From the NCBI RefSeq assembly GCF_029504745.1, contig NZ_JAQFIQ010000021.1, positions 8,923 through 40,922 of the forward strand: a DNA stretch of 32,000 nucleotides, read 5' to 3'. Shown piece after piece: positions 1 to 32,000 of the stretch; within the stretch, counting starts at the first letter, position 1, and each line of letters opens with the position of its first letter. The notes beneath the pieces were generated by a model. That model had not been told where the DNA came from. It ran no database searches and saw nothing but the letters and a program-made list of their open reading frames with translations. The translations under genes were made by a program, and so were the position numbers. This stretch comes from Breznakia sp. PF5-3. Its GTDB lineage: Bacteria > Bacillota_I > Bacilli_A > Erysipelotrichales > Erysipelotrichaceae.

Positions 1-21
1 GTTTGAAGAGAGGATCGTAAA

Positions 22-420
22 ATGAAAACAGTGATTACATATGGAACATATGATTTATTTCATGTAGGTCATTTAAATATGTTGAAAAGAGCAAAAGAAC
101 TAGGTGACTATTTGATTGTTGCTGTTTCTAGCGACCGGTTTAATAAAGAAGAAAAAGATAAAACATGTTATGTTAAAGATGTTGATCGTGCAGCAATAGT
201 AGAAGCAATTAAATATGTAGATAAAGTAATTTTTGAAGATTCTTGGGATCAAAAGGTTGAGGATGTTCAAAAATACAATGCGGATGTCTTTGTCATTGGA
301 GACGACTGGAAAGGAGAATTTGACTTTTTAGAAGAATACTGTGAAGTTGTATATTTACCTCGTACAGAGGGAGTAAGTACAACTCAGATAAAAGCAGAGC
401 TAAAAAATCAAGGGGAGTAA
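22..420 (+). CDS. tagD: Glycerol-3-phosphate cytidylyltransferase (CDP-glycerol synthesis for teichoic acid)
   Basis: 132-aa ORF with N-terminal GTYDLFHVGH (HxGH cytidylyltransferase motif). Size and sequence are typical of TagD/TarD. A purine-rich SD-like GAGAGGA lies upstream of ATG 22. Confidence 0.9.
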   Translation: MKTVITYGTYDLFHVGHLNMLKRAKELGDYLIVAVSSDRFNKEEKDKTCYVKDVDRAAIVEAIKYVDKVIFEDSWDQKVEDVQKYNADVFVIGDDWKGEFDFLEEYCEVVYLPRTEGVSTTQIKAELKNQGE

Positions 421-424
421 TACT

Positions 425-1657
425 TTGAGAATCATTAGGAGAACAAAAAGAAAAATACGGAAAACACTACGGAAAATAATGCGATTTATTAGACGGTGTG
501 TTACTAAAATTTCAAAAATCATTTATAAGAAAATAAATCCAAGAATTTCTGTAGATGATAAAACAATTATTTTTATTGCTTATCATGGGCGCGGATACGC
601 ATGTAATCCAAAATATTTGCATAAGTATATGATGAGTCAAGAACGATTTAAAGATTATAAGATGGTGTGGGCAGTAAAAAAATTTAAGATTACCAAAATC
701 GAAGGTGCTAAAATCGTTCGATATAATGGATTAAAATATTTCTATTATATGTCTAAAGCAAAATATTGGGTTATTAATTGTAAGATGCCAAAGCATATTG
801 TTAAAAAACCAGAACAAGTATATTTACAAACATGGCATGGAACACCATTGAAACGTTTGGCTCATGACATTCAAGTAAAAGAAGATACAACGTTCTATCG
901 TAGTGAAATGTCATTTGAACAAATGGCAAACACGTATGATAATGATGTTAAAAAATACAATTATATGATTTCACCAAATCATTTCAGTACGAAAGTATTT
1001 CAAAGTGCATTTCGTATTGATCGCAAACGTTTGATTGAAACAGGGTATCCAAGAAATGATTATCTGACAAATATTACGCAAGAAGAAATAGAAGTATTAA
1101 AAGAAAAATATCATATTCCTGAAGGAAAAAAAGTTATCTTATATGCTCCAACATGGCGAGATAATACCTATAATGCACGTGGATATACGTTTGAATTGCA
1201 GGCAGATTTTCATAAATGGATGGAAGTGCTTGGGGATGAATATGTAGTGTTATTTAAACCTCATTATCTTATTGTTAATAAATTCAAGCGAGATGAAGAA
1301 ATTCGCGAATTTGTGAAAAATGTGCGAGCTGGAAGAGATATCAATGAATTATATGTTATCGCAGATGTATTAATTACTGATTATTCTAGTGTTTTCTTTG
1401 ATTATGCGAATTTAAATCGTCCAATGTATTTCTACATGTTTGATTTGGATGCATATGCAGAAGAATTACGGGGATTCTATTTTGATATTTATAAAACTTT
1501 ACCTGGGGATATTATCAAGAATGAAGATGAACTTTTAATGAAAATTAAAAGTGGTAACTATGATTATAAACGACTTGCGAAGTTTAATGAAGAATTTAAT
1601 GATTTACAAGATGGACATTGTTGTGAAAAGGTTGTAAATATTATGTTTAATGATTAG
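425..1657 (+). CDS. CDP-glycerol glycerophosphotransferase family protein (TagF/TagB-like teichoic acid synthase)
   Basis: 410-aa ORF with family-typical motifs WHGTPLKRL, ILYAPTWRD and ITDYSSVFFDY. The TTG start at 425 sits 7 nt after GGGGAG (412-417) and 4 nt after the tagD stop. Confidence 0.8.
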   Translation: MRIIRRTKRKIRKTLRKIMRFIRRCVTKISKIIYKKINPRISVDDKTIIFIAYHGRGYACNPKYLHKYMMSQERFKDYKMVWAVKKFKITKIEGAKIVRYNGLKYFYYMSKAKYWVINCKMPKHIVKKPEQVYLQTWHGTPLKRLAHDIQVKEDTTFYRSEMSFEQMANTYDNDVKKYNYMISPNHFSTKVFQSAFRIDRKRLIETGYPRNDYLTNITQEEIEVLKEKYHIPEGKKVILYAPTWRDNTYNARGYTFELQADFHKWMEVLGDEYVVLFKPHYLIVNKFKRDEEIREFVKNVRAGRDINELYVIADVLITDYSSVFFDYANLNRPMYFYMFDLDAYAEELRGFYFDIYKTLPGDIIKNEDELLMKIKSGNYDYKRLAKFNEEFNDLQDGHCCEKVVNIMFND

Positions 1658-1671
1658 AAAGAGGTGTGGCT

Positions 1672-2790
1672 ATGAAACTTAGAAAGATGGTAATCTATTG
1701 TATTTTAAGTTTTTGTCGCCTCTTTTTAGTTTTTTATAAAATAAATCCTAAAAAGATAACCTTTATATCTCTGGAGAGTGAGGAACTAACTGGTGACTTT
1801 GCTTTATTAAGTAAAGCGTTAGAGCGCGAAGGAACATATGAATTAAATTATGTATTGGTTAAATTTGAAAAGACTTTGAGTGGAAATTTAAAATATTTAT
1901 TTGTTTGTATTAAACAATTATTTGAAATTAACACATCAAAATTGGTTATCTTAGATTATAACAATTATGTAGTTTCAAAGTTTAAACGAAAAAATGTAAA
2001 AGTTTTACAATTGTGGCATGCAACAGGTGCAATTAAGAAGTTTGGAAATGCAGTAAATCGGGATTATCTTATTTCAAATTATGATTATGTGATTAGTAAT
2101 TGTGATTATTTTGTAGAACCTTTTAGTGAAGCTTTTAATGTAAGACCAGAACAAGTAAGAGTGACCGGTATACCTAAGACAGATCGTTTGTTTGATCGAA
2201 AGCGAATTCGTAAAGATGTTCGCAGAATGCAAAATCGTTTTCCTCAAATTATAGGAAAAAAAGTTATCCTTTATGCACCTACATTTAGAGGTCGGTTAAT
2301 GAAAGGGTTTCAAGATGGATATATTAATTTAGATAAAATTCAAGAAAACCTTGGCGATGATTATGTTTTACTTTATAAGATGCATCCATTATTGGAAGAT
2401 AAAATAATATCAGAGAACAAAGAAATTATATGTTGTAATGGAATGAGTATCAAACAATTATTCTCAGTTACAGATATCTTGATTTCTGATTATTCTGCCA
2501 TTATTTTAGATTTCTCAGTATTTGTTAAACCTATGTTATTCTATGTTCCTGATTTAGAGGAATATCGTCATGAAGTAGGCTTGTATGTAGATTATGAAAA
2601 AGAAATGCCAGGACCAATCTGCAAAAATGAAACAGAGGTTATTGAGACAATTGTAAAAAATAAGTTTGATATGGGTGATATACAAAGGTTTAAAGATAGG
2701 TTCTTTAAATATCAAGATGGGAAATCATTAACAAGAGTAATGAAATTAATAAATGAAATCATGGGTGGTGAGAAGTATGAAAAGAATTAG
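1672..2790 (+). CDS. CDP-glycerol glycerophosphotransferase family protein (second TagF/TagB-like paralog)
   Basis: Motifs WHATGAIKKFG, ILYAPTFRG and ISDYSAIILDF. ATG 1672 is preferred over the track's GTG 1666 because GAGG (1661-1664) lies 7 nt upstream of it. Confidence 0.75.
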   Translation: MKLRKMVIYCILSFCRLFLVFYKINPKKITFISLESEELTGDFALLSKALEREGTYELNYVLVKFEKTLSGNLKYLFVCIKQLFEINTSKLVILDYNNYVVSKFKRKNVKVLQLWHATGAIKKFGNAVNRDYLISNYDYVISNCDYFVEPFSEAFNVRPEQVRVTGIPKTDRLFDRKRIRKDVRRMQNRFPQIIGKKVILYAPTFRGRLMKGFQDGYINLDKIQENLGDDYVLLYKMHPLLEDKIISENKEIICCNGMSIKQLFSVTDILISDYSAIILDFSVFVKPMLFYVPDLEEYRHEVGLYVDYEKEMPGPICKNETEVIETIVKNKFDMGDIQRFKDRFFKYQDGKSLTRVMKLINEIMGGEKYEKN

Positions 2791-3241
2791 AAATGTGATT
2801 TTATCAATACTTGTAGTTTGTATCACTAGTGGTTGCTTCCTATTAGAAAATGAAAATTTAATGGTTTGTGAATATCAACCATTAAAGGATTATTTAGATT
2901 ATGAAGTATATTATTCGGATGATGAGATTACAAAGGTTAAAATTATTACGGTTATGAACTATAAAGATTTATCAAAAAAAGAATTAGAAGAAAAAAAAGA
3001 TGATTGGAAAAAAATCATCAAAAGTTATAATGAAGAAGATGGGATAGATGCCGAAATACAAGTAGATTTGGCAATCATTACAACGACAGTACAAGTCAAT
3101 ATTGATAAATACGATGCAATTAAGGATCCACTGCAAGTATTTAATTTAACATTTGAAGAAAAGGATTTTGAATCTGTTGAATCTTTTAGAAAAAAAGTAC
3201 AAGATAATTACTTTAAATGTGATCAACTTGTAGAAAATTAA
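2777..3241 (+). CDS. Putative lipoprotein, function unknown
   Basis: From ATG 2777 the product starts MKRIRNVILSILVVCITSGC: basic n-region, hydrophobic core and a lipobox-like ITSGC. The remainder is hydrophilic and Lys/Glu-rich. It overlaps the upstream gene by 14 nt. The track start at 2753 is less likely. Confidence 0.55.
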   Translation: MKRIRNVILSILVVCITSGCFLLENENLMVCEYQPLKDYLDYEVYYSDDEITKVKIITVMNYKDLSKKELEEKKDDWKKIIKSYNEEDGIDAEIQVDLAIITTTVQVNIDKYDAIKDPLQVFNLTFEEKDFESVESFRKKVQDNYFKCDQLVEN

Positions 3242-3245
3242 AGAA

Positions 3246-3417
3246 AAAAAGAAAAGAAGCACATAATTATGAGGAGCGCTTCTTTTCTTTTTGTGTGTGT
3301 TTATAAGGGGATAGAAATGTATGTAATAGGGATAACATACATGCAAGGTAACTACCTTGCACTATTACTATATAAAATTGAAACCTTTCAATTATCTTAG
3401 CTTTTTGTGAAAGTATG
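3246..3417. repeat. Copy 1 of a duplicated ~170-nt intergenic module (terminator plus two conserved hairpins plus optional 27-codon sORF)
   Basis: Aligns with 8806-8974. 72 nt are identical (3279-3350 = 8836-8907), followed by 2 substitutions and then 21 identical nt. Hairpins: ATGTATGT-N10-ACATACAT and GCAAGGT-N4-ACCTTGC. An sORF at 3317-3400 (+) is preceded by AAGGGGA. Confidence 0.85.
3251..3292. terminator. Rho-independent terminator after the lipoprotein gene, bidirectional in appearance
   Basis: Stem GAAAAGAAGC (3251-3260) pairs with GCTTCTTTTC (3278-3287). It is followed by TTTTT on the + strand and preceded by an A-run (a T-run on the - strand). Confidence 0.75.
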
Positions 3418-3543
3418 GGAAATGAAATTTTTAATTATGAAAAAAGTATGAAAGAAAATGGAAATCATAAAAAGTTTACAGTGCAAGTCAGTAGAAGGCA
3501 CATATATACTTTAGTATACTTGATATAAGAATGGAGTATGGAT

Positions 3544-6063
3544 ATGAAAATAAAAAAGCGAGATAATACATTACAAGATTATAATAAAGAAAAAATTATG
3601 AAAGCGATTAAAGCAGCATTTGCAAGTCAGAATAATGATATTGATGAAACGGTGCTAATAGAAATTGTAAAGTCAATTGAAGATATTCTTATGAATGATA
3701 GAACTTTGCACAATGTAGAACACATTCAGGATTTAGTAGAAGAGAAGTTAATGGAGCATCAGTTTTATAAAGAAGCCAAAGCATATATTTTATATCGCCA
3801 AAAGCATACGGAAGAGCGTGAACTATTAGTAAAATTTGAAGCGATTGTGAAAGATGAACAATTGATAGAAGTAATGAGAAAAATACAGCGAGATTTTGGA
3901 GATGAAGTGTATTCTTTGGAACTTTTGTATCAAAAATTTCAATCTTTTATTAAAGTGGATATGAGTAAAGATGAACAATTGGAAATGTTGATGAAAGCCA
4001 GTGCTGAATTGATTAGTAAGCAAGCACCAAAATGGGAATTTATTGCAGCACGGTTTTTAACTTATCAATTAAATGCACAAATTGACTCACAAATGATGAA
4101 ATTGAATATTCATAGTTTTGCTGAAAAGATAGCATATCTTGAAAGTGAAGGGTACTATGGAAAGTATATAAGAGAAGCATATCAAGATGATGAGATAGCT
4201 GAATTGGAAACTTATATGAAAGAAGAACGTAATTATTTATTTACATATAGTGGTTTAGAACTTGTTGTGAAACGTTATCTTATTCAAAATAATGATCATG
4301 ATGTGCTTGAGAAAGTACAAGAGATGTTTATGGGGATCGCTATGCATTTAGCAATTCCCGAGAAAGAAAAGAAGGTATCGTGGGCGAAAGAAATTTATGA
4401 CATTCTTAGTACTTTAAAAGTAACGATGGCAACACCAACAATGTCAAATGCTAGAAAGCCTTATCACCAATTGTCTTCTTGCTTTATTGATACAGTGGGA
4501 GATTCTTTAACGAATATCTATAAGAGTATAGATAACTTTGCACAAGTATCAAAGTTTGGTGGTGGTATGGGATTGTACTTTGGAAAAGTGCGAGCAATTG
4601 GTTCTGATATCCGAGGCTTCAAAGGAGCCGCTGGAGGGGTTATTCGTTGGATTAAGTTAGTGAATGACACAGCAACAGCTGTTGATCAACTAGGAATGCG
4701 CCAAGGTGCTGTAGCTGTATATTTGGATGCATGGCATAAAGATTTACCAGAGTTTTTATCATTACGCACAAACAACGGAGACGATCGTATGAAAGCGCAT
4801 GATGTATTTCCAGCGGTTTGTTATCCTGATTTGTTTTGGAAGCTAGCAAAAGAAAATATTGATGCTGAATGGTCATTGATGTGTCCTCATGAAATTTTGA
4901 AAGTAAAAGGCTATGCATTAGAAGATTCTTTTGGCAAAGAGTGGGAAGAAAAGTACTGGGATTGTGTACAAGATATAAGAATTTCAAAAAGAGTAATGAA
5001 GGTTAAAGATTTGATTCGTTTAATTTTAAAGTCTGCAGTTGAAACAGGAACACCTTTTACCTTTAATCGTGACCATGTAAATGCTATGAATCCCAATCCT
5101 CATCAAGGAATGATTTATTGTAGCAATTTATGTACAGAAATTGCACAAAATATGCATGAAATTGAAATGCTTCCTAAAGAGATTATCAAGGTAGATGATG
5201 AAGAAATCATTGTAGAGAAAAGTAAGCCTGGGGATTTTGTAGTTTGTAATCTAGCATCATTAATTTTAGGTAATATTGATGTTGAAAATCAAACAGAATT
5301 AAAGCATACAATTGATGTAGTAGTAAGAGCACTTGATAATGTAATTGATTTAAATTATTATCCAGTCCCATATGCTGAGGTAACCAATCAAAAATATCGT
5401 TCAATTGGATTGGGAACGAGTGGGTATCATCACATGTTGAGTAAACATGGGATTGCATTTGAATCAGAAGAACATTTAACCTTTGTTGATAAAGTATATG
5501 ATGATATCAACTATTATACAATTCATGCTAGTATGGAATTAGCAAAAGAAAAAGACTACTATTCGTTATTTAAGGGTAGTGATTGGGATAATGGTGCATA
5601 TTTTGATAAACGAAATTATACAAGTGAAAGATGGACAGAATTAAGAGCTGATGTAAAACAATATGGAATTCGTAATGCATATCTTATGGCTATTGCTCCT
5701 ACAAGTTCTACGTCTATTATTGCGGGAACAACAGCTGCGGTAGATCCAATTATGAATAAATACTTTTTAGAAGAAAAGAAAGGTAGCATGATTGCTAGAG
5801 TTGCACCAGATCTTGATGGTAAAACATATTGGTTATATAAAAATGCTCATCAGATTGACCAACGATGGGTAATTGATGCGGCAGGAATTCGTCAACGTCA
5901 TATCGATCAAGCACAATCTGTGAATTTATATGTTACTAATGAGTATCGAATGTCAGAGCTTTTAAATCTATATATTAGAGCATGGGAACGTGGTGTGAAG
6001 ACAATTTATTATGTTAGAAGTAAAGCATTAGAAGTAGAAGAATGTGAATCATGTGCATCATAA
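3544..6063 (+). CDS. nrdA: Ribonucleoside-diphosphate reductase, class I alpha subunit with N-terminal ATP-cone
   Basis: N-terminal ATP-cone-like segment (KRDNTLQDYNKEKIMKAIKAAF ... AYILYRQKH). Catalytic signatures SSCFI, CSNLCTEI, GLGTSGYH and APTSSTS, plus C-terminal redox-shuttle cysteines CESCAS. ATG 3544 is preferred because GGAG (3533-3536) lies 7 nt upstream; the track's ATG 3538 is only 1 nt from it. Confidence 0.9.
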   Translation: MKIKKRDNTLQDYNKEKIMKAIKAAFASQNNDIDETVLIEIVKSIEDILMNDRTLHNVEHIQDLVEEKLMEHQFYKEAKAYILYRQKHTEERELLVKFEAIVKDEQLIEVMRKIQRDFGDEVYSLELLYQKFQSFIKVDMSKDEQLEMLMKASAELISKQAPKWEFIAARFLTYQLNAQIDSQMMKLNIHSFAEKIAYLESEGYYGKYIREAYQDDEIAELETYMKEERNYLFTYSGLELVVKRYLIQNNDHDVLEKVQEMFMGIAMHLAIPEKEKKVSWAKEIYDILSTLKVTMATPTMSNARKPYHQLSSCFIDTVGDSLTNIYKSIDNFAQVSKFGGGMGLYFGKVRAIGSDIRGFKGAAGGVIRWIKLVNDTATAVDQLGMRQGAVAVYLDAWHKDLPEFLSLRTNNGDDRMKAHDVFPAVCYPDLFWKLAKENIDAEWSLMCPHEILKVKGYALEDSFGKEWEEKYWDCVQDIRISKRVMKVKDLIRLILKSAVETGTPFTFNRDHVNAMNPNPHQGMIYCSNLCTEIAQNMHEIEMLPKEIIKVDDEEIIVEKSKPGDFVVCNLASLILGNIDVENQTELKHTIDVVVRALDNVIDLNYYPVPYAEVTNQKYRSIGLGTSGYHHMLSKHGIAFESEEHLTFVDKVYDDINYYTIHASMELAKEKDYYSLFKGSDWDNGAYFDKRNYTSERWTELRADVKQYGIRNAYLMAIAPTSSTSIIAGTTAAVDPIMNKYFLEEKKGSMIARVAPDLDGKTYWLYKNAHQIDQRWVIDAAGIRQRHIDQAQSVNLYVTNEYRMSELLNLYIRAWERGVKTIYYVRSKALEVEECESCAS

Positions 6064-6076
6064 TAGGAGGAAAACA

Positions 6077-7120
6077 ATGAGCGACTTACACAAGAAGGCA
6101 TTATTTAATGAGAATGGAGATAGCAATGTCTTACATCGAAGAATGATCAATGGTAATACTACCAATTTAAATGATTTTAATAATATGAAATATACATGGG
6201 TATCAAATTGGTATCGCCAAGCAATGAATAATTTTTGGGTACCAGAAGAAATTAATATGAATCAGGATATTAAAGATTATCGAAATCTTAATGAAGCGGA
6301 AAGGACAGCATATGATAAAACGCTCTCATTCTTGATTTTCTTGGATAGCATTCAAACCGCGAATTTACCAAACGTGGCTGAATATGTTACAGCAAATGAA
6401 GTAAATTTGTGTTTAACAATACAAGCCTTTCAAGAAGCTGTTCATTCACAAAGCTATAGTTATATGTTAGATACGATTTGTTCTCCAGAAGAACGTAGCG
6501 ATATCTTGTATCAATGGAAAAACGATGAACATTTGCTATCGCGAAATAAATTTATTGGGGATCTTTATAATGATTTTCAACTTCATAAAGATCGCTTTCA
6601 TTTAATGAAAACAATAATTGCAAATTATATTTTGGAAGGCATTTATTTTTATTCAGGATTTATGTTTTTCTATAATCTTGGAAGAATGGGAAAGATGCCT
6701 GGATCAGTGCAGGAAATTCGTTATATTAATCGGGATGAAAATACACATTTATGGTTATTTAGATCAATTATTTTAGAATTGAAGAAAGAAGAACCAGATT
6801 TATTCACTGATGAAAAAGTTGAATATTACAAAGATATGATGCGTGAAGGTGTCGAGCAAGAAATCAAATGGGGAAAATATGTTATAGGTGATAAGATTGA
6901 AGGATTAACCATGCAAATGGTTGAAGATTATATTCGCTACCTTGGTAATTTAAGGAGTACGGGTTTAGAGTTTGGTCCTTTATATGAAGGTTATGAAAAT
7001 GAACCTTCTTCTATGGAATGGGTAAGTATGTATGCGAATGCAAATCTAATCAAAACCGATTTCTTTGAAGCAAAATCGAGTGCATATGCAAAATCAAGTG
7101 CTTTGGAGGATGATCTATAA
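6077..7120 (+). CDS. nrdB: Ribonucleoside-diphosphate reductase, class I beta subunit
   Basis: Di-metal and radical-site motifs FLDS, QEAVHSQSYSYM, EGIYFYSGF and RDENTHL, with an acidic C-terminal tail ALEDDL. ATG 6077 is preceded by AGGAGG (6065-6070). The track start at 6044 overlaps the end of nrdA and lacks an SD. Confidence 0.9.
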   Translation: MSDLHKKALFNENGDSNVLHRRMINGNTTNLNDFNNMKYTWVSNWYRQAMNNFWVPEEINMNQDIKDYRNLNEAERTAYDKTLSFLIFLDSIQTANLPNVAEYVTANEVNLCLTIQAFQEAVHSQSYSYMLDTICSPEERSDILYQWKNDEHLLSRNKFIGDLYNDFQLHKDRFHLMKTIIANYILEGIYFYSGFMFFYNLGRMGKMPGSVQEIRYINRDENTHLWLFRSIILELKKEEPDLFTDEKVEYYKDMMREGVEQEIKWGKYVIGDKIEGLTMQMVEDYIRYLGNLRSTGLEFGPLYEGYENEPSSMEWVSMYANANLIKTDFFEAKSSAYAKSSALEDDL

Positions 7121-7126
7121 GAAAAG

Positions 7127-7159
7127 AACATTGTTACAGATACTGTAGCAATGTTTTTA
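7127..7159 (+). terminator. Rho-independent terminator of nrdAB
   Basis: Long hairpin AACATTG-t-TACAG-ata-CTGTA-g-CAATGTT followed by TTTTT. Confidence 0.7.
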
Positions 7160-7167
7160 GTCTTATA

Positions 7168-7176
7168 TGGTATAAT
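7168..7176 (+). promoter_or_regulatory. Extended -10 promoter (TGgTATAAT) for mutY; the predicted TSS coincides with the start codon
   Basis: TG at 7168-7169 and TATAAT at 7171-7176. ATG 7183 begins 7 nt after the hexamer and there is no SD between them. Confidence 0.5.
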
Positions 7177-7182
7177 TTTAAT

Positions 7183-8247
7183 ATGCGACATAATAAGGAA
7201 ACATTTACAGAAAATTTATTACAATGGTATGATGAGAATGCTCGAATATTGCCTTGGCGTAGTGAACCAACGCCTTATCGTGTATGGGTTAGTGAAATCA
7301 TGTTACAGCAGACAAGAGTAGAAGCTGTGAGGCCATATTTTGAAAGGTTTATGAAAGCATTTCCTTCACTTTATGACTTAGCAGAGGCAACAGATGAGAA
7401 GTTGCATAAGATGTGGGAAGGTTTGGGATACTATAATCGAGTGAAAAATATGAAGAAGTGTGCCATTGTTTGTGTTGAACAATATGATGGTAAATTACCA
7501 AGCGATTATGAGATGCTATTAACGCTTCCAGGGATTGGAAGCTATACTGCAGGTGCCATTGCGTCTATTGCTTTTAAACAGCCTGTAGCGGCTGTAGATG
7601 GGAATGTATTGCGGGTTTTCTCAAGAGTTCTTGTAAGTGAAGATGATATTTTAAAAGAAGCAACTAAAAAGAAGTTTCAAACTATTATAAAATCTTACAT
7701 TCCAAAAAATCATGCAGATGCATTTAATCAAGCGTTAATGGAAATTGGAGCACTCATCTGTGTGCCAAATGCAGCACCACGATGTAATATATGTCCTCTT
7801 GCAAAGGATTGCCTAGGGTATCAAAGTGGAAAAGCTCCACATCTTCCTAACAAAAGCCCTAAGAAAAGACGTAGAATTGAAAAAAGAAGTGTTTTTGTAT
7901 TTGTTTATAAAAATAAATTACAAATTCAAAAACGCGAAGATAAAGGTTTGCTAGCAGGATTATATGAATTTCCAAACATTAATCAACACTACACTAAAAA
8001 AGCATTAGAAGAATATGTAGTAGAAAACTATCCTATGGAAAAAATAATACCTTTAACGAAAGCTAAACATATTTTTTCACATATCGAGTGGCATATGAAA
8101 GGGTATTTGATAGTATTAGAAAAACCAAATAAAGGTTTATTTATTACAATAGATGAATTGGAAACAATGTATGCATTACCAACAGCATTTAAAGTTTATT
8201 GTGAAGCAGTGATACAATATTTGGAGGATAAAAATGAAACAGATTGA
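7183..8247 (+). CDS. mutY: A/G-specific adenine DNA glycosylase
   Basis: N-terminus LLQWYDENARILPWR, HhH-GPD motif LPGIGSYTAGAIASIAF, Fe-S cluster loop CVPNAAPRCNICPLAKDC, and a C-terminal NUDIX-like domain. Confidence 0.9.
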   Translation: MRHNKETFTENLLQWYDENARILPWRSEPTPYRVWVSEIMLQQTRVEAVRPYFERFMKAFPSLYDLAEATDEKLHKMWEGLGYYNRVKNMKKCAIVCVEQYDGKLPSDYEMLLTLPGIGSYTAGAIASIAFKQPVAAVDGNVLRVFSRVLVSEDDILKEATKKKFQTIIKSYIPKNHADAFNQALMEIGALICVPNAAPRCNICPLAKDCLGYQSGKAPHLPNKSPKKRRRIEKRSVFVFVYKNKLQIQKREDKGLLAGLYEFPNINQHYTKKALEEYVVENYPMEKIIPLTKAKHIFSHIEWHMKGYLIVLEKPNKGLFITIDELETMYALPTAFKVYCEAVIQYLEDKNETD

Positions 8248-8824
8248 TAATATTATAAAAGCTATAGTAGACTATCAGCCCTTTAATGAACAAGAGCAAA
8301 AAGATAAAAATTATTTTTTGGATAAGCTACAATATGAAAAGGATTTACTCACTAGGACAAATGAGAACTTTCATCTAAGTGCTTCTGCTTGGGTTGTAAA
8401 CCAAAATTTTGATAAAGTATTAATGGTCTATCATAACATTTATCAAAGTTATTCTTGGAGTGGGGGACATGTAGATGGATGTAGTGATTTAATTCATGTT
8501 GCTAGTAAGGAATTAGAAGAAGAAACGGGTATTCAAAAGTATTCTTTATTAAGCGAGGATCTTTTTGCATTCGATATTCTTGATGTGAAAAAACATAAAA
8601 AACATGGAAAGCTTATCAAAGAGCATATGCATATTAATTTTACATATTTATTTCAAGCAGATGATAAACAAGATTTAATAATAAAGCCAGATGAAAATAG
8701 TGATGTTTGTTGGATTTCAATTCGCGAGCTAAATGATAAAGTAGAAGAAGCCTATATGTTAGATTGTTACAATAAACTTATTGAAAAAGCAAAGTTGTAT
8801 AAAACAAAAAGAAAAGAAGTATAA
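8234..8824 (+). CDS. NUDIX hydrolase (MutT-like family; substrate unknown)
   Basis: Nudix box GGHVDGCSDLIHVASKELEEETGI. GGAGG lies 6 nt upstream of the ATG. The gene overlaps mutY by 14 nt. Confidence 0.8.
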   Translation: MKQIDNIIKAIVDYQPFNEQEQKDKNYFLDKLQYEKDLLTRTNENFHLSASAWVVNQNFDKVLMVYHNIYQSYSWSGGHVDGCSDLIHVASKELEEETGIQKYSLLSEDLFAFDILDVKKHKKHGKLIKEHMHINFTYLFQADDKQDLIIKPDENSDVCWISIRELNDKVEEAYMLDCYNKLIEKAKLYKTKRKEV

Positions 8825-8974
8825 ATATTATGATACTTCTTTTCTTTTTGTGTGTGTTTATAAGGGGATAGAAATGTATGTAATAGGGATAACATACATG
8901 CAAGGTAGTTACCTTGCACTATTACTATATGAAATCTAATTCATTCAATTATCATAGTTTTTTGTGAAACTATG
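8806..8974. repeat. Copy 2 of the duplicated ~170-nt intergenic module
   Basis: See copy 1. Here the 5' arm of the terminator is formed by the last codons of the NUDIX gene. The sORF at 8874-8939 (+) has 21 codons. Confidence 0.85.
8811..8849. terminator. Rho-independent terminator after the NUDIX gene, bidirectional in appearance
   Basis: Stem GAAAAGAAGTA pairs with TACTTCTTTTC, followed by TTTTT. The stem differs from copy 1 by compensatory changes (GC pair changed to TA pairs). Confidence 0.75.
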
Positions 8975-8994
8975 TGAGCATCGATATTTGGAAC

Positions 8995-9023
8995 TTGTAA
9001 GATTATAAATTAACCGATATAAT
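8995..9023 (+). promoter_or_regulatory. SigA-type promoter of the DegV gene
   Basis: TTGTAA (8995-9000), a 17-nt spacer, then TATAAT (9018-9023). It lies 25 nt upstream of ATG 9048, with SD AAGGGAG in between. Confidence 0.6.
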
Positions 9024-9047
9024 ATATGTCATATAAGGGAGATAAAA

Positions 9048-9923
9048 ATGAAAAAATATACAATTGTAACAGACTGTACATGTGATTTATCACTTGATCT
9101 TATCGATCGATATGATATCAAAGTAATTCCGATGGAATTTACGATCGATGATGAAAAGCATTTACATAGTGCAGATTTTAAAGTATTTAAGGAAATAAAA
9201 TTTTATGATCGTCTTCGTAATGGTTCTATGGCATCTACGTCACAAATCAACCCATTCACTTATACTGAATTTTTAACACCATATCTAGAAGCAGGGAATG
9301 ATATTTTATATGTTGCCTTTTCTTCTGGATTAAGTAGTACATATGAATCATCTGTAATCGCAATCAATGAGTTAACGGAAAAGTTTCCCGAACGAAAGAT
9401 TATCACAATTGACTCTTTAGCAGCTTCGGCAGGTGAAGGGCTGATGGTATATTATGCTTGCTTGAATCGTGAACAAGGGATGACAATAGAAGAAAACAAA
9501 GAATGGTTGGAAAGTCATGTGCAAAATTTTGCACATTGGTTTACAGTGGATGATTTACATCATTTGAAACGTGGAGGACGTGTTTCAGCTGCAACAGCGA
9601 TTGTTGGTTCAGCATTAAGTATTAAACCAGTCTTACATGTTGATGAGACGGGACATTTGGTAAGTATATCAAAGGCACATGGTAGAAAGAAATCGCTAAG
9701 TACACTAGCACAAAAATTGAAAGATACAATTTTAGAACCAAAAGGTCAAGTGATTATGATATCACATGGGGACTGTTTGGAAGATGCACAGTTTTTAAAA
9801 GATAAAATTATAGAAAGTGTTCCAGTCGCAGATGTTATTATATCTGATATTGGACCAGTGATTGGAGCTCATTCAGGACCTGGTACAGTGGCATTGTTCT
9901 ATTTTGGAAAATCTAGATATTAA
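9048..9923 (+). CDS. DegV family fatty-acid-binding protein
   Basis: 291-aa ORF with the typical DegV layout (MKKYTIVTDCTCDL ..., TSQINP, SSTYESS, GPGTVALFYFG). Confidence 0.85.
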   Translation: MKKYTIVTDCTCDLSLDLIDRYDIKVIPMEFTIDDEKHLHSADFKVFKEIKFYDRLRNGSMASTSQINPFTYTEFLTPYLEAGNDILYVAFSSGLSSTYESSVIAINELTEKFPERKIITIDSLAASAGEGLMVYYACLNREQGMTIEENKEWLESHVQNFAHWFTVDDLHHLKRGGRVSAATAIVGSALSIKPVLHVDETGHLVSISKAHGRKKSLSTLAQKLKDTILEPKGQVIMISHGDCLEDAQFLKDKIIESVPVADVIISDIGPVIGAHSGPGTVALFYFGKSRY

Positions 9924-9928
9924 AAAAA

Positions 9929-9962
9929 GGTTGAGAACCATATAGTGGTTCTTGACCTTTTT
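9929..9962. terminator. Bidirectional terminator shared by the convergent DegV and solute-binding-protein genes
   Basis: GGTTGAGAACCA-tatag-TGGTTCTTGACC, a 12-bp stem with two G-T wobbles, flanked by an A-run and a T-run. Confidence 0.7.
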
Positions 9963-11265
9963 ATTCTTTTAGTGAGGTTTCAATTTTATTTTGTAAAGAA
10001 ACCATTTCCGTTTTAATATCACTTTCACTATTTATGATTCTATATATTTCATTATCAATCAAAGAAGTAACGCTTTCAAATTTTTTGAACCGATATTGTG
10101 TCTTTCCATTTTCCATTACTTCATTTAATAGATACATTTGAAATAGGCTATCCCCTGGAGTATCACTGGAAATAATATCAATTGCTTCCTCAGATTTTGT
10201 TATCTCACGTAAAACGGATACCCCTTGTGAATGCTTAAAAATTTCTAATTGTGTTTGCTGATCATAGGATAAAAGTTTTAGTAGTTCCCAAGCTTCATCT
10301 TTATGCTTTGATTGAGCATTCATACCAATTAATAATGTATCAACCTTTGAAATGTTATCACCATTGGGACCCGAAGGAAGCATTACACAATCCCATTCAA
10401 AGTTAGAGTATTTTTTTACTTTCCAGGGATAAGGTTTATAAGTGCGATATTCAGAAAATGGCATGATACAGAAAGCAACATTTCCTTCATCAAACATTTG
10501 TGAAGTGACATGAACATTGTCATTCAATTCGTTTAATTGTCGTAAAAATCGAATTGATTCAATCGCGTTGGTATTATTGAAATCATTAACGTCTTCTTTT
10601 TCATCAAAAAGAGCAATTCCATTTGCAAACATAGCATCTTCCCATGTGTATCCATAAACGCCAAATTGATCTATTTTTCCATCATTATCTGTATCTTTTG
10701 ATACCTTTTTACAAATTTCATAAAAATCATTCCATGTCCAATTATTGTTAGGTAGTGAAATACCTTCCTTCTCTAATAATGACTTATTTACAAAGACAAG
10801 GTTAGGAACACTTTCATAGGGTAATGCATACATATGGTTATTATCCATTCCAGTAGCGTAAGAGGAAGGGTAATAGGCTTCTGTATCAAAATTATTATCA
10901 TTAGCAATATAAGAGTCTAAGTTTTCAAGTAAACCAACTTGATGAAAGGTTGTAAAATCATCAGATAGAACAAAGAAAATATCAGGTGCATCACCATTTA
11001 AAGTTTCCCCTGCTAACCACTCTGAATAATCACTTTTTCTAATCCCGCTCATAAATTTTACACGAACATTAGGATGTTCCTTTTCGTAGCGCTCTATAAC
11101 ATTTTGAACAATTTGATAAGAGTCTGCCGTAGGGACATCCCAATTACTTCCCGCAAAAACCCCAATGGTAATTACTTTATGAGAACTTTGGATGATCGCA
11201 TATCCAACTCCAACGCATAAACAGATAGCAATTGCTATAATTGATATTATATATTTTCGTTTCAT
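9961..11265 (-). CDS. Extracellular solute-binding protein (ABC family-1 type, sugar-like), membrane-anchored, with no cognate permease or ATPase nearby
   Basis: 434-aa ORF with an N-terminal hydrophobic anchor (IISIIAIAICLCVGVGYAII) followed by a family-1 SBP-like sequence. Its ATG overlaps the regulator stop (ATGA). Confidence 0.75.
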   Translation of the reverse strand: MKRKYIISIIAIAICLCVGVGYAIIQSSHKVITIGVFAGSNWDVPTADSYQIVQNVIERYEKEHPNVRVKFMSGIRKSDYSEWLAGETLNGDAPDIFFVLSDDFTTFHQVGLLENLDSYIANDNNFDTEAYYPSSYATGMDNNHMYALPYESVPNLVFVNKSLLEKEGISLPNNNWTWNDFYEICKKVSKDTDNDGKIDQFGVYGYTWEDAMFANGIALFDEKEDVNDFNNTNAIESIRFLRQLNELNDNVHVTSQMFDEGNVAFCIMPFSEYRTYKPYPWKVKKYSNFEWDCVMLPSGPNGDNISKVDTLLIGMNAQSKHKDEAWELLKLLSYDQQTQLEIFKHSQGVSVLREITKSEEAIDIISSDTPGDSLFQMYLLNEVMENGKTQYRFKKFESVTSLIDNEIYRIINSESDIKTEMVSLQNKIETSLKE

Positions 11266-11936
11266 TCGTGTGAACTATTTTTGCGATTTCCGCTTTGTAG
11301 ATACCAAATTGCCAACTGCGTGCGATCGCGAAGTTGTAATTTGTCTAGAATAATACTTAAGTAATTGCGAATAGTACCTTCTGTAAAATGAAGTTCATGA
11401 GCAATTTCTTTATTTGAAAGACCTAAACCAACCTTTTCGATTACTTGCCATTCTTTATCACTTAAATTTTGAACACCACTTTCATCAGTTTGGATATTTA
11501 CTTGGCTATGATTTGCCATTTCTGAAAATAAGTTGATAGCCTTTGTTGCAACATTAGGATGAATGATGGAACCACCATTATGCACTGTTTTAATAGCAGA
11601 AGTTAGTTCATTAGGAGATACTTCTTTCAATAAATATCCATCTGCTCCATATTTTAATGCGTTATAGATATATTCATCATCATCAAAAGTAGTCAACAAA
11701 ATGATTTGAATATCAGGATACGTTTCTTTGATGATCTTTGTACACTGCACACCATCCATCTCAGGCATTCTAATATCCATTAGAATTAGATCAGGTTTCT
11801 TTTTTTGGATACTATTTAATACCTCAGCACCTGTTTTAACTAAATCAATAACTTGAAAATCATCTTTTGCATTCAATAAGATATTTAAACTTTCTCTAAT
11901 TAATTCTTGATCATCCGCAATAATAATATTAATCAT
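11262..11936 (-). CDS. Two-component response regulator, NarL/FixJ (LuxR-type HTH) family
   Basis: Receiver domain (DDQELIRE ... LILMDIRMPEMDG ... LLTTF ... GADGYLLK) plus a C-terminal LuxR HTH (LSNKEIAHELHFTEGTIRNYLSIILDKL). AAGGAG lies 7 nt upstream of the ATG. Confidence 0.9.
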   Translation of the reverse strand: MINIIIADDQELIRESLNILLNAKDDFQVIDLVKTGAEVLNSIQKKKPDLILMDIRMPEMDGVQCTKIIKETYPDIQIILLTTFDDDEYIYNALKYGADGYLLKEVSPNELTSAIKTVHNGGSIIHPNVATKAINLFSEMANHSQVNIQTDESGVQNLSDKEWQVIEKVGLGLSNKEIAHELHFTEGTIRNYLSIILDKLQLRDRTQLAIWYLQSGNRKNSSHE

Positions 11937-13245
11937 TCATATTCTCCTTCCGCAGTGGAATTTCAGCGACCACAACAAACCCATCTAGACCATAGACACG
12001 CATCGTTCCATTCAACAAATCAATTCTCTCTTTCATATGATGTAAACCAAATCCATACTGTATTTTTTTACTTCCGATTCCATTATCTTCAATTAATAAT
12101 ATTATATTATTGTTATCCAGTGCAATCGAAACAAATATTTTTGTTGCATTCCCATGTCGAACGGAGTTTGTTATAGATTCCTGAATAATACGATAAATAG
12201 TATCTTCTTCATCAGGTTCAAAAGCTAAGGTTGGCATATGGCAAGCAAAGCGTATTTCAATATCAGAAAGTAATTGAAAATCGGCAATCATCTGTTCAAT
12301 GGCTTCTTTTAAAGTATGTCTTTCAAGGGCATCAGGACGTAGCTTGTTGACTGATCGACGTACATCGGTAAGACCTTGTCTAGCCGTTTTAGATAAACGC
12401 TCTAATTGCTTTTTAGATGCCTCTGGATTATCATCAAGTAACATCATTGATGCATCAATGCCCATAGACAAACCAGTTAGTGTATGCCCTAAAGTATCAT
12501 GTATTTCTCTAGCCAAACGATTTCGTTCTTTTGTTTCTCCCATTTTTTCTTGAATACTTGCATATTCTTGTAATTGTTTATTCAAAAGCTGTAATTCACT
12601 ATTTAATTGTAAAACCCTTCTACTTTCATTTACTTCTTTTAAAATCATCATCACCATGATTAATAAAAATAAAACAATGCTAATCGTATTTAATGAATTC
12701 ATAATTACATTTAAAATATTTTGTGTATCACTACCAAAAAAAGAAGTATAATCATTAAATGAAACCATTGGTATAAAAGATAACAGATTGAAATTACATA
12801 GCATATAAATAATAACAGTAATGAATAAATATAAATAACGTTTTTCATTAAACCTAGCATATACAAAAAAATTGGTCATTACTAGTAGTAAGATGGAATT
12901 ATTTGCAAAACTGGTATAGTACATAATAATCATGCTTAAGGAAATTACTGTGATATAAATAAAAACATTCATGAAACGTGTTAATTCTTGAATTTTTTTG
13001 ATTTGTAGCAAACATAATAAAATGCCAAATGAAATAATAGAAAAGACAATTATTTGATAGGGTGGAGAAGGAGGTAAGGTACTTAATTTTTCCAAAAAAT
13101 AAAGTGAAGAATGATTATCAATCATTCTTTGGATACAAATGTACATAACTCCAGAAATAAAAGAAATGATAATGAAGTTAATACAGCATAGAACTAGATA
13201 TGCCAAATCCAGGCGCTGATTAAGTTTATTTGTATTATTTTTCAT
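11929..13245 (-). CDS. Sensor histidine kinase, HisKA_3 (NarX/DegS-like) type, with a ~6-TM N-terminal domain
   Basis: H-box REIHDTLGHTLTGL and ATPase motifs (NSVRHGNA, DNGIG, GFGLHHM). The N-terminal half contains multiple hydrophobic helices. ATG 13245 is preferred because an SD-like GGGTGG lies 8 nt upstream. The track's GTG 13257 would overlap the upstream gene by 10 nt. Confidence 0.85.
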   Translation of the reverse strand: MKNNTNKLNQRLDLAYLVLCCINFIIISFISGVMYICIQRMIDNHSSLYFLEKLSTLPPSPPYQIIVFSIISFGILLCLLQIKKIQELTRFMNVFIYITVISLSMIIMYYTSFANNSILLLVMTNFFVYARFNEKRYLYLFITVIIYMLCNFNLLSFIPMVSFNDYTSFFGSDTQNILNVIMNSLNTISIVLFLLIMVMMILKEVNESRRVLQLNSELQLLNKQLQEYASIQEKMGETKERNRLAREIHDTLGHTLTGLSMGIDASMMLLDDNPEASKKQLERLSKTARQGLTDVRRSVNKLRPDALERHTLKEAIEQMIADFQLLSDIEIRFACHMPTLAFEPDEEDTIYRIIQESITNSVRHGNATKIFVSIALDNNNIILLIEDNGIGSKKIQYGFGLHHMKERIDLLNGTMRVYGLDGFVVVAEIPLRKENMND

Positions 13246-13247
13246 AA

Positions 13248-14258
13248 TTACTGCCACCCTTCGATTGTATAATTATGAATCGTTTCTTTGGTGATCAACT
13301 CTACATCGATGAGTTCTGTTTTTTGTGGTATATCATCATTTAGTAGTTGGTATCCGATTTCAGCTGCCCTTCTACCCATTCTGATGGGAGATTGAGCAAC
13401 GGTACCACGCATTTTATTATCTCGAATTAATGCTTTTGTCTCTGGTGTGCCATCAACTCCATAAACTAGAATGCCATCTAATAGGTCATGTTCTTGAAGC
13501 GCGGCCATTGCACCCATTGCACTAGGGTCATTTAAAGCCATAACAACATCAAATTTAATTCCTTCTTCAATCGCTTCATTTACGATAGGTGTTGCATTTT
13601 CTAATTGTCCCTCACAGTTTTTCCGATAAACAATATGGTAATGTTCAGGGTCAATTGTATCTGTAAAACCTTGAATCCGTTGGATAGCAGATTGTACATT
13701 GCTATGTTCTAACAGCAAGATGTTTGCTTCATCTAATTGTGACATCATATCTTCAGCAGCTTGAACACCAGCATTGTAATTATCAGAAACAACTGTATAA
13801 GACACTAGTTCATCGTCTTTAATATTTGTATCCACTACGACGACTTTCACATTTTCTTCTTTGCAACGTTTTAATACATCACTTAATCCTTCCCAATCAA
13901 TTGGATTCACAAAAAGAACTTCAATCCCTTTATCAAGCATATAATTAATTTGCTTGATTTGCTCATCCAATGACAATGCTGGATCTAATGTAATAAGAAT
14001 ATCACCGTTTGCTTCCACCACACTTTTTATTTCATCGTTTATAATTTCAAAAAAAGGGTTGTTCATAGTCATATAGGAAGCACCAAAGTAAACAGGTTCT
14101 TTGATACGGTCTTTAATATGCGTTTTTGAATAACTATCAAAACTCAGCAAGCCAATTACAGTAATGGCAAGCGTAAGAATAATAATTGCTACAGCTTTAA
14201 AAGAAAAAGAGCTATTATTTACCATCTTTAAAAAGGCCTCCTTTTTCTTTTTTATCAT
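13248..14258 (-). CDS. Periplasmic-binding-protein type 1 (RbsB-like sugar-binding) protein, membrane-anchored; probable sensory partner of the kinase
   Basis: 336-aa ORF with an N-terminal TM anchor (FKAVAIIILTLAITVIGLL) followed by an RbsB/PBP1-like sequence (VYFGASYMTMNNPFF ... VLFVNPID ... VVVVDT ... VSDNYNAG). AGGAGG lies 9 nt upstream of the ATG. Confidence 0.8.
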   Translation of the reverse strand: MIKKKKEAFLKMVNNSSFSFKAVAIIILTLAITVIGLLSFDSYSKTHIKDRIKEPVYFGASYMTMNNPFFEIINDEIKSVVEANGDILITLDPALSLDEQIKQINYMLDKGIEVLFVNPIDWEGLSDVLKRCKEENVKVVVVDTNIKDDELVSYTVVSDNYNAGVQAAEDMMSQLDEANILLLEHSNVQSAIQRIQGFTDTIDPEHYHIVYRKNCEGQLENATPIVNEAIEEGIKFDVVMALNDPSAMGAMAALQEHDLLDGILVYGVDGTPETKALIRDNKMRGTVAQSPIRMGRRAAEIGYQLLNDDIPQKTELIDVELITKETIHNYTIEGWQ

Positions 14259-14438
14259 ACCATATTTCCTCCTGTTAATACATTTAAAACAAGTCTATAA
14301 ACCGACTTGTTTTTACGAAAATAAATTGTATATTTTGTTAAACAATACAGCTTATGAATGCTTATATCATTATTATAGTAAAGGAAAAAGGCTAAAACAC
14401 TTGATGGATGTCATTGATTTCTTTGACAATTGTCATAA

Positions 14439-14795
14439 ATGTTGAAATATAAATATGGTATTATTATGTATATGATGACAATCATTACCTTTTTATTATT
14501 TTTACAAGTATATGCTTTTTTATCTAGCTTGGTAACTTTAGCAATCTTTTTCGTATATAAATTTATGCGATACCCAAACTACGATATAGATCGTTTTTTT
14601 CTTGTTGTAAATCGAAATGTGCTACTTCTTTTACTTGGTAGTGGTGAGATTATACAATGCTCTTTAGCAGCATTTTTTGTTTACTATTGGTATGGCAGTG
14701 TTAAAATAACCAGTGTTTTTATAGTGATTGTTGTTATTTTTTCGATTATAAAGTTCTACTATTTACAAAAACATAAAAATTATGACGGCAGTTAA
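14439..14795 (+). CDS. Small hydrophobic membrane protein (3-4 TM), function unknown
   Basis: Strongly hydrophobic ORF ending just upstream of a terminator. The start is uncertain (ATGs at 14439, 14466 and 14472) and no clear SD is present. Confidence 0.45.
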   Translation: MLKYKYGIIMYMMTIITFLLFLQVYAFLSSLVTLAIFFVYKFMRYPNYDIDRFFLVVNRNVLLLLLGSGEIIQCSLAAFFVYYWYGSVKITSVFIVIVVIFSIIKFYYLQKHKNYDGS

Positions 14796-14818
14796 AAAAA
14801 GAGCATTCGCTCTTTTTA
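14795..14818. terminator. Bidirectional terminator between convergent genes
   Basis: AAAAGAGC-attc-GCTCTTTT flanked by an A-run and a T-run. Confidence 0.7.
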
Positions 14819-15025
14819 ATTTGTGAAGAAGTCAAGGATGTTCCATCCATCACTTGTTTGACCTTTATATAGTTCTGTAAATCCACACTGTGTACAAGAA
14901 ATTGTTATGAATTTCTTGTTTTGAACATCAAATATTTTAGCGAAGTTTCCTCCAGTAGCTTGAAATTGATCATGCTCATAAGATGTATTTCCACATTTAG
15001 GACAAACATAAGGTTTCTTTTCCAT
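14816..15025 (-). CDS. Small zinc-ribbon protein (two CxxC pairs), function unknown
   Basis: 69-aa ORF with CPKC ... CTQC. AAGGAG lies upstream of the ATG. Confidence 0.7.
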   Translation of the reverse strand: MEKKPYVCPKCGNTSYEHDQFQATGGNFAKIFDVQNKKFITISCTQCGFTELYKGQTSDGWNILDFFTN

Positions 15026-15080
15026 TGGATAATCTCCTTTCCTTACGATATTTCTAATATAACATACAAGAAAGAAAAAA

Positions 15081-16001
15081 TTAAACTTTTTCTTCCTCTA
15101 ATATAATATTTTCCTTTGCTGGAGTAGCTTTCTTTTCTGACAAATATAAACCTAGCAATGTACAGATTGTTCCAACAACAATTGACCAGGTAAGTGGTTC
15201 ATTTAAAATGATTGCTGAAAAAGCAACGGTAACAACAGGAACTAAATAAATATAAGCACTAGAACGCAATGCTCCTAAAACTTTAATTGTATAATTCCAA
15301 GAAACAAAACATACTGCTGAGGCACCAAACCCCAAATACAATAAGTTTAATACCATAATAGGATCACTAAACTTATCTGGTGTGATATGAAAATCCAAAA
15401 AGAATAAGAAAGGAATCATAAAGAGGATACCGAAACTAAAGATTCGTCTTGTTGATTGAATGGTTGTATATTCAAAGGTACTAATTCGTTTCATGATGAT
15501 AGAGTAAAAAGCCCAGACAATGGCTGCAAGGATAGCAAGAATATCACCAATAGGGTTCACTGTAAGTGCAGAAGAGCCATTAAAACTGATAAGAAAAATA
15601 CCAAGTATTGCAATGATAAAACCCAGCATGAAATTGCGATGAATCTTTGCATCCTTAATTAAGATATGAGCTAAGATGGCAGTGAAGAAAGGTGCAGTTG
15701 ATACGATTACACCAATATTTGAAGCAAGGGAATATGTTAATGCTATATTTTCAAATAGAAAATATAATGTAACTCCACTTAACCCAGCCCCGATGAAATA
15801 GAGGTTGTGTCTTTTATCTTTTATTTGCATTCGCTTTGGTTGAATAATATAAAGAGCAATCAAACCGATACAAAAGCGTATAAACAAGATTTCGATTGGA
15901 GTAAAGGTATCAAGTAAAACTTTTGTGGAAATAAAAGTAGACCCCCAAATAATGACTGTGAAGATAGCTGTGATATGTGCGAAGTATTTTGAGTTTAACA
16001 T
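15081..16001 (-). CDS. DMT superfamily (EamA-type) transporter
   Basis: About 10 TM helices arranged as two EamA-like halves. ATG 16001 is preferred over the track start at 16013 because GGAGG lies 5 nt upstream of it. Confidence 0.8.
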   Translation of the reverse strand: MLNSKYFAHITAIFTVIIWGSTFISTKVLLDTFTPIEILFIRFCIGLIALYIIQPKRMQIKDKRHNLYFIGAGLSGVTLYFLFENIALTYSLASNIGVIVSTAPFFTAILAHILIKDAKIHRNFMLGFIIAILGIFLISFNGSSALTVNPIGDILAILAAIVWAFYSIIMKRISTFEYTTIQSTRRIFSFGILFMIPFLFFLDFHITPDKFSDPIMVLNLLYLGFGASAVCFVSWNYTIKVLGALRSSAYIYLVPVVTVAFSAIILNEPLTWSIVVGTICTLLGLYLSEKKATPAKENIILEEEKV

Positions 16002-16098
16002 TGCGTCCTCCATTTTGTATAATATAAGAATTATACTATTTTTCGAACAAATAAACTAGATAAAAAAATAACCTTTACTAAGGTTACTTTATTTCTTA

Positions 16099-16434
16099 TT
16101 AATCATAAATTGTAAAACCTTCTTGAAGAAATACTTCATTAAAGGAATCTAATAATAATCGTTCATGATGGCTATGTTGGTATACATCTTCTTTTGGTGC
16201 TCCACCAATAGCGACATGTGCTTCGATATTGTTGTTTTCAATATCAAATGTTATTAGAAACATAAGGTTACTTTCATCATCATGATGTTCACCTATGATA
16301 TTGATTAAAACATTATCTAATGTCATTTTTGATGAAAGAATACGTCTTCGATTTGTAATAGGTAACTTATCTTGAATTGCTTTCACTTTGTTTGCAAGGC
16401 GTTCTCCTTCATATTGATAATATTGGTTAATCAT
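16099..16434 (-). CDS. Hypothetical protein (111 aa)
   Basis: ORF trimmed to ATG 16434, which is preceded by a strong SD (AAAGGGGGA) with 6-nt spacing. No recognisable motif. Confidence 0.6.
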   Translation of the reverse strand: MINQYYQYEGERLANKVKAIQDKLPITNRRRILSSKMTLDNVLINIIGEHHDDESNLMFLITFDIENNNIEAHVAIGGAPKEDVYQHSHHERLLLDSFNEVFLQEGFTIYD

Positions 16435-16502
16435 AAATATCCCCCTTTTTCTTTCCAGCTTTATCATATCATTAAACGCTAGTTTCATCTATTGAGGTAC
16501 AT

Positions 16503-16545
16503 GGATAAAATAAAAAGTCATTGGCTTAGGGGAACCAATGACTTT
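16503..16545 (-). terminator. Intrinsic terminator with no coding gene upstream (leader attenuator or sRNA 3' end)
   Basis: On the minus strand an 11-bp stem AAAGTCATTGG / CCAATGACTTT with a 10-nt loop is followed by TTATTTTAT. It lies about 70 nt upstream of the 16434 start codon. Confidence 0.65.
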
Positions 16546-16678
16546 AAACTTCTATTTTTAGAGGGAACTATCTGAATATTAATACTTTAGTAAAATCATT
16601 ATGAGAAAAATTAAGGGAACAAATTAATATTCATTAATAGAAGTTTCTCCACTTTCCTATTATATAAGTGGTATCTAT

Positions 16679-16706
16679 ATAATATCATAAAATAGGATAT
16701 TGTCAT
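16679..16706 (-). promoter_or_regulatory. SigA-type promoter driving the structured leader or sRNA
   Basis: On the minus strand: ATGACA (16706-16701), a 16-nt spacer, then an extended -10 TGaTATTAT (TATTAT = 16684-16679). Confidence 0.5.
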
Positions 16707-16743
16707 TTCTAACGCACGAAAGAATAAAAAAGTTTTTAGGGCA

Positions 16744-16752
16744 TGTTATAAT
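16744..16752 (+). promoter_or_regulatory. Extended -10 promoter (TGtTATAAT) for the YjbR-family gene
   Basis: TG at 16744-16745 and TATAAT at 16747-16752, about 50 nt upstream of ATG 16805. Confidence 0.4.
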
Positions 16753-16804
16753 GGGGTTAATATATATTATGTGATGCTATTTATATTATATAGAAAGGAC
16801 TTAT

Positions 16805-17476
16805 ATGTTAGATACAGAAAGCTTGTTTAAAAACAAAAAGATGAATATCGAAGCATTGCTTACCTATGGATTTAAAAAGCATAACGAAGCATATGTTTAT
16901 AAATCAAGCTTAGGAGAAGAACAGTTTGATATGATTGTTACAATTACAAAAACAGGTGAAGTATTAAGTGAGGTAATTGATGTAGCGACAGATGAAACCT
17001 ACATACTTCATCTTTTAAAATCTGCACAAGGATCTTTTGTAAGTGCTATTCGTGAAGAGTATGTAGCAAAACTTAGTGAAGTTGCAGAGTGTTGTTTTGA
17101 TATGGATGTTTTCAAAAGTGAATATGCAAAGCAAGTTATTCAATATGCTAAAGAAACGTATCAGGATGAATTGGAATTTTTGTGGAAGAAAACCCCAAAT
17201 AATGCAATTCTTCGTCGTAAAGAAACAAATCAATGGTATGCGGCATTATTAACAATAAAGAAATCAAAATTAGGAATTATGGAAGATGGATTGATAGAAG
17301 TTATTGATCTTCGATATAATCCAGAAGAACTTGTAACTTTAATAGATAATAAACGATATTTTCCTGGGTATCATATGAATAAAAAACATTGGTATACGAT
17401 TTGCTTAGATGGATCTGTTCCAATTGAAGAAATATATCAGCGTATCGATAAAAGTTATGTATTAGCAAATAAGTAA
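16805..17476 (+). CDS. MmcQ/YjbR family (DUF419) putative DNA-binding protein with an extra N-terminal domain
   Basis: The C-terminal part (NQWYAALLTI ... GYHMNKKHWYTICLDG) matches the YjbR/MmcQ signature. An AAAGGA SD is present. Confidence 0.7.
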   Translation: MLDTESLFKNKKMNIEALLTYGFKKHNEAYVYKSSLGEEQFDMIVTITKTGEVLSEVIDVATDETYILHLLKSAQGSFVSAIREEYVAKLSEVAECCFDMDVFKSEYAKQVIQYAKETYQDELEFLWKKTPNNAILRRKETNQWYAALLTIKKSKLGIMEDGLIEVIDLRYNPEELVTLIDNKRYFPGYHMNKKHWYTICLDGSVPIEEIYQRIDKSYVLANK

Positions 17477-17523
17477 GAAAAAGGTGGAGAAGTTGATAAA
17501 CTCTTTGTATCTCTAAATAAAAT

Positions 17524-17559
17524 AGTACCTAAACCATAAGGCTTAAGTACTATTTTTTT
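17524..17559. terminator. Bidirectional terminator (YjbR-family gene on + strand; former tRNA transcript on - strand)
   Basis: AGTACCTAA ... TTAAGTACT hairpin followed by a T7 run on the + strand. Confidence 0.6.
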
Positions 17560-17563
17560 AAAA

Positions 17564-17595
17564 TGGTGGTCCTGATCGGAATCGAACCAACGACA
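17564..17595 (-). pseudogene. Truncated tRNA-Phe (3' acceptor strand, T-arm and CCA only)
   Basis: TGGTGGTCCTGATCGGAATCGAACCAACGACA matches the 3' 32 nt of the intact tRNA-Phe at 20720-20751 with 2 mismatches. The adjacent terminator-like hairpin is also homologous to the one at 20685-20719. Confidence 0.8.
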
Positions 17596-17957
17596 TAACT
17601 TGAAAATAAACCAACTATAGAAGTGATTGAAGACTTAATTATGAAAATGTATTTATGTATATAAATCCACCATATTTATTGAATACTAGGGCAGAAAACA
17701 ATATAAACACGAAATGACAAAAGTTGACCACATTGATTTGTTAAAAGTCATATTAAAAAGTAATGCAAAAACAATGATCAGTGGTTATACCAATGAACTA
17801 TATAATTCCTTTTTAAAAGACTGGTATCGAATTGAATTTGATTCTTGTGCTGAATTTGGTAAAAAGAGAATCGAGGTTATTTAGTGGAATTATCCAATTG
17901 ATGAACAATGAAATTATTTTAGGAGGAATAGAAAATAAAAAAAGACTAATCATAGTC

Positions 17958-18374
17958 TTAAAAAACGTTTCCTTTCTTAGTGAGTTTCATTTTCTGTTTA
18001 TCTGTATTTTGATTGTAATTAGCTAAATAACCTATTAACCTTTTTCGGATTATTAGATCTCGAAATAACAATGCAGAGAATGCAAATGCAAAAAGTAATG
18101 CAATAGTTAGAATCATTTCTAGTAAAGTGGTTGAAATACTAGTTTGTATTAAATTATTGAGAAAAAGAAAAATTGGTACAAAAATCAAAACCGTTAAACA
18201 AACTATAACAAAGTAATCAACTTTATTTATAGCGATTCTGCTTTTTTTACCACAATGAGGGCATTCCTTATTTCCCTTGACTTTCTTAACGCGATTTTTC
18301 ACATAGCTTAAAGCAATGTGATTACCACAATGGGGACATGTGAAGTATAATTCATCATTATTTAAATCAGACAT
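17958..18374 (-). CDS. Membrane protein with an N-terminal double CxxC zinc ribbon and two TM helices
   Basis: CPHC ... CPHC is followed by two hydrophobic helices. ATG 18374 is preferred because TAAGGAGA lies 6 nt upstream of it. Confidence 0.6.
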   Translation of the reverse strand: MSDLNNDELYFTCPHCGNHIALSYVKNRVKKVKGNKECPHCGKKSRIAINKVDYFVIVCLTVLIFVPIFLFLNNLIQTSISTTLLEMILTIALLFAFAFSALLFRDLIIRKRLIGYLANYNQNTDKQKMKLTKKGNVF

Positions 18375-18708
18375 ATGATATCTCCTTATATGCAAGAATT
18401 ATAGCATAATAGAAATAAAGAAAGTAGAGGAATAGGAAAAGAAAAGGATATTAGAAAAAGTAAATGGTGGTTAGGATGTTCTTAAAATAAAGCTTGATAG
18501 TAGAGGTTGGACAAAATAGGTTGCATATGCACATATAGAGAATAAAGCTCCATATGTCTACAGAGGAAGCTTTAATTACTTTGAAAACAAATGCTGGAAA
18601 ATATATGGATAAATGGCTATGTTATGTTTTAATATATGAAGTAAAAGACTAAAAAGACTTACTCTCATAATTGTTGAGGGTAGTTTTTTTTGAATGTTCA
18701 ATATATTC

Positions 18709-18738
18709 TTGTTTTTTGGATTAATAATACCGTATAAT
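18709..18738 (+). promoter_or_regulatory. Candidate SigA promoter of the surface-protein gene
   Basis: TTGTTT (18709-18714), an 18-nt spacer, then TATAAT (18733-18738). Confidence 0.4.
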
Positions 18739-18774
18739 TAATATGCATAATACAAAAAGAAAGGATATAATATT

Positions 18775-19788
18775 ATGAAAAAAAGAATAATGATTATGTT
18801 TTCTGCTTTTTTGGTTTTTACATTAGTGCTTACAATGAATAGTGCTACTTTGAGCGCAAGTAACCAAAATGTTTATGAATTCGCAGGGGGAAAGTTTACT
18901 CTGGAACGGTTTGATATAGTTGAAACTGATACAGAAATAATTGTGACTGAAATAGCAAAATTAGAAGTAGAAGACGGTTTGGAAATTGGAGAAAGATTCA
19001 ATTTTCTTAGTGGATATTTGCCCAAAAATGGATTATTCACTCAAAGGATGCCGAGAATTACACTAATATACAATGATATAATTGTCCTGGATTGTGACAA
19101 CACAAATACGTATGTTAATAAGCTTTATGATTATGGTTACTCTAATGGTGCAGCAATAAATGGTAATGTGGAGAGCTATGGATGGTGTTTAAATAGAGAT
19201 GGAAAATTAAAATCTGGAATATATAAAAAAACATATACTTATAGCAAAGATTATTTTAGTAGGAATCAATTTGATAATTTAGTATCATGTGTTTCAAATG
19301 GCTTTGATGTGGTAAAAACAGAAGGAATTAAATACACTTCTCCAAACGCAGGTAGCTTTACACCAGATATGACAATCAATCATGTCAATGGAGATACTTA
19401 TACAGGTGAACAACCATATATAACTAGTGTTAATTATGATAAAGATTTATTTAGTAATGTATTGATTGATGGTGAAGTGGTAGATTCATCAAACTATGAA
19501 GTTACATTGGGAAGTACAGTGGTAACTTTTAAGGATGAATATATGAAATCATTACCTTATGGGGAACATAATATAGCAATTCAATATTCAAATGGTTTAG
19601 CAGCAGAAGGAGCATTCAACATGAATTATATAGTTCCAAAGCCTGCACCAACTCCAACACCTAATAAAGCATCAGGAAAAGATGCTCCAGAAACTAATGA
19701 TACATCAAATGCAAAACTTATGATTTCGTTGTTATTAGTAGCAGGGTTGATTAGTATAAATACTATAAAAAGAAAAATAGAACAATAA
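18775..19788 (+). CDS. Secreted or cell-surface protein with a signal peptide and a C-terminal hydrophobic anchor
   Basis: N-terminus MKKRIMIMFSAFLVFTLVLTMNSATLSA. A Pro/Thr linker PKPAPTPTPN is followed by the C-terminus APETNDTSNAKLMISLLLVAGLISINTIKRKIEQ, which is shaped like a sortase signal but lacks LPxTG. Confidence 0.7.
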   Translation: MKKRIMIMFSAFLVFTLVLTMNSATLSASNQNVYEFAGGKFTLERFDIVETDTEIIVTEIAKLEVEDGLEIGERFNFLSGYLPKNGLFTQRMPRITLIYNDIIVLDCDNTNTYVNKLYDYGYSNGAAINGNVESYGWCLNRDGKLKSGIYKKTYTYSKDYFSRNQFDNLVSCVSNGFDVVKTEGIKYTSPNAGSFTPDMTINHVNGDTYTGEQPYITSVNYDKDLFSNVLIDGEVVDSSNYEVTLGSTVVTFKDEYMKSLPYGEHNIAIQYSNGLAAEGAFNMNYIVPKPAPTPTPNKASGKDAPETNDTSNAKLMISLLLVAGLISINTIKRKIEQ

Positions 19789-19790
19789 TA

Positions 19791-19817
19791 AAAGCTACTC
19801 ATTCGTAGCTTTTTTAT
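19791..19817 (+). terminator. Rho-independent terminator
   Basis: AAAAGCTAC-tcattc-GTAGCTTTT followed by a T-run. Confidence 0.75.
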
Positions 19818-20084
19818 TTACTTCCTTTTAAAAGCCCTACTGTATGATCTCCTTTAGGTTTTACTCCACTTAGTTTTCCAAAAATTCCATCAATTTGCAG
19901 ATTTTTCCATAGGCGCTACCAAATGTCACGTTTCACCGACTATTTTTACACAAATGTATAAAAAGATGATATATTATAACTATTAAATGATAGATGTAGC
20001 CATATAGGATTTGATAAAAAGAAAAGAAGGAAAAAATGAAAAAACTTAAAATTAATTCATACTCAAAAAAAGATATTCAGGAGG

Positions 20085-20297
20085 CACAGCAACTTATGTT
20101 GTAACTTTAACTAGATCTGCTATGGGAAGTATCCAGATAAAGTAGATTATACTTTTACTTATAAAACAACGGATAGCGGAACTCCATTCTCTGTAGGTGG
20201 AGACAATGACTCAAATATACTTGTTACAGTAAGCGAGGGTGAGCCATATGATATTGTAGAATTTGGTGTTCCACAAAGTAACATGATATTGGAATAG
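20085..20297 (+). pseudogene. Frameshifted remnant of a surface/pilin-like protein gene
   Basis: Two short protein-like frames are interrupted by stops: GTATYVVTLTRSAMGS... and VDYTFTYKTTDSGTPFSVGGDNDSNILVTVSEGEPYDIVEFGVPQ. No intact ORF is present. Confidence 0.35.
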
Positions 20298-20336
20298 AAT
20301 AGAAATAGTAATAGAATTTTGAAAAGAGGAATATTT

Positions 20337-20468
20337 ATGAAAAATCAGAAATTTTCAAATAAAATGAATCAATTGAATAATGATAATAAGTCTTATGCAC
20401 TTGGCAGATTACTAATTACATTAGGGATCATCATAGTAATTTTTATCATATGGTTGTTTACTAATTAG
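20337..20468 (+). CDS. Possible 43-aa single-TM peptide
   Basis: ATG preceded by AAGAGGA (7-nt spacing). The product MKNQKFSNKMNQLNNDNKSYALGRLLITLGIIIVIFIIWLFTN has a polar head and one TM helix. It is below the ORF-track size cutoff. Confidence 0.35.
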   Translation: MKNQKFSNKMNQLNNDNKSYALGRLLITLGIIIVIFIIWLFTN

Positions 20469-20719
20469 AGAATATTTTAGGATTTCTTTTCTATATATTA
20501 TGTATACTATTGAGGTGATAATATATACGATATATTGATAGACTTGAGCGATGGCAATATATCATATGAAGAGGCGTTTGAAATCATTATTGATGCGATT
20601 TGTTTTGACGACATTTATGTGATAAAACATGATAAAAATTTAGAAATTAACAATTCTATTAGATAAATAAAAAAAGTGTTTAAACCTTTAAATTAAGGAT
20701 TAAGCACTATTTTTTCAAA

Positions 20720-20795
20720 TGGTGGTCCCGGTCGGAATCGAACCAACGACACAAGGATTTTCAGTCCTTTGCTCTACCGACTGAGCTACGGGACC
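20720..20795 (-). tRNA. tRNA-Phe (GAA)
   Basis: The reverse complement GGTCCCGTAGCTCAGTCGGTAGAGCAAAGGACTGAAAATCCTT...GGTTCGATTCCGACCGGGACCACCA folds as a cloverleaf. The anticodon loop is CTGAAAA and CCA is encoded. Confidence 0.9.
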
Positions 20796-20798
20796 ATT

Positions 20799-20875
<77 letters not shown>

Positions 20876-20901
20876 ATAAATGGTATACTAAATTTTAAGA
20901 A

Positions 20902-20992
20902 TGGCGGAGGAACTGGGATTCGAACCCAGGCGCCAGTTTCCCGACCTACCGGTTTTCAAGACCGGACCCTTCAGCCACTTGGGTATTCCTCC
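20902..20992 (-). tRNA. tRNA-Ser (UGA)
   Basis: 91 nt with a long variable arm. The anticodon loop is CTTGAAA and CCA is encoded. Confidence 0.9.
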
Positions 20993-21012
20993 AAATAGAT
21001 TCTTTTTTTAAA

Positions 21013-21089
21013 TGGTGGACCCTACAGGACTCGAACCTGTGACCCACCGGTTATGAGCCGGATGCTCTGACCAACTGAGCTAAGGGTCC
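21013..21089 (-). tRNA. tRNA with CAU anticodon, most likely tRNA-Ile2 (lysidine-modified)
   Basis: The reverse complement is GGACCCTTAGCTCAGTTGGTCAGAGCATCCGGCTCATAACCGG.... From memory, the GGACC..TTAGCTCAGTTGGT.AGAGCA body resembles Bacillus tRNA-Ile(CAU) rather than elongator Met. Confidence 0.7.
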
Positions 21090-21109
21090 AGCTTAAGCAT
21101 TAAATAAAA

Positions 21110-21186
21110 TGGTGGCTGAAGTGAGACTCGAACTCACGACCTTCCGGGTATGAACCGGATGCTCTAGCCAGCTAAGCTACCCAGCC
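21110..21186 (-). tRNA. Elongator tRNA-Met (CAU)
   Basis: The reverse complement is GGCTGGGTAGCTTAGCTGGCTAGAGCATCCGGTTCATACCCGG.... The anticodon loop is TTCATAC and CCA is encoded. Confidence 0.8.
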
Positions 21187-21196
21187 AAAATTTTAA

Positions 21197-21273
21197 TGGT
21201 CGGGAAGACAGGATTCGAACCTGCGACCCCCTGGTCCCAAACCAGGTGCACTACCAAGCTGTGCTACTTCCCG
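21197..21273 (-). tRNA. tRNA-Pro (UGG)
   Basis: The reverse complement is CGGGAAGTAGCACAGCTTGGTAGTGCACCTGGTTTGGGACCAGG.... The anticodon is TGG. Confidence 0.9.
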
Positions 21274-21292
21274 AATACTCTAAATAAATAAA

Positions 21293-21369
<77 letters not shown>

Positions 21370-21400
21370 ATTAATAACATGCTCTTTACAGCGCTTTATC

Positions 21401-21429
21401 ATAATATCAAACTTCCATGTGCTTTGCAA
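21401..21429 (-). promoter_or_regulatory. SigA promoter of the seven-tRNA operon
   Basis: On the minus strand: TTGCAA (21429-21424), a 17-nt spacer, then TATTAT (21406-21401). It ends about 31 nt upstream of the tRNA-Arg 5' end. Confidence 0.65.
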
Positions 21430-21518
21430 GTCTTTTTTCGATAAAAACAAGGAAAATTATACTTCTTTCATTGATATTTTTGCTTTCTTCAATTACACTT
21501 AAAAGCAGAGGATGATAT

Positions 21519-22412
21519 ATGAAACATGTATTTATAATTAACCCAATTGCAGGGAAGCGTAATCAAAGCGTTGCATTGAGTGGTGAAATTAAAAAAGTTT
21601 TTAAAGATTGTGAATATTATATTGAATTAACTAAGCAAGAACATCATGCTACAGAGATTGCAAAGCAATACGCCTCTGAAGGTGAGGATGTTCGTTTTTA
21701 TGCTTGTGGCGGAGATGGAACACTTCACGAAGTGTTAAATGGAATGTACGAGTATCCAAATGCAAGTTTAGCTATTATTCCAATCGGGACAGGAAATGAT
21801 TTTATAAAATATTTTGATGCATATACACATGAAGATTTTTTAGATTTAAAAGCTATTAAAGATGGGTATTTGATGAAAAGTGACCTTTTGAAATGTAATA
21901 AGCGTGTATGTATGAATATTGCTTCAGTAGGGTTTGATGCTCAAGTTGTACAAAAGGTTGCAAAATTCAAGCGAGTTCCTTTCGTTAATGGGAAAATGGC
22001 ATATCTTTTAGCTGTATTCAATAGTTTTTTTTCTTCTATGAAATTTAAGCACAGTTTGCAAATTGATGATGAATATATACCAGAACAAAACTATATATTT
22101 GTTGTGGCTGCGAATGGACGCTATTATGGTGGTGGATTCAATCCCACCCCAGATGCAACGATTGATGATGGATGTATGGATGTATTAACCATTACTTCAT
22201 TGCCCCGTTATCGAGTTATGGGGTTAATTAGTACTTATAAGGCTGGCGAACATATGAAATATGATTTTGCTTATCATCGACAATGTAAGAAAATAAAAAT
22301 TATAGGAGAGAAAGCCGTTGCATTAAATATGGATGGGGAAACGACATTGGAAAAAGATCCTGAAATTTATGTAATACCAAAAGCTTTGAATCTTATATTA
22401 CCAAAAAAATAA
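21519..22412 (+). CDS. Diacylglycerol kinase catalytic-domain lipid kinase (YegS/DagK/BmrU family)
   Basis: Motifs ACGGDGTLHEVLNG and IIPIGTGNDF. 297-aa ORF with an AGAGGA SD. Confidence 0.85.
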   Translation: MKHVFIINPIAGKRNQSVALSGEIKKVFKDCEYYIELTKQEHHATEIAKQYASEGEDVRFYACGGDGTLHEVLNGMYEYPNASLAIIPIGTGNDFIKYFDAYTHEDFLDLKAIKDGYLMKSDLLKCNKRVCMNIASVGFDAQVVQKVAKFKRVPFVNGKMAYLLAVFNSFFSSMKFKHSLQIDDEYIPEQNYIFVVAANGRYYGGGFNPTPDATIDDGCMDVLTITSLPRYRVMGLISTYKAGEHMKYDFAYHRQCKKIKIIGEKAVALNMDGETTLEKDPEIYVIPKALNLILPKK

Positions 22413-22436
22413 TATCCGCAAGGATATTATTTTCGT
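22405..22436. terminator. Bidirectional terminator between the lipid-kinase gene and proA
   Basis: AATAATATCC-gcaa-GGATATTATT flanked by an A-run and a T-run. It overlaps both stop codons. Confidence 0.7.
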
Positions 22437-23671
22437 ATTGTTCCATCTCCATATACAAGATATTTATAGGATGTTAATGCGGTTAGTCCCATAGGACCAC
22501 GGGCATGAATTTTTTGTGTAGAGATTCCAATTTCTGCTCCAAAACCAAACTCTTCACCATCTGAGAAACGACTAGAAGCATTTTCGTACACAACTGCACT
22601 ATCTACTTGATTCAAGAATTTTTCTGCACGCTTCTTATCTTCCGTAATAATAACATCGGAATGATGTGTTCCATAATGATTAATATGTGAGATAGCGTCG
22701 TCTAATGAAGAAACAACTTTCACAGATATTTCCATAGCAAGATACTCTTTTCCATAATCTTCTTCATCTGCTAGTAAAATACTATCGTCATATGAAGTAG
22801 TTAAAGCATCTCCATGAATTAACACCTGATTTGCTTTTAAGTTCTCAATTAACAGTGGTAAAAAGTTAGCTTGTATATCGTTGTGAACTAAAACACTTTC
22901 ACAGGTATTACAAACACTGATTCGTTGACACTTTGCATTGATAATAATATCAATTGCTTTTTTGAAGTCAGCATCTTTGTCAACATATACATGACAATTT
23001 CCAGTTCCTGTTTCAATAATAGGAACACTTGCATTTTCAACTGTTGCTTTGATAAGGTTTGCTCCACCTCGAGGAATTAGCAAATTTAAATATTCTATTA
23101 ATTTCATAAAAGCAACAGCACTTTCTCTTGATGTATCTTCTAGCAGTTCAATAAAATGTTCATTGTAGCCTGCTTTTATGATACCTTCCTTCATAGCTTG
23201 GACTAAAGCTTTATTAGAATGTATGGTATCTTTACTACCGCGTAAAAAACAAACATTTCCAGCTTTTAAACAAAGTGTCGCAGCATCTACACTAACATTA
23301 GGTCGTGCTTCGTAAATCATTCCTATAACACCAATTGGGACACTTTTTTTGATAATCTTTAAATCATTTCTTTGCCATTCGTCCAATATAACATTGCAAG
23401 GGTCTGGTAAGGAAATAACTTGCTTAACACCAGCGATGATAGCATCCATACGTGATGGAGTCAGGGTTAAACGATCAATAAATGAAATTGGTTTCTTATT
23501 TAGTTCTGCTTGTTCAATATCTTTTTTATTAGCTTCTAAAATTGTACTTGTATGTATTTTTAAGCTTTGAGCAATTGCATCTAAAAGATTGTTCTTACTT
23601 TGTTCATCTAAATTCATTAATTCATAAGAAGCATCTTTACAAGCTTTTCCTTTACATATTAATTCACTCAT
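22427..23671 (-). CDS. proA: Glutamate-5-semialdehyde dehydrogenase (gamma-glutamyl phosphate reductase)
   Basis: 414-aa aldehyde-dehydrogenase-fold ORF with a ProA-typical sequence (GVIGMIYEARPNV, catalytic Cys context NTCESVLVH). The ATG lies 1 nt after the proB stop and is preceded by AAGGAGG. Confidence 0.9.
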   Translation of the reverse strand: MSELICKGKACKDASYELMNLDEQSKNNLLDAIAQSLKIHTSTILEANKKDIEQAELNKKPISFIDRLTLTPSRMDAIIAGVKQVISLPDPCNVILDEWQRNDLKIIKKSVPIGVIGMIYEARPNVSVDAATLCLKAGNVCFLRGSKDTIHSNKALVQAMKEGIIKAGYNEHFIELLEDTSRESAVAFMKLIEYLNLLIPRGGANLIKATVENASVPIIETGTGNCHVYVDKDADFKKAIDIIINAKCQRISVCNTCESVLVHNDIQANFLPLLIENLKANQVLIHGDALTTSYDDSILLADEEDYGKEYLAMEISVKVVSSLDDAISHINHYGTHHSDVIITEDKKRAEKFLNQVDSAVVYENASSRFSDGEEFGFGAEIGISTQKIHARGPMGLTALTSYKYLVYGDGTIRK

Positions 23672-23672
23672 T

Positions 23673-24443
23673 TTATACCTCCTTTTTAAATAGTGTACCT
23701 ACTTTTTTGTTTTCAATAACATCATAGATAACATTTAAGTCTTTACTGTTACAAATTACCATATCACATCCAGCACTTGTAGCAATTTTTGCTGCTGCTA
23801 ATTTTGTAATCATACCACCAGTACCAACTTTATTTGTAGTGTCTTCAGCCATATCTTCAATCTCTTTAGTTACCTTTTCAACTATTGGGATAAGTTTAGC
23901 ATCAGGATAACAACTTGGATTTTTATCATAAAGACCATCGATATCACTTAAAACAATCAACATTTCTGCGTTAATTAGCTGTGCAGTGATTGCTCCCAAG
24001 GTATCATTGTCTCCATATACAAGTTCTTCTGTTGCTACACTATCATTTTCGTTAATAATAGGAATACTACGATATTGTAGTAGTGTTTCCAATGTATTGG
24101 TAGCATTTTCTCTTAAGGTACTATCTACAACAACGCGTTTTGTCATTAGCATTTGTCCTACAATTTTTCCAAATTGTGAAAAAAACTTATCATATATATA
24201 CATTAATTCACATTGTCCAATAGCAGCAACTGCTTGCTTGTTAAATAAAGTTGAGGGGGCTGAGGTCATTTGCATTTTTCCCATACCAGCAGCAACGGAT
24301 CCGCTGCTAACTAGGATTACTTCCATACCTTGATTACTCAAGTCACTAATAATCTTTGTGAGTTCTTCAATTTTTCTTAGGTTCAACAAACCATTCTCAT
24401 AAGCAATGGTACTGGAACCAACTTTAATTACAATTCTTTTCAT
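23673..24443 (-). CDS. proB: Glutamate 5-kinase (short form without PUA domain)
   Basis: Amino-acid-kinase fold motifs IVIKVGSS, VSSGSVAAG and GDNDTLGA. At 256 aa it lacks a C-terminal PUA extension. Confidence 0.9.
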   Translation of the reverse strand: MKRIVIKVGSSTIAYENGLLNLRKIEELTKIISDLSNQGMEVILVSSGSVAAGMGKMQMTSAPSTLFNKQAVAAIGQCELMYIYDKFFSQFGKIVGQMLMTKRVVVDSTLRENATNTLETLLQYRSIPIINENDSVATEELVYGDNDTLGAITAQLINAEMLIVLSDIDGLYDKNPSCYPDAKLIPIVEKVTKEIEDMAEDTTNKVGTGGMITKLAAAKIATSAGCDMVICNSKDLNVIYDVIENKKVGTLFKKEV

Positions 24444-24473
24444 AATAAGTTCACCTCAACTATAATTTTAACC

Positions 24474-24502
24474 ATTATACCGTAAGATATAAGGAATAAC
24501 AA
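24474..24502 (-). promoter_or_regulatory. SigA promoter of proBA with a short leader
   Basis: On the minus strand: TTGTTA (24502-24497), a 17-nt spacer, then TATAAT (24479-24474). A ~30-nt leader carries a GAGGTG SD. Confidence 0.6.
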
Positions 24503-24812
24503 CGAAAACTAAAAATTCATAGAATCATACTATATATAGGAAAGAAAATATTTAATTATTTCTTATATATTGATGATTTGTGACAATTCATGAAACACTT
24601 ATAACAAATAATATTTATTTTGGTAAAAAAGGCGTATAGTATAATCATAAATAATCATCTATTATTTGAGGGCGTAAATGATAATGAGTATTTCATGAAG
24701 GACATTATTTTAAGACAGGTTAGGCTTCGTTGAATTTTTTTATAAATTATTATATTTAATAAACTGAAACTACAGTTTATTTTAATTTTTTTAAAAGTAA
24801 TAAAAACAAAAT

Positions 24813-24837
24813 GAACTTATTCACTGTAATTTACGAC
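24813..24837 (+). promoter_or_regulatory. ECF-type promoter (GAAC-N17-CGAC) upstream of the bactofilin-sigma operon
   Basis: GAAC at 24813-24816 and CGAC at 24834-24837, exactly 17 nt apart. The downstream CGACTATAAATTGAGAGG is near-identical to the second copy at 27541. Confidence 0.6.
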
Positions 24838-24994
24838 TATAAATTGAGAGGGTGTGTATCCAAGGAAGATAGTGGCGTATGTATTATGGGATAAGTTCGT
24901 TTTTTTAGTATATTAAAGTATTTATAATAACAAAGTTATCAGGTTATTATGAAAATAGCATATTTCTTATATTGGGAGCAAGAGGAGAAAAGAC

Positions 24995-26050
24995 ATGGAT
25001 ATATTGACAGGGGCTAACATATTTTCGTTTAATGTAATAATTGCAATTTTATCATTTGTAATCGCAGTATTAATAATTACGTATATCATACGTAAGATTC
25101 TTTTATATCAATTGAAAAAGGAAATCGAATTAGCAGTAGATGTGTATGAAACTCTTTATCAAGAAGTAAATAGTAGTGAATGGGAATATTTGTCAAACTT
25201 AGCGAAACATGATAAGCAAATAGACATGTTGCTTGAACAAAGTAATATGCATGATAATTATAATAGGTTATCTGAAGATTTAAGAGCTTGTAAGTTGTTA
25301 CTTAATGATTTTAATGCACAAAACCTAGGAGATATGGATCGAAGAACAGTAAACTCTACGTTAACATTTATCAATGGATTGATGGATAATATGGAAGATA
25401 CGATTTCAGATTTTTATCATGCTTGTATCCAGCAAACACAGTCTTTAAAATTAGATTCTAAAGTAGATGTGATTCAAAAACATGAGCAAGTGGAACCAAA
25501 ACGTCAACCAGTACAACAAAGCGTAAAATCTTTAAATAAAGAAATAGTGAAACCAAAAACTAGCAATGAAGAACCAAAGCCTAAAGTTGATCAACGACCA
25601 AATATAATAATGCAGGATTTAAAAGGAAATGAAGGTGTTTCAATAATTTCATCACAAACAAAGATAGATGGAAATATTATTGCGAAAGAAGAAGTAATGA
25701 TACTAGGAAAGGTAAATGGATCTGTAAAATCAGAAAAATATATAGAAATTGATGCAGATGCGCAAATCAAGGGAAAACTTATTGCTCCTATGGTGCATAT
25801 AAAAAGTGGTAGTTTACTTTGTGATATTTTAGCTTCAAAACAAATATTTATATCGGAAAAGGGATATATAAAAGGAAATATTGAAACGCAAGACATTGTA
25901 GTTGCTGGAACTATTGAAGGGAATATGAAGACAAGTAGTTTAAATGTAAATGAAAGTGCAAAGATTTTTGGTGATATTTATACCAATGTAATTGAAATAG
26001 AAAAAGGTGCACAAATCAGTGGGGAATTTACGATGACTCAAGAAGCATAA
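24995..26050 (+). CDS. Membrane-anchored bactofilin-domain (DUF583/CcmA-like) protein
   Basis: An N-terminal TM helix (IFSFNVIIAILSFVIAVLIITYII) is followed by RK. Next come a helical region, a Lys/Pro-rich linker, and a C-terminal ~130 aa of bactofilin-type beta-helix repeats (IDGNIIAKEEVMILGKVNGSVKS ... IKGKLIAP ... IKGNIETQDIVVAGTIEGNM ... IFGDIYTNVIEIEKGAQISGEF). GAGGAG SD. Confidence 0.8.
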   Translation: MDILTGANIFSFNVIIAILSFVIAVLIITYIIRKILLYQLKKEIELAVDVYETLYQEVNSSEWEYLSNLAKHDKQIDMLLEQSNMHDNYNRLSEDLRACKLLLNDFNAQNLGDMDRRTVNSTLTFINGLMDNMEDTISDFYHACIQQTQSLKLDSKVDVIQKHEQVEPKRQPVQQSVKSLNKEIVKPKTSNEEPKPKVDQRPNIIMQDLKGNEGVSIISSQTKIDGNIIAKEEVMILGKVNGSVKSEKYIEIDADAQIKGKLIAPMVHIKSGSLLCDILASKQIFISEKGYIKGNIETQDIVVAGTIEGNMKTSSLNVNESAKIFGDIYTNVIEIEKGAQISGEFTMTQEA

Positions 26051-26147
26051 TGCAAAGAATAGAATAAAGCGAATAAGATATAAGGATAGTTACATATGTA
26101 TATAGAAGATGTCAGTAGAATATTTTATAAATAATAAGGGGGACAAT

Positions 26148-27515
26148 ATGGAAACTAAAAGAATAAGTCATGAAGTCATTCAAGCATTCAAAGATGGAAG
26201 TGAAGAAGCGTTTGCGAAAATTTATGATCACTATTTTAATCGAGTGTTGTTTTTTGCTTATAATCATTTGAGTGATACGGATTTAGCACAAGATGTGGTG
26301 CAAAATACTTTTCTCTCTGTATATCGAGGTATTAGCAAATTGCAACACCTTGAAGCTTTTCATGCTTGGATTATGCGAATTGCATATTGTGAGTGTCAGA
26401 ATATATATAGAAAGAATAAAATCAAAACCGTTGATTTGCCAGAGTATATGGACATTGATGCTCTAGAGGATAATAAGAGTGATACAATTGATGAACAGAT
26501 GGAGGATAAGGTTCTTCAAGATATTGTTTCTAAAGAAATAAAAATGATGAATAATAAGATAAAAGATGTTGCCATTCTTAAATATTTAGAGGGATTAAGT
26601 GAGAAGGAGATATCAGGAATTTTAAGAATTCCTAAAGGAACTGTTAAAAGTAGAACATATAAAGCTAAGGTTATTCTTCAAGATAGTTTAAAGAAAAATG
26701 GAATAACTCCAGGTACATATAAAACATATGGTTTTTCAATTCCTACTATTTTTGTTTCTGCTTGTTACTACATGCAAACGCAAATACCTACTGTACAGCC
26801 AGATTACACAACGATTGTGAACACTGCAAAAGGAATTGGTGGTGGAATAGGATTAGCAACTGGAATTAGTGCAGTTAATGGTTCAACAGCTAAAATTGGC
26901 GGATCTATGGCAAAACGATTAATTACAGGAGGAGTTGTTGCCACAATTACAATTTCTGGAGGTCTTTTATTGAATAGAGCCCCAACTGTTGCAGTCGGAG
27001 TGAATCCAGTTCATCTAGATAAAAAAGCTCCTGCTGTTGCACCAGAGAAGTGTCAAATACAAGATGTTATCTATAGTGAAGAATTTACAAATCAACTTGT
27101 ACATGTAGAAGTGAAAGTAACCAATGATAACTACGATGAGATATTAATTAATGGTGTACAAACTCAAGAGATTCATGAAAATGGGGATTATGTAATCCAA
27201 ATTATGTTTGAAGGAAACGTTGTAGATGAAAGAGTTATTTCGATAAACAATATTGATAGAACACCAACGGAATATCTTGGCTATTCTGCTGATGGAAACG
27301 TATATACAGTTTATTTAAATGATACCCAATCGAAAATAAATCCAGCCATGATTAAATATTATAAAAATGGACAATTGAATACGAACTTTACTTTTAATCA
27401 AGAAACGCAAACCATTCATTTTAATTATGAAGATTATACGGAAAATATTTTTGAAATACATGATAACGCAGGAAACGTAGTGGATGTTACAGTTGTTTCT
27501 AAATATTTGAAATAA
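26148..27515 (+). CDS. ECF-type sigma-70 family factor fused to hydrophobic/TM segments and a C-terminal ~190-aa probable extracytoplasmic Ig-like domain
   Basis: Region 2 (DLAQDVVQNTFLSVYRGI ... HAWIMRIAY) and region 4 HTH (LSEKEISGILRIPKGTVKSRTYKAKVIL) lie in the first ~195 aa. Hydrophobic and Gly-rich segments follow (FSIPTIFVSACYYM, GIGGGIGLATGISAV, LITGGVVATITISGGLLL), then a beta-rich tail. ATG 26148 is preceded by AAGGGGGA; the track start at 26109 is less likely. Confidence 0.8.
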   Translation: METKRISHEVIQAFKDGSEEAFAKIYDHYFNRVLFFAYNHLSDTDLAQDVVQNTFLSVYRGISKLQHLEAFHAWIMRIAYCECQNIYRKNKIKTVDLPEYMDIDALEDNKSDTIDEQMEDKVLQDIVSKEIKMMNNKIKDVAILKYLEGLSEKEISGILRIPKGTVKSRTYKAKVILQDSLKKNGITPGTYKTYGFSIPTIFVSACYYMQTQIPTVQPDYTTIVNTAKGIGGGIGLATGISAVNGSTAKIGGSMAKRLITGGVVATITISGGLLLNRAPTVAVGVNPVHLDKKAPAVAPEKCQIQDVIYSEEFTNQLVHVEVKVTNDNYDEILINGVQTQEIHENGDYVIQIMFEGNVVDERVISINNIDRTPTEYLGYSADGNVYTVYLNDTQSKINPAMIKYYKNGQLNTNFTFNQETQTIHFNYEDYTENIFEIHDNAGNVVDVTVVSKYLK

Positions 27516-27519
27516 TTTC

Positions 27520-27544
27520 GAACCTTTTAAAATGAAGTAGCGAC
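27520..27544 (+). promoter_or_regulatory. Second ECF-type promoter (GAAC-N17-CGAC) upstream of the giant surface-protein gene
   Basis: GAAC at 27520-27523 and CGAC at 27541-27544, 17 nt apart, followed by CGACTTTAATACTGAGATGG. It starts 5 nt after the sigma gene stop and lies 57 nt upstream of ATG 27601. Confidence 0.6.
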
Positions 27545-27600
27545 TTTAATACTGAGATGGATTAAAAATTCCATTGAGTATTGTAAGGATGGAGGAAAAA

Positions 27601-30600
27601 ATGGTCAAAAGAGAAAAGAAAAAAGGAAACTTAACATCTTATTTCTACAAACTTTTTGTTGTGTTCTTGGCAGCATTTATGATGCTTACAAGTTTACCAA
27701 CAGAAATATTTGCGAGTGCTAATGAGACATCTTCGCAAACAGTTGAAAAAACAGATGCTAGTGTTTCTAATTCAAATGAAAGCAATTTGAATGAAACAAC
27801 GAATCTTCATGATGAAGATTCTAATGGTAATTTATGGCTTAGCTTTATGCGAAGTCCGCTTAAACCTAGAGGAAATGGAGATGCTCCCGATTATGGGCAA
27901 GTATCTGCAGTTCGTTTTACACAAGCCGATCAAGGATTGTTGAGTGGACTTGCATTAGATACCAATGGAAAAGTATGGACATGGGGATATAATGAACATG
28001 GTATCCAAGGGTGTGGCTATACTGCTACTGGTATGTATAATGGTGGTATGAAACGTATCCCATACTTTACAGAAAACGATATTAATATTGTTTCTATTGA
28101 AAGTGGATATTATACTGCATATGCAATTGATGATAAAGGTCAAGTATATGTATGGGGACGTGGAATTGAAGGTCAGATGGGAGATGGTTCAAACCGTAGT
28201 GTTAACCAAACTCCAAAACCAATCGCAGCATTATCAGGTGTTAAAATTAGAAAAATAGTAACTGGTATTGAAGCGGCATCTCATACGTACGCAATGGCTG
28301 AAGATGGTCGTATTTTTGCATGGGGATATGCAGATAACAATAGAATTCCAAATAGTGGTGTTTATGTTACTACACCAAAAGAAATGACAAGTTTAAATGG
28401 GTTAAATATTGTTGATATATCATTAGGTGATGCACACTGTATGTTCCTTAGCAAAGATGGAAAAGTGTACACACAAGGATATGGTTATCAAGGTCGACTT
28501 GGACATGGAAACACAACAAATGTGAATTATCCTAAAGAAGTTGAATGGTTTGCAAATAACAATAAAAAAGTTGTGCAAATTTCAGCTTCAACAAATTCAA
28601 GTTTAGCCCTTACTGAAGATGGTAAAATTTACCAATGGGGTCATATAGCAACAAGTGTTGGTGGATTTACAACAATGTTAACACCTACAGAAGTAGGTAT
28701 AGATTTAACAAGTAATCCATATGGATATACACCAGAGTGGCAAAAAATTATCTGTGGGCGTTATACAAGCTATGTAATTGATACACATGGTCGTGTTTGG
28801 AGTTGGGGATCAAATGTTTTCTATTCTTTTTCAACCGATGGACCGATGGCACCAGCAAATGTTGGAGCAGGAAATCCAGATCCAACTAGATATGGGAAAT
28901 TACATGAAGTTCGTTTAAAAGCGACAATGCAACCTCTTACCATGGGTGATGGAGATACTCAAGAATATATTCAAGCAGTAAAGGGACCAGTTTTTTCAAA
29001 TTGGCCTACAAGCGGTGCTTATGGTACATACATGAATGAAACGATAAATACATATCGTTGGTGGGGGAATTTCTCTGATATAGCAAATGGAATGCATCCT
29101 ACAATTTATGATAAAAAATATTGTAAAACCGTTGGGGAGTTTTCAAATAATAATCCAACAACTTTAGCTGCGTTAGCAACAGCGCATTCAAAAGTGTATC
29201 TAGTGGATGAGAAGGACAGAAGACTAGTATATGTAGTTAGAAAAGATGGAGCTAGTACAATTTCGGGAAACTATTATGTAGCTGAAGATAGTTATACTGG
29301 GACTTGGTTGGTAGACAATCGTTCAACATATGATCTTCCATCAGGAGTAACAGAAGAAACAAGTGTTCCAGCAATTAAAGAAAAAGAAAAAGGTTGGATT
29401 GGTCTTGCAGTCGACTTAGAAACTCATAATTGGACTGGACATAATATGAAACAAACTCCTTATATGATAGATATTAGTACATATCAATCTTCAAGTTTAT
29501 ATGTTGATGCTTCAGGTAACTTGTACAAAACAACGTATGATGGCGCCGGAGCTATTGCTTGGGGTTGGGATAATGAACTTTATGATTTACATACAGGAAG
29601 TGTTAGACCAGGAGAAGGATTATATAATAAGTATAATCATGAGTTAGTATTTATGAGAGGTGCACCAATGGTAACGCCTGTAGATGTTACCATTCAAAAG
29701 AGTACATCAAAAATTTACCAAACAGAGGGTAATACAAAAAGTGATAAAGTAACTGTAAAAGCAGATATTCCAGCAGCATATGTAGATGAAGATATGAATA
29801 TTAAATTTACATCGGATTTACGAGATGTAAAATATGTATTTGTTCCATATGATAAATCAAATCCAGATTTTAATATTGCTGATGATGAATTGACAATTGA
29901 TCAATTTAATGCAATGTATAATAATTCCGCATATACGAAGAAAGCAGATTTATTAGACGACACGATCAGTGGTGGTGATGATGGTAAAGAATGGAAAGAT
30001 GAAATAGAAATAACTGAGAATGGTAGAATTTATGTGTTAACAGTAGATAATGCTTATGGTAAAGTTACAAATACTTTAAAAGCATATACTGCAGATAACT
30101 TCTATACACCAGCAGTTATTGAACATGTTGGAAATGGATATGTAGATGGAAAAATCTATGAAGAAATTTATGCTCCAACAAGTGAAAATGTTACTAAGAC
30201 AAAAGAGGGAACAGATACTTCGGATGTATATGGAGTGCCTTTAGATGCTAAAGGAAATGTAATTGAAAACCCTACTTTTGGATATGATAAAGTGAAAGTC
30301 GAAAAATATGATGTTCTTCCAAATGGTGAAGATAAATATTGGTTATTTAGTACACCACAAGATGGCTCATTATCATTGACATTGGATGATAAAAAATATG
30401 TTGATGAAGATTTTACACATGAGTTTAAATACGAAAGAAATCCATCAGGATGGATAACAATTAGTTATGAAGGAAAAGATATAGATTCAGGTCTAGCTTT
30501 ACCTGCATTTAGTATGGATCCAAATCCTGAGATTGTAAAAATTGATAAAGAATTAACTAGAACTCCTCCAGAAATTTCAGATTATGAGATATTAGGATAC

Positions 30601-32000
30601 AATGTAAATACAGATAAGACAATCTATAATTTAGACAGTTCTGGCGACCTTGTGTATACGCCTACTGAAGATACAGTAATTACATTCTTATATGGAACAT
30701 GGAGCGAAAATAGTGAAAAAACAGTTGTAGATAAAAATGGAGATGGATATGCATCTCCTGGAGAAGAATTAACGTATACTCTAACTTATGAAAATGAAGG
30801 TAGTGGATCAGCAAAAAATGTTCTTATCCAAGATGAATTAAAAACCGTATTACCATATGTAGAGGATCCAAAAGCAGGATCTGTTACAGTTAATAATAAT
30901 GGTGCTATTACAACACACACAGTGCAAGATTTAATTGATGGAATCCCTATTGATAAAATTGCTGGGAAAACAAAAGTTACTGTTGTATTCAAGGTAAAAG
31001 TAAAAGCAGACTTAGATGTAGATACAGTAAAAGAAATTGTGAATAAATCAACAGTTGGTGAAAGCATTATTCTAACAGGAAAAGCAGAACTACAATCAGC
31101 TAAGAAAGTAGTGGATGCAAGTGGAGATGGAGTAGCATCACCAGGAGAAAAACTGACATATACAATTATCTCGAAAAACAATGGACCAGCAGATGCAAGC
31201 GATTTATTGGTAAAAGATGAAATGACTGGAGTGGTAGGACACATTAACGAAACACCATCAGCAGTAAACATCAACGTGACAATAGATGGAGCACCAGTAG
31301 GAAATTATACATTACAAGACTTGATTGATGGAATCACAATTGACAAGTTAGCGAAAGATAAGACATTGAGTGTAAGTTTCGCAGTAACAGTAAAAGATGA
31401 TTTAGATGTAAGTAAAGTAAACAAGATAGCGAACACAGCAACAGTTGGAGATACAAAACCAACGATTGAAATTCCAACGGGAAAAGTTGAACTTTCTACA
31501 AGCAAAACAGTAAGTGATGCAAGTGGCGATAATATTGCAGCTCCTGGAGAAGAATTGACATATGTGATTACCGCTAAAAACTCAGGTGCAGCTACGTCAA
31601 GCGAATTAACACTAAAAGATGAACTAACAAATGTGTTAGGAAATGTAGACGAGAGTGCGGCAAGCATCGTAGTAACAGTGAAGAGTGACAAGGATGCAAC
31701 TAAGAATGGAACAGTAAGTGGAAGTGAGTTAGTAACAGGATTGAAATACAAGTTACAAGCAAATGAAACACTGACATTGACATTCAAAGTAAATGTAAAA
31801 GCAGACTTAGATACAACGAAAGTTAAGAAGATAGCGAATAAAGCTACCATTGGAGATCAAAGTCCAACTGCAGAAATTCCAACCGGAATAAGTGATCTTA
31901 CATCAGCAGTGAAGAGTGTAAGTGACGCAAATGGGGATGGATATGCATCACCAGGCGAAGAATTGACATACACAATAACAGCTACAAATGAAGGAACAGT
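27601..32000 (+). CDS. Giant secreted protein (5' partial, >1466 aa): signal peptide, RCC1-like beta-propeller, unassigned middle region, tandem DUF11/TIGR01451-type repeats
   Basis: Hand translation of frame 1 from ATG 27601 (GGAGG at 27590-27594) to 32000 shows no stop codon. The signal peptide is KKKGNLTSYFYKLFVVFLAAFMMLTSLPTEIFASA. RCC1-type blades: GKVWTWGYNEHG, GQVYVWGRGIEGQMGDG, GRIFAWGYADNN, GKVYTQGYGYQGRLGHG, GKIYQWGH, GRVWSWGSN. C-terminal repeats carry GDGYASPGEELTYT. The ORF is not in the supplied track because it has no stop inside the window. Confidence 0.9.
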   Translation, partial: MVKREKKKGNLTSYFYKLFVVFLAAFMMLTSLPTEIFASANETSSQTVEKTDASVSNSNESNLNETTNLHDEDSNGNLWLSFMRSPLKPRGNGDAPDYGQVSAVRFTQADQGLLSGLALDTNGKVWTWGYNEHGIQGCGYTATGMYNGGMKRIPYFTENDINIVSIESGYYTAYAIDDKGQVYVWGRGIEGQMGDGSNRSVNQTPKPIAALSGVKIRKIVTGIEAASHTYAMAEDGRIFAWGYADNNRIPNSGVYVTTPKEMTSLNGLNIVDISLGDAHCMFLSKDGKVYTQGYGYQGRLGHGNTTNVNYPKEVEWFANNNKKVVQISASTNSSLALTEDGKIYQWGHIATSVGGFTTMLTPTEVGIDLTSNPYGYTPEWQKIICGRYTSYVIDTHGRVWSWGSNVFYSFSTDGPMAPANVGAGNPDPTRYGKLHEVRLKATMQPLTMGDGDTQEYIQAVKGPVFSNWPTSGAYGTYMNETINTYRWWGNFSDIANGMHPTIYDKKYCKTVGEFSNNNPTTLAALATAHSKVYLVDEKDRRLVYVVRKDGASTISGNYYVAEDSYTGTWLVDNRSTYDLPSGVTEETSVPAIKEKEKGWIGLAVDLETHNWTGHNMKQTPYMIDISTYQSSSLYVDASGNLYKTTYDGAGAIAWGWDNELYDLHTGSVRPGEGLYNKYNHELVFMRGAPMVTPVDVTIQKSTSKIYQTEGNTKSDKVTVKADIPAAYVDEDMNIKFTSDLRDVKYVFVPYDKSNPDFNIADDELTIDQFNAMYNNSAYTKKADLLDDTISGGDDGKEWKDEIEITENGRIYVLTVDNAYGKVTNTLKAYTADNFYTPAVIEHVGNGYVDGKIYEEIYAPTSENVTKTKEGTDTSDVYGVPLDAKGNVIENPTFGYDKVKVEKYDVLPNGEDKYWLFSTPQDGSLSLTLDDKKYVDEDFTHEFKYERNPSGWITISYEGKDIDSGLALPAFSMDPNPEIVKIDKELTRTPPEISDYEILGYNVNTDKTIYNLDSSGDLVYTPTEDTVITFLYGTWSENSEKTVVDKNGDGYASPGEELTYTLTYENEGSGSAKNVLIQDELKTVLPYVEDPKAGSVTVNNNGAITTHTVQDLIDGIPIDKIAGKTKVTVVFKVKVKADLDVDTVKEIVNKSTVGESIILTGKAELQSAKKVVDASGDGVASPGEKLTYTIISKNNGPADASDLLVKDEMTGVVGHINETPSAVNINVTIDGAPVGNYTLQDLIDGITIDKLAKDKTLSVSFAVTVKDDLDVSKVNKIANTATVGDTKPTIEIPTGKVELSTSKTVSDASGDNIAAPGEELTYVITAKNSGAATSSELTLKDELTNVLGNVDESAASIVVTVKSDKDATKNGTVSGSELVTGLKYKLQANETLTLTFKVNVKADLDTTKVKKIANKATIGDQSPTAEIPTGISDLTSAVKSVSDANGDGYASPGEELTYTITATNEGT
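30715..32000 (+). repeat. Tandem ~128-136-codon coding repeats (DUF11 / 'conserved repeat domain' modules) within the giant gene
   Basis: Units start at about 30715, 31099, 31501 and 31906. Each has D-x-(N/S)-G-D-G-x-A-S-P-G-E-x-L-T-Y-T-I ... (K/Q)D-E-(L/M) ... V-K-A/D-D-L-D ... N-x-A-T-V/I-G-D. The fourth unit is cut by the window end. Confidence 0.85.

Follow-up and report, generated by a model that had tools for sequence, protein, structure and literature searches.

ECF promoters carry AAC in the -35 element, and CGAC is the -10 element of the autoregulatory promoter of sigma-X in Bacillus subtilis; a T-tract beside the -35 raises the activity of ECF promoters (PMC5758882). The ECF sigma factors of B. 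subtilis overlap in promoter recognition, and an autoregulatory promoter tends to respond to its cognate sigma only (PMC5758882). ECF sigma factors that are fused to membrane extensions undergo proteolytic activation, and in systems such as IutY (P. putida, ECF243) and SCO4117 (S. coelicolor, ECF52), activation occurs, or is proposed to occur, via proteolytic release (PMC8999054). RsiV and RsiP receive their site-1 cut from a type I signal peptidase (PMC4183432, PMC8844934). In the BacR-BacE/BacF system of B. subtilis, the regulator BacR controls the operon of the bactofilin genes; the bactofilins bind BacR, keep it at the membrane, and lower its DNA binding, and under vancomycin BacR leaves the membrane for the nucleoid (PMC13649987).

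Here we analyze a 32-kb stretch of DNA (the window) from Breznakia, an insect-gut bacterium, in which two sites, P1 and P2, lie on either side of a bactofilin gene and a sigma factor gene. The sites share with the sigma-X/W/M/V promoter class the AAC -35, the CGAC -10 followed by T, the 17-nt spacer, and, for P1, placement ahead of the sigma factor's own operon, and P2 has a T-tract beside the -35 as in the stronger ECF promoters (PMC5758882). However, the -35 of the sigma-X class reads tGtAAC, whereas here it reads GAAC(C), and sigma-X is held by a separate anti-sigma factor, whereas the Breznakia sigma is membrane-tethered. IutY and SCO4117 likewise combine sigma, TM segment, and extracytoplasmic domain in one polypeptide, but they carry a recognizable anti-sigma or zinc-finger segment, of which none is detectable in the Breznakia sigma, and their hosts are Proteobacteria and Actinobacteria rather than Erysipelotrichaceae; moreover, the outer part of the Breznakia protein is all-beta, and its operon partners are bactofilins.

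The likeness to sigma-V/RsiV and sigma-P/RsiP, in which signal peptidase starts activation, lies in a signal peptidase (S26) gene that is present in most orthologous operons. In contrast to those systems, the operon in the window is without a signal peptidase gene, and by eye the homologs show no conserved cleavage motif past the TM helix; the signal peptidase of the orthologous operons could alternatively process the giant secreted protein described below. As with BacR-BacE/BacF, the Breznakia operon pairs bactofilin with the gene of a transcription factor that would control this operon. BacR, however, is a DUF4004 DNA-binding protein, whereas its Breznakia counterpart is a sigma factor, and the Breznakia bactofilin has its own TM helix.

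Results

A search of both strands of the window for GAAC-N17-CGAC returned exactly two matches, at 24813–24837 (+) and 27520–27544 (+), in agreement with a sequence-only reading that had described the motif as a pair with 17 nt between the boxes at each site and no third instance. Shuffles gave a chance expectation of 0.11 matches per window, and none of 100 shuffles contained two or more. P1, a putative autoregulatory ECF promoter, has its -35 GAAC at 24813–24816 (+) and its -10 CGAC at 24834–24837 (+), with an A-rich tract 5' of the site and a predicted start at ~24843–24846. P2, putatively an ECF target promoter that serves the giant gene, has its -35 GAAC at 27520–27523 (+), followed by a CTTTT T-tract, and its -10 CGAC at 27541–27544 (+), with a predicted start at ~27550–27553. 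Both sites are intergenic, lie on the same strand as the next gene, and point at the downstream genes. P1 stands 157 nt upstream of the ATG at 24995, and P2 begins 5 nt past the sigma stop codon and ends 56 nt ahead of the ATG at 27601.

We scored the window with a matrix made from 13 sites, all from other genomes, with the window left out. This matrix selected exactly P2 (25.0 bits) and P1 (20.1 bits), the next best match reaching 7.3 bits; the top score in 30 shuffled windows was 15.0 bits. When the motif was relaxed (spacer of 16–18 nt, CG[AT]C), the window yielded a single extra match, at 20922, within the T-arm of a tRNA. A sigma-70-type promoter scan gave no excess of matches over shuffles and was uninformative. 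The AAC-type -35, the CGxC-type -10, and the fixed spacer within 14–17 nt at P1 and P2 follow the rules for ECF promoters, and GAAC/CGAC, which had been read as an ECF promoter signature, fits the published architecture (PMC5758882). The two 17-nt spacers are identical at 7 positions, and the 40 nt downstream are identical at 8 (ungapped); P1 and P2 are not copies of a repeat element, and outside the boxes their likeness is at the level of random AT-rich DNA.

Downstream of the boxes, the previously described CGACT-w-TAA-n2/3-TGAGA-k-GG pattern was found as written, with TGAGAGGG after P1 (24845–24852, +) and its counterpart TGAGATGG after P2 (27553–27560, +). TGAGAGGG is purine-rich and Shine-Dalgarno-like and would occupy approximately +2 to +10 of the predicted P1 transcript. 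A tGAkrGG-like motif stands 10–13 nt past CGAC in most of the aligned sites, with A58, G62, and G63 invariant in the alignment of upstream sites, and the anti-SD complementarity of this element was weakly enriched. An Rfam search over the window found seven tRNAs only and no known RNA family in the P1 or P2 leader.

The gene downstream of P1 (24995–26050, +) encodes a membrane-anchored bactofilin of 351 aa (PF04519, E = 1.3e-24; AF2 model, mean pLDDT 77.8). An N-terminal TM helix is followed by a conserved juxtamembrane helical bundle, a disordered Lys/Pro linker, and a C-terminal beta-helix of the DUF583/bactofilin type. Foldseek placed the Thermus thermophilus bactofilin 6rib first (TMt 0.66; E = 9.9e-3), although an E of 0.001 was not reached by any match, and a word-indexed homolog search with the bactofilin returned only the protein itself. 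The juxtamembrane bundle (aa 33–150) is clade-specific and has two invariant cysteines. We found no support for it as an anti-sigma domain: Pfam gave no such match, its confident AF2 model retrieved generic helical bundles only in Foldseek (E >0.1), and HMMER, run exhaustively against 1.84 billion representatives, returned only three orthologs and two repeat-type matches.

The sigma gene (26148–27515, +) encodes, on the evidence of Pfam, NCBIfam, and AF2, an ECF sigma that continues, in the same polypeptide, into a linker, a single TM helix, and an extracytoplasmic domain built entirely of beta structure. Regions 2 and 4 (PF04542, 1.3e-10; PF08281, 3e-7) occupy aa 1–185 and regions 1.1 and 3 are absent, as in ECF (group 4) sigma-70 proteins; TIGR02937 (sigma70-ECF; cutoff 42.9) scored 76.1 bits. 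The N-terminal part of the AF2 model resembles B. subtilis SigW (5wuq; E = 7e-10, TMt 0.70). The TM helix (~aa 255–274) is the hydrophobic stretch LITGGVVATITISGGLLL, and the beta domain spans aa 300–455; this C-terminal part is modeled as all-beta with pLDDT >90 and weakly resembles tandem Ig/FN3 domains. The layout of sigma, TM helix, and outer domain, which is kept in 15 full-length homologs, places the TM segment and the extracytoplasmic domain C-terminal to region 4 and fits the membrane-anchored ECF fusion class. The family is so far known only from Breznakia and from related Erysipelotrichales that live in animal guts.

No named NCBIfam ECF model reached its cutoff on this sigma; the best models below cutoff were the unnamed PRK12518 (104 bits against 208) and SigW (101 against 209). 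A SigX ortholog was considered and rejected, there being no named ECF equivalog at cutoff and no separate anti-sigma gene, and the gene context of a bactofilin and a giant surface-protein gene is unlike that of SigX/rsiX. In the linker (aa 186–254), where the model has a pLDDT <50, Pfam found no anti-sigma domain, and the homolog alignment revealed a conserved GITPxTYKTYGF motif. Inspection of that alignment by eye found no conserved cleavage motif past the TM helix. The helix bearing GTVKSR is invariant or nearly so across the homologs, and we take it to be the one that reads GGAAC in sigma-E of E. coli.

Downstream of P2, the giant gene (27601–32000, +) has no stop codon in its translation and continues for at least 1,466 codons, open to the end of the window. 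The part within the window is the 5' part of a secreted surface-protein gene and encodes a signal peptide, an RCC1-like beta-propeller, and DUF11/DUF7927 repeats (PF25390, 5e-57; PF00415; PF01345; PF25549; TIGR01451). Domain profiles and translation matched the earlier description of the three genes as bactofilin, sigma, and giant surface protein. Orthologous giant genes lie behind the sigma gene in B. pachnodae (L001) and in L161, L164, L167, and L169, and all assemblies with an identical sigma break within the repeat-rich giant gene.

A terminator scan of 24300–27800 found none, either within the operon or between the sigma gene and the giant gene. Because no terminator separates these two genes, P2 probably serves as an internal promoter or a booster, not as their sole connection. 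In the related operons there are, in addition, a second bactofilin gene and a type I signal peptidase (Peptidase_S26) gene, the latter directly 5' of the tethered sigma in most cases; tblastn detected no homologue of the B. pachnodae signal peptidase or second bactofilin in the window. The description of the locus as a self-contained module was overstated. Its make-up, with a tethered sigma, a bactofilin, and in relatives a signal peptidase, is unusual.

We counted the motif in every related locus in which the region is present. It precedes the bactofilin operon in 7 of 7 distinct loci and directly follows the sigma gene, as an exact match, again in 7 of 7, with one further CGGC variant; both positions are kept at orthologous gene sets, the co-occurrence for which the sequence-only reading had suggested a check. 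Equivalents of P1 are present in L001 and the metagenomic loci L161, L164, L166, L168, and L180, and equivalents of P2, just past or overlapping the sigma stop codon, in L001 and the metagenomic loci L161, L164, L166, L168/L169, and L181. In the Breznakia-clade loci with both sites, the sigma is 44–51% identical to that of the window. The exact-motif loci represent five lineages whose sigmas share pairwise identities of 51% or less, to which P0003 adds the CGGC form.

Only GAAC(C), CGACTT, and the upstream A-tract are conserved, the spacers and leaders having diverged. The consensus over 15 sites is GAACc...aCGACTTtA, in an alignment where the spacer has an information content of ~0, and spacer length is 17 nt at 17 of 17 sites (15 CGAC and 2 CGGC). 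Related sites are always on the coding strand, 56–235 nt ahead of a start codon. A third, divergent site stands ahead of a secreted 774-aa protein in B. pachnodae.

Variant forms of the motif were also observed. L167 carries GAAC-N17-CGGC at both its sites; the upstream one is a weaker case, as ~410 nt and a hairpin separate it from the sigma gene. An alignment inspected by eye revealed no unique region 2 substitution explaining CGGC in the P0003 sigma. Distant orthologs (32–35% identity) have GGAACC and a T-tract right behind the sigma stop codon, with AGTC or ACTC as the -10. The next gene in these loci and in the B. blatticola-type L170 encodes, by eye, a hydrophobic, signal-peptide-like N-terminus.

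The B. blatticola-type loci L002/L170 hold the motif in a degenerate version only: CGTCTTAAG follows the sigma stop codon, but the -35 is only GATCC-like, and the upstream look-alike is too near the start codon; neither was counted. L004, from Coprobacillaceae, has no recognizable site. A JGI metagenome scan with the sigma alignment added no orthologous loci; it returned unrelated ECF sigmas only, with matches limited to the sigma domain, and these served as the negative control set. In these unrelated ECF loci (1.66 Mb), no such placement was found upstream of the sigma genes.

Discussion

We consider it likely that P1 and P2 are functional ECF-type promoters read by the sigma encoded between them. 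The earlier proposal that this sigma drives its own operon and the giant gene gains in silico support from positional conservation, the shape of the footprint, its specificity, and the known promoter architecture, and we infer the assignment to the adjacent sigma from adjacency and co-variation.

The promoters might be real and yet be read mainly by another ECF sigma encoded elsewhere, the adjacent sigma gene being merely a regulated gene. Similar -35 and -10 preferences do give rise to cross-recognition in B. subtilis, but autoregulatory promoters there tend toward specificity for their own sigma (PMC5758882). At the present loci, the motif tracks the sigma gene at both flanks across the five exact-motif lineages despite their sequence divergence, the -10 changes in step at the two L167 sites, and it drifts along with sigma divergence in the distant orthologs. 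Moreover, there is no further sigma gene among the window ORFs scanned. Recognition chiefly by a different sigma thus appears quite unlikely.

The boxes could also form no promoter at all and instead be bound, as a two-part site, by a DNA-binding regulator, or act at the RNA level at a transcript 5' or 3' end. Such a role would accommodate the conserved purine-rich tGAkrGG just downstream and the position of P2 immediately behind the sigma gene, a possible place for a processing or termination signal. However, the boxes are asymmetric, with neither palindrome nor direct repeat, and their separation by a fixed but unconserved 17-nt spacer is the signature of sigma -35/-10 recognition. Their constant strand and distance from start codons, the lack of a terminator-like hairpin or an Rfam family, and the fit to known ECF consensus elements (PMC5758882) also argue against such an element, which we regard as very improbable. 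That two matches arose by coincidence in AT-rich intergenic DNA, conceivable for a core motif that specifies only 8 bases, is effectively refuted by the comparative data, in which each related locus has the motif at the two homologous positions, and is opposed by the shuffles and by the leave-window-out matrix.

If P1 and P2 are promoters for the adjacent sigma, P1 would serve for autoregulation of the bactofilin-sigma operon, and P2, directly behind the sigma gene, would be a target promoter from which the giant RCC1/DUF11 gene is driven or boosted. Recognition across the 17-nt spacer would fall to region 4 of the sigma for the GAAC(C) -35 and to region 2 for the CGACTT -10. Since the sigma is tethered and carries an outer beta-sandwich domain, it is probably inactive until regulated proteolysis frees it, by analogy with other membrane-anchored sigmas. 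The evidence for activation by proteolysis is circumstantial, namely the S26 gene adjoining the sigma gene in most orthologous operons. Release of the sigma would increase transcription of its own operon, a positive feedback, together with that of the adhesin-like gene.

A more elaborate possibility, which we think unlikely, is that the sigma is not simply freed by proteolysis but forms a spatial device together with the membrane-anchored bactofilin polymer, or that the bactofilin is a new, polymer-forming anti-sigma factor. In the first case, the juxtamembrane bundle with its two invariant cysteines would hold or position the tethered sigma, and a particular place on the membrane would be where the giant adhesin begins to be transcribed, translated, and exported. 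The sole basis for this idea is that the operon keeps sigma and bactofilin together across relatives, along with the precedent of BacR and its bactofilins.

The logic of the simpler circuit, in which an autoregulated ECF sigma controls its own operon and a neighboring target gene, is textbook knowledge, of which this locus would be a new instance. The promoter pair outlines a concrete circuit, open to testing, for a gene family without a characterized member, and aaaa-GAAC-N17-CGACTT is directly usable for defining the regulon in complete genomes. A tethered ECF sigma appears to control very large surface proteins that are likely related to attachment. The conserved partnership with membrane-anchored bactofilins and a signal peptidase makes this sigma a workable case in which to ask how fused sigmas of Gram-positive bacteria stay inactive and are then released.

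Results

Both strands of the 32-kb window were searched for GAAC-N17-CGAC, and two matches were found, both on the plus strand: P1 (24813–24837), before the bactofilin-sigma operon, and P2 (27520–27544), before the giant surface-protein gene. The chance expectation is 0.11 matches per window, and none of 100 shuffles contained two. The sequences and the 17-nt spacing at both sites were as the sequence-only reading had reported them, and so was the similarity further downstream, where CGACT-w-TAA is followed by TGAGAGGG at 24845–24852 (P1) and TGAGATGG at 27553–27560 (P2). Outside the −35 (GAAC) and −10 (CGAC) boxes, the two sites are alike only at the level of random AT-rich DNA (7 of 17 spacer positions and 8 of the 40 nt downstream identical, ungapped); the possibility that they are copies of a repeat element was therefore rejected. 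Relaxing the pattern to a 16–18-nt spacer and CG[AT]C gave one extra match in the window, at 20922. This GAAC-N16-CGAC lies in the T-arm of one tRNA in a seven-tRNA gene cluster (20723–21369, minus strand), a false positive to expect when promoter searches are relaxed; L161, one of the fetched loci of sigma homologs, has this tRNA match too.

The first gene after P1 (24995–26050) encodes a 351-aa bactofilin (PF04519, E 1.3e-24). Its N terminus is a hydrophobic helix followed by basic residues, so that by the positive-inside rule we infer the rest of the protein to be cytoplasmic. The sigma gene (26148–27515) encodes 455 aa with sigma-70 regions 2 and 4; the protein scores 76 bits against the general ECF model TIGR02937, above its cutoff of 42.9, and passes none of the named ECF equivalog models. 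Breznakia sp. PF5-3 (Erysipelotrichaceae) has a protein matching it at 100% identity. In an AlphaFold2 model based on 15 homologs, the sigma helices occupy aa 8–183; a low-confidence linker follows, then a helix at 255–274 over a hydrophobic stretch, and aa 300–455 form an all-beta domain predicted with confidence. In Foldseek searches, the N-terminal part matched B. subtilis SigW best among ECF sigmas (5wuq, E 7e-10, TMt 0.70), and the C-terminal part gave weak matches only, to tandem Ig/FN3-like modules. No anti-sigma segment was recognisable in the linker, by domain search or in the low-confidence region of the model. The recognition-helix motif of region 4, GTVKSR, is invariant or nearly so across the sigma family, and the helix that bears it is presumably the one reading GGAAC in E. 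coli sigma-E. The giant gene starts at 27601 and is still open at the window end (32000; 1,466 codons), with a signal peptide, an RCC1-like propeller and DUF11/DUF7927 repeats. In all four assemblies with an identical sigma gene (L174–L177), the contigs also end inside this gene, whose repeats break short-read assemblies.

We then compared related loci, fetched from reference genomes and assemblies for the 15 full-length homologs of the fused sigma found in a collection of 5.8 billion proteins. Co-occurrence of the motif, which the sequence-only reading had proposed as a check, was borne out: GAAC-N17-CGAC precedes the bactofilin operon in every Breznakia-clade locus (L001, from B. pachnodae, 7074; L161 7504; L164 7036; L166 2265; L168 6109; L180 117). 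The downstream site immediately follows the sigma stop codon or overlaps it, 5′ of the giant gene (L001 11354; L161 11450; L164 11354; L166 5431; L168 8724, the same as L169 1573; L181 1562); L180 was left out here, its contig ending 87 nt after the sigma gene. The exact motif is present in five lineages; no two of their sigmas share more than 51% identity, and their identity to the sigma of the window is 44–51%. In an alignment of 15 sites, only an upstream A-tract, GAAC(C) and (a)CGACTT(t)A are conserved; the 17-nt spacer carries almost no information, and the leaders align poorly except at the ribosome-binding sites. A position matrix trained on 13 sites, all from other genomes, gave 25.0 bits at P2 and 20.1 bits at P1; no other window position exceeded 7.3, and the best position among 30 shuffled windows reached 15.0. 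Across unrelated ECF loci totalling 1.66 Mb there were 84 matches to the motif, which is the base-composition rate; most lay in GC-rich DNA and none before the local sigma gene.

In L167 (sigma P0003), both sites read GAAC-N17-CGGC (62–86 and 1923–1947) with the same flanks, and thus the −10 element has changed at both sites of the locus; the upstream site was given less weight, since ∼410 nt and a hairpin separate it from the sigma gene. One sequencing run (SRR22859383) yielded both L167 and L169 (sigma P0006, CGAC sites), so a single community, or even a single genome, may harbour two modules that differ in their −10 element. B. pachnodae has a third GAAC-N17-CGACT site (L001 6860–6836, minus strand), divergent from the bactofilin operon and facing a gene (4467–6791, minus strand) whose 774-aa product carries a signal peptide and ends in a hydrophobic membrane anchor at its C terminus. 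The protein has no Pfam match and, by tblastn, no homologue in the window; its gene is a probable extra regulon member.

The two promoter classes differ beside the −35 element. A T-tract (GAACCTTTT) directly follows the −35 of P2 at 27524–27528, the compared position after P1 being 24817–24821. T-tracts of the GAACCTTTT type stand beside the −35 in the giant-gene promoters of most lineages, whereas operon promoters mostly lack them; the contrast is also seen in L001, L161, L166 and L181. Most sites of both classes share a purine-rich tGAkrGG element, which follows CGAC by 10–13 nt and would fall at roughly +2 to +10 in the transcripts predicted from them (24845–24852 and 27553–27560 in the window; equivalent positions in L001, L161, L164, L166, L168, L180 and L181). 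Its complementarity to the 3′ end of 16S rRNA is modestly enriched (mean −5.7 versus −3.4 kcal/mol; 11 of 20,000 resamplings), and it could be a Shine-Dalgarno-type 5′ stabiliser or part of the promoter. No Rfam family was found in the leaders of P1 and P2, and no terminator-like hairpin between 24300 and 27800.

Orthologous operons are larger than that of the window (L001 7192–9988; L161 7619–9989; L164 7151–9988; L166 1591–4063; L180 235–2677), containing a small soluble bactofilin (∼166 aa), sometimes a DUF1307-like lipoprotein, a TM-bactofilin and, in most, a type I signal peptidase (Peptidase_S26) gene just 5′ of the sigma gene. With B. pachnodae proteins as tblastn queries, the 32-kb window showed neither a signal peptidase homologue nor a separate small-bactofilin gene; the small-bactofilin query matched solely the bactofilin domain of the TM-bactofilin gene. 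Alignment of the bactofilin orthologs shows a juxtamembrane helical bundle under strong conservation, a linker that varies, and the bactofilin domain; the model is confident in both folded parts. The best Foldseek match was the T. thermophilus bactofilin 6rib (E 9.9e-3, TMt 0.66), and none reached E 0.001. No part of the protein is better conserved than the bundle (aa 33–145; window 25091–25430), in which Cys99 and Cys144 are invariant. The bundle has no Pfam family, no structural match and no Foldseek similarity to anti-sigma domains, and among 1.84 billion representative proteins it is confined to its own orthologs in this clade plus two repeat-type matches.

Orthologs at 32–35% identity (L178, L179 and L003) are without bactofilin genes. 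They keep GGAACC and a T-tract right after the sigma stop (L178 4950–4990; L179 2570–2610; L003 7815–7860), with AGTC or ACTC in place of the CGAC −10. In translations judged by eye, every downstream gene examined across the sigma family begins with a hydrophobic, signal-peptide-like N terminus, including those after sigma in these three loci and in the B. blatticola-type L170, where the gene encodes a VWA-domain protein. Because these distant orthologs keep it, the arrangement of sigma and adjacent secreted-protein gene seems to predate the association with the giant adhesin.

Elsewhere in the window, teichoic-acid-type genes (22–2790; a cytidylyltransferase and two CDP-glycerol glycerophosphotransferases), ribonucleotide reductase (3538–7120) and a MutY-like glycosylase (7183–8247) are ordinary housekeeping context. 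Unrelated to the promoter pair is what looks to be a sugar-sensing two-component unit on the minus strand (9961–14258), a run of four genes encoding a sugar-binding-type periplasmic binding protein, a HisKA_3 histidine kinase, a LuxR-type response regulator and a second solute-binding protein.

Discussion

In a typical ECF promoter, the −35 contains AAC and the −10 is specific to the sigma group, being CGAC in the autoregulatory promoter of B. subtilis sigma-X; spacers are 14 to 17 nt long, and an autoregulatory promoter tends to respond specifically to its own sigma (PMC5758882). Several ECF sigmas are stimulated by a T-tract proximal to the −35, which raises promoter activity in B. subtilis (PMC5758882). 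The best-supported reading of the sequence is that P1 would be the autoregulatory promoter of the bactofilin-sigma operon and P2 a further one serving the giant gene, and that the sigma whose gene lies between the two would read both. Within the reach of sequence analysis, the earlier proposal that the sigma drives its own operon and the giant gene is supported. Since no terminator follows the sigma gene, read-through from P1 probably reaches the giant gene too, and P2 is likely a booster rather than the sole link to it.

The sigma is membrane-tethered and would be activated by proteolysis, as with other membrane-fused ECF sigmas. Like it, IutY and SCO4117 are ECF sigmas with membrane extensions, and their proteolytic activation has been shown or proposed (PMC8999054). 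The anti-sigma factors RsiV and RsiP undergo site-1 cleavage by signal peptidase (PMC4183432, PMC8844934), and the signal peptidase of the orthologous operons may take part in sigma activation in a similar manner; it might instead process the giant protein. B. subtilis bactofilins bind BacR and reduce its DNA binding, and they have been proposed to recruit it to the membrane; BacR shifts to the nucleoid upon vancomycin treatment (PMC13649987). By this precedent, a regulatory role of the bactofilin here is a lead, not evidence.

We found no paper on this sigma/bactofilin/giant-protein system. Among ECF sigmas such regulatory logic is ordinary; the novelty lies in the family, in which a membrane-tethered ECF sigma of Firmicutes type, its outer domains beta-sandwiches, is predicted from sequence to control giant surface proteins and has membrane bactofilins and, in relatives, also a signal peptidase as partners.

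Follow-up and report, generated by a model that had tools for sequence, protein, structure and literature searches.

IutY of Pseudomonas putida (ECF243), a FecI/FecR-type hybrid of sigma and anti-sigma factor, is released by the consecutive action of Prc and RseP (PMC5411451). In Actinobacteria, ECF52 (SCO4117), ECF48 and ECF53 are membrane-spanning sigma/anti-sigma fusions for which proteolytic activation has been proposed (PMC8999054, PMC5826349). RsiV and RsiP receive a site-1 cut just outside the membrane from signal peptidase, followed by cleavage by RasP (PMC4183432, PMC6066255, PMC8844934).

The window analysed here, a 32-kb stretch of Breznakia DNA, encodes a protein in which an ECF sigma factor is followed by a transmembrane (TM) helix and a tandem Ig-like domain. 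The combination is undescribed; the general kind is old, as membrane-spanning sigma fusions were already known (IutY; ECF48/52/53). IutY resembles the fusion protein in uniting an N-terminal cytoplasmic ECF sigma factor, one span and an extracytoplasmic C-terminal domain in a single polypeptide. It differs in its FecR-type periplasmic anti-sigma domain, its signal from a TonB-dependent outer-membrane receptor, its Gram-negative host and its part in iron uptake, whereas the fusion protein, from a Gram-positive-type lineage, bears a tandem Ig-like ectodomain and has an adhesin gene as its predicted target. No FecR-type domain was matched in the fusion protein (Pfam, E<=1), and its neighbours are bactofilin and surface-protein genes. 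ECF48, ECF52 and ECF53 likewise possess a long C-terminal extension, theirs with one or two TM helices and an extracytoplasmic domain, but in these a zinc-finger anti-sigma domain of the ZAS type is placed between the sigma part and the membrane. ECF52 additionally contains a Pro-rich region and a carbohydrate-binding domain, in contrast to the Ig tandem of the fusion protein, for which zf-HC2 gave no match. RsiV and RsiP of Firmicutes are similar to the fusion protein in being single-pass, with the N-terminus inside and a folded ectodomain. In SigV/RsiV and SigP/RsiP, however, sigma and anti-sigma factors are separate, the ectodomains are different (RsiV binds lysozyme) and the targets concern envelope resistance. 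Judged by analogy, these two systems are likely the working analogue of the fusion protein.

SigI/RsgI of Clostridium thermocellum and Bacillus form multiple paralogous sigma–sensor pairs per genome, equipped with extracellular binding modules, and each pair is dedicated to genes of extracellular or surface proteins. SigI does not belong to the ECF sigma factors, and RsgI, a protein of its own, contains an RsgI_N domain, for which Pfam gave no match in the fusion protein.

Domain architecture of the fusion protein

The gene and the parts of its product were assigned as follows.

26136..26142, + strand: ribosome-binding site AAGGGGG, 5 nt 5' of ATG 26148 (sequence reading)
26148..27515, + strand: gene of the ECF sigma–TM helix–tandem Ig-like fusion, 455 aa
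26220..26420, + strand: Sigma-70 region 2, residues 25-91 (PF04542, 41.3 bits against a cut-off of 24)
26574..26669, + strand: Sigma-70 region 4.2, residues 143-174 (PF08281, 30.4 bits against a cut-off of 25.7)
26697..26918, + strand: cytoplasmic juxtamembrane linker, residues 184-257, ~75 aa, pLDDT <50
26919..26975, + strand: single transmembrane helix LITGGVVATITISGGLLLN, residues 258-276, Gly/Ser/Thr-rich
26976..27047, + strand: variable extracytoplasmic stalk, residues 277-300, ~25 aa, pLDDT <50
27048..27506, + strand: tandem Ig-like beta-sandwich ectodomain, about residues 301-369 and 370-453

The reading frame, which ends with the stop codon at 27513-27515, is open already from an ATG at 26109. 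The ATG at 26148 is the likelier start, because the ribosome-binding site precedes it by 5 nt and because this is where the homologues, and the database entry of 455 aa, have their N-termini. The first-pass annotation had placed the sigma factor and the later parts in one uninterrupted ORF; ORF 26148-27515 was confirmed and the same architecture recurred in homologues. It was shared by 14 full-length homologues of 32-52% identity and was found in about 87 clusters of representative proteins (50% identity), which come from Breznakia/Coprobacillaceae-type bacteria. Altogether, the sequences support a single-pass membrane ECF sigma factor with an Ig-like domain outside, made as one polypeptide.

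The N-terminal part is, by its profile matches, a complete ECF (group 4) sigma-70 factor, with sigma2 and sigma4 above the thresholds and without sigma3. The HMM check thus agreed with the earlier description of complete sigma-70 regions 2 and 4, both exceeding their Pfam cut-offs. The protein also matched TIGR02937 sigma70-ECF (76.1 bits, cut-off 42.9) and PF07638 (26.9 bits, cut-off 21.1), with no match to Sigma70_r3 or r1 (Pfam, E<=1). The NCBIfam equivalog matches all stayed far under their cut-offs (the best with 104 of the required 208 bits). In the AF2 model, region 2 formed helices with pLDDT of 75-87, the helix of region 4.2 extended to residue 183, and the sigma2–sigma4 linker of ~25-30 residues (92-120) had low pLDDT. 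The GTVKSR motif in region 4.2 is conserved throughout the family.

Between the sigma factor and the membrane lies the linker of residues 184-257, of low conservation across the family, which holds a Gly-rich stretch and the segment GITPxTYKTYGFSxPxLF, of weak hydrophobicity. Three short helices were modelled in residues 188-231 with pLDDT <50. Pfam searches at E<=1 found no anti-sigma family in the fusion protein and nothing outside the sigma domains; zf-HC2 gave no match either, and in residues 184-257 there is just one Cys, with a His-Cys motif (HxxxCxxC) being absent.

The TM helix, with a mean Kyte-Doolittle hydropathy of 1.63, is the sole hydrophobic segment common to all 15 family members, and AF2 placed a helix over it (residues 255-274). 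Exactly one window with mean hydropathy >=1.6 was present in 74 of the 87 representatives, and the N-terminal flank of the TM segment was more positive than the C-terminal one in 79 of 87. These hydropathy and flank-charge analyses, on which the topology was assigned, support one span with the N-terminus inside and the C-terminus outside. Among the 87 representatives the TM segment averages 5.7 Gly/Pro/Ser/Thr/Asn per 19 residues. Two membrane stretches had been proposed at first. The one at 26920-26973 corresponds to the conserved TM helix and was retained, and the one at 26731-26775 (residues ~196-210) was rejected as a second span: its Kyte-Doolittle mean is <1.0 in the protein of the window, and on the Hessa scale the insertion energies of the homologous stretches summed to +6.6 to +11.2 kcal/mol. 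The stalk that follows the helix is poorly conserved and gappy in the family alignment. As modelled, it is probably disordered, and it constitutes a candidate site-1 cleavage region.

The beta-rich tail, compared earlier with bacterial Ig-like domains, was predicted by AF2 as a folded region of ~155 aa with pLDDT of 93.8, comprising 13 strands in two beta-sandwiches that meet at a conserved NNIDxxxP junction. This junction may be akin to the linkers of cadherins. Foldseek returned solely generic tandem Ig/FN3/cadherin-like modules (SraP 4m03, SiiE 2yn3, MDGA1 and others), with probabilities of 0.97-1.0 but a best E of 1.6e-3 and TM-scores <=0.53. The fold can be predicted with confidence as tandem Ig-like (cadherin/BIg-like). 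No Ig-type Pfam family (Big_x, Cadherin-like, BiPBP_C, DUF7743) was matched at E<=1 in the 11 ectodomains scanned, and a PDB profile search with the ectodomain gave no sequence match below E 0.03. Across the family the ectodomain is conserved about as well as the sigma regions, which points to a partner that is itself conserved and away from varied environmental ligands.

Neighbouring genes and predicted promoters

The surroundings of the fusion gene contain the following features.

24813..24838, + strand: predicted ECF-type promoter P1, GAAC-N17-CGACT, 157 nt upstream of the bactofilin–sigma operon
24995..26050, + strand: bactofilin protein gene, 351 aa (Pfam Bactofilin, 86.7 bits, E 1.3e-24)
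27520..27545, + strand: predicted ECF-type promoter P2, GAAC-N17-CGACT, beginning 5 nt past the sigma stop codon
27601..32000, + strand: giant secreted protein gene, >1,460 aa, extending beyond the window

The bactofilin gene lies 97 nt upstream of the sigma gene in the same orientation, and no terminator was predicted between them. Its product consists of an N-terminal TM anchor, a helical region, a Lys/Pro-rich linker and the C-terminal bactofilin domain. Bactofilin genes occupy the orthologous position in the related loci L001, L004 and L006 and are missing from the distant loci L002, L005, L087, L090 and L091, all of which keep the sigma–TM–Ig architecture and the adjoining surface-protein gene. 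In Breznakia loci, a gene of a bacterial-type signal peptidase I stands immediately upstream of the sigma gene; the bactofilin–sigma operon of the window itself contains none.

As the first-pass annotation had stated, no separate zf-HC2-type anti-sigma gene follows the fusion gene; the next gene (27601) encodes the giant secreted protein, with a signal peptide, an RCC1 beta-propeller and DUF11/DUF7927 repeats. Its orthologue in Breznakia pachnodae has 4,661 aa. A surface-protein gene adjoined the sigma gene in nine of nine distinct family loci, and each family member examined was accompanied by a different one.

The motif GAAC-N17-CGACT had exactly two matches in the window against 0.03 expected. 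Both were on the coding strand, intergenic and in the two expected positions, P2 standing ahead of the giant surface-protein gene. The motif fits the ECF type in its -35 element, which contains AAC, and in its -10 element of the CGT/CGA type. A third, relaxed match at 20922 fell inside a tRNA-Ser gene and was discarded as chance.

GAAC-N17-CGACT recurred at orthologous positions in L001/L007, L004, L006 and L087. In L001 (Breznakia pachnodae DSM 16784) the CGACT elements of the predicted regulon are those at L001:5074, L001:9354 and, on the minus strand, L001:4860. It was found 5' of the bactofilin genes in L001, L004 and L006; at the position of P2 the same motif was present in these three loci, and variants of it in L005, L087, L090 and L091. 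Variant motifs lay directly past the sigma stop codon in L005, L090, L091 and L002. The exact motif was missing from the distant loci L002, L003 and L005, which have variant forms. We predict that the two copies in the window are sigma-dependent promoters of the own operon and of the next gene, which makes the giant RCC1/DUF11 protein gene the predicted target. Since P1 lies upstream of the operon that includes the sigma gene, autoregulation would follow. The fusion sigma appears, from this arrangement, to switch on its own operon together with the neighbouring giant surface-protein gene.

The promoter pair with the adjoining adhesin gene, absent from the first-pass annotation, is the strongest functional evidence obtained for the locus.

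Proposed mechanism and its alternatives

The arrangement raised the hypothesis of a membrane-tethered, self-activating sigma factor dedicated to the neighbouring adhesin gene and freed by proteolysis, which we regard as the most likely explanation, with moderate confidence. The release part of the model was drawn by analogy, with IutY and RsiV/RsiP as the pattern. The sigma2–sigma4 module would reside in the cytoplasm, joined by the Gly-rich TM helix to a disordered stalk that carries the tandem Ig-like ectodomain outside. The sigma factor would recognise the GAAC-N17-CGACT promoters: P1 would drive the operon of the membrane-anchored bactofilin and the sigma factor itself, giving positive feedback, and P2 the adjacent giant RCC1/DUF11 surface-protein gene. 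Throughout the family, each sigma factor would be paired with its neighbouring surface-protein gene. Tethering would hold the sigma factor at the membrane, largely inactive, until an ectodomain event makes the stalk accessible for site-1 cleavage, with signal peptidase I, whose gene is part of the operon in its Breznakia versions, as a possible protease. Intramembrane cleavage of the helix-destabilised TM segment by a site-2 protease would then set the sigma factor free.

By analogy, release could be favoured by the Gly/Pro/Ser/Thr/Asn content of the TM segment, combined with the disordered and variable stalk, and by the signal peptidase I gene beside the sigma gene in Breznakia loci. Several observations speak against it. 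No anti-sigma domain was detectable between sigma4 and the TM helix to hold the sigma factor inactive, no conserved signal-peptidase motif was established past the TM helix, and the signal peptidase gene is missing from the operon of the window. The lack of the exact promoter motif in L002, L003 and L005 counts against the proposed explanation as a whole, as does the strong conservation of the ectodomain.

The lack of a detectable anti-sigma domain would be expected if the sigma factor were active while tethered, in the manner of ToxR/CadC. The membrane-bound sigma factor would then join RNA polymerase and the target promoters would be drawn to the membrane, with the flexible linker of ~70 aa giving the reach. 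The giant adhesin would be transcribed, translated and secreted in a coupled manner, perhaps where the co-expressed, membrane-anchored bactofilin marks the site, and the ectodomain would tune activity via conformation or oligomerisation, not cleavage. The long, poorly conserved, low-confidence linker between sigma4 and the TM helix is in line with this explanation, as are the membrane or secreted nature of the predicted targets (the TM-anchored bactofilin and the giant protein, of 4,661 aa in Breznakia) and the high conservation of the ectodomain, such as a fixed partner or self-association would impose. However, a literature search on membrane-tethered sigma factors yielded no tethered-active one, the characterised membrane-spanning sigma fusions in a review are all thought to need proteolytic release (PMC8999054), and the Gly-rich TM helix with the disordered stalk suits a substrate of intramembrane proteolysis. 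We consider activity in the tethered state unlikely. Its furthest form seems quite improbable: the sigma factor would never be released, RNA polymerase would be recruited to the membrane, the adhesin would be made and secreted at one bactofilin-organised spot, and the conserved Ig tandem would signal to the promoter in what condition the assembled surface structure is.

The bactofilin could also be the real regulator, its cytoplasmic helical/bactofilin part sequestering the sigma factor as an anti-sigma platform and the fused TM–Ig part mainly serving to place the sigma factor beside it. [quoted passage not shown] The bactofilin protein, however, had no match to an anti-sigma family (Pfam), and the five distant loci named above manage without a bactofilin gene despite their sigma–TM–Ig protein and surface-protein gene. 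The bactofilins are therefore more likely members of the regulon than obligatory regulators. The bactofilin as the real regulator appears quite improbable.

That a sequencing or assembly error, or decay into a pseudogene, joined a sigma gene to an anti-sigma gene is effectively refuted: the related contig L087 does have the region as two ORFs of 201 and 226 aa, but this split results from a frameshift in a run of A (near L087:5925-5932), and the 14 full-length homologues and about 87 clusters are uninterrupted. The two L087 products (a 201-aa sigma and a 226-aa TM–Ig protein) were accordingly rejected as a natural sigma/anti-sigma pair and ascribed to an error or a pseudogene; the frame of the second ORF extends upstream without a stop to about L087:5932, where it encodes the post-sigma4 motif of the family.

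Distribution and significance of the family

The fusion proteins represent an undescribed family of Erysipelotrichales (Breznakia, Coprobacillaceae). Databases name them merely 'sigma-70 family', Pfam and NCBIfam hold no model for the ectodomain, and the literature on membrane-tethered sigma factors, on Breznakia sigma factors and on bactofilins with anti-sigma factors does not describe them. The initial impression that the domain combination matched no recognised family was thereby borne out. The scan of reference genomes was based on peptide patterns of the sigma region and returned mostly unrelated ECF sigma factors beyond Breznakia and Coprobacillaceae, so that it does not delimit the taxonomic range.

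The family would add a Gram-positive, Erysipelotrichales-specific group to the few membrane-spanning one-component ECF sigma factors, unusual in having an Ig-tandem ectodomain and no recognisable anti-sigma domain. It overturns no current ideas, the principle having been set by IutY and ECF52. The large size of the family and the different surface-protein gene beside each member suggest modular control of adhesins in Erysipelotrichales of the insect gut and animal gut. The locus comprises two predicted promoters plus a single sigma gene and a single giant adhesin gene, a compact circuit in which the control of tethered sigma factors could be studied.

Homology of the sigma ectodomain to the target adhesin was considered and rejected: searched with an ectodomain HMM, the visible portions of the proteins encoded downstream in the window and in L001, L004, L002 and L005 gave no significant match. 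The ectodomain repeat does recur 5-30 times in giant surface proteins, and by sequence the ectodomain is an uncatalogued Ig-like repeat family. Taken whole, the repeat-bearing giant proteins matched BiPBP_C (E 1.3e-24) and DUF7743 (E 9e-12), with no single stretch being significant. On their contigs, which have no sigma fusion, these proteins are accompanied by helicase, methylase and toxin genes.

The sigma gene and the layout of its product

The window is poor in G+C (about 0.28-0.39 in 1-kb windows), and in it the open frame of the sigma gene extends from 26109 as far as the TAA at 27513-27515. The ATG at 26148 is almost certainly the functional start because AAGGGGG lies 5 nt upstream, the homologues start at the equivalent residue and an identical database protein has 455 aa. 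The frame ran uninterrupted through the hydrophobic and beta-rich features listed in the first-pass annotation, whose coordinates and description of the fusion were accurate except for the number of membrane spans. The complete sigma region 2 and region 4 motifs noted there were borne out by Pfam, with Sigma70_r2 (41.3 bits, cut-off 24), Sigma70_r4_2 (30.4 bits, cut-off 25.7) and Sigma70_ECF (26.9 bits, cut-off 21.1) all exceeding their thresholds; sigma region 3 was not found by Pfam. The general ECF model of NCBIfam, TIGR02937, scored 76.1 bits (cut-off 42.9), and none of the NCBIfam equivalog models reached its own cut-off.

Two hydrophobic stretches had been proposed from the sequence. Hydropathy analysis of 15 family members revealed one consistently hydrophobic 19-residue window per protein, corresponding to the second of them:

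Residues 258-276 (nt 26919-26975, + strand): transmembrane span by hydropathy, LITGGVVATITISGGLLLN

The first stretch (residues ~196-210) is not credible as a membrane span, since its Kyte-Doolittle mean was below 1.0 in the window's protein and the homologous stretches had summed Hessa-scale insertion energies of +6.6 to +11.2 kcal/mol. The family alignment took in 87 cluster representatives of sigma-transmembrane-Ig fusions. Exactly one window with mean hydropathy ≥1.6 was present in 74 of them, and in 79 net charge was more positive on the sigma-side flank of the span, which indicates that the protein probably crosses the membrane once, N-terminus inside and C-terminus outside. Gly, Pro, Ser, Thr and Asn made up on average 5.7 of the 19 span residues. 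Conservation was low at residues 190-300 except for the hydrophobicity of the span. AlphaFold2 modelled the whole protein with pLDDT of about 70-87 in the sigma helices; residues 188-297 were below 50, yet a helix was drawn at 255-274, and residues 301-455 were all beta with pLDDT above 90.

The beta-rich tail had been likened to Ig-type surface domains, and structure prediction agreed: modelled alone, the C-terminal 158 residues formed two beta-sandwiches of 13 strands (pLDDT 93.8). Foldseek searches of the PDB returned solely tandem Ig, FN3 or cadherin-like modules, among them those of SraP (cadherin-like, 4m03), SiiE (BIg domains, 2yn3 and 2yn5) and MDGA1 (Ig1-2). The probabilities were 0.97-1.0, yet the best E was 1.6e-3 and the TM-scores did not exceed 0.53; therefore, the fold class of the modelled domain is clear (tandem Ig-like), with no match to a specific family. 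Pfam scans and a PDB sequence search gave no hit for the ectodomain, and the lack of a Pfam model covering it makes it a candidate for a new domain family. Motifs rich in Asn and Asp were conserved in the homologue alignment: NDNYD, ENGxY, DxxSG, DxAGN and, where the two domains join, NNIDxxxP. They appear to resemble the calcium-binding linkers of cadherin-like domains. Along with sigma2 and sigma4, the Ig tandem was highly conserved among the 87 representatives. That it is conserved almost as strongly as the sigma regions suggests a conserved partner, for instance a component of the cell envelope, a protease or another copy of itself, in preference to varied ligands from outside.

The family and its relation to known sigma fusions

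A word-indexed search yielded 14 full-length homologues (32-52% identity), including proteins of Breznakia pachnodae and of a Coprobacillaceae genome assembled from a metagenome, named in their sources only as 'sigma-70 family RNA polymerase sigma factor'. An ectodomain-only profile retrieved 699 proteins at E ≤ 0.001 from 1.84 billion representative proteins, and these fell into two classes. In the first, of about 385-485 aa, the ectodomain is C-terminal and all inspected members were sigma-transmembrane-Ig fusions. The second comprises giant proteins of 1,000-5,600 aa with 5-30 ectodomain copies each (P0020-P0024 and similar records), which as whole proteins matched BiPBP_C (E 1.3e-24) and DUF7743 (E 9e-12), with no individual stretch significant. 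No sigma fusion was present near the giant-protein genes on contigs L088 (1305-8828) and L089 (8001-15605), which also carry helicase, DNA methylase, HicA toxin and Y1 transposase genes.

Among the reference genomes of individual species, full-length matches occurred only in B. pachnodae, B. blatticola and the Coprobacillaceae assembly (at least three paralogues), in a scan with sigma-region peptide patterns that does not delimit the family. The fusion is a genuine protein family, not an artefact. At locus L087 it appeared as two ORFs of 201 and 226 aa, mimicking a sigma/anti-sigma gene pair; a natural gene split was rejected, as the break is a frameshift at an A-run (about 5925-5932) and reflects an assembly error or else a pseudogene.

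ECF sigma fusions that span the membrane are already an established kind. IutY belongs to ECF243; ECF48, ECF52 and ECF53 carry an anti-sigma domain of the zinc-finger type and, after it, one or two membrane spans, with an additional carbohydrate-binding domain in ECF52, and ECF263 has five or seven spans. The family of the window's protein would work like these fusions, yet it fails the defining features of each: beyond the sigma domains there was no Pfam match, and a conserved Cys/His motif was likewise absent. The domain combination was not recognised in the first-pass annotation, and our literature search found no paper describing this family. The homologue search also returned other sigma-transmembrane-ectodomain fusions (P0016-P0019, 617-755 aa) with thioredoxin-like and Kelch outside domains, several with a hydrophobic segment directly after sigma4, as in the window's protein. 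These fusions suggest that the architecture is widespread and forms a broader, largely unstudied class of one-component membrane sigma factors. A specialist would see in the Ig family a plausible, not a startling, finding; its interest stems from a predicted circuit that is very clean and from the problem of how control is exerted on a sigma factor that has no anti-sigma domain.

Predicted promoters and neighbouring genes

Classic ECF promoters, such as those of Bacillus subtilis SigX and SigW, have an AAC-containing -35 and a CGAC or CGTC -10 element spaced by 16-17 nt. The motif GAAC-N17-CGACT occurred exactly twice in the window versus 0.03 times expected from shuffles.

Predicted promoters and adjacent genes in the window
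24813-24838 (+): second copy of GAAC-N17-CGACT, 157 nt upstream of the bactofilin gene
24995-26050 (+): bactofilin gene, 351 aa; N-terminal transmembrane anchor, helical region, Lys/Pro-rich linker, C-terminal bactofilin domain (E 1.3e-24)
27520-27545 (+): predicted ECF-type promoter directly after the sigma stop codon, GAACcttttaaaatgaagtagCGACT
27601-32000 (+), running off the window end: giant protein, >1,460 aa; signal peptide, RCC1 beta-propeller, many DUF11/DUF7927 repeats

The bactofilin gene precedes the sigma gene in the same orientation under the predicted upstream promoter, and no terminators were predicted between 24300 and 27800. Downstream, the 27520-27545 motif lies ahead of a ribosome-binding site, GGAGG, and of the ATG at 27601. 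As proposed earlier, no separate anti-sigma gene follows; the next gene encodes the giant secreted protein, a predicted target of the sigma. With motif copies ahead of both, the predicted regulon consists of the sigma's own operon and the adjacent adhesin-like gene, and action on its own operon would amount to positive feedback.

The motif was found at the same two positions in B. pachnodae (L001/L007) and in the related loci L004 and L006, where an A-rich tract precedes it and TTTA follows CGACT. A third B. pachnodae copy (L001 4835-4860, minus strand) lies upstream of a divergent gene (2467-4791) whose 774-aa product had no Pfam or NCBIfam match; judging from this motif, the gene possibly belongs to the regulon as well. 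It has no counterpart in the window, where proB occupies its place. At L087 the motif precedes a surface-protein gene (Flg_new repeats), itself preceding the sigma gene. Variants directly follow the sigma stop codon in L091 and L005 (GGAACC/T-N16-18-GTCT or CTCT) and in L002 and L090, of the clade paired with VWA-domain genes (GTGATC-N17-18-CG(A/T)CTTA).

A secreted or surface-protein gene adjoined the sigma gene in all nine distinct family loci examined; at a further locus, L006, the contig ends 126 nt past the sigma gene, before any downstream neighbour.

Secreted or surface proteins encoded beside the sigma gene
Window, L001, L004: giant RCC1/DUF11 protein (4,661 aa in L001)
L002/L003, L090: VWA-domain proteins, 509-529 aa
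L005: 585-aa protein with faint Ig-type matches
L091: 804-aa Big_8/SpaA/Cna_B protein
L087: Flg_new and Big_3 proteins, upstream of the sigma gene
L092: C-terminal end of a DUF11-type protein, upstream of the sigma gene

Within the visible portion of the target proteins encoded downstream of the sigma genes, the ectodomain repeat was not detected. Bactofilin genes beside the sigma gene were confined to the Breznakia-like clade (window, L001, L004, L006), with two in the Breznakia loci.

A relaxed promoter match at 20922 was attributed to chance and sits inside tRNA-Ser of a seven-gene cluster (20720-21369, minus strand; Phe, Met, Ser, Met, Met, Pro, Arg; three with CAT anticodons). The cluster is preceded by about 930 nt (19789-20719) without an ORF of ≥100 aa. 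Five window ORFs of 118-337 aa had no Pfam match at E ≤ 1e-5: 2753-3241 (+), 14439-14795 (+), 16099-16488 (-), 17958-18395 (-) and 18775-19788 (+). The remainder is ordinary chromosomal DNA (teichoic-acid synthesis, ribonucleotide reductase, MutY, a LuxR-type two-component system, proBA).

Possible routes of sigma activation

Computation supports the architecture, the family, the topology as a probable one, and the prediction of promoters and regulon; how the sigma is switched on we infer. Site-2 proteases require helix-destabilising residues in the membrane span. We lean, without great assurance, towards regulated proteolytic release: a site-1 cut would fall in the stalk that links the membrane span to the first Ig domain, perhaps made by signal peptidase, and a site-2 protease would then cut the span, releasing the sigma. 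This reading is favoured because the stalk is variable and disordered, so that it should be accessible to a protease, and because the span is rich in helix-destabilising residues. It is further favoured because RsiV and RsiP, Gram-positive anti-sigmas with the same topology as the fusion, undergo site-1 cleavage by signal peptidase before RasP cuts them (PMC4183432, PMC6066255, PMC8844934), and because in Breznakia operons a signal peptidase gene adjoins the sigma gene:

L001 7416-7988 and L004 8417-8989: bacterial-type signal peptidase I gene, placed between those for bactofilin and sigma (TIGR02227, 129 bits)

This enzyme could serve in the processing of the giant protein, or it could make the site-1 cut in the sigma fusion; the sigma operon of the window has no such gene. 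Precedents likewise speak for release: for IutY, the only sigma/anti-sigma hybrid characterised, release is brought about by Prc and RseP (PMC5411451), and the ECF48/52/53 fusions are thought to act in the same way (PMC8999054).

The weak point of the release reading is that Pfam detected no anti-sigma domain in the fusion. The same result would suit a sigma that is active while still tethered to the membrane, which we consider unlikely. More improbable still, given that distant family loci have no bactofilin genes, is a reading in which the co-transcribed bactofilin sequesters the sigma, in the manner of the B. subtilis bactofilins described in 2026, which sequester a transcription regulator at the membrane by recruiting BacR there and blocking its DNA binding (PMC13649987).

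What the first reader, a model, noticed from the sequence alone, without database searches (positions are those of the whole stretch)
27601..32000. A signal-peptide / RCC1-propeller / DUF11-repeat protein gene of more than 1466 codons is missing from the supplied ORF track
I translated frame 1 from ATG 27601 to position 32000 and found no stop codon, so the gene continues beyond the window. That is why no stop-delimited ORF was listed. The track shows only antisense shadow ORFs (27955-28143, 30786-31274, 31305-31850). Architecture: signal peptide; at least six RCC1-like blades (27.95-28.85 kb) with the G-x-V/I-(W/Y/F)-x-W-G signature; about 600 residues I cannot assign (28.9-30.7 kb); then at least four tandem DUF11-type modules. 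RCC1 propellers fused to DUF11 stalk repeats on a secreted protein, apparently under a dedicated ECF sigma, suggests an inducible giant adhesin or ligand-binding surface fibre. The function is unknown.
Basis: seen in the sequence. Interest (0 to 1): 0.7.

Follow-up and report, generated by a model that had tools for sequence, protein, structure and literature searches.

The report
Giant RCC1-headed surface fibre gene
The window ends inside a real gene for a giant cell-surface fibre of an insect-gut bacterium (Breznakia): a propeller-shaped binding head on a long stalk of repeated domains, apparently switched on by its own neighbouring sigma factor. It is a sound annotation of a known kind of protein, not a new kind of system.

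Summary
Frame 1 from ATG 27601 stays open to 32000 (1466 codons, 0 stops; other frames have 45-165). The ORF lister skips it only because it runs off the window. GenBank already holds it, from a strain 100% identical over the searched part, as a partial 'putative repeat protein (TIGR01451 family)' of Breznakia sp.

Architecture:
- Sec signal peptide.
- Seven-bladed RCC1-like propeller; the seventh blade follows a ~180-aa inserted domain.
- Three beta-sandwich domains with no Pfam family and no close solved fold.
- Tandem DUF11 modules, now called CLIPPER (isopeptide-stabilised adhesin stalk domains).

The full-length B. pachnodae ortholog has 4661 aa, 27 stalk modules and a sortase-type C-terminal signal. 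Relatives of 4515 and 4917 aa end in LPKTG and LPITG.

An ECF-type promoter motif, GAACY-N16-CGACTWTA, occurs exactly twice in the window: upstream of the bactofilin/sigma operon and upstream of this gene. B. pachnodae has it at the same two places.

Best reading: an ECF-controlled, wall-anchored fibrillar adhesin. The ligand is unknown and the C-terminus is unseen. The head module is rare (64 clusters among 1.84 billion representatives). Verdict: new member of a known kind, moderate interest.

The parts
24813..24838 (+). ECF-type promoter motif P1 (GAACT-N16-CGACT), 157 nt upstream of the bactofilin gene; presumed autoregulatory promoter of the bactofilin/sigma operon
   Evidence: One of only two matches in the window, 0.02 expected. 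The equivalent site is in B. pachnodae L002 at 5601-5626. Sequence read.
24995..26050 (+). Membrane-anchored bactofilin-domain protein (351 aa): N-terminal TM helix with the bactofilin domain at the C-terminus
   Evidence: PF04519 at 86.7 bits. TM-like segment at aa 3-40. Conserved next to the sigma and giant genes in L002, L006-L009 and L017.
26148..27515 (+). ECF sigma factor fused to a C-terminal hydrophobic segment and a ~170-aa extracytoplasmic-looking domain (455 aa from M14; the ORF can also start at 26109)
   Evidence: Sigma70_r2 and r4_2. TIGR02937 at 76 bits against a 42.9 cut-off. TM-like segment at aa 258-276. 47% identical over the full length to the B. pachnodae gene and 27% to the L017 gene.
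27520..27545 (+). ECF-type promoter motif P2 (GAACC-N16-CGACT), 55 nt upstream of the giant gene's ATG
   Evidence: Second of the two window matches. Equivalent site in L002 at 9881-9906. No terminator-like site lies between the sigma gene and this gene.
27591..27595 (+). Ribosome-binding site GGAGG, 5 nt before the ATG
   Evidence: Sequence read.
27601..27720 (+). Sec-type signal peptide (aa 1-40; predicted cleavage after A-S-A)
   Evidence: Basic n-region, hydrophobic core aa 14-33 and ASA motif. By inspection only.
27721..27897 (+). Low-complexity Ser/Asn/Glu-rich linker (aa 41-99)
   Evidence: Translation. Low pLDDT at the start of model A. Poorly conserved in the family alignment.
27898..28929 (+). 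RCC1-like propeller, blades 1-6 plus the first strand of blade 7 (aa ~100-443)
   Evidence: Pfam RCC1, RCC1_2 and WD40_RLD. Model A pLDDT mostly above 90 here. Strand map. Foldseek hits to UVR8, HERC2 and RCC1.
28930..29463 (+). Inserted domain inside the propeller (aa ~444-621). Carries the invariant GDGDT (449-453) and HPTIYDKKY (499-507) motifs and a confident beta-subdomain (aa 533-587) that B. pachnodae lacks
   Evidence: Model A. Family conservation. No Pfam match. Absence in L002/P0126 seen.
29464..29670 (+). Seventh propeller blade (aa 622-644) and a conserved closing segment with invariant WGWD and FMRGAP (aa 645-690)
   Evidence: Strands at 622-628, 631-636 and 641-644. Invariant columns. 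The aa 645-700 stretch has low pLDDT.
29683..30696 (+). Three beta-sandwich domains (aa ~695-831, 834-946, 951-1032) linking head and stalk; no Pfam family
   Evidence: Model B pLDDT 88.3. Only weak generic Ig/pilin/SHIRT/factor XIII fold hits. No Pfam even at E<10. No PDB sequence hit.
30712..32000 (+). DUF11/CLIPPER stalk modules 1-3 (aa 1038-1165, 1166-1299, 1300-1435) and the start of module 4 (aa 1436-); the gene continues beyond the window
   Evidence: PF01345, PF25549 and TIGR01451. Module alignment with invariant K3, D41 and N111. Orthologs carry 27-31 modules.

Best explanation
This is the 5' 4.4 kb of a gene for a giant, secreted, probably sortase-anchored fibrillar surface protein (adhesin) of a Breznakia species (Erysipelotrichaceae, an insect-gut genus).

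Proposed mechanism, with each step marked:
- The pre-protein is exported by Sec using its N-terminal signal peptide. (Signal peptide shown by inspection; export inferred.)
- The C-terminus, outside the window, is covalently attached to the wall by a sortase. (Inferred from the ortholog.)
- A stalk of tens of ~130-aa CLIPPER/DUF11 Ig-like modules projects the N-terminal head far from the cell. (Modules shown; projection inferred.) Each module is probably locked by a Lys-Asn isopeptide bond. (Inferred.)
- The head is a seven-bladed RCC1-like propeller carrying an inserted domain, followed by three beta-sandwich domains. (Fold predicted with high confidence.) It is the ligand-binding tip. (Binding role inferred; ligand unknown.)
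- Transcription is driven by the adjacent ECF sigma factor. That sigma is tethered to the membrane by its own C-terminal extension and is co-transcribed with a membrane-anchored bactofilin-domain protein. The same ECF-type promoter motif sits upstream of the sigma operon and upstream of the adhesin gene. (Motif shown; transcription inferred.)
- Release of the sigma domain, by analogy with sigma/anti-sigma fusions probably through regulated proteolysis on an envelope or extracellular cue, would induce both its own operon and the fibre. (Inferred.)
For: Real gene: open frame of 1466 codons with P about 1e-55, an RBS, and sense-type codon-position GC.

Domains: RCC1/RLD and DUF11/TIGR01451 HMMs are far above their cut-offs. 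Model A has pLDDT 80.8 and pTM 0.82, with seven blade strand-sets. Foldseek to RCC1-family propellers reaches E 4e-29 and target TM 0.75. Model B has pLDDT 88.3 and is all-beta.

Stalk: CLIPPER is experimentally a stalk domain of fibrillar adhesins with a K/D/N isopeptide triad (bioRxiv 10.1101/2025.04.25.650565). K3, D41 and N111 are invariant in the 10 aligned modules of A1 and at least 90% conserved across 27 modules, 3 from the window and 24 from B. pachnodae.

Size and anchoring in relatives:
- P0126, the full-length B. pachnodae ortholog (52% identical head): 4661 aa, 27 modules, ending in ...APATGD, a hydrophobic helix, then SKFRFRRFHQRKK.
- P0130: 4515 aa, 27 modules, LPKTG.
- P0134: 4917 aa, 31 modules, LPITG.
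- About 20 family members end in LPxTG-type signals.
- The nearest stalk homolog, from Erysipelothrix tonsillarum, ends in LPQTG.

More repeats lie downstream: independent short-read assemblies break inside the module region at window ~31010, ~31168 and ~31635, although these modules are not repetitive within the window.

Regulation:
- The sigma passes the ECF model.
- The motif GAACY-N16-CGACT occurs exactly twice in 32 kb against 0.02 expected, both times in promoter positions, and at the orthologous two sites in B. pachnodae.
- The bactofilin + sigma-fusion + giant RCC1-CLIPPER trio recurs in a third lineage, L017.
- A sigma with a similar extension sits beside RCC1 giants in a Clostridiales MAG.
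- Sigma/anti-sigma fusions activated by proteolysis are documented (PMC8999054).
Against: - The C-terminus of this gene is not in the window, and no assembly I could reach holds it. Anchoring is inferred from orthologs.
- The B. pachnodae signal is non-canonical (APATG) and scores just under the TIGR01167 cut-off, 14.0 against 15.9 bits.
- No RCC1-like domain has, to my knowledge, been shown experimentally to be an adhesive tip. The held literature has no paper containing both 'fibrillar adhesin' and 'RCC1'.
- The isopeptide triad could not be aligned to 9IFR.
- The promoter pattern was defined from the very sites it then counts, so the 0.02 expectation is somewhat circular.
- In L017 only the -35 half and the spacing recur, and no second site was found.
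- The closest non-Breznakia relative, P0124 at 58% identity, has a two-component system and an LRR protein upstream instead of a sigma.
- The signal peptide and TM calls are heuristic.
Confidence: 0.75

Rival explanations
1. The head is a surface-displayed enzyme (for example a glycan- or wall-modifying hydrolase or lyase), not a passive binding tip. The stalk would serve only to present a catalytic module.
For: The head has strictly invariant polar and aromatic residues across relatives of 31-52% identity: GDGDT, HPTIYDxKY, WGWD, E/R in YExxFMRGAP, and PLDxxGxxIxxPxFGYD. These could mark an active site. The inserted domain and the three beta-sandwich domains have no assigned function.
Against: Neither model matches an enzyme fold. 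Model A hits only RCC1-family binding and regulatory propellers, including the secreted protein binder BLIP-II. Model B gives only weak hits to Ig-like domains of pilins, SHIRT, LdtMt2 and factor XIII. No catalytic Pfam or NCBIfam family was found. Invariant residues fit a conserved ligand pocket or a structural core equally well.
Confidence: 0.1
2. The protein is not covalently wall-anchored in this species. It is instead released, or held non-covalently, as a biofilm-matrix or sheath fibre or as a cell-cell aggregation factor.
For: The C-terminus is unseen. About a third of family members lack an LPxTG-type signal. They end in a different conserved domain (YWVTIYLxPT...NYxWD...NxFGxI) and sit beside camelysin/TasA-like genes. 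The B. pachnodae motif APATG is atypical and sub-threshold.
Against: The unanchored subgroup has no CLIPPER stalk. Every complete stalk-bearing relative inspected ends in a motif + TM + basic-tail signal: P0126, P0130, P0134, P0127 and P0125, the last with a hydrophobic helix and basic tail but no matched motif. The true ortholog shares the window's module types and its operon context.
Confidence: 0.1
3. The ECF link is coincidental. The giant gene is expressed from a housekeeping promoter or by read-through from the sigma gene, and the shared motif has no function.
For: The pattern was derived from the sites it counts. No terminator separates the sigma gene from the giant gene, so read-through is possible. 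The exact motif is absent from L017. P0124's locus has no sigma.
Against: There are two exact matches against 0.02 expected, both on the coding strand at promoter distance. The orthologous positions keep them in a species whose proteins are only ~50% identical. The motif has the canonical ECF architecture, a GAAC -35 and a CG-containing -10. Synteny of sigma fusion, bactofilin and giant gene holds in three lineages. Read-through from an autoregulated ECF operon would still make the gene ECF-dependent.
Confidence: 0.1
4. There is no functional gene here. It is a pseudogene remnant or an assembly chimera, or the antisense ORFs are the real products.
For: The gene is truncated by the window. Short-read assemblies of related strains all break inside it.
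Against: Zero stops in 1466 codons against 45-165 in the other frames. Domain HMMs reach E 5e-57. Homologs are conserved at 31-58% identity, with intact full-length orthologs. Four independent assemblies carry this locus, two matching the window exactly where checked. The antisense ORFs have no family and a mirrored codon-position composition.
Confidence: 0.02

Closest known systems
Fibrillar adhesins with CLIPPER (DUF11, PF01345 / TIGR01451) stalks, e.g. Acinetobacter silvestris B9T28_05395 (PDB 9IFR; bioRxiv 10.1101/2025.04.25.650565)
   Same: Signal peptide, a distal non-repeat head, and tandem ~120-135-aa DUF11 modules forming the stalk. Very large size in orthologs (27-31 modules). Invariant Lys, Asp and Asn at about the same relative positions as the K715/D748/N806 triad. 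A cell-surface sorting signal in the orthologs.
   Different: The head is an RCC1-like propeller with an inserted domain plus three unclassified beta-sandwich domains. The survey paper's text mentions neither RCC1 nor propellers. The host is a Gram-positive-type Erysipelotrichaceae anchored by sortase, not a Gram-negative. The isopeptide bond is not demonstrated here.
RCC1-like domain (RLD) propellers: RCC1, UVR8, HERC2 RLDs, RPGR, and the secreted bacterial BLIP-II
   Same: Seven-bladed propeller with the G-x-V/I-aromatic-x-W-G repeat signature. Pfam and Foldseek matches are strong. RLDs, BLIP-II included, work as protein- or ligand-binding platforms.
   Different: This one is extracellular, sits at the tip of a giant wall protein, and has a ~180-aa domain inserted before the last blade. 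There is no reason to expect Ran-GEF, UV-B sensing or beta-lactamase-inhibitor activity. None of those functions was tested.
Gram-positive sortase-anchored stalk adhesins (MSCRAMM/Cna, SasG/Aap, pilus tip adhesins such as SpaC)
   Same: Same working logic: N-terminal binding region, rod of repeated Ig-like domains often stabilised by intramolecular covalent bonds, and a C-terminal LPxTG-type anchor. Model B's weak fold hits are to such proteins: SHIRT, SpaC, PitA and EbpB.
   Different: There is no sequence-level membership in those families. The stalk is CLIPPER rather than Cna_B, G5-E or SHIRT. The anchor is not observed for this gene.
Sigma/anti-sigma fusion ECF factors (IutY of Pseudomonas putida, ECF243; Streptomyces SCO4117, ECF52; PMC8999054)
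   Same: The regulator next door is an ECF sigma with a long C-terminal extension that contains a hydrophobic segment and an extracytoplasmic-looking domain. Its operon and its putative target share an ECF-type promoter.
   Different: It comes from Erysipelotrichia, which is neither Proteobacteria nor Actinobacteria. No zinc-finger or FecR-like anti-sigma domain was detected. It is partnered with a membrane-anchored bactofilin-domain protein, a pairing I found no account of in the three papers holding 'bactofilin', 'anti-sigma' and 'ECF', only one of which I opened. Activation by proteolysis is purely by analogy.

Membership tests
RCC1-like domain (PF00415 / PF13540 / PF25390) | Repeat and domain HMMs above the curated gathering scores | tested here: met
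   PF25390 at 194.3 bits against 150; PF00415 at 114.6 against 21.7; PF13540 at 108.7 against 22.
RCC1-like domain (PF00415 / PF13540 / PF25390) | Seven-bladed beta-propeller fold | tested here: met
   Model A (pLDDT 80.8, pTM 0.82) shows seven B-C-D strand sets, the last after an insertion. Foldseek to UVR8, HERC2, RPGR and RCC1 gives E 4e-29 to 1e-19 and target TM up to 0.75. This is a prediction, not a solved structure.
DUF11 / CLIPPER (PF01345, TIGR01451) | Domain and repeat HMMs above the curated cut-offs, in tandem copies | tested here: met
   PF01345 at 70.9 bits against 24.6 in 3 stretches. TIGR01451 at 80 against 24 in 4 stretches. Modules start at aa 1038, 1166, 1300 and 1436.
DUF11 / CLIPPER (PF01345, TIGR01451) | Intramolecular isopeptide triad: Lys in the first strand, catalytic Asp, Asn in the last strand. 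The family paper notes that not all DUF11 domains have it. | tested here: inconclusive
   K3, D41 and N111 are invariant in the 10 aligned modules of A1 and at least 90% conserved across 27 modules. Relative positions are similar to K715/D748/N806 of 9IFR. No residue-level alignment to 9IFR could be obtained, and no module structure was predicted.
Fibrillar adhesin (signal peptide + adhesive head + repeated stalk + anchor) | N-terminal secretion signal | tested here: met
   Basic n-region, hydrophobic core at aa 14-33 and ASA at aa 38-40. Heuristic; SignalP was not available.
Fibrillar adhesin (signal peptide + adhesive head + repeated stalk + anchor) | Tandem stalk domains making up most of the length | tested here: met
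   Three complete modules and part of a fourth lie in the window. Full-length relatives have 27, 27 and 31 modules. B. pachnodae has a 1203-nt super-repeat at 80-92% DNA identity.
Fibrillar adhesin (signal peptide + adhesive head + repeated stalk + anchor) | A head domain that binds a ligand | not testable with these tools
   The fold is a binding-type propeller, but no ligand is known and no RCC1 head has been shown to be adhesive.
Sortase substrate (LPxTG-type cell-wall sorting signal, TIGR01167 / PF00746) | C-terminal motif + hydrophobic helix + basic tail | not testable with these tools
   The C-terminus lies beyond position 32000 and no reachable assembly holds it. In the ortholog P0126 the signal is APATGD + TM + SKFRFRRFHQRKK, with TIGR01167 at 14.0 bits against a 15.9 cut-off. 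P0130 has LPKTG and P0134 has LPITG.
ECF sigma regulon | The regulator is a group-4 (ECF) sigma factor | tested here: met
   TIGR02937 at 76.1 bits against 42.9. Sigma70_r2 and r4_2 are above their cut-offs.
ECF sigma regulon | A shared ECF-type promoter (-35 GAAC, ~16-17 nt spacer, CG-containing -10) upstream of both the sigma operon and the target gene | tested here: met
   GAACY-N16-CGACT at 24813-24838 and 27520-27545 only, with 0.02 expected. The same two positions carry it in L002. It is not conserved in exact form in L017.
ECF sigma regulon | Sigma-dependent transcription of the target | not testable with these tools
   This needs RNA-seq, 5'-RACE or in-vitro transcription.
Sigma/anti-sigma fusion ECFs (IutY / ECF52-like) | C-terminal extension with transmembrane segment(s) and an extracytoplasmic domain acting as a built-in anti-sigma | tested here: inconclusive
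   A ~265-aa extension follows region 4, with one weak TM-like segment (aa 258-276, hydropathy 1.63) and a conserved ~170-aa C-terminal domain. No anti-sigma, zinc-finger or other Pfam family was found in it. It has no PDB relative.

The most novel reading that the evidence does not exclude
In insect-gut Erysipelotrichaceae, three components form one conserved, previously undescribed sensing-and-display module:
- a membrane-tethered ECF sigma (a sigma/anti-sigma fusion);
- a membrane-anchored bactofilin-domain protein;
- a giant RCC1-headed CLIPPER fibre.

The sigma's extracytoplasmic domain would sense an envelope or host cue, or the state of the fibre itself. The bactofilin would act as a non-canonical anti-sigma or as a polymer scaffold that positions secretion. 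The RCC1 propeller with its inserted domain, a head module found in only 64 clusters among 1.84 billion representatives, would be a new class of adhesive or catalytic tip domain with a specific host or microbial ligand.
Probability: 0.2. Interest if true: 0.6.

Novelty: new member of a known kind. Interest (0 to 1): 0.35.

Why it matters
For annotation, the point is practical. Genes that run off a contig or window edge are invisible to stop-delimited ORF callers. Giant repeat-rich adhesins are exactly the genes that break short-read assemblies, so they are systematically under-reported.

For biology, Breznakia and its relatives are insect-gut symbionts, and a fibre of several thousand residues is a strong candidate for attachment to the gut lining or to other microbes. 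The head combines a familiar RCC1 propeller with a rare, uncharacterised ~600-aa module, which would make a tractable target for ligand discovery.

The clear two-site ECF promoter signature gives a directly testable regulon of minimal size: one sigma fusion, one bactofilin-domain partner and one giant target. That could help show how membrane-tethered sigma fusions are activated in Firmicutes. None of this changes what kind of thing the protein is, namely a fibrillar adhesin.

Tried and rejected
1. Recovering the 3' end.
- An exact-protein look-up of the 468-aa sigma ORF found nothing, because gene callers start it at M14.
- Look-ups of P0001 and the bactofilin protein returned only 6-7 kb contigs that all break in the module region.
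- A homolog search with the window's modules returned no Breznakia C-terminal fragment.
- The C-terminus was therefore inferred from P0126, found by the exhaustive search.

2. Aligning the modules to the solved CLIPPER structure 9IFR. phmmer, and then a 10-module profile, gave no PDB hit even at E<=10.

3. My by-eye guess that aa 955-1035 is MucBP-like, and that the P0126 C-terminal segment is a Listeria-Bacteroides (Flg_new) repeat. Pfam gave no support even at permissive thresholds, so I dropped both.

4. Tandem Repeats Finder found nothing in the window or in L002. A shift-identity script found that period instead.

5. Looking for the promoter motif outside Breznakia. The exact form is absent from L017. 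A relaxed search there was no better than chance, 9 matches against 6.25 expected.

6. Testing whether the sigma's extracytoplasmic domain resembles part of the giant protein, as a self-sensing idea. No similarity was found, and it has no PDB relative.

7. A literature link between bactofilin and anti-sigma function. I found no support in the one paper I opened.

8. Spatial clustering of the invariant head residues. Model coordinates are not exposed, so this could not be tested.

9. The third fold search and the third homolog search were left unused, because no remaining question justified their cost.

Full report
**1. Observation**

Translating window 27601-32000 in frame 1 gives 1466 codons with no stop. 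The other five frames of the same stretch contain 45-165 stops. At the region's composition (window GC 32%), the probability of an uninterrupted frame of this length is about 1e-55. A GGAGG ribosome-binding site lies 5 nt upstream of the ATG.

That tool, by definition, leaves out ORFs that run off the source. The antisense ORFs have no Pfam family, and their GC by codon position is the mirror of the sense frame. The sense frame (0.47/0.40/0.18) looks like the other genes of the window. The 'missing gene' is an artefact of stop-delimited ORF listing.

**2. Source and prior annotation**

The first 1035 residues are 100% identical to P0001, a 1345-aa GenBank entry named 'putative repeat protein (TIGR01451 family), partial [Breznakia sp. 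PFB2-8]'. It lies on a 6.9-kb contig that ends inside the repeats. Near its end P0001 reads NNGSAT where the window reads NSGAAT. Three further short-read contigs of related samples break at window positions ~31010 and ~31168. Breznakia is a genus of Erysipelotrichaceae.

The rest of the window is ordinary chromosome: teichoic-acid genes, ribonucleotide reductase, MutY, a sugar-sensing two-component cluster and seven tRNAs.

**3. Anatomy of the protein**

- *Signal peptide (aa 1-40).* It has a basic n-region, a hydrophobic core and an A-S-A motif, by inspection. A Ser/Asn/Glu-rich linker follows.
- *Propeller.* Pfam finds RCC1, RCC1_2 and the RCC1-like domain far above threshold.
  - An AlphaFold2 model of aa 85-700, built on 15 family sequences, has pLDDT 80.8 and pTM 0.82. 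It shows six contiguous blades (WG strands at aa 125, 182, 238, 289, 343 and 399).
  - A ~180-aa excursion follows (aa ~444-621), containing a long helix and a very confident beta-subdomain. Three more strands at aa 622-644 then form the seventh blade.
  - Foldseek against the PDB returns UVR8, HERC2 RLDs, RPGR, RCC1 and the secreted bacterial BLIP-II, with E as low as 4e-29 and target TM up to 0.75.
- *Region aa 686-1040.* It models confidently (pLDDT 88.3) as about three beta-sandwich domains.
  - Its PDB matches are only weak and generic: Ig-like domains of LdtMt2, SHIRT, pilins and factor XIII, with best E 6e-4 and TM at most 0.45.
  - No Pfam family matches any piece of aa 441-1040 even at E<10. 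There is no PDB sequence relative.
- *Stalk (from aa 1038).* These are DUF11/TIGR01451 modules of 128-136 aa.

**4. What DUF11 now means**

A 2025 survey renamed DUF11 'CLIPPER'. It solved a representative structure (PDB 9IFR) and showed a Lys-Asn isopeptide bond, catalysed by an Asp, that confers thermal and protease stability. [quoted passage not shown]

In the 10 aligned modules of A1, one Lys in the first strand (K3), one Asp (D41, 'kDEl') and one Asn near the end (N111, 'I.NqAT') are invariant. Across 27 modules, 3 from the window and 24 from B. pachnodae, they are at least 90% conserved. Their relative positions are similar to K715/D748/N806. I could not align them residue by residue to 9IFR. 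The isopeptide bond is therefore a well-motivated inference, not a result.

**5. Relatives, full length and anchoring**

An exhaustive phmmer search of aa 441-1040 against 1.84 billion cluster representatives found only 64 clusters. The region typically starts ~350-950 residues into the protein, consistent with a preceding propeller. The head module is rare.

P0126 is the full-length ortholog from B. pachnodae DSM 16784, whose locus is L002.
- It has 4661 aa and 27 CLIPPER-like modules.
- Its stalk contains a 1203-nt three-module super-repeat at 80-92% DNA identity.
- It ends in ...SVAPATGD, then LFTSYALYIGGALILFFGW, then SKFRFRRFHQRKK. That is a tripartite sortase-type signal with a non-canonical motif. 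TIGR01167 scores 14.0 bits against a cut-off of 15.9.

Other stalk-bearing relatives are P0130 (4515 aa, 27 modules, LPKTG) and P0134 (4917 aa, 31 modules, LPITG). About 20 family members carry LPxTG-type signals. The closest homolog of the window's modules, from Erysipelothrix tonsillarum, ends in LPQTG.

A second subgroup of ~1150-1300 aa has no CLIPPER stalk and no anchor. It ends in a conserved 'YWVTIYLxPT...NYxWD...NxFGxI' domain and lies downstream of four small genes, one of them weakly camelysin/TasA-like.

Independent assemblies break inside window modules that are not repetitive within the window. That implies near-identical copies downstream of 32000, so this gene too is very probably several thousand codons long.

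**6. Regulation**

The gene immediately upstream (26148-27515) is an ECF sigma, with TIGR02937 at 76 bits against a 42.9 cut-off. It carries a ~265-aa C-terminal extension with a hydrophobic segment and a conserved ~170-aa domain. A 351-aa protein with an N-terminal TM helix and a C-terminal bactofilin domain precedes it.

Reading the intergenic DNA, I found GAACC-N16-CGACTTTA 55 nt upstream of the giant gene and GAACT-N16-CGACTATA 157 nt upstream of the bactofilin gene. The pattern GAACY-N16-CGACT occurs exactly twice in the 32-kb window, against 0.02 expected. It also occurs exactly at the two orthologous places in B. pachnodae, although the proteins there are only ~50% identical. This is the canonical ECF promoter architecture. 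It fits an autoregulated sigma operon with the fibre gene as its target.

Two caveats apply. The pattern was defined from the sites it counts. In a third lineage (L017, genome CP013213.1) only the TGAACC -35 and the 16-nt spacing recur upstream of the giant gene, with no second site.

Synteny nevertheless extends to that lineage, which has bactofilin genes, a 443-aa sigma fusion (27% identical across the full length, E 6e-32) and the 4515-aa giant. A Clostridiales MAG has a sigma with a similar extension beside two RCC1 giants. The closest non-Breznakia relative, P0124 at 58% identity, has a two-component system and an LRR protein upstream instead.

Sigma/anti-sigma fusions released by regulated proteolysis are known: IutY/ECF243 is characterised, and the mechanism is proposed for ECF48/52/53 (PMC8999054). 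Applying that mechanism here is analogy only.

**7. Best explanation and rivals**

The best-supported reading (confidence ~0.75) is an ECF-induced, Sec-exported, sortase-anchored fibrillar adhesin. Its CLIPPER stalk projects an RCC1-propeller head.

- *Shown:* the gene, the domains, the predicted folds, the size and anchor in orthologs, and the promoter motif.
- *Inferred:* anchoring in this strain, isopeptide bonds, sigma dependence, proteolytic activation, and adhesion with its ligand.

The rivals are:
- a surface-displayed enzyme head (0.1), motivated by the strictly invariant GDGDT, HPTIYDxKY, WGWD and FMRGAP motifs but with no enzyme fold;
- a released or non-covalently held matrix fibre (0.1);
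- a coincidental promoter motif or simple read-through (0.1);
- a pseudogene or antisense products (0.02).

**8. Comparison with known systems, and novelty**

The protein works like the CLIPPER-stalk fibrillar adhesins and like Gram-positive sortase-anchored stalk adhesins. It passes the sequence and fold tests for the RCC1-like and DUF11/CLIPPER families. Membership of the sortase-substrate class could not be tested for this gene.

Three features are unusual:
- an RCC1 propeller as the tip, which no paper in the held library couples with 'fibrillar adhesin' and which the CLIPPER survey text does not mention;
- the rare ~600-aa insertion and beta-sandwich module;
- the partnership with a sigma fusion and a membrane-anchored bactofilin-domain protein.

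These make it a noteworthy member of its kind but not a new kind of system, and the gene already exists in GenBank as a partial entry. I rate it 'new member of a known kind', interest 0.35. The most novel reading not excluded is a conserved sensing-and-display module with a new adhesive or catalytic head class. I give that a probability of about 0.2 and an interest of 0.6 if true.

Noticed in passing
window 24995-27515 (+): This is an operon of a membrane-anchored bactofilin-domain protein (351 aa) and an ECF sigma fused to a C-terminal hydrophobic segment plus a ~170-aa domain with no Pfam or PDB relative. The bactofilin + sigma-fusion pairing recurs in B. pachnodae (L002) and in genome CP013213.1 (L017). 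In the three papers holding 'bactofilin', 'anti-sigma' and 'ECF', only one of which I opened, I found no link between bactofilins and ECF or anti-sigma function.
   Followed up: partly
L002 7943-8515 (+), B. pachnodae: A type I signal peptidase (Peptidase_S26, 190 aa) is inserted between the bactofilin gene and the sigma-fusion gene of the orthologous cluster. The window has no such gene. It might process the giant pre-protein, or it might act as a site-1 protease on the sigma fusion. From memory, signal peptidases cleave the anti-sigma RsiV in B. subtilis.
   Followed up: no
L001 6514-9668; L010 4762-7983; L012 4749-7983: The short, stalk-less relatives of the head (~1150-1300 aa) end in a conserved 'YWVTIYLxPT...NYxWD...NxFGxI' domain. 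Each is preceded by four small genes (~190-325 aa), and one of them gives a weak camelysin/TasA-like (Peptidase_M73) hit. This is a different conserved gene neighbourhood for the same head.
   Followed up: partly
window 18775-19788 (+): This is a 337-aa secreted protein with a weak CBM_X2 hit. Its C-terminus, '...KDAPETNDTSNAK + LMISLLLVAGLISINTI + KRKIEQ', resembles the B. pachnodae giant's '...SVAPATGD + TM + basic tail'. That hints at a non-canonical APxT[GN]D sorting motif in Breznakia.
   Followed up: no
L002 ~12660-22670 (B. pachnodae giant gene): The stalk is built from a 1203-nt super-repeat of three module types (133 + 132 + 136 aa) at 80-92% DNA identity, which indicates recent amplification. 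Tandem Repeats Finder misses it because the period exceeds 500 nt.
   Followed up: yes
L013 1-6774 (Clostridiales MAG WRMS01000010.1): A 392-aa sigma with a C-terminal extension lies between two RCC1 giants. One of them is a >3056-aa RCC1-MucBP-SLH protein. The sigma-fusion/RCC1-surface-protein pairing may therefore extend beyond Erysipelotrichaceae.
   Followed up: partly
window 20723-21369 (-): A cluster of seven tRNA genes sits in the ORF-free gap between 19.8 and 21.5 kb. The small ORFs listed there are translations of tRNA DNA.
   Followed up: no
window ~31560-31580 against P0001 aa ~1322-1328: The GenBank partial protein P0001 reads ...AKNNGSATSS... where the window reads ...AKNSGAATSS.... 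It then stops 20 residues later at its contig end. This is either strain variation or repeat copies collapsed together at the end of a short-read contig.
   Followed up: no
window 22-2790 (+) and 9961-14258 (-): The first block encodes a cytidylyltransferase-family protein (TagD-like by context) and two CDP-glycerol glycerophosphotransferase (TagF-like) genes, consistent with a teichoic-acid-containing Gram-positive wall. The second block is a sugar-binding-protein / HisKA_3 kinase / LuxR-type response regulator / SBP cluster.
   Followed up: no
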